In this document: positions 1 through 64,000 of the stretch, piece after piece | Layout of the letters: the number at the start of each line of letters is the position of its first letter | Numbering within the stretch: position 1 is the first letter of the stretch | Source of the DNA: a virus | Direction: 5' to 3' (one strand) | DNA: 64,000 nucleotides | IMG/VR virus record: IMGVR_UViG_3300002026_000021 | The notes under the pieces: model-generated | The model's database searches: none | What the model was told of the DNA's origin: nothing | Seen by the model: the letters and a program-made list of their open reading frames with translations, nothing else | Program-made: the position numbers and the translations under genes

Positions 1-1189
1 GAAATGACCTAATTACTTCTGGTGTACTTAAATATCCTTTTTGTTGTTTTAACTTCCTTAAATAATACTTAGTTAATTCCTCATATAACTCTCTATGGTT
101 TTTATCCATATCAATATATAAAGTATGCTCGTGATTAGGAGGTAATACTAATACATCTGAAGCTAATCTTCTAGCACAATTATTCTTAACAATAGCTTGT
201 AATTCTGGTAACTTCTCTGGTTTAAAGGAATCTAAAACATATTGAGAATATTTAGTACCGACATTACCATAATAAGAACACCACTCATTATAATTATAAC
301 CTTTTACTAGATACTCATCTAAGAATCGTAATTGTGAATAATACTTTTCTTCAGTATCAGCAGGAGTTCCAGTGAGTAAATACCTATAATAAAACTTCTC
401 TTTAATTAAATTAATAACATTAGTTTGACGAGAACTATGAGTACTAATATTATGAGATTCATCTAAAACAATAATACCTACTTTTGAGTCAAGCCAATTA
501 TCAATAGGAATAGGAGTTGACCTATATGCCTTTGTAATTCTTTTTCCTTTATCTCTATCCTTTTGATACTCATCAGATATTAATAAGAATGAACGGTAAT
601 TACAAATAATAACATCAGCATTAGAATCAAAAGGTCTACGATTATGTTTATTACCTACTACTATTTTATTCTTATCTATATTAGTAAACTGTTCAAACTT
701 CTCTTTAGTATCATACACACCAGAGTTAGATGTTATATATAGAACCTTTTTAGCTAGATTACGCTTAAACAATAAATGTATTGCAGAAAGGATTATGTAT
801 GATTTACCAGTACCTACATCTAAGAATAATGCAAATCTATTCCTATTTAATGTTCTTTGTAAGTCCTCATATTGATAATTCTCATAAGGATGTTTACCTT
901 CAATTTGTTTGTATTTTAACTCTGATTCATCATAGGTAATTCTATTTAAAACTATCTGTGTTGGTGGGCATAATAACATTTCTATATCAGTAGGGTTAAT
1001 AATATCAATAATATCTAACTCTTGTAGTTCTTCTAATAGTAATGCATAATTAGAAATAGGTACTATCCACTCTTTAGTATCAGGGGAATACCTACAATGA
1101 TACTTTTTCAAAGTTTCAATAGTAGTAGTAAACTCTTTACTGAATGAGATTGTTACATATATCTTATCTTTACCAACTATGCGTATCAT
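1..1189 (-). CDS. SNF2/DEAD-like superfamily-2 helicase, N-terminal part (C-terminus runs off the left edge)
   Basis: Manual translation of the minus frame from ATG at 1187-1189 (MIRIVGKDKIYV...). Walker A-like DVGTGKS, motif II VLDESH, motif III LLTGTPA. No stop before position 1. Not in the ORF track because it is incomplete. Confidence 0.6.
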   Translation of the reverse strand, partial: MIRIVGKDKIYVTISFSKEFTTTIETLKKYHCRYSPDTKEWIVPISNYALLLEELQELDIIDIINPTDIEMLLCPPTQIVLNRITYDESELKYKQIEGKHPYENYQYEDLQRTLNRNRFALFLDVGTGKSYIILSAIHLLFKRNLAKKVLYITSNSGVYDTKEKFEQFTNIDKNKIVVGNKHNRRPFDSNADVIICNYRSFLLISDEYQKDRDKGKRITKAYRSTPIPIDNWLDSKVGIIVLDESHNISTHSSRQTNVINLIKEKFYYRYLLTGTPADTEEKYYSQLRFLDEYLVKGYNYNEWCSYYGNVGTKYSQYVLDSFKPEKLPELQAIVKNNCARRLASDVLVLPPNHEHTLYIDMDKNHRELYEELTKYYLRKLKQQKGYLSTPEVIRSF

Positions 1190-1194
1190 TATTT

Positions 1195-1953
1195 CTATTC
1201 TTCTCTTTTTTTAATAGTATCTAAAATTCTTTTATTTCCTATAGAAAAATAATTTTTATCCATTTCAAATCCTATATAATTTCTTTTTAATTCTATACAA
1301 GCAATTGCTGTTGTAGCTGACCCCATACAGTTATCTAACACAAGCATATTTTCTTCTGTATATGTAGAAACTAAATACTTTATAAGATCAAGGGGCTTTT
1401 GTGTTGGATGTAGATTTGAAGATAAGCAATCTCTTTTAAAGGAGAGTAACTGAGTTGGGTATCTTGTTCCGTCATCTACATACTGATTAGGTTTTTTTGA
1501 CTTATCATCTATTATTTTTCCTAATTTTCCATTTTTAATTTTATTAGATCGTAATGGACCTGTATGAATACTTTTTTGAGGGATATACATACAGGGATTT
1601 TTATAAAAAACTGAAATAGTTTCAATAGTCTTTCCTGGCCTTTTTTTAATTTGCATGACATTTGTGGGTCGTTCTTTTTGCCAATACCAATCATACTTAA
1701 AATCTTTTAAATTAGACAGTCTTAGTAAACTAGAAAAAGGTTCTTGTCCAAATAATACAATTGGACAATTATCCTTTGCTATTCTATAATATTGTTCCCA
1801 TAATTTGTCAAAAGGGATTATAATATCCCATGAACATTTTGTTGTACCATATGGAAGATCACAAATAATTGCATCTATAGATTTATCATCTATTTTTTGC
1901 ATTCCAATTAGGCAATCTTCCATATATATTTTATTTACTTCTAGCAAATTCAA
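1195..1953 (-). CDS. DNA N6-adenine/N4-cytosine methyltransferase (beta-class: motif IV precedes motif I)
   Basis: DLPYG (DPPY-like motif IV) near the N-terminus; VLDNCMGSATT (FxGxG motif I) near the C-terminus. Confidence 0.7.
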   Translation of the reverse strand: MNLLEVNKIYMEDCLIGMQKIDDKSIDAIICDLPYGTTKCSWDIIIPFDKLWEQYYRIAKDNCPIVLFGQEPFSSLLRLSNLKDFKYDWYWQKERPTNVMQIKKRPGKTIETISVFYKNPCMYIPQKSIHTGPLRSNKIKNGKLGKIIDDKSKKPNQYVDDGTRYPTQLLSFKRDCLSSNLHPTQKPLDLIKYLVSTYTEENMLVLDNCMGSATTAIACIELKRNYIGFEMDKNYFSIGNKRILDTIKKREE

Positions 1954-2464
1954 AAACCTCCGGGTGTGAATAATCTTTAATACAATAAGTATTTAAGAAG
2001 TGTTTAACATTATTTCCAGTTATAAAAAGTTGTCCTTCATTACCAGCATTTTTGTAATGTTGGTAACCCAAATAATTTAATTTTTTATCTGATTGAAGCT
2101 TACTCTTAGAAATTTTCATCAACTTAATAACTTCATCAAAGAGTAAGTAACAATAGAAATCATCACTTTCCGCTAATCGAATTTGTTGAAAGTTACATAG
2201 AAACTTTGTTTTTTCAATTTCTTTAATACTCATTAATTTTTTAGTATTAAGCAGTTTCTCTAAATATTTTTCTTTCTTGGTTTTAAGGATAGGTCGAGAA
2301 CATTTAACAGATATATTTTTTTTTCCTTTTTTTAAGGAAGTATGGCGGGATTCTCCTTCTGTCATATTATATTTTTCCTTAGTAAAATCATCAAAAAGTT
2401 TGTTAATTTTTTTTCCAGCCATAGTAGTAAGACCTGTCTTAAACACTTCTTCAGTCATTTTCAT
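1931..2464 (-). CDS. hypothetical protein (177 aa, basic)
   Basis: ORF tiled on the same strand as its neighbours; no recognisable motif. Confidence 0.5.
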   Translation of the reverse strand: MKMTEEVFKTGLTTMAGKKINKLFDDFTKEKYNMTEGESRHTSLKKGKKNISVKCSRPILKTKKEKYLEKLLNTKKLMSIKEIEKTKFLCNFQQIRLAESDDFYCYLLFDEVIKLMKISKSKLQSDKKLNYLGYQHYKNAGNEGQLFITGNNVKHFLNTYCIKDYSHPEVFEFARSK

Positions 2465-2582
2465 ATTGAACTCCTAATAAAAATTTAGATATCTAATCTA
2501 TATCTATATCTAGAGTATACACTATATTAGTAAGAATGTCAAGCACTATTTATATCCTTTTTACAAAGAAATTTGAATCATT

Positions 2583-3431
2583 CTAGGCACTTTGTTTAGC
2601 ATTTGAGGTTATTTCACTCAGATACTCTTTTGCGTTCGTTCCTGACTTATAATACTCACCTAACTTAGGGTCAGCAATATGGAAGTCTATAGTTAGTGGT
2701 ATTCCTAATTGCCATTCTTCTTTAATTTCAAATATTTCATATACTTTAAGAATTACTTTAATTAATTCAGGTCTATATAAGTAGAAATCAGCAGAGTCAT
2801 GAGTCATAGACCAAATACGAGACTTTAGTCCTGAACGCCTTGCCCATCTATTAAACTTAACAATAGCTGGCATAATAGTTCCAATAGCTTCTAATGACTG
2901 TATCTCAGAATTAGCACCAATATTAACCATACCAGATATTTCTTTATAATCATCATCAGTACCACTTAACATTAATAATGGTAATCGTCTAATAACTCCA
3001 TGATGAGTACGAGTATATCCACATTCTTTAACAATATTCTTATTTCTTTCTATACGCTCTAATAAACCTGGGTAACTCTTAAAGAAGGAAGTTCTAATAA
3101 AGGTAGCACAAGTTAAATAATCTATTGATTCAAAAGGAATAGGTTTATTACGTTTAGTAAAGCTATCAATAATAGAATCCTTTAATGACTCTAATTTATT
3201 TGTAGTAATAAAACTTTCAGCTTGGTTTAAAGACCACATAGGCTCTAATGAGTTCATCATAAAGGTCCAAGGAGATGCCCCGAATAATAATGAGAAATTA
3301 GCTGATTTAGCAATATTTCTAATATCCTCGAAAGGCATTAGTTTCTTTAACTTCTTGAACTCTTTATCATCTTTTAATGGCCTAGTTATCTTTCTAACTG
3401 TCATTTTTCCCACCAATAATAACTTTATCAA
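2583..3431 (-). CDS. family-A DNA polymerase, C-terminal (fingers/palm) fragment carrying motifs B and C
   Basis: RNIAKSANFSLLFGAS matches PolA motif B (RRxAKxxNFGxxYG); MTHDSADF matches motif C (VHDE). Complements the N-terminal half at 43819-45867. Confidence 0.65.
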   Translation of the reverse strand: MIKLLLVGKMTVRKITRPLKDDKEFKKLKKLMPFEDIRNIAKSANFSLLFGASPWTFMMNSLEPMWSLNQAESFITTNKLESLKDSIIDSFTKRNKPIPFESIDYLTCATFIRTSFFKSYPGLLERIERNKNIVKECGYTRTHHGVIRRLPLLMLSGTDDDYKEISGMVNIGANSEIQSLEAIGTIMPAIVKFNRWARRSGLKSRIWSMTHDSADFYLYRPELIKVILKVYEIFEIKEEWQLGIPLTIDFHIADPKLGEYYKSGTNAKEYLSEITSNAKQSA

Positions 3432-3626
3432 AAAATCCAGAATCCCTAATATAATTATAACTTACTGCTGGTATCATAAACCAAGATACTAAGAATGAGA
3501 AAATAAATGTAGAAATAATATCTCCTAATGTCATTTCTACTAATGAAAAATAATCAAATAGTAAAGAGAACATACATCCAAAGAATACACCAGAGAGATA
3601 TATTAAAAACAATATGTCTTGAAACA

Positions 3627-4439
3627 TCATTTATCTAATCCTGTTAGTTCTAAGAATCTTGGTAGTTCATTACACATTTTAATAAAACCTAACTGCCAAT
3701 CTTCAAAAAGTTTATGTGACTTTCTTTGATTATACATAGTCTTTAATGATAAATAATTTGACTTTACTGTCATCCATAGTTCAAACCCTGATGGTAATGA
3801 AGAACGTAATCTCATAAATGCTTCATACTTAGCTTGTTCTAATTCTTTCTTAGTATATTTATCTAAACAATCATTAGAATAAGTAACACCATCATCATTA
3901 AGTTCCATAAACTCTAAGTAATTATAGTATTGAATTAACTCTTTAACAATAGCAATTGAACGAGGGTCTACATACTTATTAAACATCTTATCAAAATTCT
4001 CATCTGAAGCCATTGTAGTTAGTTTATGCATGGTAGATTGAGAAGAAATAATTTGATTAAAATGATATCGTTGGAACTCAGGTGACCAGTATAATGGATA
4101 CTTAACATCAAAGTAAACGTCAATTCCTGATAGAAAGTTATCATGGCCTGACCCAGTTTCCGCTGAACCCAATGATTTAGCTCTACGATTATCTTTATCA
4201 AACTTTTGAGCATTATGCATATCATAACCTTCAGTAGTATTAATGGTTCCTACTGTCATCGGATTTCCAGAAGCTCGAATACTTCTCTCTAATCCAAAAA
4301 CTTCAATATTTGTTATCTCTAACACTTCTGTTTCTCCATATGAATAATTATTTTTCTTAGTCTTTGTATCTCTACACATAGAGTATATACATATTCTTCT
4401 AATTTGGCTATAGGAATTTGTTCTAAAGAATATAAACAT
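3627..4439 (-). CDS. hypothetical protein (270 aa)
   Basis: ORF in track; the SGHDNFLSG / QRYHFNQIISSQSTMH segments were compared with the ThyX motif but do not match convincingly. Confidence 0.5.
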   Translation of the reverse strand: MFIFFRTNSYSQIRRICIYSMCRDTKTKKNNYSYGETEVLEITNIEVFGLERSIRASGNPMTVGTINTTEGYDMHNAQKFDKDNRRAKSLGSAETGSGHDNFLSGIDVYFDVKYPLYWSPEFQRYHFNQIISSQSTMHKLTTMASDENFDKMFNKYVDPRSIAIVKELIQYYNYLEFMELNDDGVTYSNDCLDKYTKKELEQAKYEAFMRLRSSLPSGFELWMTVKSNYLSLKTMYNQRKSHKLFEDWQLGFIKMCNELPRFLELTGLDK

Positions 4440-4469
4440 TCTTCAATTACTTTATCAATATCCTTAGTA

Positions 4470-5024
4470 TCAGTCATTTCTATTCCTTAAATACTCTTCT
4501 AATTCTTCTTTAGAATATCTATCTAACTCAGGATATGTCTTAATATTTCTAATAAAAGGTATTGATTCTAATTTTTTGAAATATTTAAAATCATCGTCGT
4601 TTATTGGAATTTTTCCTTCTATCCAAAAATAAGTATTAATCCCATCCCCTTCGGAATGATAATGAGTAACTTTTAGATTGAACTCTTTAGTTTCCTCGTT
4701 TCTAATTCTTAAATTAACTTCTGATGCCCATTGAGGAACTATTGCTATAAAATCATAACCTGCTATTGGTGGTTGTTTTGTTAATCCATACCAACCGTGC
4801 CTAGCAGTAATCTTTAATTCACGAAAATCAAATCCAATAGGGAGTTCTCCATTTTTAGTAAACCCTATAATTCTATTACCAACTCTCTTATAAGTTCCTG
4901 AATGATAAGTAATAGGACCACTTTCAAACTGCATTATTTTCCTCCTTAATAAAGTAAGTAATAAAAATACCATGCTTATTCTTAACTGTTTCTGACTTAG
5001 AGTATATACTTCCATTTGACTCAT
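4470..5024 (-). CDS. hypothetical protein (184 aa)
   Basis: ORF in track; same-strand tiling. Confidence 0.5.
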   Translation of the reverse strand: MSQMEVYTLSQKQLRISMVFLLLTLLRRKIMQFESGPITYHSGTYKRVGNRIIGFTKNGELPIGFDFRELKITARHGWYGLTKQPPIAGYDFIAIVPQWASEVNLRIRNEETKEFNLKVTHYHSEGDGINTYFWIEGKIPINDDDFKYFKKLESIPFIRNIKTYPELDRYSKEELEEYLRNRND

Positions 5025-5153
5025 AATCTAATTCTTTACTAATAACACTATGTAAAGTACAGGGTATAATCTGAGTTATAACAACTAAAGGATGTGCTAA
5101 TTGCCATTTCTCGAATTCTTTAGAACTATTAAAAGTCTGATACTTTATTATTA

Positions 5154-5534
5154 TCATAATAATTCTCCTTTATCAGTATTTTGCTTAACAGCTTTAGCTA
5201 ACCAAACTTCTTCCTTATCCTTAACGCCGTAATCACCTTCTACACTTATATCAGAGGAATAATTATTAGCTTTTAAATAATTCTTTAGTTCTAATTCTGA
5301 CTCAAAAAACTTAGTTATTTCTTCTTCATCTTTCTCACAGAGTACACAATTACAGTCATGTTCAATAACCATATAAACTTTAATACCCTTAGATGATATA
5401 AAAGCATAATTATTATTACTAAGAATATCAGCATAACCTCCATTCTTTTTATTATAATGAAAATAAGCTAATATAGGTTCAGCAATCCAATTAATATTCT
5501 TATCAGTAATTTCTATTAGATATTTATCTTGCAT
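5154..5534 (-). CDS. hypothetical protein (126 aa)
   Basis: ORF in track. Confidence 0.5.
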   Translation of the reverse strand: MQDKYLIEITDKNINWIAEPILAYFHYNKKNGGYADILSNNNYAFISSKGIKVYMVIEHDCNCVLCEKDEEEITKFFESELELKNYLKANNYSSDISVEGDYGVKDKEEVWLAKAVKQNTDKGELL

Positions 5535-6415
5535 TATACCCCCCTTATTTTTTCACCAGAACTTAAATCAAATAATGATAAGAATCGAGTCATAAAATCC
5601 CTTCGCTCTATATTAATATATTCATTAGCAGATTCTAAGGTTGTATGGTATGATGGATAATCCTCATGACTAAAAGTATCACACATTACTGCCATATACT
5701 TAAAACCATCATTAACACCACTATTAAAATACTCTTGAGTTTCCTGATTATAGTCTTTAATAGTAGAAGTATTAATAGCTTTTGTTTCTAATACTTTTTT
5801 ATCAAGTAAATCTTTAAGAATTTTAGTCTTATCAATGTAATCCCAATTATCAGGTTTTATACTCATTGCGAACTCTACTTCTGGATATGACCATAATTGC
5901 CATGAATGTAATTCTATATTAACATTAAGTCTCTTACCATTAGGAATATCCCCATTCATATTTAATTTATCCCATTTATTATAAGTATTATCTTTATAAT
6001 GAATATGCCCATGTAATTGCCAAGAATTATAATGAGATTTATTCCAACATAGCATAGGATAATGACATAGAGTAATTGCTTGTTTATTTACTTCCATATC
6101 CTTTATCATTGATACAGACTTTAATGCTGAATGTATATATCCATTAGGAACTTTATCATGGTTCCCTAATACCCAATGGAAGTTAACACGCTTGGATTTA
6201 AACTTATTAAAGAAAATATCTAAATCTTCTTTCTTAGAATTCCATCTTAAATCACCTACATAGAATAAATTATCTCCTGGCTTTAATACTTCAAAAGCAT
6301 TATCAATAATCTTTTCTTCTAGTTCTTTATGAGTAACATATCCTTTACGAGCTTCAAATCGTAATGACCTTTCATGATCTAAATGCCAGTCTGAAGTAAA
6401 ATATGCGTCATTCAT
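5534..6415 (-). CDS. calcineurin-like metallophosphoesterase
   Basis: SDWHLDH, YVGDLRWN, GNHDK and HGHIH match phosphoesterase motifs I-V. Confidence 0.7.
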   Translation of the reverse strand: MNDAYFTSDWHLDHERSLRFEARKGYVTHKELEEKIIDNAFEVLKPGDNLFYVGDLRWNSKKEDLDIFFNKFKSKRVNFHWVLGNHDKVPNGYIHSALKSVSMIKDMEVNKQAITLCHYPMLCWNKSHYNSWQLHGHIHYKDNTYNKWDKLNMNGDIPNGKRLNVNIELHSWQLWSYPEVEFAMSIKPDNWDYIDKTKILKDLLDKKVLETKAINTSTIKDYNQETQEYFNSGVNDGFKYMAVMCDTFSHEDYPSYHTTLESANEYINIERRDFMTRFLSLFDLSSGEKIRGV

Positions 6416-6765
6416 TTAATATTAACCCCATATCCACCAGTTATTAATGTATATAATTTTTCATCAGAATCCAAATCAATAGGAATATCATCAATATAAA
6501 TTTCCATTTTCTTTAATCCCATTTCACAATCCCAAACGTAATATTGAATCCAAGTATCCTTAACTTCATATTTTTCTTCTAATAGAGTAATATATGCGTC
6601 TAATAGAAATGCTCCTACTTCAATAGGGCATTGATTACTTCCAGTAATTAATTCTAATCCTTTATTAGCATTATCATACTGGTAATTATACTTTCTAATC
6701 TGATTCATCTCTGATATAAACATTTCTAATGATTTTACCATATTATTCTCCTTAATAGTTATCAA
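6412..6765 (-). CDS. hypothetical protein (117 aa)
   Basis: ORF in track; overlaps its neighbour by 4 nt. Confidence 0.5.
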   Translation of the reverse strand: MITIKENNMVKSLEMFISEMNQIRKYNYQYDNANKGLELITGSNQCPIEVGAFLLDAYITLLEEKYEVKDTWIQYYVWDCEMGLKKMEIYIDDIPIDLDSDEKLYTLITGGYGVNIK

Positions 6766-7039
6766 AATTCCAAGGTGCTTTTCTACTTTTTTGTAATTTT
6801 ATTACAAAGTAAATAAAGGTAATTGGCCCCATTAATAACCCAATTTCATGGTCTTTATATGAACGAGTACTACCAATACCTGTAGTCCAAATAGTAAGAT
6901 TATCCTCATTTTTCATTACTTTTCGTAATCCTGAAATTCCAATAAACTTTCTATAATCAGATTCTGAGGCCACAAGAAACCATCTGATTAATAATGCACA
7001 ACAATACAAAGTTATTAAGAAACTTAATAAGAATACCAT
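6752..7039 (-). CDS. small membrane protein (95 aa)
   Basis: Two hydrophobic segments (LLSFLITLYCCALLI; LLMGPITFIYFVI). Confidence 0.45.
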   Translation of the reverse strand: MVFLLSFLITLYCCALLIRWFLVASESDYRKFIGISGLRKVMKNEDNLTIWTTGIGSTRSYKDHEIGLLMGPITFIYFVIKLQKSRKAPWNFDNY

Positions 7040-8122
7040 TTAAAACTCCTTATGACAATTTGTCACACTAAACGTAGGACAATTTCTACAATGTTTACTA
7101 TAAATGCAATTACAATTTGCTGATGAAGGAATTAGTTTTAATCTAAATTCTTCTACTCTAGGATGATGCCAGACTGAATCAAAATCATCATAATCATTAA
7201 CAGGAATTCCTGATTCCCATCCTACCTCCCCTTCAGTAAAAGAACAAGGAAAAAACTCACCATCAGCATTAATATAAGAAGAGAATAATGTTGATTCACA
7301 AGGTTCTCCTACATTAGAAATATAATCAAATTGATTAATATCAAATGACTTAAATACAATAGGTGCTGAACAAGAATCAAATCCTAAGTTCAATGATTTT
7401 GATTTAGCATACTCCATTAACTTTCTATACTTATCAATATCAGTAACTGAATGAAACTTACCAGCATTCCTTCCTTTAGGCTTATATGCTAATAACACTA
7501 ATGCATTTAAATTCTTAGTTCTACTGTCTGTAGTTAATTCATCAATTAAATCAAAAGTATCTGAATAATATTCATCCATTAAAACATGATGAACATTGAC
7601 TTGCTTCATACCAGCAGTAGTTAATTTCTGAATAGCATTAAAGGCTACTTCCTTATCGTGAATTGATACGGCTGTGGCACCGCATAATCTTACAGTTTCC
7701 TTAACAGCATTATCATCTAAGTCAAATCCTGATGTAGTATAATTAGGAATTACACCGTGTTCCCTACTGAACTCCATCATATGAAAAAAGTCAGGATTAG
7801 AATAGATATCAGTAATTCCGAACGCTATTTGAGTTAATAATTTCTTTTTAGTTATCTTATTAAAGATACTAACGAATGTATCGAATGTCATGTTGACTGA
7901 AGGCCCAGACCCATTAGCTTTATAACAAAAAGCACAAGCTTGGGAACAGGGACCATATGAAATTTCTAAGTCTAAAATTTCAGGAGCAGGAGCTAAGTTA
8001 GGGTCTTCTTCCTTAGTTGAACCCCATCGTTGAAATACTCCTGTAGTCTTATCAAAATTAAAATTGTACTTATGACTCCTGACTACCTTAACTTTATCAT
8101 CCTCTTTAACAATAACCCGCAT
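7040..8122 (-). CDS. radical SAM enzyme with C-terminal Cys-rich (SPASM-like) region
   Basis: CSQACAFC is the CxxxCxxC radical-SAM cluster motif; C-terminal CNCIYSKHCRNCPTFSVTNC. Confidence 0.65.
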   Translation of the reverse strand: MRVIVKEDDKVKVVRSHKYNFNFDKTTGVFQRWGSTKEEDPNLAPAPEILDLEISYGPCSQACAFCYKANGSGPSVNMTFDTFVSIFNKITKKKLLTQIAFGITDIYSNPDFFHMMEFSREHGVIPNYTTSGFDLDDNAVKETVRLCGATAVSIHDKEVAFNAIQKLTTAGMKQVNVHHVLMDEYYSDTFDLIDELTTDSRTKNLNALVLLAYKPKGRNAGKFHSVTDIDKYRKLMEYAKSKSLNLGFDSCSAPIVFKSFDINQFDYISNVGEPCESTLFSSYINADGEFFPCSFTEGEVGWESGIPVNDYDDFDSVWHHPRVEEFRLKLIPSSANCNCIYSKHCRNCPTFSVTNCHKEF

Positions 8123-8165
8123 ATTATCTCCTACTTAAAGTATATACTAAAAACATTTAATTGTC

Positions 8166-8197
8166 AATAAAAAACCTGAAATATTTCTACTTCAGGT
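8166..8197 (-). terminator. intrinsic terminator (duplicate of the 34527-34560 hairpin) followed on the minus strand by a TTGACA-N17-TATACT promoter (8138-8166)
   Basis: aaaaaaCCTGAAatatttctaCTTCAGGtttt. Confidence 0.6.
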
Positions 8198-8207
8198 TTT
8201 AATTTAA

Positions 8208-8717
8208 CTATAGCTTTAAACTCTTCAAAAACTCAGAATACGTTTTGAACTTCTCTTTCAGTTCTTTTAGTAAGGTACTTTCTTGTAAATTAAATTTATT
8301 ATAAACATAATTTACATATTCATTATCATAGAGCTTCTTTCTTCTTGCATTAAGCTTTTTAACCTCTGCAAAAACTTCTTCCTCGGTAATCTTATATGCT
8401 TCTGCTAAGTATCTTTTAATGTCAGGCTTAGAGCTAATTTCAAATTGACAAATAGGACAATAAGCTTCTTTAAGATAATCATCATCATACCTACTTTCGT
8501 CTTCTTCATCAATATCAGCACTAAGCATTAATTCATCAATACTCTGGTCATCGGTTTTGATAACTTCTTCATCACAGATAGTATGACCATTTTCACAATT
8601 AACAAATTCATACTCCCTATAATCATCACCATCATAAATTACTTCTGTTCTACCACAAATATCACAAACGAAGGATGATGATGAAGAGTTTGAAACGAAT
8701 CCTAATCTTGTTTTCAA
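8208..8717 (-). CDS. paralog 1 of the MKTRLGFVSNSSSSSF family (169 aa; Zn-ribbon CDICG..CPICQ)
   Basis: Identical 16-aa N-terminus shared with the ORFs at 8714, 9025 and 9409; divergent remainder. Confidence 0.6.
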   Translation of the reverse strand: MKTRLGFVSNSSSSSFVCDICGRTEVIYDGDDYREYEFVNCENGHTICDEEVIKTDDQSIDELMLSADIDEEDESRYDDDYLKEAYCPICQFEISSKPDIKRYLAEAYKITEEEVFAEVKKLNARRKKLYDNEYVNYVYNKFNLQESTLLKELKEKFKTYSEFLKSLKL

Positions 8718-9028
8718 TTATCTGTACCTCCATCTGTATACCAACTAATATCACTAATAGTAATAGTAAGTTCAGGGAATAATTTATTAATCTTTTCTAC
8801 AAGTTCTTCTTTAGTCTGTTTAATGGTTTTTTCCTCATCAATCTTTTCAGGATATACCCCTAAAAATAAGCCATCATAATCAGAGATACCATAAGAATAA
8901 TCAAATTCTTCATAATTATGGTAATCCATTTCATCAAACTTCTCTCGTTGTTCACCCGATAATGAAATTCCTAATAAACAGAATGAACTAGAACTACTAT
9001 TACTAACAAATCCTAATCGTGTTTTCAT
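8714..9028 (-). CDS. paralog 2 of the MKTRLGFVSNSSSSSF family (104 aa)
   Basis: Conserved N-terminus encoded with synonymous codon differences. Confidence 0.6.
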   Translation of the reverse strand: MKTRLGFVSNSSSSSFCLLGISLSGEQREKFDEMDYHNYEEFDYSYGISDYDGLFLGVYPEKIDEEKTIKQTKEELVEKINKLFPELTITISDISWYTDGGTDN

Positions 9029-9405
9029 TCTTCCTCCTCATCTAAATAATCTTCCTCAAATTCTTCATAATCGCCAGAACTCCATCTGTCATGATAATCA
9101 ACTTCAAAAGTATAAATCATATCCCCTGGCTCTAATGAATTAATTTCTTCTAATGTTAATGCTTCACCATTACCCTCATTTACTACTTTCTTTACTGCAT
9201 AAAATTCACAGTCTTGAAACTCTTTTCCTTTGTATTTAGTTTTAAACTTATCATCAAGTTCAAAGGCTTCTACACCTTCAGTAAGACTTGAACCAATAAA
9301 CCAAACTGATTTGTAATCATCAACATCTTCAAAACTAATTTCCTTACCTATTAATACGAATGAAGATGATGATGAATTAGAAACGAATCCTAATCGTGTT
9401 TTCAT
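9025..9405 (-). CDS. paralog 3 of the MKTRLGFVSNSSSSSF family (126 aa; highly acidic C-terminus)
   Basis: Conserved N-terminus; C-terminal DYEEFEEDYLDEEEE. Confidence 0.6.
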   Translation of the reverse strand: MKTRLGFVSNSSSSSFVLIGKEISFEDVDDYKSVWFIGSSLTEGVEAFELDDKFKTKYKGKEFQDCEFYAVKKVVNEGNGEALTLEEINSLEPGDMIYTFEVDYHDRWSSGDYEEFEEDYLDEEEE

Positions 9406-9408
9406 TAA

Positions 9409-9771
9409 TTACCCCCAATGATTTCTTTGTATTGCAATATTCTCTAAAGCTTCTTGAATCCCCCAAGGAATTGAATTATCATCAGTTGAATCAATAACTA
9501 ATACTTCTTTATAGTCTTTTTCATCTAGGTATATTTTAGTAGTATTACAAGAATAATTAAAATCTCTAACCCTATCAAAATAACTCTTAGAATTAATTGT
9601 ATAAATAGTACAAATTTCATCAACAGTTTCATTAAAAGTATCATCAATAATTTTAATTGATTCTATTTGTTTTTCTATAAATTCTCTTATTTGACCTTCA
9701 GTAAACTTCTTTGGGTCAAGAATAAAAGAACTAGAAGAACTGTTGCTAACAAATCCTAATCGTGTTTTCAT
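9409..9771 (-). CDS. paralog 4 of the MKTRLGFVSNSSSSSF family (120 aa)
   Basis: Conserved N-terminus. Confidence 0.6.
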   Translation of the reverse strand: MKTRLGFVSNSSSSSFILDPKKFTEGQIREFIEKQIESIKIIDDTFNETVDEICTIYTINSKSYFDRVRDFNYSCNTTKIYLDEKDYKEVLVIDSTDDNSIPWGIQEALENIAIQRNHWG

Positions 9772-10364
9772 TAGTGTGTCCTATATGCCGAAACAGTTAG
9801 GTTCATATCAGCGAATCCTCTTACACCTAAATCAGCAGAAGATACATATGAAGTAGTATTAGCTGATTTAAAATTCATTGATTGAGCTTCACCAAATACA
9901 TCAAAATTAGCACCTAAAAATACAAATTCCCAATTATACTTATCTTGCTGGTGTTTAATCTTTTCCCCTAATTCTTTTTTATCATTATAAGGGTAATTAG
10001 ATTGATTCTCTTGACCATCAGTCATAACTACAATCATTACTTTTTCTGGTCTATTAAACTCTTCTTCTTCAGATAATGCTAATCCAACTTCATCAATAGT
10101 TTTCCACATTGCTTCTAATAAAGCAGTACCACCAGAAGGACGATAATCTTTCTTAGTAAATTTATCAATAATTTGGATTGATATCCTATTCATTTGTTTT
10201 ATAATATTAGTATCAAATTGAATTAATGTAAACTTAGCGTCTCCTGGTAATTTCTTCTGTTCTTCAATAAAGGTGTTTAATCCACCGATGACATCTGATT
10301 CAGTTCCACCCATTGAACCAGACTTATCTAAAATTAATACTATTTCTGTTAATCCTTTCTTCAT
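9771..10364 (-). CDS. von Willebrand factor A (vWA) domain protein
   Basis: LILDKSGSMGG is the MIDAS DxSxS motif; a later Thr/Asp follows. Confidence 0.6.
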   Translation of the reverse strand: MKKGLTEIVLILDKSGSMGGTESDVIGGLNTFIEEQKKLPGDAKFTLIQFDTNIIKQMNRISIQIIDKFTKKDYRPSGGTALLEAMWKTIDEVGLALSEEEEFNRPEKVMIVVMTDGQENQSNYPYNDKKELGEKIKHQQDKYNWEFVFLGANFDVFGEAQSMNFKSANTTSYVSSADLGVRGFADMNLTVSAYRTH

Positions 10365-10419
10365 TGTAATCTCCTTATACTAAAGTATATACTAAATACT
10401 TCATTTTGGCTATTAAAAT

Positions 10420-11091
10420 CTAATCCCAATGTAACATTTTTTCTAGTTCTTGAATTTCAAACTGTGATAAATTAGTTTCCATTAACTTTTGAGCTATATT
10501 AGTTTTATAACTCTCATCTCTATCTTCCCAATCCTGCAATATCTTTAATACCTCTAATGTAGCTATATGATACCCTTTCTGTAGATATTTAGATACACGA
10601 TATACTTGGGCAATAGGGCAATGAATATTCTTAATAACTAATTTTAAATGTTGTTCATCCTCAATAGAATCATCATCAGCAATAGCTTCTAAAACACCAT
10701 TAATAATACTAAAGATACCAAAACGAGCTATAGTAAAATCAAAGCTTTCCATGATTTCCTCTATAGAACCCTTAGCTACAATCCTTCCAGATACTTTAGG
10801 CTTAATTAATTGTAATGGTAACTTACCTTTAGCACAGAACCTATAAGTCTCTGCTACTTCTGATTCAAATTGTAATGAATATCCATTAGAACCCATACGA
10901 TTCTTAATGTTAGTAAATGATTCATCTGAAGGACAATAGATATCAATGTCCTCAGATACAATAGGTCGGTCCCGTGTTGAACAAGAATATCTAGCGAATC
11001 CCCCACAGATAAATCCATCATTTTTAATAATGTCTTTAAATAGATATTCTAGTACTTCTTTATTTCTAACGATATCAGTAGTAACAAACAT
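10420..11091 (-). CDS. hypothetical protein; possible minimal nucleotidyltransferase fold
   Basis: CGGFARYS...SEDIDIY resembles the GS-x(n)-DxD polymerase-beta-like NTase motif. Confidence 0.35.
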   Translation of the reverse strand: MFVTTDIVRNKEVLEYLFKDIIKNDGFICGGFARYSCSTRDRPIVSEDIDIYCPSDESFTNIKNRMGSNGYSLQFESEVAETYRFCAKGKLPLQLIKPKVSGRIVAKGSIEEIMESFDFTIARFGIFSIINGVLEAIADDDSIEDEQHLKLVIKNIHCPIAQVYRVSKYLQKGYHIATLEVLKILQDWEDRDESYKTNIAQKLMETNLSQFEIQELEKMLHWD

Positions 11092-11703
11092 TTATTTACT
11101 CTCCAATGAATCTCTTAATTGCTTAATCCACTTGTTCCTACTAGCAACCTTTTCTACTTCTGATTTATATCCATCTTCATGGTAGTTAACTTGCCAGTTT
11201 AAATTAGCAATTTTTCTTGTATACCAATCTTTATACGTTAAGTTTTTTAGTTCTTCTAATTTACCAGAATCATATTTAGTATCACAATCGTAGGGAACAG
11301 AAGTTTCAATCTGCTGAATCATAAACTCTTTTAATCCAATATGCTCAGAAGTTGGAGGAACCCATTCTTTAACTTCTTTTAATATCTTTGAATACCTTTG
11401 AGATACTTCTACTTTCTTAATAATAGAAACTTCTACACCAGCAATCTCTAATTTAACATCAGTATTAAACATTTCTAATAGCTCTTCATTAGATTTTGCT
11501 AAAAAATCTTGTAATATCTGTGTATCCTTTTCTAATTCAATTAAATGATAATTAGAAACAGCGAACTCTTCAGGAATCTCTTTAGTACTATCTGAATCCC
11601 GCATTTCTATACAAGCACCGAAAGCTCTAGCGCATTTTTCAGCAAATCCTTTTAAGTCAGTAATTGTACCATCTTCAATATGTGAAGTATATCCTGTAGG
11701 CAT
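11092..11703 (-). CDS. hypothetical protein (203 aa)
   Basis: ORF in track. Confidence 0.5.
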   Translation of the reverse strand: MPTGYTSHIEDGTITDLKGFAEKCARAFGACIEMRDSDSTKEIPEEFAVSNYHLIELEKDTQILQDFLAKSNEELLEMFNTDVKLEIAGVEVSIIKKVEVSQRYSKILKEVKEWVPPTSEHIGLKEFMIQQIETSVPYDCDTKYDSGKLEELKNLTYKDWYTRKIANLNWQVNYHEDGYKSEVEKVASRNKWIKQLRDSLESK

Positions 11704-11704
11704 T

Positions 11705-12328
11705 TTAATCCTCCTTATCTTCTTCAGCCGATTCTAAATTTTCTAAGTATTTAATATACCCTAAACCCATAATAGATAAATCTTCAAAGGAAACAGAATC
11801 ATAGAGCTTGCAAGGGTAATAAATATCTTCAGATGACTTATACTTAGTAAAATCCTTAGAATAGAATCGTTCTGATTCTGCTAAAGGTTGAGTATTACAA
11901 CCTTTATATACTTCTAGCCTCTTTGTATCTAAATCAATAACATAGGCGTATTCACAGAATAATGAATCAGAAATAAAAGTAGTGTTATCTTCAAGTTCTC
12001 GAACGCCTTTATTACAAATTAAATCTAAGATACCAGAGCCAACATCTCTATGGAATTGAGGATAGTTCTCATGAAACTTCTTAGATACTCCCATATCAAC
12101 CATATCCGAATTAGGATTAGCTCCACACTCTATCCATTTATTTTTAATATCTTCTTCATTAGTAAATTTACAATCTCTAATAGCTAGAACAAACTTAGGT
12201 AAATCCATAGAATTAATAAACTTAACAATACTCTTACCCTGACCTGAGAAGTATCCATCCCATTGTCCATACTGAGCTACCTTAATCTGCTTGTCTAACA
12301 CTACCATAGTTAAATGTCTAGTTCCCAT
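11705..12328 (-). CDS. hypothetical protein (207 aa)
   Basis: ORF in track. Confidence 0.5.
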   Translation of the reverse strand: MGTRHLTMVVLDKQIKVAQYGQWDGYFSGQGKSIVKFINSMDLPKFVLAIRDCKFTNEEDIKNKWIECGANPNSDMVDMGVSKKFHENYPQFHRDVGSGILDLICNKGVRELEDNTTFISDSLFCEYAYVIDLDTKRLEVYKGCNTQPLAESERFYSKDFTKYKSSEDIYYPCKLYDSVSFEDLSIMGLGYIKYLENLESAEEDKED

Positions 12329-12773
12329 TTTGTTGCTCCTTATTCTTTCTAATCTCTCTAGCTCTCTTTAGATTCTCGGCCATTTTAAGTCTGTTTTCTT
12401 CAGACATTGGTTTTCTTACTTTCCTAACTTTCTTAACACTAGTCTCTTTGGTTTCTACATTAAAATATTTTGATAAGCAATTTTTAATCCACTCTACATT
12501 TTGCCAGAATCGTTTATCTACTATTTCTTTTTCTATTTTAGGTGAAAGTATGTAATTATGGTTAGAACGTAATACTGCTCTAATCTTAGGAATAAAGTCA
12601 AAAGCATCTAATTCCTGATTATCTATAACTAAGGTATATTTACCATTAACTAAACCTTTGGTAGGTTTAGTCTTCTTAGTTATAGAGCTAAGTAAAGGAA
12701 TTCCTAATGATAGTTTTTCTATCTTAGCTTTTTCTCTACCTAATTTTATTGCTAACTTATGTTGCTCAGTCAT
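12318..12773 (-). CDS. hypothetical basic protein (151 aa)
   Basis: ORF in track; Lys-rich (KKVRKVRK); consensus promoter immediately upstream at 12790-12818. Confidence 0.5.
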   Translation of the reverse strand: MTEQHKLAIKLGREKAKIEKLSLGIPLLSSITKKTKPTKGLVNGKYTLVIDNQELDAFDFIPKIRAVLRSNHNYILSPKIEKEIVDKRFWQNVEWIKNCLSKYFNVETKETSVKKVRKVRKPMSEENRLKMAENLKRAREIRKNKEQQNGN

Positions 12774-12789
12774 AATTACCTCTATGATA

Positions 12790-12818
12790 AGTATATATCA
12801 TTATTCAAGTTTTGTCAA
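12790..12818 (-). promoter_or_regulatory. sigma70-type promoter TTGACA-N17-TATACT
   Basis: Minus strand: TTGACAAAACTTGAATAATGATATATACT; lies just beyond the distal end of the CRISPR array. Confidence 0.55.
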
Positions 12819-12831
12819 TAGAAAATATAAT

Positions 12832-13332
12832 AATTCCACGATTAACGTGATATACCTATGATGCTGAAATTTCCTATTGATAGGAGCCTTTATTTCAATC
12901 CACGATTTAACGTGAGGATGTATCTCATTATTGAAATAGGAAAAAAATGAGTAATGGTTGTCTCAATCCACGTTAAATCGTGAGGTAGCAACCTAAAGAA
13001 GTTCTTAAAACCTATTTTGATGTGCTTATTCCAATCCACGATTAACGTGATGTAGCAACAAGGATGTGTATTTTGACATTACTTCATTTTATGGGTTCCA
13101 ATCCACGACAAAGCGTGAGGTAGCAACTGCAACCCGTCATTTGAGTTAGCATGTTTATACAAGTCTCAATCCACGCTTGCGCGTGAGGATACATCCGTAT
13201 GTATACTGATTACGTGACAACCTATCTGTAGTCTCAATCCACGACAAAGCGTGAGGATACATCATAAACGGAACGATTTTGATTGTCGGTGATGAGCTGT
13301 CTCAATCCACGACAAAGCGTGAGGATACATCT
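12832..13332 (-). CRISPR. CRISPR array: 7 well-formed repeats plus 1 degenerate terminal repeat, 7 spacers (~36 bp each), period 68 bp; transcribed on the minus strand from the leader at 13333-13513
   Basis: Repeats begin at 12893, 12961, 13029, 13096, 13164, 13232 and 13300. Consensus on the plus strand is TCTCAATCCACGACAAAGCGTGAGGATACATC; the last two copies are identical. Repeats degenerate towards 12832, the leader-distal (oldest) end. The stems CCACG/CGTG(A)GG are conserved while the loop varies (compensatory pattern). Confidence 0.92.
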
Positions 13333-13513
13333 CTATCACTCTTAATTCCTTTATCTACTTAACTTTATTATTCTACTTCCGCGAACCTCATTTACAATAG
13401 ACAATATATAGTATGTCAAAGACCTTAATACTATTATAAATATTTATACTATAACATTTTATTAAACTCCGAGAACCTATTAACTTTTTCTGTTAGCTAT
13501 AGGTTCGCGCTAC
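13333..13513 (-). promoter_or_regulatory. CRISPR leader (AT-rich), with a candidate promoter (TTGACA-N17-TGTAAA, minus strand, near 13395-13425) and a 10-bp inverted repeat (GCGAACCT / AGGTTCGC) at both leader ends
   Basis: About 80% AT; TTGACA read on the minus strand from plus 'tgtcaa' at ~13420; inverted repeats at 13378-13390 and 13500-13513. Confidence 0.45.
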
Positions 13514-13978
13514 TTAGTAAATAAAAAATAACCCAAATCCTAATCGTTTAGACCGACCATACCCTGATACTAACATCTCAGAAAACTTCTTATTATCTTT
13601 TACTTTAATAGTACCAGAAATAAAGTAAGGGTAAAAATAATGATTCTTTTCTCTAATATAAATTGGTTCTTCTTTAGTGATATCACAATTTAGTACTTCA
13701 AAGATATCATTACTATTTAACTTTTCATATACACTATCATGGTCAATAGGTGTCTCAAAATTATCACTACGTTTAACTCCATTAAAACGTAAACAAAAAT
13801 CTAATACATCATTATCATTATACTTAGTTTCTACTTCAATACCTTTAGTACCTTGCTTCTCTGATAATACATAACAAATATTATCAATATCTATCCATAA
13901 TGCTTTTGAATCAAATTTAGCTACTTCCTGATGAGTTAAGTAATACGTTTCTTTCATAGGAACTGAATGTAAATACAT
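13514..13978 (-). CDS. cas6: miniature Cas6/Cas5c-like RAMP endoribonuclease (candidate crRNA-processing enzyme)
   Basis: C-terminal GYGRSKRLGFG matches the RAMP G-rich loop consensus GxGxxxxxGxG; the gene is immediately adjacent to the leader/array on the same strand; only 154 aa. Confidence 0.6.
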   Translation of the reverse strand: MYLHSVPMKETYYLTHQEVAKFDSKALWIDIDNICYVLSEKQGTKGIEVETKYNDNDVLDFCLRFNGVKRSDNFETPIDHDSVYEKLNSNDIFEVLNCDITKEEPIYIREKNHYFYPYFISGTIKVKDNKKFSEMLVSGYGRSKRLGFGLFFIY

Positions 13979-13979
13979 A

Positions 13980-14981
13980 TTATTTCTTCTCCTTTTTCTT
14001 CAATTCTCTTTCCTCTTTTCTAGCTAATATCTGTTCAAATTTATATTTGTTCAGATTAGTCGGTTCAAATGGATAGATATTAGGCTTGAAGTCTTCATAA
14101 ATATCTTCAATACTCTTAATATACACCATACCACCTTCTAATATATTAGCAAATCCTGGCCCATTTGTCAAGTCCTCATAGAACTTATCATCAATAGTTA
14201 ATTCAATATTACCATTAGTATCAATAACAGTAAAAGGGAATAATCCAACTTGACGAGCAACTAAAGGATTTCCATCCTGAGTCATTCCATTCATAGCCTT
14301 TATTATACCATTTTCATTAGGGCCTAAAATTAAATCTCTAAGTGGTTCTTTATATTTAAGTTTCCTTACAGTAATATTATTATCCTGTTCTGTTACTGCC
14401 CGAATATCACTATTACTTTTGTTCTTATTAAGAATAGTAAATATCTTAGCAATAGGAACTGACCTATAATTATCTCCAACATACTTTTTAGCTAATTCTG
14501 TAAATGCTTTTAATTCAGTTTCATTGAAATAATTTAAGAATCTTTCCCAAGTTAATATACCACAATTTACTTGATAAGGAGTATCACCATAAATAATAAT
14601 ATTACTTGATGGGAGCCATTGATTATTCCCTTTTAAATACTTCCTAAATTGAATAGTCATTTTAGTAGGGATAGTTGTTAATGTTATTCTAGCTGTTTTA
14701 GCAGTAGTCAATGCATTTATATCAAACTCTCTTTTAGTCCTATAGATTGCTTTCCTTGAGATAGTTTGCTTATTAGTTAATACACTTAATACGTTTGCCA
14801 TAGTATGAATATCTATATAGGGAGCGTACTCCTTAGTATTAGGAACAAAGGTCTTAAACTCCCTATTATATTTAGAATAAGAATCTTTGGGAATCCTAGA
14901 ACCCTTCATTACTCCTATAAACCCACACTCTTCAAAATGGATAACCTCTGCATTAGTAAATCTTAAAGTAAGTTTTCTCAT
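13980..14981 (-). CDS. cas5: Cas5-like (possibly Cas5/Cas8-substituting) Cascade subunit, 333 aa
   Basis: Position between the Cas7-like gene and the Cas6-like gene; N-terminus MRKLTLRFTNAEV resembles Cas5 N-termini. The assignment rests on context only. Confidence 0.4.
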   Translation of the reverse strand: MRKLTLRFTNAEVIHFEECGFIGVMKGSRIPKDSYSKYNREFKTFVPNTKEYAPYIDIHTMANVLSVLTNKQTISRKAIYRTKREFDINALTTAKTARITLTTIPTKMTIQFRKYLKGNNQWLPSSNIIIYGDTPYQVNCGILTWERFLNYFNETELKAFTELAKKYVGDNYRSVPIAKIFTILNKNKSNSDIRAVTEQDNNITVRKLKYKEPLRDLILGPNENGIIKAMNGMTQDGNPLVARQVGLFPFTVIDTNGNIELTIDDKFYEDLTNGPGFANILEGGMVYIKSIEDIYEDFKPNIYPFEPTNLNKYKFEQILARKEERELKKKEKK

Positions 14982-14995
14982 ATTATTTCCTATTA

Positions 14996-15032
14996 CAAAA
15001 AAAATAGCCTACTATAATAACAGTAGGCTTTT
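14996..15032 (-). terminator. intrinsic-terminator-like hairpin inside the cas operon (between the Cas7-like and Cas5-like genes)
   Basis: Minus strand reads AGCCTACTgttattatAGTAGGCT followed by T8. Confidence 0.6.
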
Positions 15033-15037
15033 AAAAA

Positions 15038-16087
15038 CTATTCAGTTAAACCACGAAGCTTAACATAGAAAGGAAAAGGTTCAATAAAGATTTCCTCAAT
15101 ATCTGTAGTTGTCTCAAGTTTAATAAAGTCATTACTACTAAAAAGATTACTATTCTTAGTAGGATTAGTAATACCCTGATATTCTAATGATGAGGTTTTA
15201 GCATATCCATTATTTCTAGTAATCATAACAGAAGCAATATTATTGAACAAATATTTAATAAGATAATTAATCTGTTCTATAGTTAATAGGATACCAAGCT
15301 GTTCAGCTTTTTCAACTTGATTTGTTCTATAGAAATATCCTGCCTGAGTATTTTTATCAATATCTAACCCAGTATTCTCTTTGAATGAAGCAATAAATAC
15401 ATCAATATTATCAGGAAGTAAACTCATACTTCCAAACCTATCATCCATATCAATAAACATTAAATTCTGAAGATTGATAGCACCTTGGTATTCATAAGTA
15501 ATTTCCCCAACAGTTTCAATAGTAAATATTGCATTATTATCTTTATCCCCATTATTGGAATTAAATAAGAATGATGGAAAAGCATTGTTTGATTGAATTG
15601 CATGAGAAACAGATACTACATTTCCTCTTTTGAGTAAATCATTCTCTTTAAGAATTTCTGTATCTTCAACATTTTCAACTTCTTCAACATTATCAGTATT
15701 TTTTTCCTTCTTATTACTTTTCTCCTTCTTACTATTAGTTTCCATATATCCTCGGAGTAACATCCCTGGATGCCCAATTAGTTTAGCTAAATATTCATTC
15801 TTACCTCTATAGGAACGAATATAATTCGGCATATCCTTTTCAAAGATGCTATGACGAAGGCAATTACTAGAGATAATTATCTTTCCTTTAAGTTCATCTC
15901 CAATCTTTTCCTTAACATGCTTTGCTACTTTAATATTAGTTACTTTCTTATGCTTAACATAAGGAACTTTGAATCCATAAGACTTAGTATAAAAATCTTC
16001 CTCCTCAAAAGGAATTCCTCCATTGTAATTAACAATACCATTACCGTTCATAGTACCCTTAAAGAAAATTGTCTTAACTCCATTCAT
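15038..16087 (-). CDS. cas7: Cas7-like Cascade backbone subunit, 349 aa
   Basis: N-terminal Gly/Asn-rich segment FFKGTMNGNGIVNYNGG resembles the Cas7 (Csd2/Csh2-type) N-terminal motif; position directly after cas3; followed by an intrinsic-terminator-like hairpin. Confidence 0.45.
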   Translation of the reverse strand: MNGVKTIFFKGTMNGNGIVNYNGGIPFEEEDFYTKSYGFKVPYVKHKKVTNIKVAKHVKEKIGDELKGKIIISSNCLRHSIFEKDMPNYIRSYRGKNEYLAKLIGHPGMLLRGYMETNSKKEKSNKKEKNTDNVEEVENVEDTEILKENDLLKRGNVVSVSHAIQSNNAFPSFLFNSNNGDKDNNAIFTIETVGEITYEYQGAINLQNLMFIDMDDRFGSMSLLPDNIDVFIASFKENTGLDIDKNTQAGYFYRTNQVEKAEQLGILLTIEQINYLIKYLFNNIASVMITRNNGYAKTSSLEYQGITNPTKNSNLFSSNDFIKLETTTDIEEIFIEPFPFYVKLRGLTE

Positions 16088-16088
16088 A

Positions 16089-18317
16089 TTATATCTCCTT
16101 AAAATTTAAACCAATTCCAATTTTAGAATCAGTTGATGAACAATACTGATGAAGTAAATCCATAAAAGGAAATTCCTCTATTTTAGATTTATCCACCCAT
16201 TCGTCAATATCATTATCTGTTAACTCCTTTCGTTCATTAAACTTCTTATTTAAGAATCTTTCTAATTTAGAACTATCAACTTCTTTAAGAAAGCGTTCTA
16301 ATCTCTTTCTAGTATATGCAACTTTTTTAGTTTTGTCAATAAAGAAATCTCCTGAATTAACATTTAATTTTGTGAACTCATTATTAGTATTATATACATA
16401 ATAATTATAATTATCAGTACTTGACCTAAGTGACTTTCCTTTCCTAGATTCATCAATTTCATACTTCCTAAAGAAAATAGTATTTGAAGTGTCTTCTCCT
16501 TCTTTTTTAATACTATTAAGATACTCAATAATATTACTTTTATTATCAATATTAAAAGCATTATATAAAGAGTAAAAATCATTAATAGTCAATACTCTAT
16601 CAGCAATATTTTCTTTAAAGAATGTATCTATGATAGGTTTAAAGTTCTTATTATATTTGCCCTTCCATAGATATGCTTCAGAGGAACTACTCTTCATTTC
16701 AGGAGATAAAAACTTAATATCTGTAGTAGTATACTCTCCCCAACGTGAAATTCTTCCTAATCGTTGTAATATAGATTCAAAAGAAAATAAAGTAATTTCC
16801 CCTGATGAATAAGAAACATCCATAGCTTTCTCACCAATGAAAGAAGTAATAAAACTCTTATCGACATTATTCATTGTGTTCTTACCAAAGTACTCATAAA
16901 TCTTAGTAAGTATTTTATATTTATCTTCATCAGTATACCTACTATGTAATAACAAATCTAAATTAGAATTAAGATAATTTTGTTGAACTTGTTTAATTGT
17001 ATTAAAGAAATAAACACATCCTGATTTTTTTTCAGGAGTATATAGTTCATCGATATTCTTTAAAGAACAAGCAAACTTAGTTTTATTAAAAGATTTAAAA
17101 TGTTCATCATTAGAGGGTAGTACATCAATATTAGTTTTATTACTAATAAATAAATTATGATGCCAAGAAGGAGTAGCACTTAATAATAATGTATTACACT
17201 TTATTCTACTAGACCTAATTTGCATTATTCTTAAAAATAAGGAATATAGTCTAGGAGAATCAGATAATGAATGATACTCATCAAAGATAATATTTCTATT
17301 AAACATATTAATAGCATACTCTAGCATATGAGATTTATACAAAGAGAAATAGTAATTGTCAATATTAGTAACAATTATATCAGAGCTATAATTATTGCCT
17401 TCATCTGTTGAACTTACTACGGATGAAGAGAGAAATAATTCCACAGATATATTAATATTATTACATTTGATTTCAGTAAGAATATTATTATATACAGAGG
17501 TAGCAGTATTATTATCTGGACAAACCCAAATAGTCTTTTGTTTATACTTATGAATCCAATATAGACCCATTAGTGTTTTTCCATATCCTGTAGGAGCTTT
17601 TATGATTGCTGTTTTATTTTTAATGCTATCTATAATAGGTTTTTGCTCTGATTCAAATCTGTATTTATAGTCTTCGTTAATAGTAATAGAGAAATCTAAA
17701 TCATTACTACTTTCCTCAATATCTTTTGAAACAAGTCTATCAGCAGTAAATAAAATACTTCTAATAATTAGAGTATCATTAAAATCACCACATTTATAAT
17801 TAAATATGGTTGGGGTAGAGTAATCATTAGTAGAGTCTTTCCTTCTAAAATTAATATACTTCCAGTCTCTTTTTGAGAGAAGCTCTAAATATACTTTTTC
17901 TAGTATCTCTAAGTCCTCACTAGAAATAAAACTCAAAATTTCATTAGCTGAAGAAAAATAATATTTTTCCTTTAATCTTAGAGATACCGTATTATATACA
18001 TATGTACGGTGTGAGAAGTATAAAGAATCTAAAATAGCTCCTTCATCATCAGCTTGTATTTTTTTAATTATAAATGCCCAAGCTACTTCATTATGATGAG
18101 GATATAAGTAATTACTTTTTAATTCTCCTTTTAATTGCTTCTGAAATACAGGAAGAACTTTACCAATATCGTGAAAAAGAGTTACAAATAATACTCGTTC
18201 TCTAGTCTCTTCATCAGAATTAAAATAATTAGAAAAATAATTATCAGCTTTGTTCATAACGGCAAGAGAATGACTTAAAATTGTAGATTCAGAATTCGCT
18301 GGTTGATTTAAATACAT
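16089..18317 (-). CDS. cas3: Cas3 HD-nuclease/SF2-helicase (742 aa, no Cas2 fusion)
   Basis: N-terminal HD domain (LSHSLAV ... VTLFHDIGK); helicase motif I APTGYGKT; motif II FDEYH (DExH); motif III LLLSATPS. Consensus promoter directly upstream at 18355-18383. Confidence 0.85.
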   Translation of the reverse strand: MYLNQPANSESTILSHSLAVMNKADNYFSNYFNSDEETRERVLFVTLFHDIGKVLPVFQKQLKGELKSNYLYPHHNEVAWAFIIKKIQADDEGAILDSLYFSHRTYVYNTVSLRLKEKYYFSSANEILSFISSEDLEILEKVYLELLSKRDWKYINFRRKDSTNDYSTPTIFNYKCGDFNDTLIIRSILFTADRLVSKDIEESSNDLDFSITINEDYKYRFESEQKPIIDSIKNKTAIIKAPTGYGKTLMGLYWIHKYKQKTIWVCPDNNTATSVYNNILTEIKCNNINISVELFLSSSVVSSTDEGNNYSSDIIVTNIDNYYFSLYKSHMLEYAINMFNRNIIFDEYHSLSDSPRLYSLFLRIMQIRSSRIKCNTLLLSATPSWHHNLFISNKTNIDVLPSNDEHFKSFNKTKFACSLKNIDELYTPEKKSGCVYFFNTIKQVQQNYLNSNLDLLLHSRYTDEDKYKILTKIYEYFGKNTMNNVDKSFITSFIGEKAMDVSYSSGEITLFSFESILQRLGRISRWGEYTTTDIKFLSPEMKSSSSEAYLWKGKYNKNFKPIIDTFFKENIADRVLTINDFYSLYNAFNIDNKSNIIEYLNSIKKEGEDTSNTIFFRKYEIDESRKGKSLRSSTDNYNYYVYNTNNEFTKLNVNSGDFFIDKTKKVAYTRKRLERFLKEVDSSKLERFLNKKFNERKELTDNDIDEWVDKSKIEEFPFMDLLHQYCSSTDSKIGIGLNFKEI

Positions 18318-18354
18318 AATACCTTCTTTATTTGCTTAGAGTTTTTAATACTAA

Positions 18355-18383
18355 ATTATATACTATTATTTAAGTTTTGTCAA
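18355..18383 (-). promoter_or_regulatory. sigma70-type promoter for cas3 (TTGACA-N17-TATAAT)
   Basis: Minus strand: TTGACA AAACTTAAATAATAGTA TATAAT. Confidence 0.65.
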
Positions 18384-18555
18384 TATGTTTTATTAAAAAT
18401 ATTAATAAGATTGTTATAGCATACTGGGCAAAGTTCTAATTCTTTAATTTCTGTAACTTGCTTAAAGAAACCAACACCAGTAATTTCAGATAAGCTTAGT
18501 ACTAATAATTCAGAAGCTGTATTACCACAATGGTCACAAGTATAAGTTATTGTTT

Positions 18556-18996
18556 TCATTTGCCTTCCTCCTTGTTAACAACATCAATACTAAGGATATC
18601 ACTTCTACTCAGTTTCAATATACCAAACCCTCTATTACTACCTTGTCCATACTCCCAATTATAATATTCAGATTCACGAGTTCTTAACCAATGTGTTACT
18701 CTTCTAAAAGAATATGGAACAGCTACCATAGAATTAGAATAACTATACTCTTTACCTGATTTTAATGTAATCTTAATATGCCAAAGCTTTTTAGGTACTT
18801 CTTTTAATACTTCCATAGATGGCGCTTCAGGATAAAAGTAGTTTACTTTATTCTTAGGGATATCTATATCCTTATCCTTATTACCTTCTTTAAGTTTTTC
18901 TATTTCATAATTACGTTGATTAAGAATAAAAATAAGAAAGATTATTATTATACCAAAAGCCATAGACAGAATAAAAGGAGCAATAAGATATGTCAT
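18556..18996 (-). CDS. membrane-anchored hypothetical protein (146 aa)
   Basis: N-terminal TM helix LIAPFILSMAFGIIIIFLIFIL. Confidence 0.5.
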   Translation of the reverse strand: MTYLIAPFILSMAFGIIIIFLIFILNQRNYEIEKLKEGNKDKDIDIPKNKVNYFYPEAPSMEVLKEVPKKLWHIKITLKSGKEYSYSNSMVAVPYSFRRVTHWLRTRESEYYNWEYGQGSNRGFGILKLSRSDILSIDVVNKEEGK

Positions 18997-19274
18997 GATT
19001 TCCTCCTGAAACTCTTTATTATTCTTAATTCTACATCAGTATTAATGTCATACTCGAATTCTAATTGACAGTTAGGACAAAAATGAATCTCCCTCCAACA
19101 AGTAATTCCAGCTACATTAGAAAAAGTATCTAATTTAATAGGGTATACTAAATCACCTCTATTAATAGCCTTATACTCTTTTAAATCAGGAAGTGTCTTA
19201 AACGTACCTGACCTAACTACATAATAATCTAAACGTTTCCATTGCCATTTACATTGAGGACAACAATAAGCCAA
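18993..19274 (-). CDS. Zn-ribbon protein (93 aa)
   Basis: CPQC ... CPNC cysteine pairs. Confidence 0.5.
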   Translation of the reverse strand: MAYCCPQCKWQWKRLDYYVVRSGTFKTLPDLKEYKAINRGDLVYPIKLDTFSNVAGITCWREIHFCPNCQLEFEYDINTDVELRIIKSFRRKS

Positions 19275-19276
19275 GT

Positions 19277-19747
19277 TTACTCTCCTAATTTTTTCATAGC
19301 TAATTCATATTTTACATCTTCATCAGTCTTTTCAGCAAGTTTTTTCATCTCTTCTTCTTTACTAATAATTATATTTTTTAATATATTTAAATTCTTATAA
19401 GAAGGTCTAACTTTATCTATATTCTGGCTTAAAAGAGTAATTGATTCTCCTTTATCATTAATCTCTTCTAAAATAAATAAAGAAGCTGTTGAATACCAAC
19501 GATTACTAGACCAGAAGGTAAAAATAAAATTATCAAAATATAATTTAGTAAAATGCTCCTCTATAATTACTTTCATAATAATCTTATTAGTAAGAATCTT
19601 AGTAACAAGGTCATCATACTTTTTATCATAGGGGTGAATATGAATACAACCATATTTTAGTCGTTCATAAGTTTCTTCATTCATAAAGCCACATTCAAAG
19701 GCCCATCGATAAATCTGATTAATAAGCTCTTTCATAATAACCTCCAT
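19277..19747 (-). CDS. hypothetical protein (156 aa)
   Basis: ORF in track. Confidence 0.5.
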   Translation of the reverse strand: MEVIMKELINQIYRWAFECGFMNEETYERLKYGCIHIHPYDKKYDDLVTKILTNKIIMKVIIEEHFTKLYFDNFIFTFWSSNRWYSTASLFILEEINDKGESITLLSQNIDKVRPSYKNLNILKNIIISKEEEMKKLAEKTDEDVKYELAMKKLGE

Positions 19748-20073
19748 TAATTCATCATATCTTTAAGTTCAAGGAAATACATTCCCATGATGTCATCAGC
19801 GATACTAGATACAGGCTTAGTAAAAAGTCCTTGAATAGAATTAGCAATCATTTGAGAGAAGAAGCAGGGAATGGCCCAGGCACAATCCTCTTCAAAGAAG
19901 TAGTAGTTATTATAAAAGATAGCTTCAGCCAGAGCTTTGGTAGGAAGCTCTTTCTCAGCCAAAGCTTTAGAGATACGAAGACCCCCATGAGAAGCAGTTC
20001 CTACGAAAGAAACACCACGAATATCCCCTGCTTGAATACAATCAACCAACCCCCACGGACTCATCATAGCCAT
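19747..20073 (-). CDS. hypothetical protein (108 aa)
   Basis: ORF in track. Confidence 0.5.
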   Translation of the reverse strand: MAMMSPWGLVDCIQAGDIRGVSFVGTASHGGLRISKALAEKELPTKALAEAIFYNNYYFFEEDCAWAIPCFFSQMIANSIQGLFTKPVSSIADDIMGMYFLELKDMMN

Positions 20074-20102
20074 TTTTAGCCCCCTTAATCTAACTTAATA
20101 AG

Positions 20103-20131
20103 AGTATACACTATTTATAGTTATTTGTCAA
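20103..20131 (-). promoter_or_regulatory. sigma70-type promoter TTGACA-N17-TATACT
   Basis: Minus strand: TTGACAAATAACTATAAATAGTGTATACT. Confidence 0.55.
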
Positions 20132-20137
20132 TAGGTA

Positions 20138-20383
20138 TTAAGATTGAACCTTCGTAATTTCTTCCATTTCCTGAATATAAGTTTTGATAACAGACTTATT
20201 TGGTCCAAACTTATAAGTATTTCCTACTGCTCTAGTATTTCCATATCCTTTCTGTTCTAAGCACCTTCCCTCAGATTTAGATATTTTTTGGAATACTTGG
20301 TACTGTTTCCCTGTATAAGGATAAGAAGCATCCTTAATACTATCAATAAAAGTATCCCCTAAGTTAACTTCTTTAAACAGCAT
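20138..20383 (-). CDS. hypothetical protein (81 aa)
   Basis: ORF in track; consensus promoter upstream at 20103-20131. Confidence 0.45.
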   Translation of the reverse strand: MLFKEVNLGDTFIDSIKDASYPYTGKQYQVFQKISKSEGRCLEQKGYGNTRAVGNTYKFGPNKSVIKTYIQEMEEITKVQS

Positions 20384-20403
20384 ATTATTTCCCCCTATTA
20401 TTA

Positions 20404-20811
20404 TTACTCGGAATTAGTTAGTTTATTGTTTAACAAAATTAAATCACCAGACTGAGAAGTATAATATACATACTTAATTTTGCTCTCCTTAATAGCCTGT
20501 TGGCACATCAAACAAGGTTTAGCTATAGTCCACTTCCCATTGGTAAGGAGTCTACCAATAATCAAAGTATCCCCAACACCTCTAGCTTTAATGATAGCAG
20601 AAATTTCAGCATGGAGATAAATCTTATGCTCAATATGAAGTTCTGATTCAGACAACCGCTTCATAATAGGATGAGTCTTATAATAGGAATTACTCTTCAT
20701 AGCTACTATTTTATTCTTGTTTAGTACAATAGCTCCTACCTTAAACCTATCATCGGTATCAGAGGCTTCTAGGAGAGTTTTAAGCTTGTCCAAGTAGTTG
20801 TAGTAATTCAT
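20404..20811 (-). CDS. dCMP/cytidine deaminase (zinc-dependent CDA fold)
   Basis: HAEISAI (H-A-E zinc ligand/catalytic Glu) and PCLMCQQAI (PCxxC zinc ligands). Confidence 0.75.
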   Translation of the reverse strand: MNYYNYLDKLKTLLEASDTDDRFKVGAIVLNKNKIVAMKSNSYYKTHPIMKRLSESELHIEHKIYLHAEISAIIKARGVGDTLIIGRLLTNGKWTIAKPCLMCQQAIKESKIKYVYYTSQSGDLILLNNKLTNSE

Positions 20812-20892
20812 TACTAGAGTATATTATATATTTTAATTAATGTCAATAAGATAATAAAAAAAAGCATAGTAAATTAATACTATGCTTTAATA

Positions 20893-20965
20893 TCGGAATG
20901 AGTTGACTCGAACAACCGACTGCCCCGCCCCAAACGGGGAACTCTACCAACTGAGTTACATTCCG
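20893..20965 (-). tRNA. tRNA-Pro (anticodon UGG)
   Basis: Folded by hand: acceptor CGGAATG/CATTCCG, D-arm ACTC-AGTTGGTA-GAGT, anticodon arm CCCCG-TTTGGGG-CGGGG, T-arm GGTTG-TTCGAGT-CAACT. Confidence 0.8.
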
Positions 20966-21159
20966 ATTATTTAATTACAACTAAATTATCTATTAATTCA
21001 TCTGTATCTATTTCTTCGTTCCAGTATTGAATTAATAATTCTTTATTCTTAGCATACTGAAGGAACTTTTTATATGTTTTTCATAGGAAGTTCCATGTGT
21101 TCAGCTTCGGTAAGGATAGAATCTTCATCAAGTTTACGCATTTTAACCTCTTGAGTAAT

Positions 21160-21188
21160 AGTATAGCATATTTAATTAGTATTGTCAA
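21160..21188 (-). promoter_or_regulatory. sigma70-type promoter TTGACA-N17-TATACT
   Basis: Minus strand: TTGACAATACTAATTAAATATGCTATACT. Confidence 0.55.
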
Positions 21189-21294
21189 TAGGTAAAAATA
21201 GAAATAAAATAATAGGAGATGTAGGAGTTGGACCTACTGTGGCAGTTTATAAGACTGCTCCTCAAAACCGTCGAGGACACCTCCAATGTTAACT

Positions 21295-21522
21295 TCAATC
21301 AAATTCTGCTGACTCTAAATTATCTTCCCAACCCTCTCTTTCATCCTCATCCATATCTTCCCAATCACAACCTGTAGGCTCATCAAAATCTTGGTCATCA
21401 GTACTAGGTTCTTTATGAAACTCATTACAGCCACAACCACTACAGGCTAACCAGATTAAATCTGCTTCACTAATAGTACAAGCAAACTCATGAGAACCAC
21501 ATTCATTACAAACCCAGTCCAT
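21295..21522 (-). CDS. Zn-ribbon / acidic protein (75 aa)
   Basis: CNEC ... CSGCGC; acidic C-terminus. Confidence 0.5.
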   Translation of the reverse strand: MDWVCNECGSHEFACTISEADLIWLACSGCGCNEFHKEPSTDDQDFDEPTGCDWEDMDEDEREGWEDNLESAEFD

Positions 21523-21614
21523 AATTATTTAACTCCTAATAAAAACTGACTTAATGAATTATACTACATTAAGTCAGTTTTGTCAATATTGTTACTGATT
21601 ATTATTTGATTCTA

Positions 21615-21690
21615 GTGCTAACTAGAAGGATTTGAACCTTCAACAAGCACGGTCTAAACGTGCGGTGTCTGCATTGCACCATAGTGGCAT
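21615..21690 (-). tRNA. tRNA-like gene (perfect T-arm GAAGG-TTCAAAT-CCTTC and an anticodon-like arm GCACG-TTTAGAC-CGTGC, anticodon UAG); the acceptor and D stems do not fold canonically
   Basis: Consensus promoter at ~21714-21745 lies immediately upstream on the minus strand; I could not close the acceptor stem by hand. Confidence 0.4.
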
Positions 21691-21751
21691 TCACTCTACA
21701 ATAATAGTATATACTAAATAACCAGTATTGTCAATTAAAATCGTAAAAATA

Positions 21752-22144
21752 TTAACCATAAATATCTACAAGAGCTTGTTCACTCATGTAGTTATCACAT
21801 TTCCGTATCTTTGAACCCTCAGTGTAAAATTTTAATTCATCTTTTAAGTATTCAATAAAATGAACAGAAAACTCTGCATCGGAGGATTCTAAAAAATCAT
21901 CATCATAGAACATAAACTCTTCACAATACTCATCAATATTTTCTTCTATCTCTGATAGAGGTTTTTGTAAAATAGTATTTATTTTTGCTATATGATATTC
22001 AAAATACTCCATTACAGACTTAGGTGAGCCAAACCCTCCATCAGAAGTAGCAAAGTGTTTTCCAGATACTATTACATAACCAAAGCTATCTTCTTCATCA
22101 AAATCTTCATATGGACCTAAAACAAACCAAAAGGCATTTTTCAT
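21752..22144 (-). CDS. hypothetical acidic protein (130 aa)
   Basis: ORF in track. Confidence 0.5.
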   Translation of the reverse strand: MKNAFWFVLGPYEDFDEEDSFGYVIVSGKHFATSDGGFGSPKSVMEYFEYHIAKINTILQKPLSEIEENIDEYCEEFMFYDDDFLESSDAEFSVHFIEYLKDELKFYTEGSKIRKCDNYMSEQALVDIYG

Positions 22145-22237
22145 TGGTATCCCCTAATAAAGTTAATCTAAGATTAGTATACTAATAAATTCTTTTCTTG
22201 TCAACTACCTTTTAAGATTATCAACAAGAAAAGAAGC

Positions 22238-23020
22238 TTACTCATAGAAATCTTTAATACCATCATACACATCTTTAATGTAAATCTTTCTAACAATATC
22301 TCTTTTATCAGCACCCCAATCATCATCATAATAATTGTATCTTAAAGACTTTGCTTTATACCATTTGGGCCAAAGATGAGCAGAATTAAATTCTTGATGA
22401 AGCCTTTGGTATTTAGAAACACTTTCATCATCATATACCTTTCTTCTATAAATATAGTTTACTTCTACCTTTTTAGAAAACTTCCATAAAGGTTCTTTAC
22501 AACGATATTCATAGTGTTCTGATAATCTCCAACCAGGAACATCTCTTCTAACCTTATTAAAAAAGGTTTTGAGAGGACAGGGAAGTTTTTCATATTCATT
22601 CTCAGTAAGCTTCTTAAAGCCTAAAGGTGCTTCAACTTTCTTTTCACCTTTTCTAGGCTTTCTTACAAATAATCTTCCTGAATAAGAATAGTTATCAAAG
22701 GTAAAGGAGTTCTTATTAGTACTAGGGTATACTAAAAACTTTCTATCGTAAGAATACTGATGAATAGTAATTAATTCTATTAGTTCTTTAAGTTTAGCCC
22801 CCTCGCTAGTTTTACTAATGTCAGGTCTAACAACTAAATACCGATGATACCCATTAAATATAGGAGGGTTAACATCCACCCATTCATAGTTATCAGTAGA
22901 CATCTTTCTAAAATGACATAAATCTCGTTCTTTTTTAAGAATTAATTTATCTTTATTAAGATATTTTAATCTTAAACCTCTTTTTAAGACTCTTTCTTCT
23001 TTATCCATTTGATTTACCAC
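22238..23020 (-). CDS. hypothetical protein (260 aa)
   Basis: ORF in track. Confidence 0.5.
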   Translation of the reverse strand: MVNQMDKEERVLKRGLRLKYLNKDKLILKKERDLCHFRKMSTDNYEWVDVNPPIFNGYHRYLVVRPDISKTSEGAKLKELIELITIHQYSYDRKFLVYPSTNKNSFTFDNYSYSGRLFVRKPRKGEKKVEAPLGFKKLTENEYEKLPCPLKTFFNKVRRDVPGWRLSEHYEYRCKEPLWKFSKKVEVNYIYRRKVYDDESVSKYQRLHQEFNSAHLWPKWYKAKSLRYNYYDDDWGADKRDIVRKIYIKDVYDGIKDFYE

Positions 23021-23292
23021 CTTACAGCTTAATCATAATGGACCTCCTTAATTAGAAATATAGTGCCGGAACCATGAGTCGCACATGGATATAGGGATTT
23101 TCAGTCCCCCCTTTTACTCTTAAAGTATTCTGGCATATGATTATTTTGAAGTCTGCCTATAGCAGTTTAGCTTTTTACGTTACTTATTACTGGTGCATTA
23201 TCGTCATCAACAGTTAGTAACAACTTCAAAGCCGAATTACGAGGTATCTAGGTACTGCCCCTAGCTCCACGGATTAACAGTCCGTACCCTCA

Positions 23293-23829
23293 CTATGACG
23301 GGCCTATACCTCTTATTTCTTCGTGCAATTCTCTATGACAATTCGCACAAACTAAAATACATTTATCAACTTCCTCTAAACTTCTTTTCAGATTTTTTAT
23401 ATCTCCTGAAGAGATACCAAAATCTTTTTGATTAGAATCTTTATGATGAAATTCTAATGCTGTAACTGATTTTGAATACCCACAAATTTCACATTTCCCA
23501 CCCTTATACTCTACAAGAAACTTTTTTCTTCTTTTTCTAAAATCCTCTATAATTTTAGACTTAGATTTTGCGGGGTCTTTACATAATTTACAAACCCCTG
23601 ATACATTATTGTAACTAATTTCTTTATTACATTTGGAACAAAATCTCTTATCTTTTCTTTTTAAAGAAAGACTTATTTTAGCTTTAACCTCTTCTGTTCT
23701 TTCCCTTTTATTAGCACACGATTGAGAACAAAATCGTGGTATTGGATTCTTTTTTAAAGACCTTTTATCCTTTCTCCAATCTTCTAAAAACTCTTTTTTA
23801 CATTTCTCACAAGTAAACATTGGAACCAC
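23293..23829 (-). CDS. HNH homing endonuclease (Cys-rich, zinc-binding)
   Basis: EFHHKDSNQKD ... LVCANCHRELH is an HNH motif; multiple CxxC pairs; embedded in the tRNA cluster. Confidence 0.7.
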   Translation of the reverse strand: MVPMFTCEKCKKEFLEDWRKDKRSLKKNPIPRFCSQSCANKRERTEEVKAKISLSLKRKDKRFCSKCNKEISYNNVSGVCKLCKDPAKSKSKIIEDFRKRRKKFLVEYKGGKCEICGYSKSVTALEFHHKDSNQKDFGISSGDIKNLKRSLEEVDKCILVCANCHRELHEEIRGIGPS

Positions 23830-23882
23830 CTATATAAGCATATACTTAATTAGTATATCTCATTAAGATAGGTTCAAAAATA

Positions 23883-23970
23883 GGTGACTAATGGGATTCA
23901 AACCCATGATGAAGGCTTTCGCCTTAGTGATTCCACAGACCACTCCAATCGCTCACTCTGGCATAGTCAC
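23883..23970 (-). tRNA. type II (long variable arm) tRNA, isotype uncertain (anticodon loop reads CUGUGGA)
   Basis: Acceptor GTGACTA/TAGTCAC; T-arm ATGGG-TTTGAAT-CCCAT; ~19-nt variable arm. Confidence 0.5.
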
Positions 23971-23971
23971 A

Positions 23972-24044
23972 AGCGGTATATCAGGTTCGAACTGATGACA
24001 ACCAATTTGGAAGACTGGAACTCTACCAACTGAGCTAATACCGC
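23972..24044 (-). tRNA. tRNA-Gly (anticodon UCC)
   Basis: Acceptor GCGGTAT/ATACCGC, D-arm GCTC-AGTTGGTA-GAGT, anticodon arm CCAGT-CTTCCAA-ATTGG, T-arm ATCAG-TTCGAAC-CTGAT. Confidence 0.8.
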
Positions 24045-24053
24045 AAAAAAAAT

Positions 24054-24127
24054 TAGTTCCGGTCAGATTTGAACTGACGATAACCGCATAGAAAGTGCGG
24101 TGGCTTAAACCACTCGCCTACGGAACC
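24054..24127 (-). tRNA. tRNA-Glu (anticodon UUC)
   Basis: Acceptor GGTTCCG/CGGAACT, anticodon arm CCGCA-CTTTCTA-TGCGG, T-arm GTCAG-TTCAAAT-CTGAC. Confidence 0.75.
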
Positions 24128-24223
24128 ATTAAACAATAGCAAGTACTCCCGAAGGGTCTTGCACCCTCACTGTTAGGATTTTGAGTCCTATGCCTCTGCT
24201 TTTGGGCTACGGGAGCGTCCTAG

Positions 24224-24302
24224 CCAAGGTGACAAGATTCGAACTTGCATACTCCAATTACTCGGTTAACGACCGTTTAGAAGACGGTTGAGGTACACCT
24301 TG
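24224..24302 (-). tRNA. tRNA-like gene, isotype undetermined
   Basis: Acceptor CAAGGTG/CACCTTG and T-arm GCAAG-TTCGAAT-CTTGT are clear; the D and anticodon arms were not resolved by hand. Confidence 0.45.
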
Positions 24303-24478
24303 ATACTCTACATCTGGACCGTGTGGGTAGCGACCCCTACGTTAACCTTTTCGGTTAGAGCGGAACCTTCCGTCGGCCCTCAGTTAGTGAATTAAAAAAC
24401 GTAGGACGAGAGCATCTCGGTCCCCTTGCCATCTAGGTCATTTTCTAACTCACTATAACAAGTATATACTAATTATCA

Positions 24479-24772
24479 CTAACTGTCAATAGGTTCAGTA
24501 CCGTTTTTCTGATTAATTCCTAAGAAAGTTTTTAATCCATCAGAAATAGAAGTAGGACTAGCATCAGGGTTATTATCAATATACTCAATAGTTTTCATTA
24601 TCATTGAATAAAATGAATTAACAGCTTCATTCATACTAACCATCTGTTTAATAGCTTCATCAGGTTTCTCTTTAACTAACTCAGTAACAGTATCTATCAA
24701 TGATTTAGGTTTAGGCATAAAGTCTGACTCTAATACCTTTCCTGAAGGAAATTCAATAACTGTTGCTGGCAA
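24479..24772 (-). CDS. hypothetical protein (97 aa)
   Basis: ORF in track. Confidence 0.5.
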   Translation of the reverse strand: MPATVIEFPSGKVLESDFMPKPKSLIDTVTELVKEKPDEAIKQMVSMNEAVNSFYSMIMKTIEYIDNNPDASPTSISDGLKTFLGINQKNGTEPIDS

Positions 24773-24775
24773 TTT

Positions 24776-25036
24776 TTACTCCTCTAAAGTAGATACTTTA
24801 AATTTATTATCTTCTGACCAATTAAACATTGGTTTATCCTTACACCAGCTTTCTTCTGTTTTAGTTACATTATTTTTACAAACCCATTCATACTTTCTTC
24901 TTCCATATTTATCAATTCCACCTATATCTTGAGCATAGAAGCATTTTCTATTAGGACAATTTGAATCATACACATAAATATCTTTTTCTTTTACTAGTGG
25001 ATACCATTTGTTGTCTTTTTCTAATTTTAATTTCAT
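24776..25036 (-). CDS. hypothetical protein (86 aa)
   Basis: ORF in track; tandem palindromic repeats immediately upstream. Confidence 0.5.
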   Translation of the reverse strand: MKLKLEKDNKWYPLVKEKDIYVYDSNCPNRKCFYAQDIGGIDKYGRRKYEWVCKNNVTKTEESWCKDKPMFNWSEDNKFKVSTLEE

Positions 25037-25053
25037 TATAAACTCCTTATATT

Positions 25054-25112
25054 ATACCCTATCAGGTATAATTATTACTAATATAACCAAATTATACCCT
25101 ATCAGGTATAAA
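25054..25112. promoter_or_regulatory. two copies of a 20-bp palindromic element ATTATACCCTATCAGGTATA (candidate operator pair) upstream of ORF 24776-25036
   Basis: Direct repeat at 25054-25073 and 25093-25112; each copy contains the inverted repeat TATACC ... GGTATA. Confidence 0.45.
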
Positions 25113-25176
25113 AACGGGATTAGGGAGAATTGGACTCCCATTATCGGCGTGACAAGCCGACGTAATAACCACTATA
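25105..25176 (-). tRNA. tRNA-Asp (anticodon GUC)
   Basis: Acceptor GGGATTA/TAATCCC, anticodon arm TCGGC-TTGTCAC-GCCGA, T-arm GGGAG-TCCAATT-CTCCC. Confidence 0.75.
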
Positions 25177-25180
25177 CGAT

Positions 25181-25267
25181 AATCCCAATAAGCAGGAAGT
25201 TGGATTTGAACCAACGCGAAGGTTTCCCTTACTAGCTTACAAGGCTAGTCTAATCGGCCAGACTATA
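25181..25267 (-). tRNA. tRNA-Tyr (anticodon GUA), type II
   Basis: Acceptor GCAGGAA/TTCCTGC, anticodon arm CTAGC-CTTGTAA-GCTAG, long variable arm, T-arm GTTGG-TTCAAAT-CCAAC. Confidence 0.75.
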
Positions 25268-25283
25268 GGATTCCTGCATTTAC

Positions 25284-25520
25284 TTATTCTAAAAGTTTCT
25301 TAATCTTATATACAGGTAGTGACCCTTCTATCCTACTAGTAATCTTATCATTATCTTTAATAATAATAGTAGGGAATGAAGATATTCCTAATTTAATTAA
25401 AACCTTTTCATCATTTTCTGCATCAAGTTCATGAAAGGGAATTGACTCTTTAACTAAAGCTAACTTTAATGACTTACAAGGTGAACACCATTCTGCTGAA
25501 CAAATAGTTAGTGATTTCAT
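25284..25520 (-). CDS. glutaredoxin/NrdH-like thiol-disulfide redoxin
   Basis: WCSPCK is the CxxC active site near the N-terminus; 78 aa. Confidence 0.6.
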   Translation of the reverse strand: MKSLTICSAEWCSPCKSLKLALVKESIPFHELDAENDEKVLIKLGISSFPTIIIKDNDKITSRIEGSLPVYKIKKLLE

Positions 25521-25720
25521 TGTACTTCCTCATCATCCTCAGTATATTTCGATACCCACATTACTTCATCTTCGTCAATACCAGTTTTTAAACAAGTACC
25601 ATCAGTATTATGAACAACAATATAACCAATTTCTTCTCTAGTTAATAAAAGAGCTAAACTATCATAGGCTATACGTTTAAATACATCTAATTGCTCATCA
25701 TCTTCAATATGTATTTTCAT
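25517..25720 (-). CDS. hypothetical acidic protein (67 aa)
   Basis: ORF in track. Confidence 0.4.
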   Translation of the reverse strand: MKIHIEDDEQLDVFKRIAYDSLALLLTREEIGYIVVHNTDGTCLKTGIDEDEVMWVSKYTEDDEEVQ

Positions 25721-26001
25721 AATCCCTCTTTATACTTACACCCTAAATATATATGACCTTCTTTTTCTAAAACTTTTTCATCAAGACGTTTCCTTACTCC
25801 TGAACCTTCTGGAAAGGAAAGTTCTTCACAGCCCTTATATGGCATTCCAGTAGGATGAGAAAATCTGCTAGGCCAATTTATAGTACCTACTTTCTCTTCA
25901 GGACAAACACATTGATTACTACTACCAAATATTTCATTAGTCCTTTTTTCTCTACTTCTAAACCATTTACAATTAACTATTTTTTCCACCTTATCCTCCA
26001 A
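25717..26001 (-). CDS. hypothetical protein (94 aa)
   Basis: ORF in track. Confidence 0.45.
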   Translation of the reverse strand: MEDKVEKIVNCKWFRSREKRTNEIFGSSNQCVCPEEKVGTINWPSRFSHPTGMPYKGCEELSFPEGSGVRKRLDEKVLEKEGHIYLGCKYKEGL

Positions 26002-26149
26002 AAAAAGAAGTATAGAAGTTTCCTAGACCTTTACCATCAGGCTCATTACGCTCACAAAGGTATTATAGAGCTACTATAACAGCTTTGCTAATCATTGGCA
26101 TGAATCGACCTCACTTCAGAAACTCCCTAGTCGTTATATACTTCTTTAA

Positions 26150-26221
26150 CAGGCCCATAAGGATTCGAACCCTAACAAGCACTTTTGGAGAGTGCCGTGC
26201 TACCGTTAACACCATAGACCT
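26150..26221 (-). tRNA. tRNA-Trp (anticodon CCA)
   Basis: Acceptor AGGTCTA/TGGGCCT (two G-U pairs), U8, D-arm GTGT-TAACGGTA-GCAC, anticodon arm GCACT-CTCCAAA-AGTGC, T-arm TAGGG-TTCGAAT-CCTTA. Confidence 0.7.
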
Positions 26222-26229
26222 AAAATAAA

Positions 26230-26790
26230 GTAGAAGTGAATAACCCTAATGAGGTTATTCTATCGCATGGCACTCTGAGTATAAATCTATGCATCAATTT
26301 ATACAAGTCAGTAACCATTTGACCACTCTACTTCTTTATATAGCAGGAGAGGGTTCTGCCCCCTCTAGGAAAAATTTATGAGACTTTTCTGTGTCTAACA
26401 CTTCCTGCGACGTACTTAATACAAATTAAAAATAATACCAGTTTAATTAATTACCTAAGATAAACTGGCAAATCTGCTGACTTACGATTCAGACCGATAG
26501 TGAGCTTGTAGTTGCTTAGCATCCACAGAGGCTTTCAGTGTTTTACGTTCCCTTGTACTTCGGGCTAATAATTTATTAAGTTAAATAATCTTAACTACGA
26601 TACTGTAGGTGTTACCTCCCCGCCTTCGAGCTACGGGTTCCGCTTTTCCATATCTCGTCAGGGAACGCTGAGTTTAAAAGCTCAGATTGTGGAGGTGGAG
26701 GGTTATGACCCCTCGTCCGATGTAAACTGACCTTTCGTTTCGTTGGGCATTGCGTCGGCTACGTCTATCATCGTCGAATCAATTCACCCC
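26230..26790. ncRNA. ~560-bp ORF-free, relatively GC-rich, hairpin-dense region; candidate structured RNA(s)
   Basis: No ORF of 60 aa or more on either strand. Contains hairpins such as GTATAAAT...ATTTATAC and GCAGGAGAGGGTTCTGCCCCCTCTAGG, plus minus-strand motifs GGGUGAAUUGAUUCGACG and a T-arm-like GAGGG-GTCATAA-CCCTC. Confidence 0.35.
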
Positions 26791-27066
26791 CAATTTTCTT
26801 TTTCTCTTTAATAGAAATTCTAATAACCTTTTATTAAAGTCATTATTATTATTATACTTTAATGGTTTACTTAAAGTGCTTTTACAAGTACATGGAGTAT
26901 GACCACAACCAGGACATAACCCTTTCTTTAATCGTTCATCTACTTTTGGTGGTCTTCCAAACATAGAATCACAATTTCGATGAAAACAACCAGTACATAA
27001 ATCATAAGACATTACTCCTGATTTCTTAATACCTCTAGGTTTCCTAGCTTTTTTAAAACTATTCAT
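26779..27066 (-). CDS. Cys-rich small protein (95 aa)
   Basis: CTGCFHRNC ... CPGCGHTPCTC. Confidence 0.45.
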   Translation of the reverse strand: MNSFKKARKPRGIKKSGVMSYDLCTGCFHRNCDSMFGRPPKVDERLKKGLCPGCGHTPCTCKSTLSKPLKYNNNNDFNKRLLEFLLKRKRKLGVN

Positions 27067-27295
27067 ATTAATCTCCTAATAGGCGATACTGGTACTGCCC
27101 CAATACTTCTTGTTTATCAGACAAGCTTGCAAAACTTCTACAACAATCACCTAAGCTGTCCCATCATGGATAAAAATAGCTGAGATACACTATTGATTTA
27201 GAACGTTACTCATTTAAGTTCCTTCAATTTGAATTGAACAAATTCCAAGAGTGTCAAAAACTCTGATGCTTCCGTTACACCATGAAGGAATGTAG

Positions 27296-27368
27296 ACCCC
27301 CTGAATGGACTCAAACCATTGCATACTCGATTTGCAGTCGAGCGCATTATCATCTTTGCTACAGAGGG
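27296..27368 (-). tRNA. tRNA-Cys (anticodon GCA)
   Basis: Acceptor CCCTCTG/CAGGGGG, U8-A9, anticodon arm CTCGA-CTGCAAA-TCGAG, T-arm AATGG-TTTGAGT-CCATT. Confidence 0.7.
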
Positions 27369-27437
27369 TTGAAAAATATATAGTATGTCAAATAACTATT
27401 ATTAAACAATAAACTTAATTATTGTTTCTATTAAGTA

Positions 27438-27528
27438 CGGAGAGAGTGGGTCTTGAAACCACACACCGTATCCCTACGATTACTACTAGTTTTCAGGACT
27501 AGCCCCTTGCCTTTAGGGTTACCTCTCC
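27438..27528 (-). tRNA. tRNA-Ser (anticodon UGA), type II
   Basis: Acceptor GGAGAGG/TCTCTCC, anticodon arm CTAGT-CCTGAAA-ACTAG, ~23-nt variable arm with hairpin CGTA-GGGA-TACG. Confidence 0.6.
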
Positions 27529-27533
27529 AAATA

Positions 27534-27614
27534 TGGGTAGAGAAGGATTTGCACCTCCGAAGCCGAAGCGAGGCGTTTACAGCGCCCTGGTTTTGACTAC
27601 TTACCTATCTACCC
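27534..27614 (-). tRNA. type II tRNA; anticodon loop CTGTAAA suggests a second tRNA-Tyr (GUA), or a mis-folded Leu/Ser
   Basis: Acceptor GGGTAGA/TCTACCC, 3-bp D stem, anticodon arm GGGCG-CTGTAAA-CGCCT, 12-nt variable region, T-arm GGAGG-TGCAAAT-CCTTC. Confidence 0.5.
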
Positions 27615-27616
27615 AT

Positions 27617-27690
27617 TAATAAACTCTGAACCATCCTAGAATCGAACTAGGAACAAACAGATTAAAGGTCTGTTGCTCTAACCATTTGAG
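27617..27690 (-). tRNA. tRNA-Lys (anticodon UUU)
   Basis: Acceptor GGACCAT/ATGGTTC, D-arm GCTC ... GAGC, anticodon arm ACAGA-CCTTTAA-TCTGT (C33 is unusual), T-arm TCCTAG-TTCGATT-CTAGGA. Confidence 0.6.
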
Positions 27691-27699
27691 CTAATGGTC

Positions 27700-27785
27700 C
27701 TTAACACCCCAGAGCGTGAAGGAATTGGACCTTCGCTATCTTTCAATAGGCCATAGATTAGCAATCTAGCACAGTTACCACTCTG
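27700..27785 (-). tRNA. tRNA-Ser (anticodon GCU), type II
   Basis: Acceptor AGAGCGT/ACGCTCT, D-arm ACAG-AGTGGTAA-CTGT, anticodon arm CTAGA-TTGCTAA-TCTAT, 19-nt variable arm, T-arm GAAGG-TCCAATT-CCTTC. Confidence 0.65.
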
Positions 27786-27905
27786 TCAACGCTCTATCAT
27801 AAGTATATACCGAGATATTAAAAATGTCAATAGAAATCCCTCAAAAGAATACAGTTATTATCATTAACAACTGTATTATTAATTAGTAACTCTTGTTTAC
27901 TATAG

Positions 27906-28280
27906 TTACTTCCAGACTTTAACACGCATAGAACGCTCTAGCATATACTTAACATGATACTCTAGGCAACCAGGAATCTCTACAGAAGGAAGCTCACCCT
28001 TCTCACGCTTCCTAGCAATCTCTAGTCCTACCTTCTTGCTGAATACGTCAGTTTTAGCACATTTGGCCCAACCGACAGAACCAGGACCGTTGGAGATAAC
28101 TACTGCATAAGGCTCTCCCTTAGAAATCTTAGCAACAGTCTGACCAAACGGAATTTCCATACATTTTCTATTCTGAAGCTCTACTGAAATATCCTCAGCA
28201 GAAACCCCCTCCTGAAGAACATGGCGAACCTTAGAACTCCTGACGTAATACACTAACTCCATACTTAACTCCCTTATCAT
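27906..28280 (-). CDS. hypothetical protein (124 aa), GC-elevated
   Basis: ORF in track; ~43% GC against the ~30% background. Confidence 0.5.
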   Translation of the reverse strand: MIRELSMELVYYVRSSKVRHVLQEGVSAEDISVELQNRKCMEIPFGQTVAKISKGEPYAVVISNGPGSVGWAKCAKTDVFSKKVGLEIARKREKGELPSVEIPGCLEYHVKYMLERSMRVKVWK

Positions 28281-28495
28281 ACTTATAAAAAGTATGAGAT
28301 AAAATATATTAATTATCTTAAAAGATAATAATATTTAATAGTTCTTAGCAAACCTTCGCTTAATAACTTTATACTGATTATACTCAGAGTCATAATCACG
28401 GTCATTCTTAATGAACTTAATCATATCAAAAAGCTGTGCCTTGGTAATAACAACACCAGTATCCTTATTCTTATACATAATCATTATAATCTCCT

Positions 28496-28852
28496 TTATA
28501 CTATCGGTAAACCCAAATTGATGTTGCTAACGATGTTCTTACAAGCAACTACGGAAGCCTGATTACGACCATCAAAGAACATATTCATTGAGTATTTTTG
28601 AATAATCTTAAAGATTACCCTAAAGAACGATTGCTGTAGAGTCCTGTGGTCATTTAGGATACATTGGAACATAACTTCAGCAAGCTTATCTTCACCGCCC
28701 ATGATGTTAAGTTTCTTAGAGAGTGCTTTGAAAGTATCCTGAACTTCTTCAATATACTTCTCTGCCTTCTCTACTTCAGCTTCATCAGAATCTTTAGTAA
28801 GATAAAAGAGCTTCATCAGTTTGTCGTCCATATTAGTTCCCCTTGATTTCAA
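28496..28852 (-). CDS. hypothetical protein (118 aa)
   Basis: ORF in track. Confidence 0.5.
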   Translation of the reverse strand: MKSRGTNMDDKLMKLFYLTKDSDEAEVEKAEKYIEEVQDTFKALSKKLNIMGGEDKLAEVMFQCILNDHRTLQQSFFRVIFKIIQKYSMNMFFDGRNQASVVACKNIVSNINLGLPIV

Positions 28853-29105
28853 CTAAGTCAAACTTGGTAAATCTACCTTTAGTATATTTACCAGACATAT
28901 TCCAGTAGAAATTAGGTTTAGAACCCGCTTTCTTAATACCGTTAACATCAGAGAAATCCACAGTACCTACCACAGGATATGAGGAACGCTTACCATCAGG
29001 AGTTTTCTTGTTAATAGCCTTCAAGAAAACCTTACGTCCACCAACAGTCTGATACTTCTTATCTAAGCTGATAGTCATCGTTAACCTCTTGATATTAGTA
29101 TACAT
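28833..29105 (-). CDS. hypothetical basic protein (90 aa)
   Basis: ORF in track. Confidence 0.5.
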   Translation of the reverse strand: MYTNIKRLTMTISLDKKYQTVGGRKVFLKAINKKTPDGKRSSYPVVGTVDFSDVNGIKKAGSKPNFYWNMSGKYTKGRFTKFDLVEIKGN

Positions 29106-29127
29106 TATTTTAATACTTTTGTCAATA

Positions 29128-29517
29128 CTAAAATTGAATTATTTCTATTAATTTTAATGTATTCTTATCAGCGATAGACTGCTTTTCTCCATGAACAACT
29201 GAATCAGATTCATAGATACTAACGTGGAATCCATACTCTTTAAAGAAATTGATATCTGCGTCTAAATGAAACCAGTCAAATAAAGCCTCTAAAGAACTGA
29301 AACCAAAAATGTATTTTTTCATTTCGTCAGCTTTAAGCCTAATCCAAATAGGAGCTAGTAAATCATCATAACCAGGATTGGGATGCTTCACTAAATAGGA
29401 TTCATCAAAACCTGATTTGATAACATGATTCTTTTCTAAGAATTCCATTAAAGTTACAGGAATACCACCTGTATAAGGTCCATGTTTATCATTATTCTCA
29501 ACTCGATAGAACAGCAT
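29128..29517 (-). CDS. hypothetical protein (129 aa)
   Basis: ORF in track; consensus promoter-like tgtcaa at 29575. Confidence 0.5.
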   Translation of the reverse strand: MLFYRVENNDKHGPYTGGIPVTLMEFLEKNHVIKSGFDESYLVKHPNPGYDDLLAPIWIRLKADEMKKYIFGFSSLEALFDWFHLDADINFFKEYGFHVSIYESDSVVHGEKQSIADKNTLKLIEIIQF

Positions 29518-29580
29518 ATTTAGCCACCTAAGTAATTGATACTTGATTCTATCGTATTATTAATAAAATGTCAAGTAGTT

Positions 29581-29862
29581 TTATTTATATTCTTTACTCA
29601 TTTTTTCAAAGGTCTTAGTAGGGTCAAGCTTCATATCTTTACACTTCCGAACAAAGAAACGTATTTCCCTTTTATCTGCTTTTAGAATACCCTTATACTC
29701 TTTATTGTTTAATCTACCAATAAAGCTTGAACGTTTCTTCAATTTCATGATTCTTTTGAAGCTCATTTCCAACATGTATTGGTCAGTTATTTTCATAATA
29801 ATCACACTCCTCTTTAAGTTCATCAAAGATTTTGGTACAATCAGTAACTCGACCGTCTTCAT
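29581..29862 (-). CDS. hypothetical basic protein (93 aa); overlaps the previous ORF by 80 nt
   Basis: ORF in track. Confidence 0.35.
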   Translation of the reverse strand: MKTVELLIVPKSLMNLKRSVIIMKITDQYMLEMSFKRIMKLKKRSSFIGRLNNKEYKGILKADKREIRFFVRKCKDMKLDPTKTFEKMSKEYK

Positions 29863-30262
29863 ATTTCATACGAATGAAGATGTCGAAAGGTTCTCCATGA
29901 TTTCCCAAAAGGTCGTTATCATACTCTTCAATAGAACCAAACCTTTGAGGCTTATGAAAAGCTAAAACGATTTCACCTTCTTTCGGCTTCCAACTTTCAT
30001 AGGGTTTAGCAAATTTAAACCAATCACAATCACCATCGGTAGGGTCTTTTACTTTACAAAAGAAATTAGGGGCAGTATGCTCTACATCATCAGGAACTTC
30101 TTCATACCAAAGACCAATCCTCGGACCTTCCCAATCTTCAGTTTCATCATTACGGACCATGACAAGGATTCCGGGTCTAAACCATTTAGGTTGATTCTGC
30201 ATTTGAATATAGGTTGGTTTCATTTTCATATCCTTATTTTGAGAGTCCCGCACTTGGGGCAA
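29783..30262 (-). CDS. hypothetical protein (159 aa)
   Basis: ORF in track. Confidence 0.5.
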   Translation of the reverse strand: MPQVRDSQNKDMKMKPTYIQMQNQPKWFRPGILVMVRNDETEDWEGPRIGLWYEEVPDDVEHTAPNFFCKVKDPTDGDCDWFKFAKPYESWKPKEGEIVLAFHKPQRFGSIEEYDNDLLGNHGEPFDIFIRMKYEDGRVTDCTKIFDELKEECDYYENN

Positions 30263-30450
30263 GCATAAATATTCTTGTTGCTTTTTAGCATTCTTTCATG
30301 AACATTGAAAGGATTCTCAGTTCTCACTTTAATTTGTAGCGGAATAAAATCTTCATCCCCATTATGCTTCCTAAGTTCATCCTGATGAGAAATGTCTTCT
30401 GCTTCAATCTCAAAATCTTGAAACTTATAATAACCACATACACATTTCAT
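30226..30450 (-). CDS. Zn-ribbon protein (74 aa)
   Basis: CVCGYYKF ... CPKCG. Confidence 0.45.
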   Translation of the reverse strand: MKCVCGYYKFQDFEIEAEDISHQDELRKHNGDEDFIPLQIKVRTENPFNVHERMLKSNKNIYACPKCGTLKIRI

Positions 30451-30837
30451 TTATTCCCCCTTATCATCACAAGTATCATATTCCTCAATATAATCTTCCT
30501 CAAGGCCGAGAACGTATTCAAAGGAATAAAGGCTATTTAATACTCTTTCCTCAATAATTTTAATTGATTGAAAATTAATAATATTAACTAAGTCTTCTTT
30601 TAAGAACTTTGTTAGAGCATCAATAGTAGAACCCTTAACCCCTATTAAAAGGCCAGGACGTTCTGTAACTATTTCAATAAAATTGTTCTTATACTCAACT
30701 CTATGAATGCCTAAGTCTCTAACTGCCTTAGTAGCTATAGTTACAGCTTTTACCATATCAGGTTCTTTTTTATTAGCTTCTTCTAAAAAGAAGTATCCAA
30801 TTTCCGAAGCTATTCGTTTATCAATATCCTCGTTCAT
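30451..30837 (-). CDS. hypothetical protein (128 aa)
   Basis: ORF in track. Confidence 0.5.
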   Translation of the reverse strand: MNEDIDKRIASEIGYFFLEEANKKEPDMVKAVTIATKAVRDLGIHRVEYKNNFIEIVTERPGLLIGVKGSTIDALTKFLKEDLVNIINFQSIKIIEERVLNSLYSFEYVLGLEEDYIEEYDTCDDKGE

Positions 30838-30852
30838 AATTAAACTCCTTAT

Positions 30853-31116
30853 TTATTTCCAACCTGAAGATAAACTATTTATACTCATGTTCATAGAAAT
30901 TATTGTTCCCTCTGTAAAGTAGACTCGGATATACTTTCCATTTTTTCCATAAATAACTGGTGGAATCGTTAATACGTTTTTACCATGATATTTATGATGA
31001 TCTTGAAGTGTAGATGGTTGATTAATCCACATTCGCTGTGGGGTTTCCTCTAATTTCTGTAAAACCGTGTAAAGGTTTGTGTTATCCATTATTAAACTCC
31101 TTAAACTAACTTCCAA
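30853..31116 (-). CDS. hypothetical protein (87 aa)
   Basis: ORF in track. Confidence 0.45.
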   Translation of the reverse strand: MEVSLRSLIMDNTNLYTVLQKLEETPQRMWINQPSTLQDHHKYHGKNVLTIPPVIYGKNGKYIRVYFTEGTIISMNMSINSLSSGWK

Positions 31117-31361
31117 CCTACCACATATTGCTGTTCTTCCATATCAGTCATCCAAGTATTGATATGGATTATATGGTTACGAGCTACTTCTTTATCAACA
31201 GAATTATCCATAACGTAATCTATATATCCATGATAGGTAGATTCAGAACTATTTTTATTAAAAATCATTATAGATACTTCTTCTGGTAAATCTATAATAT
31301 CATAAAATTTCTCTCTGATAGTATTCCCTACAACACCTATTGCAGTCAATTTGAGTTTCAT
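31101..31361 (-). CDS. hypothetical protein (86 aa)
   Basis: ORF in track. Confidence 0.45.
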   Translation of the reverse strand: MKLKLTAIGVVGNTIREKFYDIIDLPEEVSIMIFNKNSSESTYHGYIDYVMDNSVDKEVARNHIIHINTWMTDMEEQQYVVGWKLV

Positions 31362-31480
31362 TAGAATATCTCCTTAACGAAAGTAATAGGGTTAATACGT
31401 TTGTAAACACAGTAAACTATAATCTGTATTGCTACAGACATCATAAGAACTTCTATAAAGAGTTTCATTTTAGACTCCTT

Positions 31481-31681
31481 TTAATCCACATAATTCTTAA
31501 CTTGTGAGTATTTATACTTTTTGCCAATAAGAAACTTTCCATCTTTAAATACGGAGTACTCTTGAGTTGAACAGTTGAAAAAAACTTGGAATCCTTTGTT
31601 TTCTTTAACCAGTTTCATTTTTGGTCCCTCACTCGTAAGACTATTATACTCTATAATTAAATAAATGTCAAGTAGATTCAA
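31481..31681 (-). CDS. hypothetical protein (66 aa)
   Basis: ORF in track; consensus promoter-like tgtcaa at 31665. Confidence 0.4.
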   Translation of the reverse strand: MNLLDIYLIIEYNSLTSEGPKMKLVKENKGFQVFFNCSTQEYSVFKDGKFLIGKKYKYSQVKNYVD

Positions 31682-31711
31682 TAAAAAAAGAGGGTAAAAA
31701 CCCTCTTTTTA
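31682..31711. terminator. rho-independent terminator hairpin (bidirectional)
   Basis: AAAAAAAGAGGGT-aaaaa-CCCTCTTTTT. Confidence 0.7.
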
Positions 31712-31718
31712 ACATCAT

Positions 31719-33029
31719 TTACTGCTCTTCTTCCATATCAGTAATCAAGTCTTTAACAGCCGCTTCTGATTCTCCTAATAAGAACTTCTCTGATTTGAGC
31801 TTAAAGCTATCAATACCTCCAATCTCTCTACGAAGTACAATTCCTTCATCAGCGGTATTAACATTAACACAGTCTAAACAATTCTTTTCTAAGAAGTCTC
31901 GCTTTAAATTAGCTAGGAAATTAACATGCCAATTCTCATCAACATCTAAATCAGGATACATGTCTTTAGCACGACCATAGTAAAACTCTTGAACACATTC
32001 AACACCTAACTGATTACAGCGTTCTTTAACCTGACGAGTAGAGTACTCTATAGCATTTCCATCCTCATCAATGGTCTGGAATCTATATACAAATATCTTT
32101 GCTTCCTTTTCCTTAGCACCATAGTTGTATACATTCTTACCAATCTTCTGAATTGGAGCACCATCAGGGGTATATCCTACAATTTCGTAGTAAACTACTT
32201 CACCCTTATTAAGCTTACCAAAGAAGAAACTATTACCAATTTCAGACCATAAATCTGTAGAGTAGAAATGAGCCTTTTCTGATTTGTTCTCAATACCTAC
32301 AATCTTCTTAGTAACTCTACGAGAACCATATACATAATGGTATTCAGTATCATTAATTCTAGCACCAAATACCTTAGCAATTTTCTCTAAGATGGTCAAC
32401 TTCCTAGTTACTAATACATTACCAGTACGAGAACTTGTTCCGTGCATTTTGCGTGACACCCAAATAACATCATCGGGGTTAACCCTATTAATATTGCGAA
32501 TAAGCTGGTCAGTATCAATGTGTTCAGGGAAATGACCAGGGACTATCTTGCTCTCATCCTTCTTATGCTTCTGATTCTTTCCAGAATTATTAACAGACTT
32601 TACAGGAGGTGTATACTTATGACACACAGGGATATTATTCAATTCAGTAAAGGCAAATCCCTCTACAAAGTCTATTTGGGGAAAAAGCTTAATAAACTTA
32701 TCTAGTTCAATAACCAATCCATTAGAAATCTGTCCACGTAACCGAACTACACGAACTCTATTATTCTTTCCTAAGTAGGTTCCAATAGACTTAAAGTCAG
32801 GGTCTTTGAAGTTAGGATTAAGTTTATCTAACTCATCAATAATATCCTGCTCAATACAAAGATTTGAGTCAAAGTAGACTACTAGAGTCCCCGGTATAGT
32901 ATCCTTTCCTACAACTACAGTAGTAATAGGAACCCCATTAAGCTCTACTACTGCTGACTTAATATTTTCAGCACCTTCAATGTCATTAATGACAGAAAGC
33001 TTACCGATAAATGCTTGGTTATTCTCCAT
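31719..33029 (-). CDS. RNA ligase-like nucleotidyltransferase (Rnl2-type motif I)
   Basis: WVSRKMHGTSSR resembles the KxHGxN adenylylation motif I (T4 Rnl2 KIHGTN); 436 aa with an N-terminal extension. Confidence 0.5.
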   Translation of the reverse strand: MENNQAFIGKLSVINDIEGAENIKSAVVELNGVPITTVVVGKDTIPGTLVVYFDSNLCIEQDIIDELDKLNPNFKDPDFKSIGTYLGKNNRVRVVRLRGQISNGLVIELDKFIKLFPQIDFVEGFAFTELNNIPVCHKYTPPVKSVNNSGKNQKHKKDESKIVPGHFPEHIDTDQLIRNINRVNPDDVIWVSRKMHGTSSRTGNVLVTRKLTILEKIAKVFGARINDTEYHYVYGSRRVTKKIVGIENKSEKAHFYSTDLWSEIGNSFFFGKLNKGEVVYYEIVGYTPDGAPIQKIGKNVYNYGAKEKEAKIFVYRFQTIDEDGNAIEYSTRQVKERCNQLGVECVQEFYYGRAKDMYPDLDVDENWHVNFLANLKRDFLEKNCLDCVNVNTADEGIVLRREIGGIDSFKLKSEKFLLGESEAAVKDLITDMEEEQ

Positions 33030-33269
33030 CCCCTAACTCCTTCTCAATAAGTGCTAAAAGTATTCGTTTAGGAAGCAACTCTGCAACAGTACTATCTGAT
33101 TTAAGATGGGCTTTACATAGTTTCAACGTCTCTCTAAGAGAATCATTCTCTTCAGAATACGCTCGAAGGTCATCACCAAGTCCATACATATTTGGCTCCT
33201 TAAAAAGAATCTTTATGAGTAATAATATACCACATATCTATAATAAAGTCAATAGATTCTTTTAGAATT

Positions 33270-33845
33270 TTATTTAAATTTTCTATCATTATTATTGCCG
33301 TATGCTAATAGTAATGGATGCTTTAACTCCTCTTCAATAGAGAATACATAATCAAGATAAGCTTGTGTTCTTACAGGCAATTTCCAGCCTTTTTTAATAT
33401 ACTTTCTATATTGAGTTAACCCCATATTATAAGAAGCTACAGCAGAATACCAAGAACCAGAATCCTTCCTTAATTGTGCTAAATGCTGAATTCCTACATT
33501 CATAGCAACTTTCCATTGCCAAGGGTCTACAGGCTTTCCATTATTATAAGTAACAGCAAAGTATTCTAAATATTGAGAGTTTAATTGCATAATACCCCTA
33601 TCTACAGTTCCATTAGTATTATAGTTATATGCTTTAGAACTCCATTTAGATTCCCATTTAATTAATCTATATGCATATTTAACAGGAACATTATACCTTA
33701 AACATATAGAAACGAAATAATCTCCCATACCTGAAGGTACTTCAAACATTACTATTTGGTTATGGTCATATATTTTATAACGTTCAATAGAATTGACTGA
33801 AACCCCTATTGTGAGTAATATAACTAACATTATAACTTTTTGCAT
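33270..33845 (-). CDS. lytic transglycosylase (SLT domain) with N-terminal signal/TM segment
   Basis: ES (KWESKWS), GIMQLNSQY and ASYNMG SLT motifs; hydrophobic N-terminus VIMLVILLTIGVSV. Confidence 0.7.
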   Translation of the reverse strand: MQKVIMLVILLTIGVSVNSIERYKIYDHNQIVMFEVPSGMGDYFVSICLRYNVPVKYAYRLIKWESKWSSKAYNYNTNGTVDRGIMQLNSQYLEYFAVTYNNGKPVDPWQWKVAMNVGIQHLAQLRKDSGSWYSAVASYNMGLTQYRKYIKKGWKLPVRTQAYLDYVFSIEEELKHPLLLAYGNNNDRKFK

Positions 33846-34044
33846 TACTATCTCCTAAATCTCTAATTAGTCACTTTCTCAACGTGATAAACTTCAGTAG
33901 GAGATATTAGAATCCATTCTCTAATACCTTTTTGGTAATCAATTTGTCCAGTTTTATACCCAGAAGAAAATATTGAAAAAAACACCATAAAAAAGAAAAA
34001 TAAAGAAAGTATAACTGCTAAAAGTCTTATTCCAAATTTCATTA

Positions 34045-34287
34045 TTAATCTCCAAAATAAAGGTCAAAGTATTCTTTAATAAGAACATTACCAGAATAAC
34101 AATAATTTGTTATAACTAAGTTTACTTCAGTTTCAAACCCTATACCAACAAACTTATGAGTAACTTTACTAACTTCAAATTCATAATCATAGAATTTAAT
34201 ATAATCCCCAACATGAGGGACTATTGGCATCTTTCTATCTAAGAATTTCTGAGCACAATCTAAACTAGAAGTAAACTGCATATTCAA
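34045..34287 (-). CDS. hypothetical protein (80 aa)
   Basis: ORF in track. Confidence 0.45.
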   Translation of the reverse strand: MNMQFTSSLDCAQKFLDRKMPIVPHVGDYIKFYDYEFEVSKVTHKFVGIGFETEVNLVITNYCYSGNVLIKEYFDLYFGD

Positions 34288-34484
34288 TCTCCTATCCTCA
34301 CAAACTCAGCAAATTCAAAATACTTTTTATTATATTTACTATATACAATATTCTCAATTTTCTTAACCGCATCTTCACCTGTATCTGCTTCTACATAATA
34401 CTCAGGAAGGAGCATATGGTCCTCATTGAAAAAGAAGTATTTAACCATAAACTTTTTCATATTCATCTCCTTAATTTCATACAT
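34284..34484 (-). CDS. hypothetical protein (66 aa)
   Basis: ORF in track; promoter at 34482-34510. Confidence 0.45.
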   Translation of the reverse strand: MYEIKEMNMKKFMVKYFFFNEDHMLLPEYYVEADTGEDAVKKIENIVYSKYNKKYFEFAEFVRIGD

Positions 34485-34519
34485 TATAACATATTAATAG
34501 TATATTGTCAAGCTATAAA

Positions 34520-34572
34520 TAAAAAATCCTGAAATATTTCTACTTCAGGATTAGTTTTTTACAGATTATATA
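34520..34572. terminator. intrinsic terminator; the same hairpin sequence (CCTGAAATATTTCTACTTCAGG) also occurs at 8174-8195
   Basis: A-run, then an 8-9-bp stem, then a T-run; on the minus strand it is immediately followed by a consensus promoter. Confidence 0.65.
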
Positions 34573-36855
34573 CTAATGACATTTACTAGAGCCACAATCA
34601 GCACAAGCTACACAACCGTCTTGATAAATTAAATTAGTACTACCACAATTTGTACATACCTTAGAGGATTTTACTTTCTCCCCCTCTTTAATATACTTTT
34701 TTAAAACACGAGATATAGCTTTACCAAATGAAACGAAACTCTTATCCTTTGTTAACTGGTCACAAAGGAATTGTAAAGGAGTTCCATGTCGTAATGATGT
34801 AGAAATTAATCTTAGTAATGATTCATAATCAGGATTGAATACTTTTCCAATATTCTCAATAGCTACTTTCTCAACACCATTCTGAACAAGTAAACTATAG
34901 TTACCTTTTGACTTCTTTCTAATAATTCCTTTACCATATTTAATAGCCATATCAAAGTTATCATCAGTAGTTATTGTAGTAGCGAATATCTCATAAGGCT
35001 CATCATTATATAATCCTACTAAAATTAAGAATTGTTCTTCTTTAACCTTTACTGAAAATACTTCACATGGTAAATCTTCAGGACGTTTAGGAGCATTATG
35101 CTGTTCAATACTTCCTGATAGTTTTTCCTTTTCCTTTAACATTCTATTATAATTCTTTTCAGTAATTAATACTCCTGATAAAGAACCTTCACGATAAACA
35201 GTAATACCTTTCATTCCTGATTTCCATGCAGACATATAAACGTCTTCTACATCTTTAGTGGTGCAGTTCTCATCCATATTAAAGGTAACAGAAATTGCTG
35301 AATCTATCCATCTTTGTATTTCTGAAACAAGTTTAATCTTATCTAATGGGTTAACATCAAAAGACATTACCCATTTATGTCCGACAAGTTCATCAGCATT
35401 TTCTTTAGTTACATCTAATTTATGCTCATTTAAATATCTTTCTACATAAGCATTAAAAGAAAACCATTCTTTCCAATCCTTAGTAGTAGACCTTTCTCTT
35501 CTTACCATATAACGAGAGTATAAAGGTTCAATACCAGAGCCACCACAATTAGATATTAATGATCCTGATCCTACAGGGGCAATTGTATTATAACAAACAT
35601 TAAATTGGTATTCTAATATTTCTTCATTAATAACATTATTATCAAGTAATCGTTTAATAAAATCAGAGTTCTTTATTTTTATTTTATCATAAAGAGGAAA
35701 AGAACCATATTCCTTACCTAATTCATATCCTGTTTGATAGGACCATTTAGCTAAGTCTGTAAATAATGAATGAGCAATAATAATACTCTCTTCAGAGCCA
35801 TACGAAATACCTAAATCTATTAAATAATCTGCTAATCCAGTTACTCCTAATCCAATTCTAGGTAAATTAACTAATTTTTCTTTTTGTTCCATAGTAGGAG
35901 AACGATTATCATTAAACTCATTAATACGAACAGCATTTAAGAACTTAATACCGAATTTAATAAGTTTAATATAACCATCATAACCATATTCTAAATATTT
36001 AGCTAAATTAATATGAGAGAGGTTACATACATTTTCAGGGTCTAACCATTGTTCTGAACACGCATTAGTGCTAGTTACTTCATAGCCTAGTGCATCTGAA
36101 TTACTATTACGCTTAGAGATATCAATAAATTGTAAACCGGGGTCAGCACGTTTATGTGCATTATTAATAATTTTATTCCATAAATCTCTAGCTTTAATAA
36201 CATGCTCTATTTCTTCATATTTATTATTAAAGTGTAAAACCCAATCACCATCATTTTCTACTGTACGCATAAAAGCATCAGTAGTTTGGATTGAAATATT
36301 AGCAGTATCAATACGAGATTTATCATCTTCGTGCTTATCTTTAATACTAATAAATTCTTCAATATCAGGATGACTATCTCTAATAGAAATTAATGAAGCA
36401 CCCCTGCGGCCCTGCTGTGCTATAACTTTTAATACAGAGTCATATAAAGCCATAAAGGAAACAGCACCTGTTGATACACGAGAACTATTATGTACCTTAG
36501 CTCCTCTAGGACGTAGTTTAGAAATATCGATTCCCTCGCCTTGTCCGAAAGCGGCGTACTTAGCCCATTTATATAATGAATTAAAAATATCTTCTAAATT
36601 ATCCTCAACTGGTCTTAGTGTTGTACAATTAATATGACTAACATTTTGATTAGGATTTCCGGCGGCTCTCCAAATCCCCCCAGCAGGAATAAACCATTGC
36701 TTGTTTATATATTCTCTAGCTTCTTCTTCTATTTCTGGATAAACCTTTGCTACTGATTTAACAATACGCTCTACAGCTTCATCTGGTTCTGATTCTGATT
36801 CTAATAGATATTTTGACCTAAATACCTGTTCTGCTAATTGAGATTCAAAGTTCAT
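34573..36855 (-). CDS. ribonucleotide reductase large (alpha) subunit, probably class II-like (C-terminal Zn-ribbon; no beta subunit seen)
   Basis: GQGEGIDISKLRPRGAKV...STGAVSFM and QGRRGASLISIRDSHPDIEEFI match RNR alpha motifs; TNACSEQ is the radical-Cys NxCxE motif; C-terminal CTNCGS...CVACADCGSSKC. Confidence 0.7.
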   Translation of the reverse strand: MNFESQLAEQVFRSKYLLESESEPDEAVERIVKSVAKVYPEIEEEAREYINKQWFIPAGGIWRAAGNPNQNVSHINCTTLRPVEDNLEDIFNSLYKWAKYAAFGQGEGIDISKLRPRGAKVHNSSRVSTGAVSFMALYDSVLKVIAQQGRRGASLISIRDSHPDIEEFISIKDKHEDDKSRIDTANISIQTTDAFMRTVENDGDWVLHFNNKYEEIEHVIKARDLWNKIINNAHKRADPGLQFIDISKRNSNSDALGYEVTSTNACSEQWLDPENVCNLSHINLAKYLEYGYDGYIKLIKFGIKFLNAVRINEFNDNRSPTMEQKEKLVNLPRIGLGVTGLADYLIDLGISYGSEESIIIAHSLFTDLAKWSYQTGYELGKEYGSFPLYDKIKIKNSDFIKRLLDNNVINEEILEYQFNVCYNTIAPVGSGSLISNCGGSGIEPLYSRYMVRRERSTTKDWKEWFSFNAYVERYLNEHKLDVTKENADELVGHKWVMSFDVNPLDKIKLVSEIQRWIDSAISVTFNMDENCTTKDVEDVYMSAWKSGMKGITVYREGSLSGVLITEKNYNRMLKEKEKLSGSIEQHNAPKRPEDLPCEVFSVKVKEEQFLILVGLYNDEPYEIFATTITTDDNFDMAIKYGKGIIRKKSKGNYSLLVQNGVEKVAIENIGKVFNPDYESLLRLISTSLRHGTPLQFLCDQLTKDKSFVSFGKAISRVLKKYIKEGEKVKSSKVCTNCGSTNLIYQDGCVACADCGSSKCH

Positions 36856-36904
36856 ATACTATTATTTTCTCCTTAAAGCGTCTGTGTTTTTAATTAGCTA
36901 TAAT

Positions 36905-36928
36905 TAAAAAACCCTCCTAAGAGGGTTT
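36905..36928 (-). terminator. intrinsic terminator downstream of ORF 36936-37265
   Basis: Minus strand: CCCTCttagGAGGG followed by TTTTTT. Confidence 0.55.
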
Positions 36929-36935
36929 ATACTTC

Positions 36936-37265
36936 TTACTTATTTTCCAAACAGTCTGAAATTAATTCTAATATTTCATCCTTCTCATCATGAGCGTCTT
37001 TATTAGTTTTCTTCTCAATCCATTCCTTAAATGCTTTCTTCAAAGGTTGTGGTTCTACTTCTAGTGAATCAGTTAATGCCTTAAAGGTATCATTCATTGA
37101 TGATGTTACCATTTTGATTTCATCCTTATAAGCATCAATCTTTTTGTAGTACTCCCATAAAGCCTGAAAACGCAGTTCTACCTCTACCTTCTGTTCTTCT
37201 GTAACTTGTTTCATTTTGTTTCTCCTACCTATAATATATACTAGAATTCCTTTTTTGTCTATCAA
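36936..37265 (-). CDS. hypothetical protein (109 aa)
   Basis: ORF in track. Confidence 0.5.
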   Translation of the reverse strand: MIDKKGILVYIIGRRNKMKQVTEEQKVEVELRFQALWEYYKKIDAYKDEIKMVTSSMNDTFKALTDSLEVEPQPLKKAFKEWIEKKTNKDAHDEKDEILELISDCLENK

Positions 37266-37323
37266 AAACTCATAATTGTTAACATAACTAATTATAGTAT
37301 ATAACCAACTAAAAGGAACTAGA

Positions 37324-37734
37324 ATGAAAACTGAATATATCGATGGACTCTATAATGACCTTAATGTTAAAGTAGAAACAGTATTAAAATATGTTGATAT
37401 ATTAAAATCATCAACTATTAGTACTACTGAATTCTTAGCAAAATATGTAAAACTACATGAACAATTATACTCAGCATTAGCTCAAAGTAGACAACCAATA
37501 GCTCCTGATTCTCAGTTTGCTATAGAACAGCAACCACAGTTATCTGCTCCTGATGGTATTGATATTAAACATATTACTCAGGAAATTGCTAACAATACTC
37601 CTTTAGTTGAATATAAGTTTGAAACATTACTAAGAAACTTACAATTTACTTCTCAATCATTACAAAACTATCAAGATTTAACTAATCAAATATTAGAGTC
37701 TTGGTCGTCAGCTATTGAAAATATTCAACAGTAA
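37324..37734 (+). CDS. hypothetical protein (136 aa), the lone plus-strand gene inside the leftward block
   Basis: ORF in track; the AGGAAC ... ATG context gives only a weak SD. Confidence 0.45.
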   Translation: MKTEYIDGLYNDLNVKVETVLKYVDILKSSTISTTEFLAKYVKLHEQLYSALAQSRQPIAPDSQFAIEQQPQLSAPDGIDIKHITQEIANNTPLVEYKFETLLRNLQFTSQSLQNYQDLTNQILESWSSAIENIQQ

Positions 37735-37905
37735 TCTAAACTACTGTTCCAGATATAATATACATATCATTATCTAAACGAATTTCAAAATCTGTAATCT
37801 TTAGTTTTTTAGGAACTTTACACTTCTTAGAATAGATAACTATCTTATCCTCATATAAGATATAAAAGCCATCTTTATTTTCTTTTACTTTTATTTTGGT
37901 TTTCA

Positions 37906-38100
37906 TTATTGTTCCTTTATTGCTGTTAAAATATTATAATGCAAAATAATGGCCTTTAACTTAGGGCAAATTCCTCCAAACTTTCTTAATTGCCCATCAT
38001 AATCAAGAATGATTTTATTAGGGATATAAGTATAATTAGAATTAATAATTTCTAGTGTTAATGATAATCCTAAATCTGAACCTAAATCCCTTATAATCAT
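37906..38100 (-). CDS. hypothetical protein (64 aa)
   Basis: ORF in track. Confidence 0.4.
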   Translation of the reverse strand: MIIRDLGSDLGLSLTLEIINSNYTYIPNKIILDYDGQLRKFGGICPKLKAIILHYNILTAIKEQ

Positions 38101-38561
38101 ACTTCTTCAAACTTCTCAAATTCAATATATAAGTCGGCTAAGTAAGAACCAACTTCAATTGATAATGAACACCCCTCTGGTAATACTAATGTAGAAGTAA
38201 TATTTCCAATGCCTCTTGAATCAATGAAACGCTCTGTAGATAGAAACCCTCCGACCATTTTACAATGAGCGTTACCTTCAATAGTACAAACAGCGTCTTT
38301 AGGAAGACTATTTAACCCCTGTTCAAAACCTATTTGAAATGCACCAGGGCCAATATCATAATACTTCTTATTAGAAGCAGTATCAACACGCACTCCTAAT
38401 GGCTTATAATACACATTATTAGAACCCTTCTTATCAATAACACCCCCTCTAACTAATGCAATAGTATTTACAGTTAGCCCTACTGAGTAAGGCTTAACTA
38501 TTCCAGAGTTTGCTGGGTCACTTACATAACGACTCTTAACTGAATATCCATTTAAATACAT
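38097..38561 (-). CDS. hypothetical protein (154 aa)
   Basis: ORF in track. Confidence 0.5.
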   Translation of the reverse strand: MYLNGYSVKSRYVSDPANSGIVKPYSVGLTVNTIALVRGGVIDKKGSNNVYYKPLGVRVDTASNKKYYDIGPGAFQIGFEQGLNSLPKDAVCTIEGNAHCKMVGGFLSTERFIDSRGIGNITSTLVLPEGCSLSIEVGSYLADLYIEFEKFEEV

Positions 38562-38574
38562 TTTATCCCCTTAT

Positions 38575-39516
38575 TTATACTGAACTACTTTTAAAGTTCT
38601 CTATTTTTATAGAGTTTTCTAGTATAGCATTTTTATCAAATGTTCTCATATTCTTCCCTAATATACCCTCTCTTGCCATTCTTTTTATTAAGAACTTTAA
38701 CCATTCGTTTGATACTTCTTCACCATAGTTTTTATTTAAATCGAAAAAGATACGATGTAAAGATGTATACATATTAAATAACTCTTGTAAAGACATTTCC
38801 TCATACTTATCACCTAAAGATTTCTTAATCTGAGCAATAGCATGAATCTGACTTTGTATCTCAAAATAAGTCATATTAACATTCTTCTTTTTAAGAAGTA
38901 ATGCTCTCTGTTTTTCTTCAGGAGTTTTAGCGTTATTCATAATATTATCAAGAACATTATACTCTGAGTTGTCTATCCAATGAGTTAACTCATGAACTAT
39001 TGATGCTTTTATTCTTATTTCAGTTATCTCATTTAAAGCTCTTTTTACTATAGCTGGTTTTCCTAAGTATAAGAATTCCGATTTAGTTTTATTACGTAAT
39101 TTAAAAGCTAAAGAAGAGTTTACAGAAACCCAAATATAAGTTATTCCTAATGCATTTATGTTATTAAAATTATATAAGCACCCCTTCTCACTTATACCAA
39201 AGAACAAAGTAATTGGAAGTTTTCTATCTGCTTTTACACAAAGATAAGATTTTAACTGATTAGATTTAAGTCCTCCAAATAAAACATACTCTACATAGCC
39301 CCTTTTAAATGGAGCTAAAAGCTCTTCAAAAGAAGTTGTATTTACTTTATAATTATCAAAGTCTATTGTCTTATAATTATTAACATCATCAACAAACTTC
39401 TTAAAAAAGATATCATAAATCATATCAACATCATGTTCAAAATCATATATACGTTCTTGATATAAATAATTTTCAGAAGGCTCTCTAGCTTTAATGTCTT
39501 TTAAATATAACTTCAT
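38575..39516 (-). CDS. putative zinc metallopeptidase (HExxH)
   Basis: IVHELTHWIDN contains the HExxH motif. Confidence 0.45.
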   Translation of the reverse strand: MKLYLKDIKAREPSENYLYQERIYDFEHDVDMIYDIFFKKFVDDVNNYKTIDFDNYKVNTTSFEELLAPFKRGYVEYVLFGGLKSNQLKSYLCVKADRKLPITLFFGISEKGCLYNFNNINALGITYIWVSVNSSLAFKLRNKTKSEFLYLGKPAIVKRALNEITEIRIKASIVHELTHWIDNSEYNVLDNIMNNAKTPEEKQRALLLKKKNVNMTYFEIQSQIHAIAQIKKSLGDKYEEMSLQELFNMYTSLHRIFFDLNKNYGEEVSNEWLKFLIKRMAREGILGKNMRTFDKNAILENSIKIENFKSSSV

Positions 39517-39525
39517 AACACTTCC

Positions 39526-40014
39526 TTATTCATCATTTATAATAGCTGATAATGCTGGTCTTATCTTCTGTTCTAATAACTCTTGAATCAATTCATTATT
39601 ACCATCTTCAGCTTCCCCAATAATTCTCTTAAAGAAATCAGATGGAGTAAAGCTACCTTCAATAATAGCTTCTCTATTACCTTCAATAATTTTATCACCA
39701 AGAAACTTAATATCTAAATTACCTATGTAAGGTAATGATATTTTTTTAGTAGTAAAATATTTCTCTACATCCAATAGAAACTTAAACTCTAATACCTCTC
39801 TAACAATAGCTTGAGGATACCCTGAAAAAATTGAAATCTCAGCAATATCCTCTTTACAGAACGAACTCATCTTAATATTCATTAATACCTCCAAAACATA
39901 ATTAGTTATATTATGCTTATTCCTATATATTAAGTATATATAGAATGGAGATTTTTGGCTATTAAAATAATAATTATATTTCTTTCTGCTCATCAACCCC
40001 TTGAATCTGAACAT
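39526..40014 (-). CDS. hypothetical protein (162 aa)
   Basis: ORF in track. Confidence 0.5.
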   Translation of the reverse strand: MFRFKGLMSRKKYNYYFNSQKSPFYIYLIYRNKHNITNYVLEVLMNIKMSSFCKEDIAEISIFSGYPQAIVREVLEFKFLLDVEKYFTTKKISLPYIGNLDIKFLGDKIIEGNREAIIEGSFTPSDFFKRIIGEAEDGNNELIQELLEQKIRPALSAIINDE

Positions 40015-40075
40015 ACTCAGAATGAAGCGTTATTGATTTAATAGAACCCCTATATTTACCTAAAAATATGCTTCA

Positions 40076-40462
40076 TCATTTCCCATCCCCTTGCATGATT
40101 TCTTCGTGAAGGTAGTCCACTTGGTCGGAAAACTCCACATACTTAGCCGCTAGTAATAAAAATCGTTCTCTCTCCGCTTTGACAGCCGCTTCACGGTGGG
40201 CGGCAATGAGGGCGGCAACATCTTCGGGACAAAAGTTCCTACTGTCATCCAGTATCTCTGATGCTATCCTCCAAGCAACATCCCTATCACTCGGCAACGG
40301 AGTGGAGGGTTTTTCGATGGCTTGAATAGCTTCTTTTGCCAGAGTTTGCGCTTCTTCTCGCGCTTTTTCCAGCTTCTTCGAGAGTTGTTGCGTAAATCTT
40401 TCCGATTCGGTGAGCTTTTCAGAAAGCTCACTTATACACTTAATCATGTCATTTGTTTCCAT
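40076..40462 (-). CDS. hypothetical protein (128 aa) in a GC-rich island; predicted coiled-coil
   Basis: ~47% GC against the ~30% background; heptad-like sequence. Confidence 0.5.
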   Translation of the reverse strand: METNDMIKCISELSEKLTESERFTQQLSKKLEKAREEAQTLAKEAIQAIEKPSTPLPSDRDVAWRIASEILDDSRNFCPEDVAALIAAHREAAVKAERERFLLLAAKYVEFSDQVDYLHEEIMQGDGK

Positions 40463-40465
40463 ATA

Positions 40466-40699
40466 TTACTCCTTTACTTCGTGCAGAAAACTAATATCCC
40501 AATCACTGTAGTACAATCTAAAATCGCCTTCATTGGATTGCCCAGGATTGTTTAATACACGACAAGCGTTATCCCATACGTCTACCACCGGACCGACTAT
40601 TCTATTTGCATATCTAGCTGATGCCACTTTCCTTTTAGCATCAATCGCATGACCTATTCGTGGTATATAGGCATCTCCAAGCTTTTCAGCGTCGGTCAT
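40466..40699 (-). CDS. hypothetical protein (77 aa), GC-rich island
   Basis: ORF in track. Confidence 0.45.
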   Translation of the reverse strand: MTDAEKLGDAYIPRIGHAIDAKRKVASARYANRIVGPVVDVWDNACRVLNNPGQSNEGDFRLYYSDWDISFLHEVKE

Positions 40700-40878
40700 G
40701 GTTTTACCACCTTTACATATCCTTCTTGTGTCAGTATATCATCTCCAAGATACTCCCACAAAAGACAAAACAACCGTTCACATTGTTCTTTGCTTAAATC
40801 TACGTCTATAATTACTTGCATATCACATTCAGAATATATTCCTTTGATAGAGTCAATACTTCGACAAGTAAACTTCAT
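40696..40878 (-). CDS. hypothetical protein (60 aa), GC-rich island
   Basis: ORF in track. Confidence 0.4.
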   Translation of the reverse strand: MKFTCRSIDSIKGIYSECDMQVIIDVDLSKEQCERLFCLLWEYLGDDILTQEGYVKVVKP

Positions 40879-41186
40879 TCTATACTCCTTATTTCCTTAA
40901 TAGCTTGCTCAAATATTTCTACTATAGTATCCTTAATTAATAGTTTATTCTCAAACTTCTCTAAAATCAGGTCAGCACAAATTTGAGCAGTATGCATATT
41001 CATAGTAGGTGTTGTTGATTGAATCAAAACAGCTATATCAGAATCAGTAAATGTTTTAACTTTATAGTTATCACATTGAATTATATTATCATTACCAATT
41101 CCATCTCCAAATACAATTTTATTAGCATCACAAGTAGGAAAGGAATTACTACAAGAACTACATAAGTGTACTTTAGTATCTAACAT
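40875..41186 (-). CDS. hypothetical protein (103 aa)
   Basis: ORF in track. Confidence 0.5.
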   Translation of the reverse strand: MLDTKVHLCSSCSNSFPTCDANKIVFGDGIGNDNIIQCDNYKVKTFTDSDIAVLIQSTTPTMNMHTAQICADLILEKFENKLLIKDTIVEIFEQAIKEIRSIE

Positions 41187-41491
41187 TTATTTAACTCCTT
41201 TATCTGATACATCTTATCCATAGTAATTTTCATACTTGTTGGATAATCAAATTGTAATGTAACACGCTTATTACCATTAACAACCTCTCCTGCTATAGCT
41301 TTAGCTACTTCGTAATCGGTAGAATCAGGAGGAGTAGAAAGAGTTCTTAAAGCTTTAGTAACTGATTCTAATCTCTTTAAATTTTCTTCAACATATCTAT
41401 ATGGAACCCAATCCTGAATAACTCTTTTTAGGTCTTGTAATGTTTGGTGTATTTCTAATAATTCTCTATCAGTCATCATTATCTCCTTCAT
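41180..41491 (-). CDS. hypothetical protein (103 aa)
   Basis: ORF in track. Confidence 0.5.
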   Translation of the reverse strand: MKEIMMTDRELLEIHQTLQDLKRVIQDWVPYRYVEENLKRLESVTKALRTLSTPPDSTDYEVAKAIAGEVVNGNKRVTLQFDYPTSMKITMDKMYQIKELNKC

Positions 41492-41720
41492 TAGTGTTTT
41501 CTTTATACCATTTAAGCTCAGACTCTAATAGATGTATAGCTCTACGGACTCGACTCCAATCACTAGTCTGTTCATCTCCTATTCGTAATTCTATTAGTGC
41601 CTGTTCCATTGTATTAGCAAATAGTTTAATTTGAGAGTCTTTAAGCTCTCTATTTTTATTTTTTAATTCGTCAGATAGTTTTGTAACTTGTGCTCTTAAT
41701 AATATTTCTTGTATTTTCAT
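41469..41720 (-). CDS. hypothetical protein (83 aa)
   Basis: ORF in track. Confidence 0.45.
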   Translation of the reverse strand: MKIQEILLRAQVTKLSDELKNKNRELKDSQIKLFANTMEQALIELRIGDEQTSDWSRVRRAIHLLESELKWYKENTNEGDNDD

Positions 41721-41723
41721 TAC

Positions 41724-42212
41724 TCACTCCTTGTTAATCTCATTAACAATTTTATTAAAAGCTGTTATTGTGTTTACTCTTGAATCTGCCATTTTTTTAC
41801 CTAGTAAATAGTCTTCAACTATTTGTATTTCTTTAGATAAGTCTACTTTAGGTTTATGTTCAAATTCATATTCACAACCTTCATAAAATTTACATTTAGT
41901 ACATACTTTATTTTCAGGAATAAGTGTCCAATCTGAGCAATAAGAAGTTTCTAAGTATGTTCTTACTTCCTTCTTTCTTAAACAGAAAACTTGTCTAACC
42001 TTATTTTTATCTATTGAAAACTCACAGCTAGAAGAACAATTTTCACAACTAATGTCCTTAACTACTGGTGAGGTATCCTCGTTTAAGTGTTCTAATTTTT
42101 CTACCCTACGGTAAAGGTCCATAAGAGCATCAATAGTATCAGAACTCAATTTATTTTTAGGTTCAGTAATAGCACAATAAAAATCAAGGTCACCTTTTAT
42201 TTTTTGCATCAC
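41724..42212 (-). CDS. Cys-rich hypothetical protein (162 aa)
   Basis: CENCSSSCEF ... CTKCKFYEGC. Confidence 0.5.
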   Translation of the reverse strand: MMQKIKGDLDFYCAITEPKNKLSSDTIDALMDLYRRVEKLEHLNEDTSPVVKDISCENCSSSCEFSIDKNKVRQVFCLRKKEVRTYLETSYCSDWTLIPENKVCTKCKFYEGCEYEFEHKPKVDLSKEIQIVEDYLLGKKMADSRVNTITAFNKIVNEINKE

Positions 42213-43502
42213 TCACTCCTTATTCTCATTAAGAATCTTACCATTAATATACATATCAATAATGTATTGGTCAGTGTAATTAGGATACCAATTACCATCT
42301 GGTCTAAACTCAATTAAAGGATATCCTGTATGCCCCTTAGTAGAACTCAATGCAGTAAAGAACTCATTAGTCTTATACAGAGGTACATGAGCCTCTTCAG
42401 AAGCCAATAACTTAGACTTCAGAGAGGTATTAGAACCATTATTAAAGAGAGCGTGAATAAACTTTTCAAAAGCAGTTTCCTTAGTAGGAAGTTTAGTATC
42501 AATAGTTACCTCAGATACTTCATTATTCATAGTAATAGGGGTTTCCACCATAGGAGCTTCAGTAACCATATCTGAGCTTGCTTGAGTAACATTCAACTTA
42601 GGTTTACGACCCCTTTTCTTATATTCACTAGTAGACTTACGCTGAACATATTTACGCTTCTTGGGTTCAGGGATAATAGTATTAAGCTTTTCTACAACCT
42701 CTTCAATTTTATCAGTAGGAACAGATAGAGGTCGAACTTTTTCTACACTAACACTATGGATACCAGGGGCCATAACTGCTAGACAGATTTCAACTACTAC
42801 TACAGTAATAATCTGTACCCAAAACCTAACCTTTTCTTCAGTTACTCCCATGTCCTTAGCAATTAACGAATACATATTAGTAGTCTGCTTTCCTGAACTT
42901 AATGCGTTTACTTTATAACTACTTAGAATTTCTTGAGCAGAGCTACGTTCCTTTTCAGCAGTAGCAATCATTTCTTCATATTTCTGCTTAGTAGCGATAG
43001 AAAGGTTATCACGAGCCAACTGGGGTAAATATCCATCAATCTTAGTAGTTAACTCTTTAACCTTCTTTTCATAAAGGTCAATCTCATCAGTATTCTTAGT
43101 AATTACATTCTTATTAACAGTATAATCAATAGAAGTACGAACGAATCCGTAAGAAGCAAAGATGCTTACTAATGCTAATACCATGTAAAGGAAAAAGAAT
43201 CCAATTCCTTTTAATGCTTTATCATAGTTAGACTTAATGTCTTTTTGAATCAAATAAAAGTTAGTCTTAGAAAAGACTAGAGAACTAACTTTACTAAGTT
43301 CTAGCCCTATTACTAACATAACGAAAAGAGAGGCATCCTTAGAGTTCCCTCCGAAGTCTTTGTAAAGGTCAAGACTAAGGTTAAAGGATACCCAAATAAG
43401 TAGAACGAAGCTAATAAGCTTCATAACTTCAATGATATGTGATTTAAGAGAATAAGAACCCTGCTTGATAGAAGAAACAGAATTACTAATAAAGTTAAAC
43501 AT
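42213..43502 (-). CDS. multi-pass membrane protein (429 aa), first gene of the leftward block
   Basis: At least four hydrophobic helices in the N-terminal 240 aa; consensus promoter at 43523-43552. Confidence 0.55.
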   Translation of the reverse strand: MFNFISNSVSSIKQGSYSLKSHIIEVMKLISFVLLIWVSFNLSLDLYKDFGGNSKDASLFVMLVIGLELSKVSSLVFSKTNFYLIQKDIKSNYDKALKGIGFFFLYMVLALVSIFASYGFVRTSIDYTVNKNVITKNTDEIDLYEKKVKELTTKIDGYLPQLARDNLSIATKQKYEEMIATAEKERSSAQEILSSYKVNALSSGKQTTNMYSLIAKDMGVTEEKVRFWVQIITVVVVEICLAVMAPGIHSVSVEKVRPLSVPTDKIEEVVEKLNTIIPEPKKRKYVQRKSTSEYKKRGRKPKLNVTQASSDMVTEAPMVETPITMNNEVSEVTIDTKLPTKETAFEKFIHALFNNGSNTSLKSKLLASEEAHVPLYKTNEFFTALSSTKGHTGYPLIEFRPDGNWYPNYTDQYIIDMYINGKILNENKE

Positions 43503-43522
43503 TTATGTTTACTCCTTGTGCT

Positions 43523-43552
43523 CAGATAAAAAGAGTATACACTATTGGTAAA
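43523..43552 (-). promoter_or_regulatory. sigma70-type promoter (TTGACT-N18-TATACT) for the leftward block
   Basis: Minus strand: TTGACTTTTATTTACCAATAGTGTATACT. Confidence 0.55.
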
Positions 43553-43772
43553 TAAAAGTCAAGGGGATTTAGACATAATTTGTAATAATAGTATTTTCTT
43601 CATTAAAATGGGTAATTTACTCTTTAATGCCGCTAGGCTCTAATAAACTAATATTAGTTTTAATATATTAGTATTACTATCATTAAATTTTAACTATACA
43701 TATATTCAAAAACTGTATATCTGGCTGGGTCATATATAGTAAAAAGTAGTATGTAGGTTTGTCGTTTTCTTG

Positions 43773-43800
43773 TTTACAATTCGTAATCTTCAGTATATAC
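43773..43800 (+). promoter_or_regulatory. sigma70-type promoter (TTTACA-N16-TATACT) for the rightward block
   Basis: TTTACAATTCGTAATCTTCAGTATATACT, 19 nt before the strong RBS AGGAGC. Confidence 0.5.
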
Positions 43801-43818
43801 TCTATATAGGAGCTAAAA

Positions 43819-45867
43819 ATGCCATTTGAGTTTGGTTCACTAACAACACAGACAAAGAAAAAAGAGATAGGATTAAATAAAAAGAACCCAATACTCTTTA
43901 CTGATATTAAGAGTAATAAGATGGTTGTATTCTTATTTGATGGATTTTACCCACAATCATTATTAAATGCTTTTAAGATATGGATTAGAAAGAGTTTACC
44001 TAACCACTCGATACTAGGACTCTCTACTGTATTAGTAGATATTAAATCTGATGAGCTTACTCAGATTGTTGATTTCTACTCCCGCTTACATATAGATTTT
44101 AATACATATCTAAAAGAGTATGAGCAGTATGAAAAAGTTTATGTAACTTTAGGTAGAGCTATTTATGCTGTTACTGAATCTGATGACATTTCTATAGAAG
44201 ACTTTTATGATTTTATCTTCAATAAGACGTATTTCTACTCACCTAAGTTAAAAGCAAAAGTATTTCCTATCGACCATCCCACTAGTATGTTTAAGGATTC
44301 ATTACAATCTTGGATGCCAGCAGATAGAGCAAGAACACATTTTGCTGAGTTCCAATTCAAATGTATTAATAATAACTTTGACTTTTTAGTACAAGAAGCT
44401 AAAAAGGATGAACCTTATTATTTAACTTTCTTCAATACTAAAGAAGAAGTTAGTAATTTCTTTTTAGAGAATAAAGAATATAGTAGTATTACTGCATACG
44501 ACATTGAAACGGATTCCTTTGACTTTTATTTAGGGCATATAGGATGTATAACATTATCATTAGATGGTACTAATGGATATTATTTACCAATAGAATTAAT
44601 TGATATTAATCAGTTTGCTGACTTTATGATGAACAAAAAGATTATAGGTCAGAACCTAAAGTTCGATAATAAGTTCATAAGAAAACTATCTGGTAAATCC
44701 CTATATGTATATTCTGATACAATGGTATTAGCTCAAACCCTTTGTGAGTTTAGAAGGAATTCTTTAAAGTCATTAGCTTGGTACTATACTACATTAGGTG
44801 GATATGATTCTGAATTAGAGGAATTCAAAAAGAAGTTTAAGATAAAGACATACTTAGATATTCCTACTCCTATTTTAGCTAAGTATGCTTCTTTAGACCC
44901 TGTAGTAACATTTAGAGCCTATAGGGAAATGTCAGAACAATTAGAATCTATTGATAAGAAGTTTCCTCCTAAAGGTAATGGAAAAACTATTAAGTATTTC
45001 TATGAAGAAATTATGATGCCTTCCTATAGAGAGTTTATTGATATTGAATATGAGGGTATGTATGTTAATAAGGAAAACCATGAGAAGTTAACTCAACGGA
45101 TTTTAACTGATTTGGAAGTAACGAAAAAGTTTATATTAGAAACATTGCTCATTACTAATGAAGATTTTAATTTAGATTCATCCAAGCAATTAGGTATTCA
45201 TATTGAAAATGCTTTGAAATGGAAAAACTACGGTAGAAATAAAGCTGGGGAGTATTTAACAGGAGATGAACAAATTGTTCGTTGGGTTAAAGATGGTAAT
45301 AGTGGTGCTAAGGAATTACAAAAGTATAGGTCATTATCTACACTATTAAAAACCTTTATGGGTCATCCTGGGACTACAGAGGGATGGAGAGAGTATTTTA
45401 GGGAACACTCTGATGGGTCTACTCGTATTCATGCTAAGTTTGGAATAGGTGTAGCTGAATCAAAACGGAATACATGCCGTGACCCTAATTTACAACAGAT
45501 GCCAGCACACGGTACTTATGCTAAAGATTTTAAGAAGATTATGGATGTTCCTCCTACTGATAATAATGGTGATTATTTATTTGGTTCATTAGATTATGCT
45601 TCATTACAGATTAGATTATGTGCTATTGATTCTCAAGATAAAACATTATGTAATATATATAAGTCTGACCCTGACCCTGACTTACACTCAACTACAGGAT
45701 ATGATTTAATTAAAGCTTCTAATTATACGTTTATTCAGTTTGAAGACAAAGGAACTAAATATGAGTTATATGAATTACAACCAGTATTAGTACTAAGGAG
45801 AGGTGAAGAGTTAGAAGTATTAGCTAAGAATATACTAGACTCTGACGAGTTTATAAAGGTGGTATAA
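43819..45867 (+). CDS. family-A DNA polymerase, N-terminal part (3'-5' exonuclease domain plus motif A)
   Basis: AYDIETDS is Exo I (DxE); SLDYASLQIRL matches motif A (DYSQIELR); DLHSTTGYD matches DIHTxTA. The ORF stops before motif B; motifs B and C are found in ORF 2583-3431. Confidence 0.7.
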   Translation: MPFEFGSLTTQTKKKEIGLNKKNPILFTDIKSNKMVVFLFDGFYPQSLLNAFKIWIRKSLPNHSILGLSTVLVDIKSDELTQIVDFYSRLHIDFNTYLKEYEQYEKVYVTLGRAIYAVTESDDISIEDFYDFIFNKTYFYSPKLKAKVFPIDHPTSMFKDSLQSWMPADRARTHFAEFQFKCINNNFDFLVQEAKKDEPYYLTFFNTKEEVSNFFLENKEYSSITAYDIETDSFDFYLGHIGCITLSLDGTNGYYLPIELIDINQFADFMMNKKIIGQNLKFDNKFIRKLSGKSLYVYSDTMVLAQTLCEFRRNSLKSLAWYYTTLGGYDSELEEFKKKFKIKTYLDIPTPILAKYASLDPVVTFRAYREMSEQLESIDKKFPPKGNGKTIKYFYEEIMMPSYREFIDIEYEGMYVNKENHEKLTQRILTDLEVTKKFILETLLITNEDFNLDSSKQLGIHIENALKWKNYGRNKAGEYLTGDEQIVRWVKDGNSGAKELQKYRSLSTLLKTFMGHPGTTEGWREYFREHSDGSTRIHAKFGIGVAESKRNTCRDPNLQQMPAHGTYAKDFKKIMDVPPTDNNGDYLFGSLDYASLQIRLCAIDSQDKTLCNIYKSDPDPDLHSTTGYDLIKASNYTFIQFEDKGTKYELYELQPVLVLRRGEELEVLAKNILDSDEFIKVV

Positions 45868-45869
45868 AA

Positions 45870-46421
45870 ATGAAAGTATTAGTAGACATTGATGGGGTTC
45901 TTAATGAGTTTCAATCTCATGCTGTTAATTATATTGAAAGTTTAGGATATAAATATAATTATGCATATAATTCTCAGTATTTATTAGAAAATGGTATTCA
46001 AGACAGAAATTGTAAAAAGATATGGAAAGGAATCATGACTGATAAAAACTTCTGGTTAACTATTCCTAAGCAGAATAATGCCTATTTAGGATTAAAGTAT
46101 TTATCAGAAAAATATGATACTTATATTGCTACTGCTCCTTTTAATGATAGGAATAAATCTGTTAAGAAACAATGGATTAAAGAAAACTTCCCTTTTTTTG
46201 ATACGAAAAAGATTATCTTTAGTAAATCTAAATGGGAATTAGGAGGGGATGTTATTATTGAGGATAGACCAGAAACATTAAATGCTTGTAATGGGAATGG
46301 GTATATTACTATTAAGAGAGAACAACCTTATAACTTAAATACTCATGCTCATTATACTTTTTCTGAATGGGGTTCAATTATTAGTATTATGAATAAGATT
46401 GAAGGAGAGTTAAATGCGTAA
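45870..46421 (+). CDS. 5'(3')-deoxyribonucleotidase (HAD superfamily)
   Basis: N-terminal VDIDGVL is HAD motif I DxDG(V/T)L. Confidence 0.6.
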   Translation: MKVLVDIDGVLNEFQSHAVNYIESLGYKYNYAYNSQYLLENGIQDRNCKKIWKGIMTDKNFWLTIPKQNNAYLGLKYLSEKYDTYIATAPFNDRNKSVKKQWIKENFPFFDTKKIIFSKSKWELGGDVIIEDRPETLNACNGNGYITIKREQPYNLNTHAHYTFSEWGSIISIMNKIEGELNA

Positions 46422-46599
46422 CGTAATAAAGATATTAGGAGGATTAATATCCACATATATTTCTGTACAAATACTTATTTTAAGTATTACATACCCAAAT
46501 ACAATGTTCTTAATTATTTTTATTCCTAGTGTTTTATTTTATATTATTTTTAATATTATGTGGAAGAAATCGATTAATAGAATTAATAAGGAGTTATAA
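46414..46599 (+). CDS. small membrane protein (61 aa)
   Basis: Two hydrophobic helices. Confidence 0.4.
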   Translation: MRNVIKILGGLISTYISVQILILSITYPNTMFLIIFIPSVLFYIIFNIMWKKSINRINKEL

Positions 46600-47165
46600 T
46601 GGTTATTGCTTTAGCTGGATTACCTCGTGTGGGGAAGGATACATTTGCTAATTATTGTGTAAATACCTTTCCTAATGTAGTTACTTACTCATTTGCATTG
46701 CCTTTCAAAAAAGCATTATGTGAAATGTTTGGTTGGACTATGGAGGAGTTTGAAGACGATACAAAAGATTTAGTTGACTCAAAATATGGAATTTCTCCTA
46801 GAGAAGCTATGGAGTTTATTGGTAGTAAAGTAATGAGAGGTATTATTAGACTTCAATATCCTGAGTTTAATAAACGTATTGGAGAAAGTATCTGGACAAA
46901 TAGAGCAGAAGATTTTATTAAAGCTAATGAACACAAAACAGTAATTATTACTGATTTACGATTCTTAGTAGAGTATGAGATGTTAGTAAGGAATAAGGCT
47001 ACTTTAGTTGAAGTAAAACGTAGTAACTTCTTATTACCAGACATTTTAAGATGTTATGATATTCCTAAGATGAAATTTGATTTAACTATTGATAATGATG
47101 AAGAATGTGAAATAGAGCATTATACTGATAAAGTTCATGAATTAGTAGCTAAATTAATCTATTAG
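46599..47165 (+). CDS. deoxynucleoside monophosphate kinase (P-loop)
   Basis: N-terminal ALAGLPRVGKDT is a Walker A motif; resembles T4 gp1 dNMP kinase. Confidence 0.6.
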   Translation: MVIALAGLPRVGKDTFANYCVNTFPNVVTYSFALPFKKALCEMFGWTMEEFEDDTKDLVDSKYGISPREAMEFIGSKVMRGIIRLQYPEFNKRIGESIWTNRAEDFIKANEHKTVIITDLRFLVEYEMLVRNKATLVEVKRSNFLLPDILRCYDIPKMKFDLTIDNDEECEIEHYTDKVHELVAKLIY

Positions 47166-47168
47166 CTA

Positions 47169-47197
47169 TTGACATTATTAGATTTAAGTAGTATAAT
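47169..47197 (+). promoter_or_regulatory. sigma70 consensus promoter TTGACA-N17-TATAAT
   Basis: TTGACATTATTAGATTTAAGTAGTATAAT. Confidence 0.6.
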
Positions 47198-47203
47198 AAG
47201 ATT

Positions 47204-47692
47204 ATGAAGATAGAAAAGGCACAGGATGTTCGTAATTACTATAAATACTACGAACAGCATAATAATGAAGTTTTACTCATTCTATCTTTAGATAAGGATA
47301 TGAATGTAATTCAAAGAAACCTCATTAACGAGGGTACTGAGGATTTCGTTAAGTTAGATTCTAAGTATACTGAGGAAATCCTTACTAAGAACAATGCTTA
47401 TTACTTTATTCTAATGCATAATCATCCTTACAAAGATGTCCATTGCGTTGGACCCTCCTTTAAGGACAACATTGTTACTTGTGCTTATAATCATTTCTTT
47501 AAGCAGAAAGGGTTTATAATGCTAGACCATATTATTTTTAATAGTGAGAGTTTCTTCTCTTATTATAATAATGACTTTCTAAAGGAGTATACTAAGTTTA
47601 CTGAAAATGGATACAGAGAATTAGATAAGTATAATGATGGCCTTTCTGAACATCACGTAGATGATGTTCATTACTATTATCAAGGAGTTTAA
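47204..47692 (+). CDS. hypothetical protein (162 aa)
   Basis: ORF in track. Confidence 0.5.
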   Translation: MKIEKAQDVRNYYKYYEQHNNEVLLILSLDKDMNVIQRNLINEGTEDFVKLDSKYTEEILTKNNAYYFILMHNHPYKDVHCVGPSFKDNIVTCAYNHFFKQKGFIMLDHIIFNSESFFSYYNNDFLKEYTKFTENGYRELDKYNDGLSEHHVDDVHYYYQGV

Positions 47693-48095
47693 TATGAAAC
47701 TGAAACTGGCTAACCCTTTTAAGTACACTACTTTTCTTCAAGCTCTGCTTTACTGCTTCGCTGTAGCAGTTATTCTTTCTTCAATTCCTCTTTTTATTAT
47801 TAAAAGTGATTTGGATATTCTTTTTAAAATCTTTACCGGAATGACCTTACTCTCAGCAATCTTCACTGTTCTTACCATTTCCCTAAAGATTCAGTATAAC
47901 ATCTGTACTGGAAACTATATTCAAAAACATGTATATAGTCAAAATGATATTGCAGATGAAACCGAAGGTGATGATGAATGTTGTAGTGATTTTGGTGATG
48001 AGGAATATGATGATGAAGAAGAATTTGAGGATGACCCTGAAGAGCTTGGTGATTGTTCAGAATGTGAGGATTTAGATTGTCCTGATAGGAAGTAA
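47661..48095 (+). CDS. membrane protein with a highly acidic Cys-containing C-terminal tail (144 aa)
   Basis: Two TM helices, then DEEEFEDDPEELGDCSECEDLDCPDRK. Confidence 0.5.
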   Translation: MMFITIIKEFNMKLKLANPFKYTTFLQALLYCFAVAVILSSIPLFIIKSDLDILFKIFTGMTLLSAIFTVLTISLKIQYNICTGNYIQKHVYSQNDIADETEGDDECCSDFGDEEYDDEEEFEDDPEELGDCSECEDLDCPDRK

Positions 48096-48106
48096 GGAGG
48101 AGTAAT

Positions 48107-48349
48107 ATGGTGTATATTAAAGGTCGTGTTAACAAAATTACTCAGTCATTAAAAAAGATTTTTGATACAGACCGACTCTATTTAGATAATAGGATTGATT
48201 CTACTGATATGCATGAAGCTGATGAAATGTTAATATGGAATATAAACCATACTATTTTAGATGTTAAAGACCAAATTGTTGCTGAGTTAAAGAGGCAAAA
48301 TGTAGACCCTATTCTTATTAATGATATAATTAAATTAAGAATAAAATAG
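48107..48349 (+). CDS. hypothetical protein (80 aa)
   Basis: Strong SD AGGAGG. Confidence 0.5.
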   Translation: MVYIKGRVNKITQSLKKIFDTDRLYLDNRIDSTDMHEADEMLIWNINHTILDVKDQIVAELKRQNVDPILINDIIKLRIK

Positions 48350-48358
48350 GAGGTATGT

Positions 48359-48589
48359 ATGATTTGTCCTATATGCCAAAATGAAATGGGTACAGGAGAT
48401 ACTGGTTCTATTTGTACTAGTTGTAAGAATAAGATGGATTCAGTTAAGGAATCCTATAATAACATGCAACCATATTACCAGTATGGATGGGTATGTCCTA
48501 AGTGTGGTTCTGTGTATAGTCCATCAACTTCATCATGTTATAAGTGTGGACCACAAATTAAGTTTGAAATAACTTCAAATACCCATTGA
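48359..48589 (+). CDS. Zn-ribbon protein (76 aa)
   Basis: CPICQ...CTSCKN...CPKCG...CYKCG. Confidence 0.5.
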   Translation: MICPICQNEMGTGDTGSICTSCKNKMDSVKESYNNMQPYYQYGWVCPKCGSVYSPSTSSCYKCGPQIKFEITSNTH

Positions 48590-48614
48590 CAAAAGTTTAA
48601 TTATGTAGTATTAT
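48586..48614 (+). promoter_or_regulatory. sigma70-type promoter TTGACA-N17-TATTAT
   Basis: TTGACAAAAGTTTAATTATGTAGTATTAT. Confidence 0.55.
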
Positions 48615-48669
48615 TAAGGAGTAGGGTAGTTAAATACCTTACTCCTAACTTTTACTAAGGAGTCCATAA

Positions 48670-49320
48670 ATGGATAACGCTATTCTTAATAAGATTAAAA
48701 GGCTTTTGGCCTTGTCCTACTCCTCTAATGTGAATGAAGCTTCTGTAGCTTTGAGCAAGGCCCACGAGCTTCTGAAGATGCACAACCTTTCTATGAACGA
48801 CATTGCTCAGGACAATCCCTATTCCATCTTAGAGGAAGGTTATCTTACTGGTGAGCGTATTCCCCTTTGGAAGACCTTACTTATTGTAGAAGTTTGCAAT
48901 GCTAATTACTGCACTTGCTTGAAAGAGCAGAAAGCAGATAACTTTGTTATGAAAATTGTTGGTAAAGATATCAACATCTTAGCTACTCGCATCATGCTTG
49001 ACTATCTGATGCAGACCATTGACAGGCTTGCTCATAAGTTTGCCGCTAGGGACCGCAAGTCTTACAAAACTGGTGTTGTTAATGCTCTTTCTGCCAGACT
49101 TCGTTTGATGAATCTAACTGAGGCTACTGAGTGCAAAGCTTTAGTAGTTCAGGAAAAGGCTACTGTAGATAAATACTTAGAGAGCAAGAAGAATGTTACT
49201 ACTGCTTTAGTTAGGGCAACGGCTTCTGGTACGGCTTTCTACACTGGTATGAGGGATGGTAATGGGATTTCCTTGAACCAGCAAGTTTCTGTAAATAAAA
49301 CTAATCAGGTTAGGGGGTAA
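48670..49320 (+). CDS. DUF2786-like phage protein (216 aa), GC-elevated
   Basis: N-terminal KIKRLLALSYSSNVNEASVALSKAHELLKMHNL resembles the DUF2786 signature; ~42% GC. Confidence 0.5.
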   Translation: MDNAILNKIKRLLALSYSSNVNEASVALSKAHELLKMHNLSMNDIAQDNPYSILEEGYLTGERIPLWKTLLIVEVCNANYCTCLKEQKADNFVMKIVGKDINILATRIMLDYLMQTIDRLAHKFAARDRKSYKTGVVNALSARLRLMNLTEATECKALVVQEKATVDKYLESKKNVTTALVRATASGTAFYTGMRDGNGISLNQQVSVNKTNQVRG

Positions 49321-49323
49321 ATA

Positions 49324-49560
49324 ATGTTGACTATTAAAGTAACTACTATCAATAATGTTTACCATTCCCGTTTGATATCTGATGGAAAAGTTATTGATGA
49401 AATGTCTTGTGAAAATAAATCTGACATTGGTTGGATTTGTAGGGAGATGCTTCGCTGGTACTCTAAGATGGGAGGCACCGACCCTTGGGCTACGAGTGCT
49501 AGGAATAAACAAACTGGTCCTAGACCCATTGGAGTCAAATATATAATGAGGAGTGAATAA
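49324..49560 (+). CDS. hypothetical protein (78 aa)
   Basis: ORF in track. Confidence 0.45.
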   Translation: MLTIKVTTINNVYHSRLISDGKVIDEMSCENKSDIGWICREMLRWYSKMGGTDPWATSARNKQTGPRPIGVKYIMRSE

Positions 49561-49778
49561 TGCGTGAACTTTTAATTGAACGTATTAGACAACTAAGGCT
49601 AAAACATGATGGTTTCAGTCCTAATAATCTACAATGGAAGTATTTCTATTTTTCAGTTAGTCAATTCGATTATCAGAGAGTTCATATTAGTGATATTTCT
49701 GCTTATACTGAAACCTTAACTGATGAAGAATTACTAGAACTCTTTGAAGTCATTATTCTAGGGATGGTGAAACTATGA
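49560..49778 (+). CDS. hypothetical protein (72 aa)
   Basis: ORF in track. Confidence 0.45.
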   Translation: MRELLIERIRQLRLKHDGFSPNNLQWKYFYFSVSQFDYQRVHISDISAYTETLTDEELLELFEVIILGMVKL

Positions 49779-49993
49779 AAGGGACATGCGAAACTTGCAG
49801 ACATGATTATAAAACTTGTTCAGAAAAGAAAGAGTGCTATGAAACTAGCGGTTCTTTATGGAAACCTATTTTAGTAAAGGATAAAGATGGTGACAAAAAA
49901 GATTTTGAACAATGGTGGAATAATTGTGAAGGATACACTTCTATCAAAGAATTAGCAAATGCCGCTTGGTTGGCTTCAAGGGGTTTAAAATGA
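49775..49993 (+). CDS. hypothetical protein (72 aa)
   Basis: ORF in track. Confidence 0.45.
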   Translation: MKGTCETCRHDYKTCSEKKECYETSGSLWKPILVKDKDGDKKDFEQWWNNCEGYTSIKELANAAWLASRGLK

Positions 49994-50181
49994 CACTACG
50001 TCAATTCATTAAGCAATATGGTTCTTACAAGAATGAACTTCTTGATAAGGAAGTTGTTGTTGAATGTCCTAATGGTTTATTGGTAGAACCTACTATTAAA
50101 TTAAATAGGAAAGACCACTACGCTTCACAGTTTAATCATCCTGACAATATCGAGAACTTAGTAATTACATGGGAGCATTAA
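49966..50181 (+). CDS. hypothetical protein (71 aa)
   Basis: ORF in track. Confidence 0.45.
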   Translation: MVGFKGFKMTLRQFIKQYGSYKNELLDKEVVVECPNGLLVEPTIKLNRKDHYASQFNHPDNIENLVITWEH

Positions 50182-50182
50182 A

Positions 50183-50572
50183 ATGATTGACAAAACTTCA
50201 GACGCTTATAAACTAGAATGCTATCAACAAGCTTTACAGTATATTATTGATACAGGTTTTGATTACGACGGTAGATTATATATGCAGTCATTAAAAGAAC
50301 TTATTGATGAACTTGTTCATACTGCTAGGTCAGGACTAAAATTAGAATTACCTCAGTACATTGGTAAAAATAATTTAGTATATGTCTATTATCAAGGTAA
50401 AAGTATTGAAGTTCCTGAAAAAGAATATTCTGAGGAAGTAAAGAATTTTCTTAAAGTAATGGAACAAATTAAGGAAAATAAGACTAATAAGTTATTTGAT
50501 AAAGCTATTGAAGAAGCAAAAAATATGACAGTAGATGAATATAACAAACTATATGAAGGAGCATCACTATAA
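50183..50572 (+). CDS. hypothetical protein (129 aa)
   Basis: ORF in track. Confidence 0.5.
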   Translation: MIDKTSDAYKLECYQQALQYIIDTGFDYDGRLYMQSLKELIDELVHTARSGLKLELPQYIGKNNLVYVYYQGKSIEVPEKEYSEEVKNFLKVMEQIKENKTNKLFDKAIEEAKNMTVDEYNKLYEGASL

Positions 50573-50808
50573 TGAAACGATTTAGAATAATTCAATTGCC
50601 GCATACTAGGTTTCTTGCAGGGATTGGTTTTTTTGATTATATAGTTCAATTTCCTTTTTTATGGTTTTGGTTTGATGCTGTTTATCTATCCAGCTATGAT
50701 GAGGTAGAAAAGTATATTAAAAAGCAAAATTCTTTAAAAAAAAGAAAAAAAGTAATATATGACTCAACACATAAATCTGATAAGGAGTTTTTACTTGATT
50801 TATATTAA
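50572..50808 (+). CDS. hypothetical protein (78 aa)
   Basis: ORF in track. Confidence 0.4.
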   Translation: MKRFRIIQLPHTRFLAGIGFFDYIVQFPFLWFWFDAVYLSSYDEVEKYIKKQNSLKKRKKVIYDSTHKSDKEFLLDLY

Positions 50809-51499
50809 AGGCGATTTACATGGTGAAATCGATATGAGGGATTTAGGTTCAACATTTTTCCTTGAAGGTAGAACATTAACTAAGAATGATTATGTTATTA
50901 TTTTAGGTGACTTTGGCGCTGGTTTTGATATACTTGAGTGTTTATCTTGGTTAAAAATACAACCTTGGACTACTCTATTTATTAGAGGGAACCATGATAA
51001 CCCTGAATATTTATATTCATTACCAGAAGTTAAAATGTTTAATTCTACTGTATCCTTATTATCTAAAGACGTTTATTGGCTTCATGACGCTGAAGTGTAT
51101 GAAATAGAAGGAAAGAAGTTTTTTACTTTTGGTGGAGCTTTGTCTACTGATAAAGAATATAGAAAAATGGGTTTAGATTGGTGGCCTTTAGAAATACCTA
51201 CTTACTCTCAATTCAATTTAGCTCAAGAAAATCTTGATAAGGTTAATTGGACCGTTGATTATGTTTTGACCCATACTTGTCCTACAAATATAATTAAAGA
51301 GATTTATGAGAAATATATGATACCAGAGATAATTAGTAGAGAGCCTAGATATAATGACCCTACTACTAAGATGTTGGATTCTTTTCAAGGTAGGTTAACA
51401 TTCTCAAAGTGGCTTTTTGGTCATATGCACGAGGATATGTATTTAGGGGTTGACAAAAACTATATTGCATGTTATCATAGAGTTAATAGGGTGGTATAA
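50759..51499 (+). CDS. calcineurin-like metallophosphoesterase (second copy in the window)
   Basis: ILGDFGAG, RGNHDN and FGHMH motifs. Confidence 0.6.
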   Translation: MTQHINLIRSFYLIYIKGDLHGEIDMRDLGSTFFLEGRTLTKNDYVIILGDFGAGFDILECLSWLKIQPWTTLFIRGNHDNPEYLYSLPEVKMFNSTVSLLSKDVYWLHDAEVYEIEGKKFFTFGGALSTDKEYRKMGLDWWPLEIPTYSQFNLAQENLDKVNWTVDYVLTHTCPTNIIKEIYEKYMIPEIISREPRYNDPTTKMLDSFQGRLTFSKWLFGHMHEDMYLGVDKNYIACYHRVNRVV

Positions 51500-51659
51500 A
51501 AATGTATTTGACTAAAGAACAGATGGAAAAACTTACTACCAAAAGGTTATTAGCTTATAAGAGGAAATACTTATACGCACTTACAGTAGAAAATAAAGAA
51601 GCCCATGATATGATTGTAAGTATTCTAAATACTAGAGAACATGTAGAAAGGAAATAAAT

Positions 51660-52301
51660 ATGCTAATCATTGATAAGAATAAAGACTACTACGACTATCT
51701 CACAAAGGTATATGGTGTTGACACTCAAATAGTTTACGATAGAAGAGGGTCTAAGATTCTTACTAATGAAGTTCTTTATGATAAGGCCACATTCAATACT
51801 TATGATTATTATTCTAGCATGAATATTCATTTTATTTTAGAGGTAGGATTAACTCAATACTTGTTTGAATTAAGTGACTACAAAAAAGTCCCAACGAATC
51901 CTATATTTTATTCTTCAGATAAATACATAGCAGAAACTATTAAACTACTTCATATCTTTAGGGAGAATAAGCATTTTCTAACTAAAGAAATATCTTTAGT
52001 TCCTGTAAATATTGCTTATCATTACTCTTGGAAGCAACATAAAGATATTATTAATTCCTTTACCTATTTTAAGGAAAGTATAAATAAAATTTATTTAGAT
52101 AAGATAATTGAAAATCCTATTCTTACTAATACCAAGATTCCTTCTTTTGTTCCTGAGTTAGATATATGGAAGGAATTGAATAATTACATTGGGTCTACTA
52201 AGAATGATAAGGATATTAATATTAAACTGACTGATATAGATAGGGCTATTAATCATGGTTTTGATAAGAAGACATCTTTCAGAAATCCAATTAAATGGTA
52301 A
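51660..52301 (+). CDS. hypothetical protein (213 aa)
   Basis: ORF in track. Confidence 0.5.
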   Translation: MLIIDKNKDYYDYLTKVYGVDTQIVYDRRGSKILTNEVLYDKATFNTYDYYSSMNIHFILEVGLTQYLFELSDYKKVPTNPIFYSSDKYIAETIKLLHIFRENKHFLTKEISLVPVNIAYHYSWKQHKDIINSFTYFKESINKIYLDKIIENPILTNTKIPSFVPELDIWKELNNYIGSTKNDKDINIKLTDIDRAINHGFDKKTSFRNPIKW

Positions 52302-52310
52302 GGATAGAAT

Positions 52311-52949
52311 ATGAAAAAGAAACAATTTCAGCTTAGACCAACTAATGCTATGGAATCCGCAATAATGCAAGAATTCCTTTTTAAGATGGGATATACTTGG
52401 GCTTTCAACGGACAGACTATAGTAAACATGAAACCAACTCCTAAATCTCTATTTGCTCATAGTGATGGAAGTATTTGTTACAGTGACGCTATAATTCCAT
52501 CGGAAGATGTTGATTATCCTCTTATGTCTTATTGGGAACTTTTGGGATTACATAAAGTTACAAGTTCTAATAAAATAGATTTAGCAACTTTTGATGACCC
52601 TAAGCAGTTTAAGACAATTCCGTTCATCGTGGATAGAATCAATGAAATGGATAAGCATCAAGCGGAAAGGTTACTAAGATTTTTTCAGAAGTTCAATAAA
52701 GTATACCTACAATTAGAGGAGATGCTTTATCATAATTCTTTACAAAAGGTTAGAAAGTTAATAAATAAGGATGATGAGAAACCTCAATTTAATGTTCAGT
52801 ACTTTTTGGAAATAATTGGTAGGGATTATAATAATAAGTTTGATAAGCTTTCTGAAGATTATGACGAAAAATTGATTTCATATTCTCGTAATTATATTCA
52901 AACGAAGTTGAAGAAGTTAAGGAAAAACATTAAAGGAGTTAAACTATGA
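52311..52949 (+). CDS. hypothetical protein (212 aa)
   Basis: ORF in track. Confidence 0.5.
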   Translation: MKKKQFQLRPTNAMESAIMQEFLFKMGYTWAFNGQTIVNMKPTPKSLFAHSDGSICYSDAIIPSEDVDYPLMSYWELLGLHKVTSSNKIDLATFDDPKQFKTIPFIVDRINEMDKHQAERLLRFFQKFNKVYLQLEEMLYHNSLQKVRKLINKDDEKPQFNVQYFLEIIGRDYNNKFDKLSEDYDEKLISYSRNYIQTKLKKLRKNIKGVKL

Positions 52950-54214
52950 ATATTATTAATATTACTACTAATGTTAAAAACAATGAAATCTATTTAGATA
53001 CTGATACTAAGGATAGATTTACTTTAGACTTAGTTAAAACTCAAATTAGGTTTAATGATAAATTAGCTAAACATTCTGATTTAGAGAAAATAGAAAATGA
53101 TATTAGTTATATTTCTAATAATTATGGACAAAAATATAATAATGGAGAAGATAAGAATAAACCAATGTTAAATTGGACTTATTTTTACTTTCAGGTATTA
53201 AAAATTCTAGCAAATGCTAATCGTAATTCTAGGTATGGAAGTTCCTATTATAAGTTTAAAAGACTCTTTACTAATTCTTATGCTGAAAAAGCTTTTGAAA
53301 ATAACTCTAGTAAAGCAGAGTTATTAGCTAAAAGTGGAATTCCTGTTAGACGATACTTAGAAATAGAAATTGAGGATATTAAGCTTATTCCTAGTGAATA
53401 TAAGATTAATCCTTATGAAATGTATATACCTACAAAAGAATATACAAATACTTTAAGAGAAATTGTTACAGTAGAAAAAGCATATAAATTAAATCCTAGA
53501 TTAGAACCAGTATATACTTATTTTTTATCTATATTAAAAGATAAAAATATAATTGCTAAATCTTTTGATGTTAAAGCATACTTTATAAACTCTGACTTTA
53601 GTGACCTTATAAACAAATATAAGTATGACCCAAAGAAGCTTGTTGATTATTTAGAAGAAGATGTTCGTTGGCAGGGATTACCTCCAATGTCTTCTTTCCT
53701 TAATAGGAATAATTACTACTCTTCATCAGCAAGAACTCTTTTATTAGATTATGCTAAAATGTCATTTGAATTAAACTCTAATACTAAGTTTGATAAATAT
53801 CCTAAGTATTTAAAGACAGTTCATGATATCGTTCAAATGAATTACGATTGTAAAATAGATGAGATTAAGAATAAGAAGTTTATTACTAATGTTAATTCTA
53901 AAGAGTATATTAAGTTTGATAATTATTCTTATAATAAGTATTTAGTATTAGCTCCTAAGCAGTCAGAGGATTTAACTAAAGAAGGCTCTGCTTTACATCA
54001 TTGTGTTGGTAGTTATATTTCTGATGTATTAGAAGGAATGACCAAAATCTTATTTATTCGTAGTAAGAAAGAACCTGAAGAGAGTTTGCTTACTATGGAA
54101 GTAAAGAATAATAGAGTAAATCAAGTTAAAGGGCATTCTAATAGACAGGTTAATCCTGATGAGTATGACTTTGTTAAGCATTTTGCTAAGAAATTTAATT
54201 TAGAATACGCTTGA
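52946..54214 (+). CDS. hypothetical protein (422 aa)
   Basis: ORF in track; Asn/Lys-rich. Confidence 0.5.
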   Translation: MNIINITTNVKNNEIYLDTDTKDRFTLDLVKTQIRFNDKLAKHSDLEKIENDISYISNNYGQKYNNGEDKNKPMLNWTYFYFQVLKILANANRNSRYGSSYYKFKRLFTNSYAEKAFENNSSKAELLAKSGIPVRRYLEIEIEDIKLIPSEYKINPYEMYIPTKEYTNTLREIVTVEKAYKLNPRLEPVYTYFLSILKDKNIIAKSFDVKAYFINSDFSDLINKYKYDPKKLVDYLEEDVRWQGLPPMSSFLNRNNYYSSSARTLLLDYAKMSFELNSNTKFDKYPKYLKTVHDIVQMNYDCKIDEIKNKKFITNVNSKEYIKFDNYSYNKYLVLAPKQSEDLTKEGSALHHCVGSYISDVLEGMTKILFIRSKKEPEESLLTMEVKNNRVNQVKGHSNRQVNPDEYDFVKHFAKKFNLEYA

Positions 54215-54256
54215 CATTTATTTGTAAATAGTGTATATTATTAATGGAGGTTATGA

Positions 54257-54481
54257 ATGACAAATAAAGAAAAGAACCTAGCTACATTTAAACTAGGGAG
54301 TATATTTGGTAAGTTCTTACTAATAGTATTAGTTCTTACTTTAGCAATTTCTTTCGGACAAGATTTAATAAATGGGACTTCTACAGTAGAAGTTTTTTCA
54401 GGAATCTTAGTTTGTTTAGTTGCAGTATTGGTGGTAGTTCGTACAGTTTTGTCTCTTATTCCTAAAGGAGAAGAAAAATGA
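54257..54481 (+). CDS. small membrane protein (74 aa)
   Basis: Two TM helices. Confidence 0.45.
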   Translation: MTNKEKNLATFKLGSIFGKFLLIVLVLTLAISFGQDLINGTSTVEVFSGILVCLVAVLVVVRTVLSLIPKGEEK

Positions 54482-55347
54482 AGAAGATGTATGTTGTTCT
54501 CATGGTTCTGATGATAATGCTAGTAGGGATGTCATGTACGAGGATTGATGCAGGGTATATTGGTCTGAAGGTTGATATGATGGGAGAAGGAAAGGGTTCT
54601 GTTACTGAAATTCCTCCTGGATATCAGTTAGCTCTTAACCCTAGCGTTAGTTACTTTAGCTTCCCTCAGTTCACTCAGACCTATAAATGGACAGAAGGAA
54701 AGGATGATACTTCTCCTAATGATGAAGCTATTCGTTTCCAAACTTCTGAGGGGTTGCAGATTACTGCTGATGTTGGTATTAGTTTCGCTGTTAGTAAAGA
54801 GAAAGGAGCGGCAACTTCCATTTATCTAAAGTATCGTAGAGGTGTTGAGGAGCTTATTGATAGTGTTATTCGTAATAAGGTTAGAGATACTTTTATGATT
54901 CATGGAAGTCGTTATACTGCTGACCAGATTATTGGTGATAGGAAAGGTGATTTACTACTTTCAGTAGAAAAGGATGTTAAGAATTATTTCCTACCTGAAA
55001 TTGAAATCGCTTCACTATCTTGGCTATCATCTCCTAGACCTCCACAGTCTGTTATTGACGCTCTTAACCTAAAGGTTCAGGCAACACAACTAGCTATGCA
55101 GAAAGAGAATGAAGTTCGTACTGCAAAGGCTGAAGCGGATAAGGCTGTTGAGAGTGCTAGAGGTCGTGCTGAATCAGTAACTATTGAAGCAACAGCACAG
55201 GCTAAGGCTAATAAGCTTCTTTCTGATTCAATGACTGATAGACTAATTCAGGCAAAGTATATTGAAAAGTGGGATGGAAAACTTCCTACTGTCCAGAGTG
55301 GTTCAGGAGGTGCTAATATCATTGACCTTCGTGGTTTGAATAAGTAG
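54478..55347 (+). CDS. SPFH/band-7 (prohibitin/HflC-like) membrane protein
   Basis: N-terminal TM; SPFH-like core followed by an Ala/Glu-rich coiled-coil (QAMQKENEVRTAKAEADKAVESARGRAE). Confidence 0.6.
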   Translation: MKKMYVVLMVLMIMLVGMSCTRIDAGYIGLKVDMMGEGKGSVTEIPPGYQLALNPSVSYFSFPQFTQTYKWTEGKDDTSPNDEAIRFQTSEGLQITADVGISFAVSKEKGAATSIYLKYRRGVEELIDSVIRNKVRDTFMIHGSRYTADQIIGDRKGDLLLSVEKDVKNYFLPEIEIASLSWLSSPRPPQSVIDALNLKVQATQLAMQKENEVRTAKAEADKAVESARGRAESVTIEATAQAKANKLLSDSMTDRLIQAKYIEKWDGKLPTVQSGSGGANIIDLRGLNK

Positions 55348-55414
55348 TTATTAAAGTATTTTAGTACTAAGGGTAGGGCTTAGGCTCTACCCTAATTTTA
55401 TTTAGGAGCTTAAT

Positions 55415-55756
55415 ATGAAAGTTATAGTTGCTGGTGGTAGAGATTTTATTCCTACAAAGGCTCATAGGGTGTGGTTAGTTCATCTTCTTTCCGAGATACT
55501 ACATGCTGATACTATTATCTGTGGTATGGCTCGTGGTGCTGATATGTTTGGATTTGAAACAGCTTGTGAGTTAGGATTAAAGGTTTTAGAGTTTCCTGCT
55601 AATTGGGATTTATTTGGAAAATCAGCAGGATATTTAAGAAATGAAGAGATGGCTAAAGTAGCAGATGTTTGTGTTCTGTTCCCTGGTGGTAAAGGAACTC
55701 AACATATGAAAGATATTGCTACTAAGTATAAACTTAAAGTCTATAAATATGACTAA
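55415..55756 (+). CDS. hypothetical Rossmann-like protein (113 aa; possible SLOG/DUF2493-type)
   Basis: VIVAGGRDF ... ICGMARGAD. Confidence 0.35.
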   Translation: MKVIVAGGRDFIPTKAHRVWLVHLLSEILHADTIICGMARGADMFGFETACELGLKVLEFPANWDLFGKSAGYLRNEEMAKVADVCVLFPGGKGTQHMKDIATKYKLKVYKYD

Positions 55757-55775
55757 TTGTTAATAGGAGATACTA

Positions 55776-56819
55776 ATGATTGAAGGATTTTGGTATTATT
55801 TAGGTAAATTATATGACGTAACTAATGACCGTCATGTTAATATGATTATTGACCACCCTGAAATGTTTGATTTGACTAAAGAATACATTAAAGATGTATT
55901 TCAACGTCATGGGGAAAAGCTTCGTGTAGAAGGTAAAGCTAGAGAAGAATTAATTATATCCGCTATTAAGAATGGTTGGATTAGAGTTAGACATTATGTT
56001 GGTAAACAAGACTATTGGTCAATTCAATATAATAATTTTGCTCAACAAAAGCGTTCTTTACATGATTTAGTAGAACACTTTGTTTTAGATTTAGGTATTA
56101 TGACTAAGGATGCTGAAGTTGTTTTCTTAGGATTTGGAGACAATACTAGATATGTATATTCCTTTATGGAAGGTGGAATTCTAAAGTTCATGCAAGAAAG
56201 AACATTAACTAAGTTTAGTATTCAATTAGTAGAAGACTTTAAGTTTATGAAGGAGTCTAGTCTAAGTAGAATTTTACAACATATTAAGAATGGGAAAACC
56301 TTTGGAGTAGTTTCTGCTTTCTTAGTAAAAAAGAAAAGACCTGAGAATATTCAAAGACATATTGAATTAAAACAAGACATACAAAATCTTGGTTTAGGAT
56401 ATATTGAACAAAACGCAGGGTATACTTATGAAGATGAAGATACAGGAGAAACTGAAACAGCAGACGAAATAAGCTTTTTTATTCCTAATATTGATAAGAA
56501 AACAATACTAATGTTAGGGAAAAAGTATCTACAGAAAGCCGTTTTATTTAAAGATGAAAATGTCTTTCAGAGTATTAAAACTACTGAAAAAGAGTTTGGT
56601 CAAATAGATATGAATTTCTCTAAGGAAAAAGGCTTTACTTATGACCCAGAAATACTCCAATATGCCTTTAGTGCTTTGATTAGAGCTAATGGAAACCAAA
56701 GAGGCGTTAAGTTTGCTTATTTAGGTGAGAAGGTATACCCAACAATTTATGATGGTTACAAAGCACAAAAAACAGGAAAACTACCTAAAACTAAATGGGT
56801 TGAGGTTATTTTAAAATAA
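55776..56819 (+). CDS. hypothetical protein (347 aa)
   Basis: ORF in track. Confidence 0.5.
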   Translation: MIEGFWYYLGKLYDVTNDRHVNMIIDHPEMFDLTKEYIKDVFQRHGEKLRVEGKAREELIISAIKNGWIRVRHYVGKQDYWSIQYNNFAQQKRSLHDLVEHFVLDLGIMTKDAEVVFLGFGDNTRYVYSFMEGGILKFMQERTLTKFSIQLVEDFKFMKESSLSRILQHIKNGKTFGVVSAFLVKKKRPENIQRHIELKQDIQNLGLGYIEQNAGYTYEDEDTGETETADEISFFIPNIDKKTILMLGKKYLQKAVLFKDENVFQSIKTTEKEFGQIDMNFSKEKGFTYDPEILQYAFSALIRANGNQRGVKFAYLGEKVYPTIYDGYKAQKTGKLPKTKWVEVILK

Positions 56820-56832
56820 TTACTAATTTCAG

Positions 56833-57297
56833 ATGAATGAATCTGAAGCATGTACAATCATCAAAAACTCCTTCCTAAATCAGGGGGAGTTTTTATTTAA
56901 GATTCCTGACCCTACTGGAACTTTTACTCAAACAATACAAAGACCTTTTGACTTAATAGGTTCATTAAAAACTCATGCAATCGCTATTGAAGCTAAGTAT
57001 ATGAAAGGATTACAGTCTTTTAATCTAAAAAAGGTAGAAGACCATCAGGTAGAATCCCTCTTACACTATAAAAATTCAATACAAGGAGCGATTAGTTTAG
57101 TAATGTTGGTAGTTTATGTGGGTATGGCAGATTACCGTGTTTATTACTTCGATATTGATACAATTAGTAGAAGAAGATTAGAAGGAAAGAACTACCTAAA
57201 AAAAGAATTAGAGTTACTACCTTACTTTATTATTAAAAGTGTTGATGGTCGTAAGCTCATTATTAATGATTTAAGTATACTTAATAATATTAACTAA
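56833..57297 (+). CDS. hypothetical protein (154 aa)
   Basis: ORF in track. Confidence 0.5.
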   Translation: MNESEACTIIKNSFLNQGEFLFKIPDPTGTFTQTIQRPFDLIGSLKTHAIAIEAKYMKGLQSFNLKKVEDHQVESLLHYKNSIQGAISLVMLVVYVGMADYRVYYFDIDTISRRRLEGKNYLKKELELLPYFIIKSVDGRKLIINDLSILNNIN

Positions 57298-57328
57298 TTA
57301 AGTATATATTAAGAAATAAGGAAGTTTT

Positions 57329-58321
57329 ATGATGGATAATAATAATGATATTGTTGATGCTATGAGTAAAGAAGCTCAGAACTTAGGTGTTACAGATAGT
57401 GGTACAACTACACAAAAAGCATGGGATTTAGCTAAACAGCAAGCTGGTCAAAAATATAATGATACAGACCCAGAGTACTACCCCTATGTAACGGAATTAA
57501 CTAGGCAGATTATGAATCAAACTGTTGGAGAAAAAAAACAACAGATGAATCCTAATCAACAGAAACCTTCTATGTTTTCTAATCCTGGTGAGAATTCCAA
57601 TTATACTCCTAAGCAAACTGCTATGGAATCAACAATGAAAGAAGAAATTAAAGATTTAGAATACTTTGATTGGAAAGTTAAATCTAATACTATGGTAGCT
57701 TCTGTTAGATTCCTTATTGAAGAAGCTCTATATCAAATGGATTTTACTCATGCTAAAGAGGGTAATTCTCAATGGAATTCAAGACTATCATTATTATCTA
57801 AAAAAGGTATTAATTCAGTATTATTAGTAAGTATTGACCAATTAAATGGTGACCCTACAATTCAGCGTATTTCTTCTTCAGAGAATCCTATTACTAATAA
57901 AGAAAAATTAAATAAGGTTATGAATAAAGCTTTTGAAGAATACTTTGCTGATTATAATAAAATGAACTTATTCCAGTATGTTATTTTTACTGCTTCTAAT
58001 ATACCTAGACTACAATTCCTATTACAATATGCTGATTGCTTTACTAAAAAATACACCAAGTTTGAATTATTTATAGAAATAGGTAATGAGTTAAAACAAT
58101 CAGGTAATTATTATGTAGCATTAAAAAACACTACAGCTAAATTAAAAGAAGATGAAGGTGGTGACACTGGTACAGTTATGGCATCATCCTTTGGAGATGA
58201 AATACCTTCCGATGCTGGTAGAACTAAAAAAGATTGGAAGAAAGATTGGGAACAACAAAAAGAATCAAAAAAGCGCGTTATATTAAGAAGGTTTGTTGAC
58301 CTGTCCTCAGTGGATAAATAA
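57329..58321 (+). CDS. hypothetical protein (330 aa)
   Basis: ORF in track; last gene of the rightward block. Confidence 0.5.
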   Translation: MMDNNNDIVDAMSKEAQNLGVTDSGTTTQKAWDLAKQQAGQKYNDTDPEYYPYVTELTRQIMNQTVGEKKQQMNPNQQKPSMFSNPGENSNYTPKQTAMESTMKEEIKDLEYFDWKVKSNTMVASVRFLIEEALYQMDFTHAKEGNSQWNSRLSLLSKKGINSVLLVSIDQLNGDPTIQRISSSENPITNKEKLNKVMNKAFEEYFADYNKMNLFQYVIFTASNIPRLQFLLQYADCFTKKYTKFELFIEIGNELKQSGNYYVALKNTTAKLKEDEGGDTGTVMASSFGDEIPSDAGRTKKDWKKDWEQQKESKKRVILRRFVDLSSVDK

Positions 58322-58322
58322 T

Positions 58323-58356
58323 TAAAAAGCCCTCGTAATTGAGGGCTTTTATTTTT
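58323..58356. terminator. bidirectional intrinsic terminator between convergent blocks
   Basis: AAAAAGCCCTCgtaattGAGGGCTTTTATTTTT. Confidence 0.75.
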
Positions 58357-58424
58357 AATTAATCATATTTAGTATTAGTGCTCCTAATATACCTAGAATT
58401 AATCCACCAATACCAAAGATGCCT

Positions 58425-58844
58425 CTATTTATCCACAGGTCCTTGTTTACTTGGGTTTTTAAGGTAGTCCACGATTCCTTCAGCTTCTTGAAGTCTTCCG
58501 TTTGCTCTGAATATAATTGCTTCAATTTCTGGAAGTCTTGTTCCGAAGTTATGTATTTCTGAGTTAAGTCCTGATATTCCACGCTTAACTTCTGATAGTC
58601 CTGTTCCAATTTGCCGAACTGAACTTCCAACATTAGAAATTGTTGCTCCCAACTCGACGTATCCTTTTTCAAATCCTTCAATTTGTCTTGTAAGCTCTGA
58701 TTGTCTTGCTTCAATTCTTGTAAGAGAACTGTTAACCTCTCCAATTTTATCTCTGAGGTTGTTTGTTCCTGTTGAGAGATTAAATAAGAAATAGATAATA
58801 AACAATAAAGTAATAAGAATAATCCCCTTTTCATATAGTTTCAT
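58425..58844 (-). CDS. N-terminal TM plus coiled-coil protein (139 aa; spanin- or tail-assembly-like); the alternative overlapping frame 58355-58834 is also open
   Basis: TM GIILITLLFIIYFLF followed by a heptad-rich region; two long ORFs overlap in different frames here. Confidence 0.4.
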   Translation of the reverse strand: MKLYEKGIILITLLFIIYFLFNLSTGTNNLRDKIGEVNSSLTRIEARQSELTRQIEGFEKGYVELGATISNVGSSVRQIGTGLSEVKRGISGLNSEIHNFGTRLPEIEAIIFRANGRLQEAEGIVDYLKNPSKQGPVDK

Positions 58845-58850
58845 TTCCTT

Positions 58851-59174
58851 TTATTTTCCTTCAATTTTCTGAGTAACAGTAGAGAATACTGGTGTTGTTG
58901 AAGTTCCATTTTTTTTATCAGTAATATCATTAACTGAGCTTAGTATCTCTTTTATATCCACCATAGTAGATAAATAGGAATAAAAGAATGTAAACATATA
59001 ACACATAGCTGAGGGTATAAATACAAATGCAGAAACCCAACCTTTTGCTGGTTCAAACATAGGTAATGAATAAAACAATGATGTAGTCCCCACTAAGAAG
59101 AAAGCAAAAGCTAGAACTCTTTTTGATGAATAAGGGGAATCCATTCCACCTTCTTTGAACATTGTTGATAACAT
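58851..59174 (-). CDS. small multi-TM membrane protein (holin-like topology)
   Basis: Two to three hydrophobic helices in 107 aa. Confidence 0.4.
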   Translation of the reverse strand: MLSTMFKEGGMDSPYSSKRVLAFAFFLVGTTSLFYSLPMFEPAKGWVSAFVFIPSAMCYMFTFFYSYLSTMVDIKEILSSVNDITDKKNGTSTTPVFSTVTQKIEGK

Positions 59175-59229
59175 AATTGACTCCTATAATAATTAGTCAT
59201 TTTGGGTATTTATATTATATATACTAACT

Positions 59230-59733
59230 ATGTATATTATTTTTACCGGAGGGTATATTATGAAGAACGTAGAAGCATTTGGGTTGTACCAGAATTTAAC
59301 TAAAGGAATGTTCTCTGAGTTAAAAGGAATGAAGTTTGTATATGCATTATCCAGAAATCAAGAGATATTAAAAAGAGAATTACCTATTATTGAAAGAGTA
59401 GTTAACCCTAAACCTAAGTTTATTGAGTATGATACTAAACGTGTAGAACTATTAAAAAAGTATTCTGAAAAGGATTTAGAGGGTAATCCAGTAATTAAGA
59501 ATGAGAATTATATTGTAAACCCTGAGTTTAAGGATGAGTTTAATTCAATTATGGATGAATTATCTAAAGAGTATGATACTGCTTTAGCTGAGAGGGAATC
59601 TGATATTGCTGAGTATAATAAACTATTAGATTCAGATATTAACTTTGAATTACACAAAATCAAAATAGAGAATATTCCTGAAGACATTAATAAAGTTCAG
59701 ATGGATGCTATTCTAGCTTTACTAGAAGAATAA
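59230..59733 (+). CDS. hypothetical protein (167 aa)
   Basis: ORF in track. Confidence 0.45.
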   Translation: MYIIFTGGYIMKNVEAFGLYQNLTKGMFSELKGMKFVYALSRNQEILKRELPIIERVVNPKPKFIEYDTKRVELLKKYSEKDLEGNPVIKNENYIVNPEFKDEFNSIMDELSKEYDTALAERESDIAEYNKLLDSDINFELHKIKIENIPEDINKVQMDAILALLEE

Positions 59734-59769
59734 ATTATTAAGGGAAGGATTAACTCCTTCCCTTTATTT

Positions 59770-60504
59770 TTAACATGCGGTTATCTCTACGCCTGTTACC
59801 CGTAGTATGTAATTATTATAATCTCTAGTTAGGAGGTCTATAGCCTCTTTGTTTTCAATACTACATCTTCTAGATTTTCTATATAATTGTGCTATTAATT
59901 CAGATATTTCTCTATCTCTAATCTCTTTTATAACTCTCAATGAATCTCTTTCAACATTATCAGAGAACCATAATAAATCTAATTCCCTAGAAACAATCTC
60001 TACTATAGTAGTTTTTTTATTAATAATATAATCATCAAACTCTGAGTCCTCCATTAAATGATAATGATTATTTATAAATGAAGACCTAACTATATCTTTT
60101 ATCTTAGAAAAGATATAGCTTATTGTAGTTGTATAAGTTAATAATTCACCTCTAACAACACTCCGTTCTAAATTAAACTTATTAGCTATTTCTAAAAACG
60201 CTTCTCTTAATAATGAAATTGCTGATAATTCTAGTTCTTCATATACTCTCATTTGAAGTTTAATTAAATTATTATTCAAATCAAAAGTCTTAGTATGATA
60301 ATCAGCAGTCTTTTGTACTAGATAGATAATCTCCTTTGCATACTTCTCTGGTATAAGGGGTTGGGTTTCCTCTTTTTCGGTGTGTGACATTGTTGCTCCA
60401 TCTCTAGTAATTTTAAATTTAGAACCTTTTATTACTATTATTATTAGTAATACACATATGGAGGCAATAGAACCGAAAACCCACGGTGAATTAATAAACT
60501 CCAT
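59770..60504 (-). CDS. membrane-anchored hypothetical protein (244 aa)
   Basis: N-terminal TM helix WVFGSIASICVLLIIIVI. Confidence 0.5.
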   Translation of the reverse strand: MEFINSPWVFGSIASICVLLIIIVIKGSKFKITRDGATMSHTEKEETQPLIPEKYAKEIIYLVQKTADYHTKTFDLNNNLIKLQMRVYEELELSAISLLREAFLEIANKFNLERSVVRGELLTYTTTISYIFSKIKDIVRSSFINNHYHLMEDSEFDDYIINKKTTIVEIVSRELDLLWFSDNVERDSLRVIKEIRDREISELIAQLYRKSRRCSIENKEAIDLLTRDYNNYILRVTGVEITAC

Positions 60505-60536
60505 TTCAATTTCCTTTTATTTTTACATAATTAATA

Positions 60537-61580
60537 TTATACTTTTCTTAACAATAAATTAGCAGTAACAACACCAGCGGCAGTAGTTGATAATGCTCTT
60601 AAATAAATATCAGTTTTTTCTGTCCATCTAAAGTCGTTGATTAGTGGTAAATCAATACATAATGCATTGTTTGAAGTACCTATAGCGAATTCCGTTTGGT
60701 AAGGATTAGAAGCTCCTGCTAATGTTTCTACGAAAGCACCAACAACACCAGTAGCGGCAACACCTAGAGTATTAGCACCAGCACGAAGGATACCAACATT
60801 AGAAGTAAATACAACAGTAGTAGCAGTAGCGACAGCAGTCCATCCTTTATATGTATATGAAGCAATTTTTGTGCATACTTGTTCTATTGAGTCTGTGTCT
60901 AATACTGCTACAGTAACAGCAGTAGTACCATCTAAAACTATTGATAAGTTTCCTGAAGCTGTTGGTTTTGCTGTAATTGTTAATGTTTGAATCTCTTGAA
61001 CGCCTGTTTCCTGAGATACAATATATAAATCAGAAATCTGAGTTCTAGCAGTTACTATTAACTGTCTAGCTTCTACTGTATAGCCTTTAGGAACAGTAAA
61101 TATACCTGATGTTGCTGTTCCATATCCTGCTAACATTCGTAACCATAAAGAAGTTTGTGTAGGAGGAATACCACCAGCTAATGTACCACCCTGTCCTGAT
61201 TTATAAACAACAATAGCACCAGCGTTTATCATTCCAGAACCAGTACGAACTACCTGTGCTGAGAATATTCTTAAATAAGATTTTGTTGAAGTAGCAGGAA
61301 CAGTTAAGGAACCTGATGTATTAACAATTTCTGTCTGAATATTATAATTACCATCTAATCCACAAATTTCTATCTGTTGTGCTCCTGTTCCACCAACAGC
61401 ATCAGCTACGCTTGTTGACGCAATATCAACAGGGTGAACTAAGTAAGTGGTAGCTAATGATTGATAGGTAATTAATAGTGGAGTAGTTAATTCATGTAAG
61501 TTTGTAATACCTGTGGTTAAAGACCCACAACGACCTCTTAATGACATTATTGTTCCTGAATATAAATCTTTTGCTCTCAT
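60537..61580 (-). CDS. virion structural protein (Thr/Ala/Gly/Ser-rich, beta-rich; capsid- or tail-fibre-like)
   Basis: Composition typical of phage structural proteins; GC-elevated. Confidence 0.45.
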   Translation of the reverse strand: MRAKDLYSGTIMSLRGRCGSLTTGITNLHELTTPLLITYQSLATTYLVHPVDIASTSVADAVGGTGAQQIEICGLDGNYNIQTEIVNTSGSLTVPATSTKSYLRIFSAQVVRTGSGMINAGAIVVYKSGQGGTLAGGIPPTQTSLWLRMLAGYGTATSGIFTVPKGYTVEARQLIVTARTQISDLYIVSQETGVQEIQTLTITAKPTASGNLSIVLDGTTAVTVAVLDTDSIEQVCTKIASYTYKGWTAVATATTVVFTSNVGILRAGANTLGVAATGVVGAFVETLAGASNPYQTEFAIGTSNNALCIDLPLINDFRWTEKTDIYLRALSTTAAGVVTANLLLRKV

Positions 61581-61595
61581 GTATTTTTCTTCCTT

Positions 61596-62282
61596 TTATT
61601 TAAATGACATTAGTGTATCAAATACAGCAGAGTAATATCCATTAGAAAACTCTACTTTATCTTTTATATTACCAGCAGATTCCTGTAATGAAACTGCTTC
61701 TTTTAATTTAATTTTAATATAGTTATATACTTCTTCTTCTGTAAGTGTTGCTAATGCTTTTTTTGTATAATCAATTGTATCATTAATTGCTTGTAAATAA
61801 CCTGATTCAAAAATAGATTTTTTACTTTTTTCTGAGTATAACTTCCATTTTTCTGATAGTACCTTTTTTGTTGCAGATTCTTTAAATAATTTTTTAACAG
61901 GCTCAGGTGTAGGTTCTATATTAGCTTCAATAACAACAGATTCATTTTTTTCTTCAATATTAACAGATTCATTAACAGATATTTGCATTGATTCCTTTAA
62001 CTCACAGGAATCTTTCCAAGGGATATGATATGTATTATCAGCAATTACTTCTAAATATGAGGATACTATCTTTGTTCCTGTTTCTTTTAGTATATATTTT
62101 AATGGAGGTAATACTACTTTAGCTATTTTTTCTTCAATTTTCCCTTTAATAGCTAAAGAGACTCCTGAGTCTAAATTAAGAATAAGTCTAGCTTCAGGAA
62201 GAGTTTTATTTCCTTCTACATTTATATTAAACTTTAATGTAACTTCTTTATCTACTAATACTGAAATCATTTTTATCTCCAT
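61596..62282 (-). CDS. hypothetical structural-module protein (228 aa)
   Basis: ORF in track. Confidence 0.45.
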   Translation of the reverse strand: MEIKMISVLVDKEVTLKFNINVEGNKTLPEARLILNLDSGVSLAIKGKIEEKIAKVVLPPLKYILKETGTKIVSSYLEVIADNTYHIPWKDSCELKESMQISVNESVNIEEKNESVVIEANIEPTPEPVKKLFKESATKKVLSEKWKLYSEKSKKSIFESGYLQAINDTIDYTKKALATLTEEEVYNYIKIKLKEAVSLQESAGNIKDKVEFSNGYYSAVFDTLMSFK

Positions 62283-62288
62283 TCATAC

Positions 62289-62606
62289 TTAATTAGTTAC
62301 TTTTACTGTCACATGATGTGTTTCGTATTTTATAGATTCTAGTTCAGCAGTAATAATAGGGTCAATACCGTTTAATTTTACTTCTACAAATAATGTTAAT
62401 GGCTTCTTACCTACTATAATAGACTCAGTTTGAATAACTTCATCAATTAAATCTTTTAAGTATTTATAATCAAACTTCTTAGCATATCCAACACCACCAA
62501 AACGATATTCATTACCTGTTTCAGGGTTAACTATTATTACTGTTGGACCATATCCTTGAGAAATAAGCTTTTGGCTTACACCCATGCCTCTGCTTATTAT
62601 TGACAT
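62289..62606 (-). CDS. hypothetical structural-module protein (105 aa)
   Basis: ORF in track. Confidence 0.45.
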   Translation of the reverse strand: MSIISRGMGVSQKLISQGYGPTVIIVNPETGNEYRFGGVGYAKKFDYKYLKDLIDEVIQTESIIVGKKPLTLFVEVKLNGIDPIITAELESIKYETHHVTVKVTN

Positions 62607-63367
62607 TATAGCTTTAATCTCTTAAATACATCAACATTATTAGGAAGTCCATTAGCATCTAATAATGAGAATCTCATAATTTCCTGTCCAGCACGAGAAT
62701 AGAAAATCATTATAGTACCTTGTATTTCCCAATTTCCTGCTTGTAAATCTAATAAAGATTCTGTATTTGTTTTTATTTCAGAAACTTCATTAATACTTTC
62801 TCCTACAGTTCCTGCTATATTATGCGCCACTTTAGGTTCATTCCAAACACCATCAACAAGAGCTTGGATATCAACGCCACCAGATGATGCTGTAGATAAT
62901 GCTTTAGCGGTTGAACCAATAATATCGTGATTAGCAATTAATTCATTCCAAACCATATTAACAATATCTATTTTATCTTGAGCGGTAACTCCTGAACCCG
63001 AAGTTACTGAAATTAATCCTGCTGAGTTACCTACAATTAAACTTACTTGATTAACATTCTTAACATCAGCAATATTATGATTTGCTCCAGTGCATGAAAC
63101 CGTATAAGGTGTACCGACATCTTGAAAAGTAATTGTATAAGGTGCTAAAATTTCTACTTGTCTTGCATATACTACACCTGAAAGGGAGGATGCTGTTGCA
63201 TGTCTATGGGTATCAGGCCATACTTGCCCTTCTTCTGAGTCCTCTAAATCTTTTAATGCTAATCTAAAAGCGTCAACATCTAAAGTATAGTTTGAACCTG
63301 AAATGAAGGTTAATTGATTTTGAGGAATGGTAATTATTCCTGAAGGCCAATCTATATTTACAGTCAT
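62606..63367 (-). CDS. hypothetical structural-module protein (253 aa)
   Basis: ORF in track. Confidence 0.45.
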   Translation of the reverse strand: MTVNIDWPSGIITIPQNQLTFISGSNYTLDVDAFRLALKDLEDSEEGQVWPDTHRHATASSLSGVVYARQVEILAPYTITFQDVGTPYTVSCTGANHNIADVKNVNQVSLIVGNSAGLISVTSGSGVTAQDKIDIVNMVWNELIANHDIIGSTAKALSTASSGGVDIQALVDGVWNEPKVAHNIAGTVGESINEVSEIKTNTESLLDLQAGNWEIQGTIMIFYSRAGQEIMRFSLLDANGLPNNVDVFKRLKL

Positions 63368-63533
63368 TTAGCTTCCTTGACAGGTTCAATAGGAATTGTT
63401 GAACTACCATTACCAAAACATTTATGAGTTCTTCTAAATACTTCTTTAGCGCAATACTCGCACCCTGGTTTTGGGTCATATAGTGAGTCATGCTCTTTAT
63501 CGTGAACTTCTTTATCTATCATATTACTATTCC

Positions 63534-63785
63534 TTATTCATCGGGTATTAAGAATATAGTTTGGTCTAATCCTGAACTTCCAATACTTGCTACAATTTGA
63601 TTAGGTTTATAATAAGGAGAAATGCTTCCTCTTCTTACTTTACCTTCAATAGGTTGACTAGAAATGTAAGGATAGATAAACTGAATAATACCACTAGAAT
63701 TAGTTAATCCGTTAAATATAATAGTTCCTTCTGTTTCCAATCCACCAGCACCAGCAAGAATATATACTCTTGCGCCTTCTACCAA
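63534..63785 (-). CDS. hypothetical protein (83 aa)
   Basis: ORF in track; a further minus-strand ORF continues from ~63790 to the window end. Confidence 0.4.
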   Translation of the reverse strand: MVEGARVYILAGAGGLETEGTIIFNGLTNSSGIIQFIYPYISSQPIEGKVRRGSISPYYKPNQIVASIGSSGLDQTIFLIPDE

Positions 63786-64000
63786 AGCTCCTGTTGAAGC
63801 ATTCTTGCAAGTAACGGTACAAGTAACGTTAGTCGCTAATGAATAGTTAACTGATTGGTCAACAGTGGTGAATATTTCAAGACCATCTATGTAAGAAGTA
63901 AACGATGGACCTACAGCATAGGTATTTGTAGCTACGTTTGCCGCTCTTACTGTTACTCCATTTCTGATATTTTCTACCGCTTGAAACGTTCCTACACGAT

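Follow-up and report, generated by a model that had tools for sequence, protein, structure and literature searches.

A phage family-A DNA polymerase encoded by two separated genes and broken within an insertion in the fingers that has a Hint-like predicted fold

The window (the whole stretch of 64,000 nucleotides that we analysed, or 64 kb of a larger viral genome) has 31% G+C and carries replication and nucleotide-metabolism genes along with 15 tRNA genes. No capsid or terminase families were among its top Pfam matches. The Pfam family DNA_pol_A was matched by exactly two of the window's 78 open reading frames (ORFs) of at least 90 amino acids, and no other polymerase family was found among the 78. 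The original prediction was that one family-A polymerase (PolA) is divided over these two ORFs, which lie on opposite strands, and both are indeed present, 40.4 kb apart. We will term them the N-half and the C-half. Their features, and those of a small ORF beside the C-half, are:

43819..45867, plus strand: PolA N-half gene (exonuclease and motif A), 682 amino acids, identified by Pfam, PHROG, Klenow alignment, and motifs
about residues 1-200 of the N-half: N-terminal domain, conserved, function unassigned
44494-44517, plus strand: Exo I, AYDIETDS, residues 226-233
44647-44667, plus strand: Exo II, GQNLKFD
44884-44907, plus strand: Exo III, YASLD
between the exonuclease and palm motif A in this domain order: thumb
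45586-45618, plus strand: palm motif A, SLDYASLQIRL, residues 590-600
45679-45705, plus strand: DLH segment, DLHSTTGYD, residues 621-629
45724..45864, plus strand: C-terminal tail of the N-half, residues 636-682, acidic, four predicted beta-strands
2583..3404, minus strand: PolA C-half gene (motifs B and C), 273 amino acids from the ATG at 3404
3375..3404, minus strand: leader of the C-half, MTVRKITRPL, its first 10 residues, basic, a predicted beta-strand
3323-3273, minus strand: fingers O-helix with motif B, IRNIAKSANFSLLFGAS, C-half residues 28-44
2807-2784, minus strand: palm motif C, MTHDSADF, C-half residues 200-207
3394..3630, minus strand: hydrophobic ORF of 78 amino acids, immediately before the C-half, whose start it overlaps with its last 11 nucleotides

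Residues 205-376 of the N-half match Pfam DNA_pol_A_exo1 (E = 1.9e-14), and all of the family-A exonuclease motifs are present: Exo I (DxE), Exo II (NxxFD), and Exo III (YxxxD). The N-half also matches DNA_pol_A (E = 3.3e-19), over positions 5-196 of the 381-position profile only, and contains the family-A motif A (LDYASLQIRL), in which D592 is the catalytic Asp. In an alignment of 27 homologues, D228, E230, D283, Y356, D360, and D592 are invariant.

The C-half matches DNA_pol_A at positions 240-376 of 381 (E = 6.2e-11). Its motif B (RNIAKSANFSLLFG) fits the pattern RxxxKxxNFxxxYG and aligns to R754, K758, and F762 of Klenow. R29, K33, N36, F37, F41, G42, and H202-D203-S204 are invariant across the 16 aligned homologues. 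Motif C reads THDS: H202 and D203 are invariant, and the usual Glu of HDE is Ser across the whole family. As HDS is invariant among the homologues, we consider it a family trait and not a sign of decay. (HDS in place of HDE is unusual. Also, the position of Klenow Y766 is Phe in the O-helix of the C-half.) The C-half had been predicted to span 2583-3431 and to encode 282 amino acids, but this start has to be revised. Because there is a GGTGGG 5 nucleotides upstream of the ATG at 3404, because database gene calls give 273 amino acids, and because the 16 homologues share, from residue 1 onward, the N-terminal pattern M-x-[IV]-x-[RK], the start is most likely this ATG, not the TTG at 3431. Otherwise, every motif that was named in the original prediction (AYDIETDS, SLDYASLQIRL, and DLHSTTGYD in the N-half, and IRNIAKSANFSLLFGAS as motif B and MTHDSADF in the C-half) lies in the ORF to which it was assigned.

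The two halves are consecutive parts of one polymerase. On the PHROG_17 profile, the N-half spans positions 652-1043 and the C-half spans 1053-1228. On the Klenow chain, the N-half spans 13-417, ending at DIHRATAAE, and the C-half spans 430-448, with motif B (QRRSAKAINFGLIYG), and 467-594, with motif C. There is no overlap on either PHROG_17 or Klenow. The break falls between Klenow residues ~740 and ~753, within the polymerase domain; that it lies between motifs A and B had been predicted, and the Pfam, PHROG_17, and Klenow alignments agree on this. An AF2 model of the concatenated halves (955 amino acids, 51-row alignment) has a pLDDT of 90.2 and a pTM of 0.86, although concatenation is covalent and so favors docking of the two parts. 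The model superposes on whole Klenow and Bst targets (TM-score 0.80-0.86, target-normalised; Foldseek E from 1e-26 to 1e-22), and in this model the complete Klenow-like fold is reached only by both halves together.

The split is a family-wide condition, not a peculiarity of this genome. Among ~5.8 billion proteins, we found 16 homologues of the C-half (36-100% identity, 260-278 amino acids), all of them stand-alone, and about 30 homologues of the N-half, mostly of 677-745 amino acids. A profile of the C-halves had 198 matches at E ≤ 1e-30 among 1.84 billion cluster representatives. We sorted 166 relatives into classes; they comprise the 16 homologues of the C-half, P0046, and 149 cluster representatives, and most of them represent clusters at 50% identity. 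About 49 of the 166 are stand-alone C-halves that start at profile position 1, and another 8 are stand-alone C-halves that open with a genuine intein C-fragment. Fused proteins have a long insertion at the break point (10), a short insertion (8), or no insertion (48), and the other 43 are fragments or unclassifiable. Unsplit orthologues, which had been suggested as a point of comparison, therefore exist (P0046, P0119, and P0120). The catalytic residues of the exonuclease and of motifs A, B, and C are unchanged in relatives down to ~35% identity, which argues for purifying selection on both halves. No close relatives were found among isolated phages: in tblastn searches of 50,697 phage records from GenBank, identity did not exceed 33% for either half or for the related C-half P0125. 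(A scan of IMG/VR with a single protein as the query gave no matches, while alignment-based scans did.) In a crude neighbor-joining tree, the nearest neighbors of the window's clade are P0119 and P0120, which are fused with the insertion, and elsewhere in the tree the split forms and the fused forms with insertion interleave. This pattern would fit repeated fission or re-fusion at the fingers-tip loop.

The distance between the halves and their orientation vary among relatives:

the window's contig (JFJP01), 69.8 kb: halves 40.4 kb apart, on opposite strands, reading away from each other
Ga0207193_1000675, 61.8 kb: N-half, 75-amino-acid ORF, and C-half, in that order on a single strand
SRR15116522_291057, 33.2 kb: halves 13.1 kb apart, on opposite strands, with a topology like the window's
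UViG_3300025162_000021, 170.6 kb: halves 38.2 kb apart on the same strand, C-half upstream of N-half
UViG_3300009502_000025, 94.1 kb: halves 38.2 kb apart on the same strand, C-half upstream of N-half
UViG_3300009093_000034, 305.8 kb: halves 206 kb apart, on opposite strands

At no fewer than eight further loci, there is no partner half within 10 kb; every N-half that we translated from these loci has the conserved tail at its end, and almost all of their C-halves open with the conserved leader. Both halves are present together on every sufficiently long contig that we examined. The variety of distances and orientations implies that genomic rearrangement occurred repeatedly, and because gene order around the halves also differs among relatives, the layouts cannot be explained by a single event. 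As alternatives, the original prediction offered a two-subunit polymerase that assembles in trans, or else a rearrangement of an unusual kind. Rearrangement is borne out by these comparisons, and the evidence also supports trans-assembly, as a probable reading.

What lies at the break? All of the split N-halves (dozens) have a conserved tail of ~47 amino acids after the DLH segment, with the pattern F-x-I-x-E-[IV]...G...F...E-[IV]-x-V-x-R-x-G...[IV]-x-A-x-D-L-x-E-[TS]-D-x-L, in which the Asp is nearly invariant. The unsplit proteins P0046, P0133, and P0128 lack this extension. In the fused proteins P0119, P0120, and P0145, the tail is instead part of an internal insertion, which runs on into 'KIISIEKVERKLKDVKEF', and this segment aligns with the N-terminus of the C-half ('MTVRKITRPLKDDKEF'). 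Similarly, the leader of the C-half aligns with 'KIISIEKVERKL' of P0120, and a leader of the form 'MLKIx[KR]' is common to the 49 stand-alone C-halves. If the window's halves are placed end to end, the junction is 3 residues shorter than in P0120, so the gene is cut inside a ~60-amino-acid insertion at the tip of the fingers. The two sides of the cut are oppositely charged: the mean net charge is −3.2 for the tails and +2.4 for the leaders (over 12 residues). Also, the intein C-fragments of sister proteins open like the leader (P0252, 'LKIKRITKK...VYCVNV...SKN/SINFG'; P0129, '...HN/CNFG').

The insertion has a Hint-like predicted fold. In the AF2 model of the concatenated halves, it consists of the four strands of the tail plus a fifth strand at residues 685-690 (C-half residues 3-8), with pLDDT of 69-88. 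A model of the insertion only (77 amino acids) has a pLDDT of 90, and in this model the leader of the C-half is coil, so the exact strand pairing is uncertain; the two models differ as to which segment forms the fifth strand. When the insertion-only model was compared to the PDB with Foldseek, 13 of the top 14 matches were inteins, and the best was the split intein of Aes123 PolB1. None of these scores is significant singly, and the evidence is that the matches are almost exclusively to inteins. With a sequence profile of the tail, the Aes123 intein was the second-best PDB match and the best match to an intein (E = 0.12). This weak match spans residues 73-113 of the 120-residue N-fragment and ends a few residues before its C-terminus; given the published boundaries (PMC11923092), the matched stretch consists of the block-B segment plus the N2 lobe and reaches to the natural split site. 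Comparisons at the sequence level were not significant: Pfam searches with eight insertion segments gave nothing better than Hint_2 for one segment (E = 0.18), and z did not exceed 3.7 when the insertion was compared by Smith-Waterman to two genuine inteins of sister proteins. The case for an intein origin therefore rests mainly on predicted structure. On this evidence, the insertion is most likely a degenerate remnant of a split intein, and we interpret the tail of the N-half as the N2 lobe of its N-fragment, ending at the canonical split site. The original prediction placed the break at a position where introns or inteins interrupt some phage PolA genes. There is an intein site nearby, but the break itself is ~25 residues upstream of the motif-B intein site of sister proteins, within the ~60-amino-acid Hint-like insertion in the fingers.

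The residues that an intein needs for splicing are missing. For block A, whose first residue is Cys or Ser, there is no conserved nucleophile at the boundary between host and insertion: a variable Cys in 'VFC[KR]' sits where P0133 and P0128, which lack the full ~60-amino-acid insertion, have Ala or Val. For block B (TxxH), the aligned residue is His in just ~11 of the 29 tails, and the window has YELQP. Blocks F and G are absent, and the C-half has no HN followed by Cys, Ser, or Thr; instead, after ~10 residues it runs into the host sequence 'R.L..EKEF', as in unsplit relatives. In contrast, the intein C-fragment of the sister protein P0129 ends with '...YVQHN/CNFG', and the sister proteins P0124 and P0033 have contiguous inteins. 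The relic is also short, at ~60 amino acids: the contiguous motif-B inteins of P0124 and P0126 have 152 and 147 amino acids, and the fragments of natural split inteins total about 140 (PMC11923092). Because the catalytic blocks are missing at the splice junctions and the relic is so small, ligation of the halves is not expected.

We infer physical assembly, a role for the tails, and an intein origin from what was computed, namely contiguity, conservation, variable arrangement, missing splicing residues, and a Hint-like predicted fold. The explanation that we consider probable is that PolA is made as two polypeptides that assemble non-covalently, and that the break coincides with the canonical split site of what is now a degenerate split intein. 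The 682-amino-acid N-half would supply the N-terminal domain, the proofreading exonuclease, the thumb, the Asp of motif A, and the first part of the fingers, and the 273-amino-acid C-half would supply the O-helix (motif B) and the Asp of motif C. With the catalytic parts divided over two chains, the active site would exist only in the heterodimer. The N-half would retain the equivalent of the N2 lobe of an intein N-fragment, and the C-half would retain only the first strand of the C-fragment; as the catalytic blocks are gone at both splice junctions, the halves would not be ligated. Rather, the tail, which is acidic, probably pairs with the basic leader as its complementary strand, and this docking would add to a large native interface between palm and fingers, and the chains would be held together non-covalently. 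Once the halves were freed from adjacency, rearrangements could have placed them differently in different phages.

Some of the evidence could be read in other ways. The tail and the leader might be neutral scars, with the chains joined by the native palm/fingers interface alone; the polymerase would still have two subunits. The predicted interface between the halves, within one globular fold, is large; the leader is coil in the insertion-only model; and in the fragmented NrdA of Aeromonas phage Aeh1, the tails were reportedly not needed for heterodimer formation (PMC3045599). Nevertheless, we consider this unlikely because all split N-halves that we examined, at identities as low as ~35%, keep the length and pattern of the tail and its near-invariant Asp, because the 'MLKIx[KR]' leader is kept in 49 stand-alone C-halves, and because tail and leader have kept net charges of opposite sign. 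A reading that goes the other way is that the Hint-like element is an active, atypical split intein that trans-splices the halves into one chain. The predicted fold would suit this, as would the genuine inteins and split inteins of sister proteins (P0129, with HN/C at motif B, and the contiguous inteins of P0124 and P0033). However, the element is less than half the size of the inteins of P0124 and P0126 or of natural split inteins (PMC11923092); its start has no conserved Cys or Ser; the block-B His is found in a minority of tails; blocks F and G are missing, as is a terminal HN with Cys, Ser, or Thr, so that the leader strand of the C-half meets host sequence directly; and in fused homologues the insertion stays in frame. 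Active splicing is thus highly improbable.

It is also very unlikely that the two ORFs are fragments in decay, or that their functions have diverged (for example, to a stand-alone exonuclease), while another polymerase replicates the genome. The window covers only part of the genome and motif C is HDS rather than HDE, which would be consistent with this idea. But the catalytic residues of both activities are invariant in both halves across deep divergence, the halves co-occur on every sufficiently long contig examined, the window has no other polymerase family, and HDS is itself invariant. Finally, the separation might be an artefact of assembly, or the halves might be joined again, either by a programmed inversion of the DNA or by trans-splicing of the RNA. 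With one inversion of ~3631-45869, the N-half would come to lie directly upstream of the 78-amino-acid ORF and the C-half, which is the order in Ga0207193_1000675. On the other hand, both genes are on a single GenBank WGS contig of 69,786 bp (JFJP01, genes _15 and _89), and the surroundings of the N-half recur in a second assembly: the region 33819-49836 is in the Logan assembly L013 with 99.994% identity (1 difference in 16,018 bases), although L013 may stem from the same sample. The uncoupled layout is also common to the nearest relatives. As for programmed inversion, we rejected it because there are no breakpoint repeats: repeats shared by ~3370-3720 and ~45780-45960, whether inverted or direct, did not rise above shuffled background, and none came up in a scan of the whole window. 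Rejoining at the level of RNA was rejected because the Rfam families in the window are tRNAs only, and neither a group I nor a group II intron nor any further relevant family was found. Also, the stop codon of the N-half is right next to the following gene, and the start of the C-half is conserved and is served by a ribosome-binding site of its own. We regard artefact or rejoining as extremely unlikely.

Returning to non-covalent assembly of two polypeptides, a more specific proposal is that a non-splicing split intein survives as a docking module in a large clade of uncultivated phages, whose genes are 13-206 kb apart. We put this forward tentatively, as a possibility. If it is true, then the family would represent a natural end-state of the gene-breaking pathway, one step past the known split inteins, and the tail and leader would be a ready-made heterodimerisation tag of ~60 amino acids.

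Several other replication genes are uncoupled at split inteins. Cyanobacterial DnaE and Nanoarchaeum PolB have active split inteins (PMC2677866), and phage Aes123 PolB1 is another case (PMC11923092). As in these systems, the halves may be distant and on opposite strands, and the polymerase gene may be broken at the position where an intein would carry its endonuclease. The fragments of split inteins are oppositely charged (PMC11923092), and so are the window's tail and leader. The differences are that here the catalytic blocks at the junctions are missing, the relic has only ~60 amino acids, and the polymerase would stay as two chains; also, the host protein belongs to family A, not to family B or C as for DnaE and PolB. 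In the gene-breaking model, the last step is the genomic uncoupling of both parts (PMC2677866).

The NrdA of Aeromonas phage Aeh1 is fragmented, and the insertion of a mobile element left the tails via which it is assembled (Crona et al. 2011, PMC3045599). In both cases, a mobile element split an essential phage enzyme, the active site is rebuilt from two polypeptides, and there are extra C- and N-terminal tails that derive from the insertion, with neither RNA nor protein splicing (for our polymerase, these are proposals). However, the genes of Aeh1 are adjacent, with the endonuclease mobE between them, and the tails are not Hint-like, whereas the window's halves are dispersed, with no intervening endonuclease gene, and have tails that look intein-derived. 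Nor does the split resemble a 'fractured gene' (Dassa et al. 2009), in which a free-standing homing endonuclease gene sits between the two parts of a split intein: there is no endonuclease domain in the 78-amino-acid ORF upstream of the C-half (Pfam), the 75-amino-acid ORF between the halves of Ga0207193_1000675 has no Pfam annotation (precomputed gene table), and in most genomes the two genes are not neighbors.

PolA has been found as two genes before, in the T7-like cyanophages S-SBP1 and S-TIP37 and in the LUZ24 group (PMC10201439; PMC3517423; PMC12695635). These are also family-A phage polymerases for which non-covalent reassembly is predicted, but the break is at the boundary between the exonuclease and polymerase domains, while ours is inside the polymerase domain. 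Also, the cyanophage genes are drawn side by side in a locus alignment, and the halves in our family are mostly 13-206 kb apart. The family-A gene splits that we found in the literature only separate the exonuclease from the polymerase domain, and we found no description of a PolA with a break in its polymerase domain, a Hint-like relic, and halves that are dispersed. A layout of N-half, small ORF, and C-half, as in Ga0207193_1000675, is also seen in MEP401, and we liken the two by layout alone, not by split position. No relationship to MEP401-type phages was detected, as neither the window's C-half nor P0125 matched any of them in the GenBank phage collection.

Outside family A, PolB is split without an intein in Methanothermobacter and, as gp43A and gp43B, in T4-like phages of Aeromonas, and jumbo phages have a split minimal Pol III alpha from distant genes (PMC2677866; PMC7824862). 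These too are two-gene replicative polymerases that are presumed or shown to be heterodimers, with genes that are sometimes distant. They belong to other polymerase families and have other split sites. We know of no report of a Hint-like element at their breaks.

Family-A polymerases are the textbook single-chain polymerases. Here, motif A is on one chain and motifs B and C are on another, and this division is conserved in dozens of deep lineages of large uncultivated phages. As a split through the polymerase domain is conserved, it seems that an obligately heterodimeric PolA can function and can remain stable over evolution. If the break is indeed a fossil split intein, then the family shows the aftermath of splicing loss, in which association was kept while the chemistry decayed. 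Association without splicing is an untested step in models of gene fracturing, and the tail and leader are a candidate for a natural heterodimerisation module. There is also a practical consequence: annotation pipelines will label the halves as truncated or partial polymerases, and surveys that use PolA as a marker will miscount such phages.

The small ORF beside the C-half recurs. In relatives, a small ORF (72-93 amino acids) is also directly upstream of the C-half. The window's 78-amino-acid ORF has no Pfam match, and homology among these small ORFs was rejected (15-33% identity).

Lastly, three promoter-like sites, identified by consensus match only, lie near the two genes or upstream of them:

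43773..43801, plus strand: TTTACA-17-TATACT, 18 nucleotides upstream of the ATG of the N-half
8139..8167, minus strand: TTGACA-17-TATACT, the nearest strong site upstream of the C-half
2514-2542: an identical promoter-like site, following the stop codon of the C-half

Between the first of these and the ATG of the N-half is a match to the consensus ribosome-binding site (AGGAG). The site at 8139-8167 would head a leftward unit of nine genes that ends with the C-half. The promoter-like motif recurs along the leftward block (repeat families D3, D4, D8, and D10), so both halves could be early genes under the same class of promoter.

The C-half of the split polymerase (the PolA gene that carries motifs B and C) has HDS as its motif C (2784-2807, amino acids 200-207), where HDE is usual. 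This serine is kept in all 16 of the stand-alone C-half homologues, so it stands in for the second carboxylate of the pair that Klenow has at D882/E883 across the whole family. The N-half, which carries the exonuclease, thumb and motif A, has a further feature at its start:

43819-44420, plus strand, N-half amino acids 1 to about 200: conserved alpha/beta domain before the exonuclease, confidently predicted in structure

In Pol I, this place is occupied by the 5'-3' nuclease. The domain in the N-half contains the motif FYDFIFNKTYFY...VFPID, and G112, F129, F134, F139, and P150 are invariant. We found no Pfam match to it, and it is present in unsplit relatives as well.

The clade of the split polymerase contains many inteins, at sites other than its break. 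(The proteins concerned are P0033, P0124, P0126, P0047, P0129, P0131, P0252, P0207, and P0226.) P0033 has a LAGLIDADG intein within Exo II, P0124 and P0126 have contiguous inteins within motif B, and several proteins of the clade have split-intein C-fragments at motif B. For one of these C-fragments (locus L022), no N-half was found within 10 kb. Also, P0047, P0207, and P0226 are apparently split at motif A.

Two related phage contigs, L010 (94 kb) and L011 (80 kb), have a second broken gene, which encodes the ribonucleotide reductase large subunit:

L010, 13395-16073: two adjacent genes, 352 then 530 aa
L011, 13346-16072: two adjacent genes, 368 then 530 aa

Because the first gene of each pair matches the Pfam family Intein_splicing, the break is probably an active split intein. 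This predicted active intein shares genomes with the split PolA, which we read as non-splicing.

A promoter-like element, TTGACA-N17-TATACT, is repeated along the window, for the most part between genes, and is the core of a longer conserved motif of about 32 nt (TATTGACAAAAC...TAGTATATACTT):

near 2514, 8139, 10383, 12789, 16310, 18354, 20102, 21557, 21705, 24460, 29096, and 39932, minus strand: element
near 47169 and 48586, plus strand: element

Judging from their sequence, these are probably early promoters for the host sigma-70 polymerase. The elements break up the leftward block of 40 kb into many units.

Repeats and Cas gene matches identify a phage-encoded CRISPR-Cas locus (12892-18317, minus strand), in which four genes adjoin a repeat array:

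12892-13331: CRISPR repeat array, six copies of a 33-nt repeat (GTCTCAATCCACGACAAAGCGTGAGGATACATC), period 68 nt
13514-13978, minus strand: Cas6-like ORF (E = 5e-8)
13980-14981, minus strand: 333-aa ORF, candidate Cas5
15038-16087, minus strand: Cas7fv (E = 2.6e-18)
16089-18317, minus strand: Cas3fv with HD and helicase domains (E = 5.7e-41)

The locus resembles a minimal variant of type I-F, in which the 333-aa ORF is possibly Cas5. The list of 25 Pfam families matched by window ORFs of at least 90 aa includes neither a Cas1 nor a Cas2 family.

Two other clusters lie on the same strand:

8208-9775, minus strand: four small ORFs in tandem (169, 104, 126, and 120 aa)
20892-27796, minus strand: 15 tRNA genes (Pro, Phe, His, Gly, Glu, Leu, Arg, Asp, Thr, Trp, Gln, Cys, Tyr, Lys, and Ser)

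A sequence of about 54 nt (…AATCCTAATCGTGTTTTCAT…) is present at every gene junction of the small-ORF array, which suggests that these ORFs are tandem paralogues with identical N-termini. The tRNA cluster is consistent with the genome of a large lytic phage.

What the first reader, a model, noticed from the sequence alone, without database searches (positions are those of the whole stretch)
8208..9771. Four tandem paralogs sharing an identical 16-aa N-terminus (MKTRLGFVSNSSSSSF) with unrelated downstream sequences
The shared N-terminus is encoded with synonymous codon differences between copies (for example TTCGTTTCAAACTCTTCATCATCATCC versus TTTGTTAGTAATAGTAGTTCTAGTTCA). Conservation is therefore at the peptide level and is not simply nucleotide repetition. 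The downstream parts are unrelated: a double Zn-ribbon in one, and extremely acidic tails in others (DYEEFEEDYLDEEEE). Two readings fit this pattern. (a) A capsid-targeting / prohead-protease leader, like that of T4 internal proteins IPI-III, marking a set of injected cargo proteins; the acidic DNA-mimic-like tails would suit anti-restriction or anti-defence effectors. (b) A leader peptide recognised by the adjacent radical-SAM/SPASM enzyme (7040-8122), as in RiPP-like precursor families.
Basis: partly seen in the sequence, partly recalled or inferred. Interest (0 to 1): 0.7.

Follow-up and report, generated by a model that had tools for sequence, protein, structure and literature searches.

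The report
Radical-SAM enzyme with N-terminally tagged proteins
Four neighbouring phage genes share an invariant 16-residue N-terminus that, in hundreds of other phage and bacterial loci sampled, almost always sits beside one family of radical-SAM enzymes, so it is most likely a tag that lets one enzyme modify many unrelated small proteins; I found no description of this pairing.

Summary
Four translationally coupled minus-strand ORFs (8208-9771) all start with MKTRLGFVSNSSSSSF, encoded with TCN/AGY serine codon swaps. Their remaining sequences show no detectable similarity to each other.

The motif is not local. M-K-x-R-x-G-F-V-S-N-S-S-S-[ST]-S-F was found 1,054 times in 369 fetched loci, always at the extreme N-terminus. 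It heads more than 100 BLAST-unrelated families of small acidic proteins.

It is tightly linked to the family of the adjacent radical-SAM enzyme (7040-8122).
- Of 80 viral loci fetched by the enzyme alone, 74 carry tagged ORFs, and 292 of the 293 regex-detected copies lie on the enzyme's strand.
- Of 115 loci fetched by the strict motif alone, 54 carry the enzyme.
- In cultured T4-like Klebsiella phages (KP15) the two lie 20 kb apart but occur in the same genera and in similar numbers of records.
- No third gene is conserved around them.

The enzyme model (pLDDT 94.5) is closest to the peptide- and protein-modifying enzymes SuiB, SkfB, anSME and CteB.

Reading (a), capsid targeting, is not. 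The chemistry and the biological role are unknown. Pfam, NCBIfam, PADLOC and PHROGs give no function for either partner, and no paper was found.

The parts
9771..10364 (-). VWA-domain protein (197 aa), first gene of the operon; its stop codon shares 1 nt with the P4 start codon
   Evidence: Pfam VWA_3 2e-07, VWA 5e-06; phrog_7371. VWA proteins recur beside tagged genes elsewhere (KP15_100, and about 17 loci). This gene is an occasional partner, not part of the conserved core.
9409..9771 (-). P4, tagged protein, 120 aa, pI 4.66
   Evidence: Starts MKTRLGFVSNSSSSSF. 43% identical over its full length to an ORF in L024. No Pfam or NCBIfam family.
9025..9405 (-). P3, tagged protein, 126 aa, pI 4.15, acidic tail DYEEFEEDYLDEEEE
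   Evidence: It has weak relatives in 8 loci when the tag is included. It is a singleton once the tag is removed.
8714..9028 (-). P2, tagged protein, 104 aa, pI 4.33; member of a large family that ends in W-[YRH]-[DN]-G
   Evidence: Family size: 1,111 proteins at E<=1e-3 and 2,727 50%-identity clusters at E<=1e-10. In the AF2 model the core 20-92 is folded, while residues 1-16 have pLDDT about 32.
8208..8717 (-). P1, tagged protein, 169 aa, TTG start, Cys/His knuckles (Zn-binding likely), pI 4.58
   Evidence: Belongs to a cluster of 29 unique proteins, including P1, with the same CxxC...CxxxHxxC...CPxC pattern. 44% identical to an ORF in L024.
9724..9771 (-). Sequence coding the 16-residue tag of P4
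9358..9405 (-). Sequence coding the 16-residue tag of P3
8981..9028 (-). Sequence coding the 16-residue tag of P2
8670..8717 (-). Sequence coding the 16-residue tag of P1
8172..8200 (-). Hairpin (8-bp stem AACCTGAA/TTCAGGTT, 10-nt loop) followed by a T-run, between the P1 stop and the radical-SAM promoter-like site; a possible terminator of the array transcript
   Evidence: Read from the sequence. The scanner did not list it because its loop limit is 8 nt. This is an inference.
8139..8167 (-). Sigma-70-like promoter site TTGACA-17-TATACT (11 of 12 matches), 17 nt upstream of the radical-SAM start codon
   Evidence: It overlaps the recurring motif AAGTATATACTAAA.
7040..8122 (-). Radical-SAM enzyme with a C-terminal Fe-S (SPASM/twitch-type) domain, 360 aa; the proposed modifier of the tag
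10384..10412 (-). Weaker promoter-like site (9 of 12 matches) upstream of the VWA gene, carrying the same AAGTATATACTAAA motif

Best explanation
The 16-18 N-terminal residues (consensus M-K-[IVT]-R-x-G-F-V-S-N-S-S-S-[ST]-S-F-[IV]-[IV]) are a portable tag. The co-encoded radical-SAM enzyme (7040-8122) recognises this tag and most likely modifies it after translation.

One enzyme therefore serves a whole set of otherwise unrelated small acidic proteins. This window has four (P1-P4). Other loci have up to 9 by the strict pattern and 10 by the profile search.

Mechanistically, the enzyme would bind the tag in extended form. It would cleave SAM at its CX3CX2C [4Fe-4S] cluster and use the 5'-deoxyadenosyl radical to abstract a hydrogen from a residue in the invariant F7-V8-S9-N10-S11-S12 stretch. 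Its C-terminal Fe-S domain would complete either a two-electron oxidation (Ser to formylglycine, as in anSME or BtrN) or an intramolecular cross-link (as in SuiB, SkfB or CteB).

No peptidase is conserved nearby, so the tag probably stays on the mature protein. This resembles sulfatase maturation more than a cleaved RiPP leader.

The variable domains are probably phage effectors that diversify quickly. There are more than 100 unrelated families, they are acidic, and here they sit among small genes of unknown function.

Shown: the motif, its spread, its linkage to the enzyme family, and the enzyme's fold class. Inferred: that the tag is the substrate, the site and chemistry of modification, and the effector role.
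For: (1) Linkage, starting from the motif. Of 115 IMG/VR loci fetched with a strict DNA pattern for the motif, 54 contain a homologue of the window's enzyme on the same strand, within about 3.4 kb in nearly all (one copy in L066 lies 5.8 kb away). Of 93 loci from cellular genome assemblies, 49 contain one within 8 kb.

(2) Linkage, starting from the enzyme. Of 80 loci fetched only by an alignment of the enzyme, 69 carry a regex match: 293 copies, median 4, 292 on the enzyme's strand and 1 on the other, which serves as an internal control. A profile of the first 20 residues raises this to 74 of 80. The six others are five KP15-like loci and one locus cut off 1.3 kb downstream.

(3) The KP15-like loci carry the pair too. 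KP15_97 and KP15_102 both start MKIRSGFVSNSSSSSF and lie 20 kb from KP15_135, the enzyme. Among 50,697 cultured phages the enzyme is in 173 records and the KP15_102 type in 175. These fall in nearly the same genera, and the records that appear in both printed hit lists carry both genes.

(4) No other gene family is conserved around the pair; the next most frequent is present in 11 of 81 loci.

(5) The motif is near-invariant while the rest is not. N10 is identical in all 1,054 copies, and K2, R4, G6, F7, V8, S9, S11, S12 and S15 are at least 97% conserved in the sample. The 348 unique proteins fall into 111 BLAST clusters with no profile-level similarity between them.

(6) Motif variants go with lineages. 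H7 occurs in all four copies of one phage. T9 occurs in the loci whose enzyme belongs to the divergent clade of 25-30% identity, and in the bacterial type.

(8) In the AF2 model of P2 (86-sequence alignment) the invariant residues 1-16 are the least confident part, with pLDDT about 32. This fits a linear motif better than a fold core.
Against: No modification has been observed; everything rests on gene neighbourhood and fold class.

The substrates are far larger than RiPP precursors, and the conserved part is what would be modified, which is unusual.

No RRE domain is detected in the enzyme by Pfam.

The P2 model is only moderately confident overall (pLDDT 61). Low confidence at its N-terminus could therefore be a modelling failure.

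Many unrelated families share similar C-terminal tails. This hints at a common fold in which the N-terminus could be structural.

In the window the array and the enzyme gene seem to have separate promoters, with a hairpin between them. In KP15 the two are 20 kb apart.

The canonical CX2CX5CX3C SPASM motif is not conserved in the phage clade.
Confidence: 0.65

Rival explanations
1. Docking-handle model. The tag is not modified. It docks each variable protein onto the radical-SAM enzyme, for example by strand addition to its N-terminal beta-rich 50 residues. The variable domains would then act as interchangeable adaptors that bring different host or phage targets to one catalytic subunit, following the logic of F-box proteins.
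For: It explains the same co-occurrence data. It also explains one enzyme serving many variable partners, and the absence of a peptidase. The enzyme has a small N-terminal four-strand region of unknown role.
Against: No precedent is known to me for adaptor subunits of SPASM/twitch enzymes. All the closest structural relatives act on the bound peptide itself. Invariance of a Ser-rich stretch including N10 in 1,054 of 1,054 copies is more than a docking strand usually needs. The small acidic variable domains show no known binding folds.
Confidence: 0.13
2. Common-fold model. The tagged proteins form one fast-evolving superfamily. Its first strand, Ser-rich loop and second strand are a structural or catalytic core element, for example a phosphate- or metal-binding loop. 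The radical-SAM gene would be a functional partner for another reason, such as supplying a cofactor or small molecule.
For: Residues 17-18 are hydrophobic and residues 3-8 are strand-like. Similar C-terminal tails and internal acidic motifs recur in BLAST-unrelated clusters: FGAGRNG, W[YR][ND]G, ISHH. AF2 may simply have failed at the termini.
Against: hhalign finds no homology between 15 family profiles once the tag is removed. Lengths range from 64 to 279 aa among the 233 enzyme-linked proteins, and bacterial examples reach 500-700 aa. Architectures differ, from Zn-knuckle proteins to all-helical inserts. The conserved element always starts at Met1, which is typical of a tag. There is no match to any Pfam, NCBIfam or PDB family.
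Confidence: 0.1
3. Capsid-targeting or injected-cargo leader, the first reader's reading (a). The N-terminus directs the proteins into the prohead and is removed by the prohead protease, as in T4 internal proteins.
For: Several small acidic paralogues share an N-terminus, as T4 IPI-III do. KP15_97 gives a PHROG hit to a 'head-tail adaptor' family at 8e-10.
Against: The motif has no Glu and therefore no Leu/Ile-x-Glu cleavage site (own knowledge of T4 gp21 specificity). It occurs in contigs of very different size, from about 5 kb to over 500 kb, and in bacterial chromosomal operons beside an Avs2-like NTPase. It tracks a radical-SAM gene, not head genes. Only 1 of 51 representatives hits phrog_132.
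Confidence: 0.03
4. The conserved N-terminus serves only expression or turnover, as a translation-initiation region or an N-terminal degron or stabiliser, with no link to the enzyme.
For: It lies at the very start of every ORF, and codons 2-8 are nearly identical in the window.
Against: Synonymous variation shows that selection acts on the peptide. An expression signal would not be conserved in hosts from Firmicutes to Verrucomicrobia to archaeal MAGs. It would also not predict the presence of one enzyme family.
Confidence: 0.03

Closest known systems
RiPP maturases of the SPASM/twitch radical-SAM class with their precursor peptides (SuiB/SuiA streptide, SkfB/SkfA, CteB/SCIFF)
   Different: The partners are 80-280 aa proteins with folded domains, not 20-60 aa peptides. 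The conserved segment is at the extreme N-terminus and is probably itself the site of modification. No RRE was detected by Pfam. No leader peptidase or exporter is conserved. The system is found mainly on viral contigs. The canonical CX2CX5CX3C motif is not conserved in the phage clade.
Anaerobic sulfatase-maturating enzyme (anSME) acting on sulfatases; BtrN
   Different: The sulfatase motif (C/S)-x-(P/A)-x-R is absent from the tag. The partner proteins are not sulfatases. One enzyme serves many unrelated proteins.
FxSxx-COOH peptides with a radical-SAM/SPASM enzyme (FxsB) and the peptide-processing modules of vWA-MoxR conflict systems (Kaur, Burroughs, Iyer, Aravind, eLife 2020, PMC7159879)
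   Same: A short Phe/Ser-containing motif is paired with a SPASM enzyme inside biological-conflict loci. vWA proteins are in the neighbourhood (here). A bacterial version of the present pair lies beside a NACHT/Avs2-like NTPase.
   Different: In those systems the motif is C-terminal and a metallopeptidase processes the peptide. Here the motif is N-terminal, 16 residues long and of different sequence, and no peptidase is conserved. NCBIfam gave no FxsB match; the best hit was mycofactocin maturase, at 35.6 bits against a cut-off of 265.
Capsid-targeting sequences of T4 internal proteins IPI-III
   Same: Several small paralogues share a short N-terminal sequence.
   Different: There is no prohead-protease site, the motif occurs outside T4-like phages and in bacteria, and it is linked to a radical-SAM gene (see rival 3).
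PHROG families phrog_7397 and phrog_7293 (both 'unknown function')
   Same: phrog_7397 is the KP15_102 family (6e-116) and matches the tag of P1, P3 and P4 and of 25 of 51 representatives. phrog_7293 is the enzyme (2e-81).
   Different: PHROGs records neither a function nor the link between the two. Most tagged families are not represented.

Membership tests
Radical-SAM superfamily | CX3CX2C motif binding the SAM-cleaving [4Fe-4S] cluster | tested here: met
   C59-x3-C63-x2-C66 in the window enzyme. C63 and C66 are invariant in 82 homologues. The first Cys has variable spacing in distant members. The Pfam Radical_SAM hit scores 23.9 bits, below the 29.5-bit cut-off.
Radical-SAM superfamily | Partial TIM-barrel fold of the core | tested here: met
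SPASM/twitch subgroup (peptide- and protein-modifying) | C-terminal domain with cysteines for one (twitch) or two (SPASM) auxiliary Fe-S clusters | tested here: inconclusive
   Pfam SPASM scores 21.7 bits against a cut-off of 21.5. C251, C275, C293 and C348 are invariant, enough for one cluster. The window enzyme has four more Cys (337, 339, 345, 356), and bacterial members have a canonical CX2CX5CX3C. Most phage members do not.
RiPP system (radical-SAM type) | Precursor genes with a conserved recognition sequence encoded beside the maturase | tested here: met
   74 of 80 enzyme-selected loci carry tagged ORFs, and 54 of 115 strict-motif-selected loci carry the enzyme.
RiPP system (radical-SAM type) | Short precursor peptide: conserved leader, variable core of a few tens of residues | tested here: not met
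   Tagged proteins are 64-279 aa, median 131. AF2 predicts a folded domain after the tag.
RiPP system (radical-SAM type) | RiPP recognition element (RRE) in the maturase or a partner | tested here: inconclusive
   No Pfam RRE or PqqD hit. Residues 1-50 of the enzyme form four short strands of unknown role. No small partner gene is conserved.
RiPP system (radical-SAM type) | Leader peptidase and/or exporter in the cluster | tested here: not met
   No third gene family is conserved around the pair in 81 loci.
RiPP system (radical-SAM type) | Demonstrated post-translational modification of the precursor | not testable with these tools
   Needs co-expression and mass spectrometry.
anSME-sulfatase pair | (C/S)-x-(P/A)-x-R motif in the substrate | tested here: not met
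   The tag MKxRxGFVSNSSSSSF contains no such motif.
T4-type capsid-targeting sequence | N-terminal peptide ending in a Leu/Ile-x-Glu prohead-protease site | tested here: not met
   The tag has no Glu in any of the positions sampled. The cleavage rule itself comes from my own knowledge of T4.
T4-type capsid-targeting sequence | Proteins present in virions, processed | not tested
   No proteome data were found for KP15_97 or KP15_102. The KP15/KP27 paper (PMC5219037) does not report structural proteins.
Triceptides (three-residue cyclophanes made by SPASM enzymes) | Aromatic-x-x motif in the precursor, cross-linked ring carbon to C-beta | not testable with these tools
   F7-V8-S9 has the right form, but this is a resemblance recalled from memory, not a test. 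NCBIfam gave no match to a cyclophane maturase model.

The most novel reading that the evidence does not exclude
A very large, unrecognised two-component system of phages, also present in a bacterial Avs-like defence operon. A single radical-SAM enzyme installs a new post-translational modification on an invariant Ser-rich N-terminal tag. That tag is carried by more than a hundred unrelated, fast-diversifying families of effector proteins (thousands of protein clusters). This would be a protein-level analogue of RiPP leader logic that gives a phage a common chemical handle or warhead on a changeable set of host-directed proteins.
Probability: 0.45. Interest if true: 0.9.

Novelty: new variant of a known kind. 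Interest (0 to 1): 0.8.

Why it matters
If the tag is modified, this would be a new substrate class and probably a new reaction for SPASM/twitch radical-SAM enzymes. Whole proteins would be marked by a portable 16-residue N-terminal sequence.

It would also attach a first mechanistic hypothesis to a large block of viral dark matter. At least 9,500 protein clusters at 50% identity match the profile of one tagged family or its tag. At least 2,800 clusters at 90% identity belong to the enzyme family. Tagged ORFs are present in every fetched locus from the roughly 100-160 kb human-metagenome contigs of sample 3300045988, and the enzyme lies about 3.4 kb upstream in those with enough flank. Both genes are present in about 175 cultured Klebsiella, Enterobacter, Cronobacter, Citrobacter and Escherichia phages.

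The question is directly testable, because Escherichia phage Lw1 grows on E. coli BL21(DE3) and KP15-type phages are in culture.

The same pair occurs beside an Avs2-like NTPase in bacteria, and VWA proteins recur nearby. Both point to a role in phage-host conflict. A short tag that recruits a protein-modifying enzyme could also be useful as a biotechnological handle.

Tried and rejected
- Pfam, NCBIfam, PADLOC and PHROGs on the four proteins gave nothing except phrog_7397, which matches the tag only.
- blastn of 7000-11000 and tblastn of P1 and P4 against 50,697 cultured phages found nothing.
- The search for homologous proteins with P2 alone returned only P2 itself. An alignment was needed.
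- The search for related loci with the single enzyme, and then with a 28-sequence alignment, failed. A 9-sequence alignment worked.
- My first regex required a hydrophobic residue at position 5 and found the tag in only 16 of 80 enzyme-selected loci. Reading the ORFs showed that position 5 is free, and the corrected count is 69-74 of 80.
- I first took KP15-like phages to be enzyme-only exceptions. This was rejected when tagged genes turned up 20 kb away.
- A PDB profile search gave spurious top hits to designed PPR repeats; I ignored them.
- hhalign between family profiles, used to test for a common fold, was negative.
- PDB sequence searches with the P2 family and with KP15_97 were negative.
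- Six literature searches (motif strings, phage radical-SAM/RiPP terms, KP15, RB43) found no description of the motif or the pairing. The KP15/KP27 genome paper mentions neither gene.
- A systematic VWA link was tested and found in only about 17 of about 380 loci. I therefore do not count the VWA gene as a core part.
- The P2 model was too uncertain for a fold search, so none was run on it.
Full report
**1. The observation**

The minus strand of 8208-9771 holds four ORFs: P1 8208-8717 (169 aa, TTG start), P2 8714-9028 (104 aa), P3 9025-9405 (126 aa) and P4 9409-9771 (120 aa). Each begins with MKTRLGFVSNSSSSSF.

Aligning the coding DNA shows synonymous differences. Ser codons are a mix of TCA, TCT, AGT and AGC, Phe is TTC or TTT, and Arg is CGA or AGA. 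Selection therefore acts on the peptide.

A six-frame scan finds no fifth copy in the window. After residue 16 the four proteins are no more alike than shuffled sequences, with z-scores of 0.2 to 2.2. All are acidic, with pI 4.15 to 4.66. P3 ends in DYEEFEEDYLDEEEE. P1 has three Cys/His knuckles.

The start and stop codons overlap or nearly abut, including with the upstream VWA gene 9771-10364. The five genes therefore form one translationally coupled operon.

The radical-SAM gene (7040-8122) follows. Between it and the array lie a hairpin with a T-run and a strong sigma-70-like site, TTGACA-17-TATACT.

**2. The motif is widespread**

A degenerate DNA pattern for M-K-x-x-h-G-F-h-S-N-S5-F found 115 IMG/VR loci with 142 ORFs. 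In every case the motif starts at the initiator codon.

Reading ORFs next to homologues of the enzyme showed that position 5 is free. A scan of one genome per prokaryotic species found 93 loci. Most are MAGs of many phyla, but isolates of Acetatifactor, Veillonella, Lachnobacterium and Flagellimonas are included.

N10 is invariant in all of them.

From 233 unique enzyme-linked proteins the consensus is M-K-[IVT]-R-x-G-F-V-S-N-S-S-S-[ST]-S-F-[IV]-[IV]. Positions 2, 4, 6-12 and 15 are at least 97% conserved, although the search pattern allowed alternatives at those positions.

**3. What follows the motif is diverse**

After residue 18, 348 unique proteins fall into 111 BLAST clusters, 78 of them singletons.
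- P1 belongs to a Zn-knuckle family of 29.
- P2 belongs to a family of 34.
- P4 belongs to a family of 3.
- P3 is a singleton.

Profiles of the 15 largest clusters, with the first 20 residues removed, show no homology by hhalign; the best probability is 34%.

Of 51 representatives, one has a Pfam domain (DUF4325) and none of the others has any.

The P2 family alone has 1,111 members at E<=1e-3 in the 5.8-billion-protein set, none with a name or a Pfam domain. Against 1.84 billion 50%-identity representatives its profile finds 9,497 proteins at E<=1e-3 and 2,727 at E<=1e-10. The excess at weak E-values is probably made of tag-only matches; this is an inference.

**4. Linkage to the radical-SAM family**

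Starting from the motif:
- 54 of the 115 viral loci contain a homologue of the window's enzyme on the same strand.
- The tagged genes lie downstream of the enzyme gene in 52 of those 54.
- Many of the other 61 loci have little upstream flank.
- 49 of the 93 genome-assembly loci have the enzyme within 8 kb.

Starting from the enzyme:
- 80 loci were fetched with a 9-sequence enzyme alignment.
- 69 carry a regex match: 293 copies, median 4 per positive locus, up to 9.
- 292 copies lie on the enzyme's strand and 1 on the other.
- The 20-residue profile adds variant tags (GHVSN..., SFVSN...), giving 74 of 80.

The remaining six are a truncated locus and five KP15-like T4-type phages. Those phages carry tagged genes elsewhere in the genome. 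KP15_97 and KP15_102 both start MKIRSGFVSNSSSSSF and lie 20 kb from the enzyme gene KP15_135.

Among cultured phages the enzyme occurs in 173 records and the KP15_102 type in 175. The genera largely coincide (Klebsiella, Enterobacter, Cronobacter, Citrobacter, Escherichia, Raoultella, Pseudotevenvirus, Buttiauxella), and the enzyme list also includes one Vibrio record and two further genera that were not itemised. The records that appear in both printed hit lists, such as Matisse, K14-2, PTP25, KP1 and Lychee, carry both genes.

No third gene family is conserved around the pair.

Rare tag variants are shared by all copies in a genome. H7 occurs four times in L132. T9 goes with the divergent enzyme clade and with the bacterial type. 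This is what enzyme-substrate or enzyme-ligand co-evolution would produce.

**5. The enzyme**

The window protein has C59-x3-C63-x2-C66 and nine further Cys. In 82 homologues C63, C66, C251, C275, C293 and C348 are invariant.

The canonical CX2CX5CX3C SPASM motif is present in bacterial members but not in most phage members. At least one auxiliary cluster is therefore likely, and a second is uncertain.

Pfam gives Radical_SAM below threshold and SPASM just at threshold. NCBIfam gives only far-below-cut-off hits to mycofactocin, tungsten-cofactor and NirJ2 maturases and to SkfB.

After these come BlsE, viperin and EpeE. Foldseek agrees. The closest solved relatives are thus enzymes that modify a bound peptide or protein.

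Sources name family members only as 'MoaA/NifB/PqqE/SkfB family radical SAM enzyme', as SPASM proteins, or as hypothetical.

**6. Structure of a tagged protein**

AF2 of P2 with 86 homologues gives a moderately confident alpha/beta core (residues 20-92, block means 58-81). Residues 1-16 have pLDDT about 32, and the conserved C-terminal tail 94-104 is also low.

An invariant yet unmodelled N-terminus fits a linear motif. The overall confidence (61) limits the weight of this result.

**7. Interpretation**

The best-supported reading is that the tag is the recognition site, and probably the modification site, of the radical-SAM enzyme. One enzyme then serves many unrelated proteins.

No peptidase is conserved nearby, so I expect the tag to remain on the mature protein. 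That is closer to anSME acting on sulfatases than to a cleaved RiPP leader.

The chemistry cannot be derived from sequence. The Ser-rich target and the one-or-two-cluster C-terminal domain are compatible with several reactions:
- oxidation of Ser to formylglycine (anSME/BtrN type);
- a cross-link, such as Phe7 to Ser9 in the manner of three-residue cyclophanes;
- epimerisation.

These are inferences from established knowledge of those enzymes.

The role of the variable domains as fast-evolving, host-directed effectors is also inferred. It rests on their diversity, their acidity, their position among small genes of unknown function, and the bacterial context described below.

Three rivals cannot be excluded: a docking handle for adaptor subunits, a shared structural core, and capsid targeting. 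Each explains less of the evidence.

The capsid-targeting reading fails on three counts. The motif has no Leu/Ile-x-Glu site. It occurs in bacterial operons. It is linked to a radical-SAM gene and not to head genes.

**8. Context noticed on the way**

In Lachnobacterium bovis, Veillonella parvula and at least 12 other assemblies a single tagged protein (137 aa, T9 variant) and the enzyme sit inside a conserved operon. The order is: a NACHT/Avs2-like NTPase with a trypsin-like N-terminus, a 136-aa protein, the tagged protein, the enzyme, and often a protein of about 304 aa.

VWA/MIDAS proteins recur next to tagged genes: in the window, as KP15_100, and in about 17 loci. This recalls the vWA-centred conflict systems with radical-SAM-modified peptides described by Kaur et al. 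(PMC7159879), although the motif and the architecture differ.

**9. Novelty**

I found no paper on the motif or the pairing in the open-access library. No curated family covers the tagged proteins. PHROGs lists both partners as 'unknown function'.

The kind of system, a radical-SAM maturase with tagged substrates, is known. New here are the N-terminal protein tag, the breadth of unrelated substrates per enzyme, the predominance in viral contigs and the scale.

The window itself comes from a 69,786-bp contig of NCBI WGS project JFJP01. It is a 31% GC phage-like sequence with ribonucleotide reductase, DNA polymerase, helicase and RNA ligase genes.

Noticed in passing
window 9771-10364 (-); L381 3827-6043 (KP15_100): A VWA/MIDAS-domain protein is translationally coupled to the array in the window. 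In KP15 a 738-aa VWA protein lies between the two tagged genes. An iterative search found VWA proteins in about 17 of about 380 loci, in two size classes (about 210-250 aa and about 740 aa).
   Followed up: partly
L253 28-5206; L260 152-3384: Bacterial isolates (Lachnobacterium bovis, Veillonella parvula) and at least 12 MAGs carry a conserved operon. Its order is: NACHT/Avs2-like NTPase with a trypsin-like N-terminus, a 136-aa protein, a tagged 137-aa protein, the radical-SAM enzyme with a canonical SPASM motif, and a protein of about 304 aa with an 'integron cassette protein' domain. It looks like a defence system that uses the same pair.
   Followed up: partly
L381 2516-2986 (KP15_97): This tagged protein hits phrog_132 'head-tail adaptor' at 8e-10 over residues 10-147. 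None of the 50 other representatives does, and no PDB relative was found. This is unexplained, and it may reflect a mixed or mis-named PHROG.
   Followed up: partly
tagged proteins from L002-L196: BLAST-unrelated families end in similar tails: FGAGRNG, W[YR][ND]G, SGGxY, ISHH/ISNH. The last residue is G in 18% and H in 12% of proteins, against 6% and 2% overall. In the P2 model the tail and the tag are the two low-confidence parts.
   Followed up: partly
window 8138-8151, 10383-10396, 21705-21718, 24460-24473, 41895-41908, 62086-62099: The motif AAGTATATACTAAA (at most 1 mismatch) occurs 6 times against 0.3 expected. Two copies lie just upstream of the radical-SAM and VWA start codons and overlap -10-like hexamers. 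It is probably a phage promoter element.
   Followed up: no
window 5534-6415 (-), 10420-11091 (-), 11705-12328 (-): The neighbours are a 293-aa ORF whose N-terminus looks like a metallophosphatase motif by eye (no family search was run), a nucleotidyltransferase-like protein (phrog_4400, phrog_1614), and a 207-aa protein with homologues in 5 of the enzyme-selected loci. None is consistently linked to the pair.
   Followed up: no
window 16089-18317, 31719-33029, 34573-36855, 43819-45867: The window encodes a helicase, an RNA ligase, the large subunit of ribonucleotide reductase and a DNA polymerase. It is thus the replication and nucleotide-metabolism region of a sizeable AT-rich (31% GC) phage. 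There is no nucleotide match to any cultured phage for 7000-11000.
   Followed up: no
alignment A2, columns 100-125: In distant members of the enzyme family the first Cys of the SAM-cluster motif is displaced: the spacing is longer than CX3, and in the 3300045988 group the middle Cys of CxxC is missing. This is an unusual cluster-binding arrangement that deserves a look.
   Followed up: no
L224 784-2307; L281 2376-4490: A few tagged proteins are long (507 and 691 aa). One 258-aa member carries a STAS-like DUF4325 domain. The tag can therefore head large multi-domain proteins too.
   Followed up: no

What the first reader, a model, noticed from the sequence alone, without database searches (positions are those of the whole stretch)
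12832..18383. Phage-borne, adaptation-less, ultra-compact type I CRISPR-Cas system (cas3 + three small effector genes + array)
A single leftward operon driven by a consensus promoter (18355-18383) encodes four proteins. The first is a bona fide Cas3 of 742 aa: an HD domain (LSHSLAV, LFHDIGK) followed by SF2 helicase motifs (APTGYGKT, FDEYH, LLLSATPS), with no Cas2 fusion. Three small proteins follow, of 349, 333 and 154 aa. The 349-aa protein has a Cas7-like Gly/Asn-rich N-terminus. The 154-aa protein ends in a textbook RAMP G-rich loop (GYGRSKRLGFG) and sits directly next to the leader and array. I found no Cas8 large subunit, no Cas11, and no cas1, cas2 or cas4 anywhere in the window. The three effectors total ~836 aa, far smaller than canonical Cascade. 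The gene order and sizes resemble the minimal I-Fv (I-F2) layout (cas3-cas7fv-cas5fv-cas6f). The 32-bp repeat, however, is of the I-B/I-C kind, ending in ...CGUGGAUUGAGAC with an 8-nt tag AUUGAGAC. That hybrid picture fits neither subtype, so this may be an undescribed miniature type I variant. The genome is otherwise clearly viral: structural genes, a lytic transglycosylase, a tRNA cluster and nucleotide-metabolism genes. The system is therefore probably used by the phage against competing mobile elements or host defences.
Basis: partly seen in the sequence, partly recalled or inferred. Interest (0 to 1): 0.93.

Follow-up and report, generated by a model that had tools for sequence, protein, structure and literature searches.

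The report
Phage-borne minimal type I CRISPR-Cas system
A phage-like genome fragment carries an intact four-gene CRISPR-Cas interference system with no spacer-acquisition genes: a divergent relative of the minimal type I-F2 system that uses an unusually small Cas6e-type RNA-processing enzyme, and one member of a little-described, mostly phage-borne family.

Summary
One leftward operon (window 13514-18317) sits behind a perfect sigma-70 consensus promoter. It encodes a stand-alone HD-helicase Cas3 (742 aa), a Cas7fv-like protein (349 aa), a Cas5fv-like protein (333 aa, assigned by predicted fold and gene position only) and a 154-aa miniaturised Cas6e-type endoribonuclease. A conserved leader and an 8-repeat array (33-nt repeats, 34-35-nt spacers) follow. 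I found no Cas1, Cas2, Cas4, Cas8 or Cas11 in the window or in the ~5.1 kb beyond the window start.

Cas3 lacks the Cas2 domain, Cas6 belongs to the Cas6e family rather than Cas6f, the repeat differs, and the Cas7 score falls below the NCBIfam cut-off. The Cascade is not smaller than canonical I-F2 (836 vs 866 aa).

The same four-gene, adaptation-less module occurs in 15 IMG/VR viral contigs of 4.8-597 kb (12 over 100 kb) and in several metagenome contigs. The mini-Cas6 version is seen in only three loci.

No spacer target was found, so the biological role (competition between mobile elements, or counter-defence) is inferred. Adaptation-less phage CRISPR systems are already known as a phenomenon. 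I rate this a new variant of a known kind, of moderate interest.

The parts
18355..18383 (-). Putative cas operon promoter, TTGACA-17 nt-TATAAT.
   Evidence: It matches the consensus at 12 of 12 positions and lies 37 nt upstream of the cas3 ATG at 18317. Function is inferred, not shown.
16089..18317 (-). cas3: a stand-alone HD nuclease plus SF2 helicase of 742 aa, with no Cas2 domain.
   Evidence: - **Family hits:** PADLOC Cas3fv 5.7e-41; NCBIfam cas3_HD 2e-11, which is above its cut-off, and cas3_core 3.3e-20; Pfam DEAD, ResIII and Cas3-like_C_2.
- **No Cas2 domain:** BLASTP aligns residues 13-589 to residues 120-786 of an A. lwoffii Cas2-3, so the N-terminal Cas2 part is absent.
- **Catalytic residues:** the HD residues H16, H49, D50, H75, H103 and D193, Walker A G244/G246/K247, DExH D346/E347/H349, SAT 380-382 and Q518/R522/R525 are invariant in 12 phage orthologues.
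15038..16087 (-). Cas7fv-like backbone subunit, 349 aa.
   Evidence: - NCBIfam NF040577 (Cas7fv) E = 1.8e-20, but 73.5 bits is below the 200-bit cut-off.
- PADLOC Cas7fv 2.6e-18.
- PDB 5o6u_C Cas7fv 1.6e-10 and 9g44_F.
- The precomputed Pfam assignment is PF28157, Cas7fv-like.
- hhalign probability 99.4%, E = 1.6e-21, against the annotated Cas7fv of A. lwoffii.
15006..15029 (-). Terminator-like hairpin followed by a T-run, in the 56-nt gap between cas7 and cas5.
   Evidence: One search reports a 10-bp stem followed by ATTTTTTTTG. A role as an attenuator that raises the Cas7:Cas5 ratio is inference only.
13980..14981 (-). Cas5fv-like subunit, 333 aa. It is the presumed 5'-handle binder and PAM reader.
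   Evidence: - **No sequence match:** nothing in Pfam, NCBIfam or PADLOC, and no hhalign similarity to an annotated Cas5fv.
- **Helical insert:** the model has a helical insert at about residues 145-219 between the RRM strands.
- **Relatives and synteny:** an exhaustive HMMER search found 10 relatives. All whose context could be read sit between a cas7fv-like gene and a cas6 gene.
13514..13978 (-). Miniaturised Cas6e-type pre-crRNA endoribonuclease, 154 aa.
   Evidence: - Pfam PF08798 at 30.8 bits, above the gathering score of 25. All three orthologues match it, best E = 2.1e-9.
- PADLOC Cas6e 5.3e-8.
- hhalign of the three-sequence profile against E. coli CasE aligns residues 1-152 to 1-195, with probability 85% and E = 6e-6. 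The invariant H16 aligns with CasE His20.
- Orthologues of 149 and 154 aa in L009 and L011 are 46-47% identical. The G-rich loop GxGRxKRLGFG is invariant.
- There is no similarity to Cas6f.
13332..13513 (-). Leader, containing a conserved hairpin and a conserved -35-like box.
   Evidence: It is about 70% nucleotide-identical to the L009 leader, although the Cas proteins of the two loci are only about 32-47% identical. The motifs AGCGCGAACCT...AGGTTC and AAGGTCTTTGACA are shared.
12827..13331 (-). CRISPR array of 8 repeats (33 nt) and 7 spacers (34-35 nt). The terminal repeat is degenerate.
   Evidence: The stem UCACG/CGUGG is invariant in all 8 repeats, while the loop takes five different sequences. 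The stem is followed by an 8-nt tail, AUUGAGAC. There is no match to any Rfam family.

Best explanation
[quoted passage not shown] It derives from the same stock as the minimal type I-F2 (I-Fv) systems.

Proposed mechanism; every step below is inferred from homology and none was shown here:
1. The operon and the array are transcribed leftward.
2. The 154-aa Cas6e-type nuclease, with H16 as its putative catalytic histidine, binds the 5-bp hairpin in each repeat. It cuts at the 3' base of the hairpin, giving crRNAs with an 8-nt 5' handle (AUUGAGAC), a 34-35-nt guide and a 3' hairpin.
3. One Cas5fv-like subunit caps the 5' handle. Its helical insert takes over PAM reading from the missing Cas8.
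4. About six Cas7fv-like subunits coat the guide, and Cas6 stays on the 3' hairpin. This Cas8-less, Cas11-less Cascade forms an R-loop on matching DNA.
5. The complex recruits the stand-alone HD-helicase Cas3, which degrades the target.

With no cas1, cas2 or cas4, the phage cannot add spacers itself. The array is inherited and changes by mutation and recombination. The most likely use is against competing mobile elements or host defence loci during infection.
For: **Intact genes with assignable families**
- Cas3 matches PADLOC Cas3fv at 5.7e-41 and its catalytic residues are invariant in 12 orthologues.
- Cas7 aligns to Cas7fv.
- Cas5 is assigned by predicted fold.
- Cas6 is of the Cas6e family.

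**Same gene order as canonical I-Fv**
- The annotated A. lwoffii plasmid locus reads cas1f, cas2-3, cas7fv, cas5fv, cas6f.

**Selection for function**
- Full-length orthologues of all four genes occur in the same order in L009 and L011 at about 31-47% identity.
- The leader is more conserved than the proteins.
- The repeat stem is invariant while the loop varies.

**No adaptation genes**
- None in the window, in the ~5.1 kb beyond the window start, or in the flanks of seven representative IMG/VR loci. The latter is based on the 25 best of 76 matched families.

**Phage context**
- The window has 15 clustered tRNA genes.
- PHROG hits include ribonucleotide reductase, family A DNA polymerase, RNA ligase and dNMP kinase.
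- The module is found in 15 IMG/VR viral contigs but in only one of 185,579 species-representative genomes.

**Published mechanism of the nearest system**
- I-F2 works without Cas8 or Cas11, and Cas5 reads the PAM through an alpha-helical domain (PMC12956352).
Against: - No protospacer was found for any spacer: not in GenBank phages, PLSDB plasmids, IMG/VR (spacers 1-3), JGI metagenomes (spacer 1), or the window and fetched loci. Neither the target class nor the PAM is known.
- The Cas5 assignment rests on a medium-confidence model (pLDDT 60.5). There is no detectable sequence similarity to Cas5fv.
- Five of the eight repeats differ from the consensus, so some crRNAs may be poorly processed.
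- No capsid or terminase gene was recognised in the window. 'Phage' is therefore a strong inference, not a demonstration.
- Expression, complex formation and interference were not tested.
Confidence: 0.78

Rival explanations
1. The system is a decaying relic. The phage inherited it, but it no longer interferes with anything, because the array is eroding and cannot be renewed.
For: Only the first two repeats are identical. The others carry 5-8 or more substitutions, and the last is barely recognisable. There are no adaptation genes. No spacer has a detectable target.
Against: All four ORFs are full length, and every Cas3 catalytic motif is intact and invariant across 12 orthologues. The mini-Cas6 keeps an invariant H16 and G-rich loop in three loci that share only 46-47% identity. 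The substitutions in the repeats avoid the 10 stem positions in all 8 copies. The leader is conserved at about 70%. Degeneration at the leader-distal end is normal in active arrays (general knowledge).
Confidence: 0.1
2. The system is functional but works together with a host adaptation module. New spacers are added in trans by a host Cas1-Cas2 that recognises the same repeat, as reported for plasmid type IV-A systems and proposed for viral mini-arrays.
For: The review PMC11656645 describes type IV-A systems that use host I-E adaptation machinery, and viral mini-arrays whose repeats are identical to those of the host. Arrays of up to 37 or more units occur in related huge-phage loci that have no cas1 or cas2 nearby.
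Against: An exact-pattern search for the repeat core (TCCTCACG-N6-CGTGGATTGAGAC) found nothing in 185,579 species-representative genomes. The repeats within this array are heterogeneous, which argues against recent polarised acquisition. The one case of array size variation that I saw (L006 against L007) includes a tandem block duplication, which points to recombination.
Confidence: 0.1
3. The contig is not a phage. It could be a plasmid or a fragment of a low-GC bacterial genome, making this an ordinary cellular or mobile-element I-F2-like locus.
For: No capsid, portal, terminase or tail family was recognised in the window. GenBank holds the sequence as an unannotated WGS contig, JFJP01. Canonical I-F2 systems are typically found on plasmids and genomic islands (PMC12956352).
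Against: The window holds 15 tRNA genes clustered among short unknown ORFs and long co-directional gene blocks with about 30% GC. Phage-type replication and nucleotide genes are present, and one gene is shared at 41% identity with 172 phage records, mostly of ~175-kb Klebsiella and other enterobacterial phages. The nearest relatives of the cas module lie in IMG/VR viral contigs. Only one hit was found in species-representative genomes, in a Bacteroidetes MAG contig.
Confidence: 0.08

Closest known systems
Type I-F2 (formerly I-Fv) CRISPR-Cas, e.g. Shewanella putrefaciens CN-32 (PDB 5O6U, 5O7H, 9G44) and the Acinetobacter lwoffii plasmid NZ_CP046295.1
   Same: - It has no Cas8 and no Cas11.
- The gene order is cas3, cas7, cas5, cas6, then the array.
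- Cas7 is homologous: hhalign 99.4% and 5o6u_C at 1.6e-10.
- The predicted Cas5 fold is closest to the Cas5fv chains of 5O6U and 9G44.
- The best profile match for the Cas3 helicase is Cas3fv.
- The Cascade protein total is similar, 836 against 866 aa.
   Different: - It has no cas1.
- Cas3 lacks the Cas2 domain that is fused in Cas2-3f2.
- Cas6 is of the Cas6e family, not Cas6f.
- The repeat is 33 nt with 34-35-nt spacers and an AUUGAGAC tag, against 27-28-nt repeats and 32-nt spacers (PMC12956352).
- Cas7 scores 73.5 bits against the 200-bit NCBIfam equivalog cut-off.
- Cas5 has no detectable sequence similarity to Cas5fv.
- It is carried by a phage rather than by a plasmid or genomic island.
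Phage-borne cas3 / cas7fv-like / cas5fv-like / cas6 modules in IMG/VR viral contigs and metagenome contigs (L003-L007, L013-L028)
   Same: - They share the four-gene, adaptation-less architecture.
- Cas3 is stand-alone, 746-810 aa.
- Cas7 is 25-31% identical, Cas3 23-29%, and the Cas5-like protein is weakly but detectably similar.
   Different: - Most relatives use a 224-254-aa Cas6 of the PF01881 family.
- Most of them have 35-37-nt weakly structured repeats ending in AATCACAAC or a close variant, with a 65-66-nt period.
- The window, L009 and L011 form a subclade with the 149-154-aa Cas6e-type enzyme. The window has a hairpin repeat.
- L019 has a 175-aa small Cas6 that is distantly related to that subclade.
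Vibrio phage ICP1 type I-F CRISPR-Cas
   Same: It is a type I system encoded by a phage and used by the phage itself (PMC11656645).
   Different: ICP1 carries a complete I-F1 system, with the adaptation module and Cas8f, and its target (PLE) is known. The system here has no adaptation genes, no Cas8, and no known target.
Adaptation-less CRISPR-Cas systems of huge phages (Al-Shayeb et al. 2020, PMC7162821)
   Same: [quoted passage not shown] Interference-only loci on phage genomes are thus an established phenomenon.
   Different: The type I example described there is a I-C variant, with Cas5d-like processing and a different helicase in place of Cas3. I found no description of the I-F2-like clade or of the mini-Cas6e in the papers I could search. 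I could not read the 2022 Cell survey of virus-encoded systems.
Cas6e (CasE/Cse3) of type I-E
   Same: The 154-aa protein aligns over its full length to E. coli CasE. The N-terminal His motif (YxxxHQ) and the C-terminal G-rich loop are both aligned. The repeat is a hairpin followed by an 8-nt tail, which matches Cas6e-style cleavage products.
   Different: It is about 45 residues shorter (154 against 199 aa), and it is paired with I-F2-type rather than I-E-type Cascade subunits.

Membership tests
Type I CRISPR-Cas (class 1) | Signature Cas3 with an HD nuclease and an SF2 helicase | tested here: met
   NCBIfam cas3_HD scores 44.3 bits against a cut-off of 43.45, and cas3_core has E = 3.3e-20. 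PADLOC Cas3fv is 5.7e-41. The catalytic motifs are invariant across 12 orthologues.
Type I CRISPR-Cas (class 1) | Multisubunit effector with Cas7 and Cas5 RAMP proteins, next to a CRISPR array | tested here: met
   Cas7 is assigned by sequence, Cas5 by predicted fold only, and the array is established.
Subtype I-F2 (I-Fv) | [quoted passage not shown] | tested here: met
   The operon is tightly packed with four genes and gaps of 1, 56 and 1 nt. No Cas8 or Cas11 hit appeared among the listed PADLOC matches for the window.
Subtype I-F2 (I-Fv) | Cas7fv (Cas7f2) as defined by the NCBIfam equivalog NF040577 | tested here: inconclusive
   Homology is clear (E = 1.8e-20; hhalign 99.4%), but 73.5 bits is far below the 200-bit equivalog cut-off. 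The precomputed Pfam assignment places it in PF28157, 'Cas7fv-like'.
Subtype I-F2 (I-Fv) | Cas5fv (Cas5f2) with an alpha-helical PAM-reading domain | tested here: inconclusive
Subtype I-F2 (I-Fv) | Cas6f (Csy4-type) endoribonuclease | tested here: not met
   hhalign against an annotated Cas6f gives a probability of 0.2%. The protein belongs instead to the Cas6e family.
Subtype I-F2 (I-Fv) | Cas2-Cas3 fusion protein and a cas1f gene | tested here: not met
   The Cas3 alignment starts at residue 120 of Cas2-3, so there is no Cas2 domain. No Cas1 was found in the window or in the ~5.1 kb beyond the window start.
Subtype I-F2 (I-Fv) | I-F type repeat of 27-28 nt with 32-nt spacers (PMC12956352) | tested here: not met
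   The repeats are 33 nt and the spacers 34-35 nt, with a different sequence and tag.
Cas6e (Pfam PF08798, CRISPR_assoc / CasE) | Score above the Pfam gathering threshold; conserved catalytic His and G-rich loop | tested here: met
   The score is 30.8 bits against a threshold of 25, and all three orthologues match. hhalign aligns H16 with CasE H20 and also aligns the G-rich loop. It falls below the NCBIfam casE_Cse3 equivalog cut-off, 25.5 against 45.2 bits.
Subtype I-C or I-B (suggested by the repeat) | Cas8c or Cas8b, Cas5c-mediated processing (I-C), and a repeat of the I-C/I-B family | tested here: not met
   There is no Cas8. The best Cas7 and Cas3 matches are I-F variant profiles. No Rfam family matched the repeat. 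The similarity of the 3' tag to ATTGAAAC rests on my own recollection only.
Phage-encoded CRISPR-Cas | The locus lies on a viral genome | tested here: inconclusive
   The gene content is phage-like, there is a tRNA cluster, and relatives lie in IMG/VR contigs. No virion gene was recognised in the 64-kb window.

The most novel reading that the evidence does not exclude
The window, L009 and L011 represent a distinct, functional, phage-specific variant of type I CRISPR-Cas. It would be a chimera of an I-F2-type Cas8-less and Cas11-less Cascade (Cas7fv-like plus a highly diverged Cas5fv-like subunit), the smallest Cas6 I am aware of (a 149-154-aa Cas6e derivative), and a Cas2-free Cas3. That makes about 1,580 aa of protein for a complete DNA-shredding interference module. 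It would sit inside a larger, so far undescribed, clade of adaptation-less I-F2-like systems of large phages. If active, it would merit its own variant designation and could serve as a very compact type I editing chassis.
Probability: 0.45. Interest if true: 0.68.

Novelty: new variant of a known kind. Interest (0 to 1): 0.58.

Why it matters
It extends the minimal, Cas8-independent I-F2 architecture into phages. It also shows that the architecture tolerates a swap of the crRNA-processing enzyme (Cas6f, PF01881-type Cas6, or a mini Cas6e) and loss of the Cas2 domain of Cas3.

The 149-154-aa Cas6e derivative is of interest for how small a hairpin-specific RNA endonuclease can be. The roughly 4.7-kb protein-coding footprint is attractive for engineering.

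Biologically, it adds a defined family to the poorly characterised set of interference-only CRISPR systems that phages carry. It also raises the question of how such arrays obtain and keep useful spacers.

Tried and rejected
**Close relatives in cultured phages.** Megablast of the locus, and tblastn of Cas3 and Cas7, against 50,697 GenBank phage records gave no match.

**Word-index protein searches.** For the 333-aa and 154-aa proteins these found only the proteins themselves. The exhaustive HMMER search was needed for the former and synteny for the latter.

**Sequence links from the 333-aa family to Cas5fv.** All were negative:
- a profile search against PDB sequences;
- PADLOC on all 13 family members;
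- hhalign against an annotated Cas5fv.

**Structure of the 154-aa protein.** The single-sequence model was unusable at pLDDT 39.5, so I ran no fold search on it.

**Spacer targets.** I found none in:
- the window and fetched loci, allowing up to 8 mismatches;
- GenBank phages;
- PLSDB plasmids, where the only hit was a chance match at E = 0.9;
- IMG/VR for spacers 1-3, with every sixth base free;
- JGI metagenome contigs for spacer 1.

**Host array with the same repeat.** There was no exact-pattern match in GTDB species representatives.

**More members of the mini-Cas6 subclade.** Searches of IMG/VR and JGI metagenomes with the Cas6 alignment found none.

**Rfam.** No family matched the array or leader region.

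**Idea rejected.** I rejected the claim that the system is smaller than every known Cascade, because canonical I-Fv is the same size.

Full report
**1. The observation**

They are separated by 1, 56 and 1 nt, so the operon has no room for another gene. The quoted Cas3 motifs are all present in the translation.

The site at 18383-18355 is a 12/12 match to TTGACA-17-TATAAT. Promoter-like sites as a class are not enriched in this AT-rich region (39 found, 38.4 expected), so only the perfect score is notable.

Downstream of the 154-aa gene lie a 182-nt leader and an array of eight repeats with a 67-68-nt period. I read 33-nt repeats and 34-35-nt spacers.

**2. What the proteins are**

*Cas3.* It hits PADLOC Cas3fv (5.7e-41), NCBIfam cas3_HD (above its cut-off) and cas3_core, and Pfam DEAD, ResIII and Cas3-like_C_2. 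Against the Cas2-3 fusion of a canonical I-Fv locus on an Acinetobacter lwoffii plasmid, it aligns from its residue 13 to residue 120 of the fusion. The Cas2 domain is therefore absent. In an alignment of 12 phage orthologues, the HD residues, Walker A, DExH, SAT and the arginine-finger motifs are invariant and intact in the window protein.

*The 349-aa protein* is a Cas7 of the I-Fv kind:
- NCBIfam NF040577, E = 1.8e-20;
- PDB 5o6u_C (Cas7fv), 1.6e-10;
- hhalign probability 99.4% against the annotated A. lwoffii Cas7fv;
- precomputed Pfam family PF28157, 'Cas7fv-like'.

Its 73.5 bits are well below the 200-bit equivalog cut-off, so it is a relative and not a canonical member.

*The 333-aa protein* has no hit in any profile library. 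A profile of its family finds nothing in PDB sequences, in PADLOC or in an annotated Cas5fv. An exhaustive HMMER search of 1.84 billion representatives found only ten relatives.

*The 154-aa protein* passes the Pfam gathering score for PF08798, the CasE/Cse3 family. Syntenic orthologues of 149 and 154 aa in two other loci are 46-47% identical and also match PF08798. A three-sequence profile aligns over its full length to E. coli CasE (residues 1-152 to 1-195, probability 85%, E = 6e-6). The invariant H16 aligns with CasE His20, and the G-rich loops are aligned. There is no similarity to Cas6f. It is therefore a Cas6e shortened by about 45 residues. The single-sequence structure model was too poor to use.

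**3. The array and leader**

In all eight repeats the ten stem positions (UCACG...CGUGG) are unchanged. The loop has five different sequences, and the 5' segment and the tag also vary. The stem is followed by exactly 8 nt (AUUGAGAC in four repeats). This is the geometry expected for Cas6e-type cleavage at the 3' base of a hairpin.

This pattern argues for selection on Cas6 recognition. The heterogeneity of the repeats argues against recent Cas1-Cas2-driven growth.

The leader is about 70% nucleotide-identical to that of L009, whose Cas proteins are only about 32-47% identical. The two leaders share a hairpin directly after cas6 and an AAGGTCTTTGACA box.

No Rfam family matched the region.

**4. 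Absence of adaptation genes**

PADLOC scans of all window ORFs of at least 70 aa listed only methyltransferase, Cas3, Cas7 and Cas6 models. After removing those genes and adding the ~5.1 kb of the contig beyond the window start (seen in L008), the scan listed SNF2-helicase-type and other unrelated weak hits. No Cas1, Cas2 or Cas4 appeared among the 25 best of 39 matched families, which extend to E = 0.0013.

**5. Context**

The source is a 69.4-69.8-kb metagenome contig: JGI 3300001765 MIS_1001026, also held as GenBank WGS JFJP01.

The window has about 30% GC and long co-directional gene blocks. It also has 15 clustered tRNA genes. PHROG hits include ribonucleotide reductase, family A DNA polymerase, RNA ligase, dNMP kinase, phosphoesterases and a methyltransferase. 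One gene is shared at 41% identity with 172 phage records, mostly of ~175-kb Klebsiella and other enterobacterial phages.

The contig is probably a replication-module fragment of a larger phage genome. 'Phage' is a strong inference, not a demonstration.

**6. Relatives**

Cas7fv-like proteins at 25-31% identity occur in metagenome contigs. They also occur in 15 IMG/VR viral contigs of 4.8-597 kb, 12 of them over 100 kb, but in only one of 185,579 species-representative genomes, a Bacteroidetes MAG contig.

In all representative loci examined that extend far enough, the module is cas3 (746-810 aa, stand-alone), cas7fv-like, a 276-347-aa Cas5-like gene and cas6, in one of two gene orders. Most have an adjacent array, the largest with 37 or more repeats. 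The 10-kb flanks of seven representative IMG/VR loci showed no Cas1, Cas2 or Cas4 among the 25 best of 76 matched PADLOC families.

Most relatives use a 224-254-aa PF01881 Cas6 and 35-37-nt repeats ending in AATCACAAC or a close variant. The window, L009 and L011 form a subclade with the mini Cas6e. L019 has a distantly related 175-aa version. Further searches for the subclade found nothing.

L006 and L007 carry the same locus with 3 and 15 repeats. The longer array contains a tandem block duplication, which suggests change by recombination.

**7. Mechanism**

By homology with I-F2 (PMC12956352, PMC4937334) and with Cas6e, I propose the following:
1. The mini Cas6e processes the pre-crRNA to an 8-nt-handle crRNA and stays on the 3' hairpin.
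2. The Cas5fv-like subunit binds the handle and reads the PAM.
3. About six Cas7fv-like subunits coat the 34-35-nt guide.
4. R-loop formation recruits the HD-helicase Cas3, which shreds the target.

A terminator-like hairpin in the cas7-cas5 gap could raise the Cas7 ratio.

None of these steps was tested here. No protospacer was found for any spacer in any collection I could search. The target class, the PAM and the biological role are therefore inferred from what is known of other phage-borne systems (PMC7162821, PMC11656645).

**8. Comparison and novelty**

Adaptation-less CRISPR-Cas loci on phage genomes are an established phenomenon (PMC7162821). I-F2 is a well-studied minimal system.

This locus meets the architectural hallmark of I-F2 (no Cas8 or Cas11; Cas7fv and Cas5fv-type subunits). 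It fails several defining features: Cas6f, the Cas2-3 fusion, cas1, and the repeat type. It is also not smaller than canonical I-F2 Cascade (836 against 866 aa). Only Cas3 (742 against 985 aa) and Cas6 (154 against 200 aa) are smaller.

I found no description of the phage I-F2-like clade or of the mini Cas6e in the searchable literature. However, I could not read the 2022 Cell survey of virus-encoded systems, and Pfam already has a 'Cas7fv-like' family.

I classify this as a new variant of a known kind, of moderate interest.

Noticed in passing
window 13332-13513 (- strand); L009 8468-8578: The leader is about 70% nucleotide-identical between two loci whose Cas proteins are only about 32-47% identical. 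It holds a conserved hairpin (AGCGCGAACCT...AGGTTC) directly after the cas6 stop codon and a conserved AAGGTCTTTGACA box. In the window, a third arm (GAGGTTCGCGG, about 13383-13373) is a perfect 9-bp complement of the first arm and brackets the putative leader promoter. This could be an operator or a regulatory RNA structure.
   Followed up: partly
window 15006-15029 (- strand): A terminator-like hairpin (10-bp stem followed by a T-run) lies in the 56-nt gap between cas7 and cas5. It may act as an attenuator that sets an excess of Cas7 over Cas5 and Cas6.
   Followed up: no
L006 12075-12270 and L007 12083-13062: The same phage cas locus, recovered from two samples, has 3 repeats in one and 15 in the other. 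In the longer array a block of about five repeat-spacer units appears twice in tandem. This suggests that arrays in this adaptation-less clade change by recombination; an assembly artefact is also possible.
   Followed up: partly
window 18380-18559 (- strand): A 59-aa ORF with two CxxC pairs (zinc-ribbon-like) overlaps the start of the cas operon promoter by 4 nt. Its function is unknown, and a regulatory role is possible.
   Followed up: no
window 20892-27796 (- strand): A cluster of 15 tRNA genes is interspersed with short ORFs. Several of the predicted tRNAs are unusually long (83-95 nt: His, Arg, Thr, Tyr, Ser), which may indicate introns or long variable arms.
   Followed up: no
window 1195-2464 (- strand): A DNA methyltransferase (PADLOC MTase_II, 1.3e-73) lies next to a 177-aa ORF with a weak type II restriction-enzyme hit (1.1e-07). 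This may be a phage-borne restriction-modification pair or an orphan methylase.
   Followed up: no
window 2583-3431 (- strand) and 43819-45867 (+ strand): Two separate ORFs match the PHROG DNA polymerase family phrog_17. One is the 682-aa ORF at 43819-45867. The other I infer to be the 273-aa gene at about window 2583-3404, whose precomputed Pfam hit is DNA_pol_A. The polymerase may be split or duplicated.
   Followed up: no
L020 6034-9935: About 12 consecutive ORFs of 87-120 aa (mostly ~90 aa), possibly paralogous, lie directly upstream of the cas module in a 222-kb IMG/VR phage contig.
   Followed up: no
L003 641-1840 and 2167-3684: A relative's contig carries a TnpB/Cas12f-like gene (OrfB_IS605) and an intein-LAGLIDADG ORF within about 9 kb of its cas7fv-like module.
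   Followed up: no
L009 2801-3439: A DUF3164 protein, a family I recall as typical of Mu-like phages, lies immediately upstream of cas3 in the closest related locus. This hints that the mini-Cas6 subclade also occurs in transposable-phage-like genomes.
   Followed up: no
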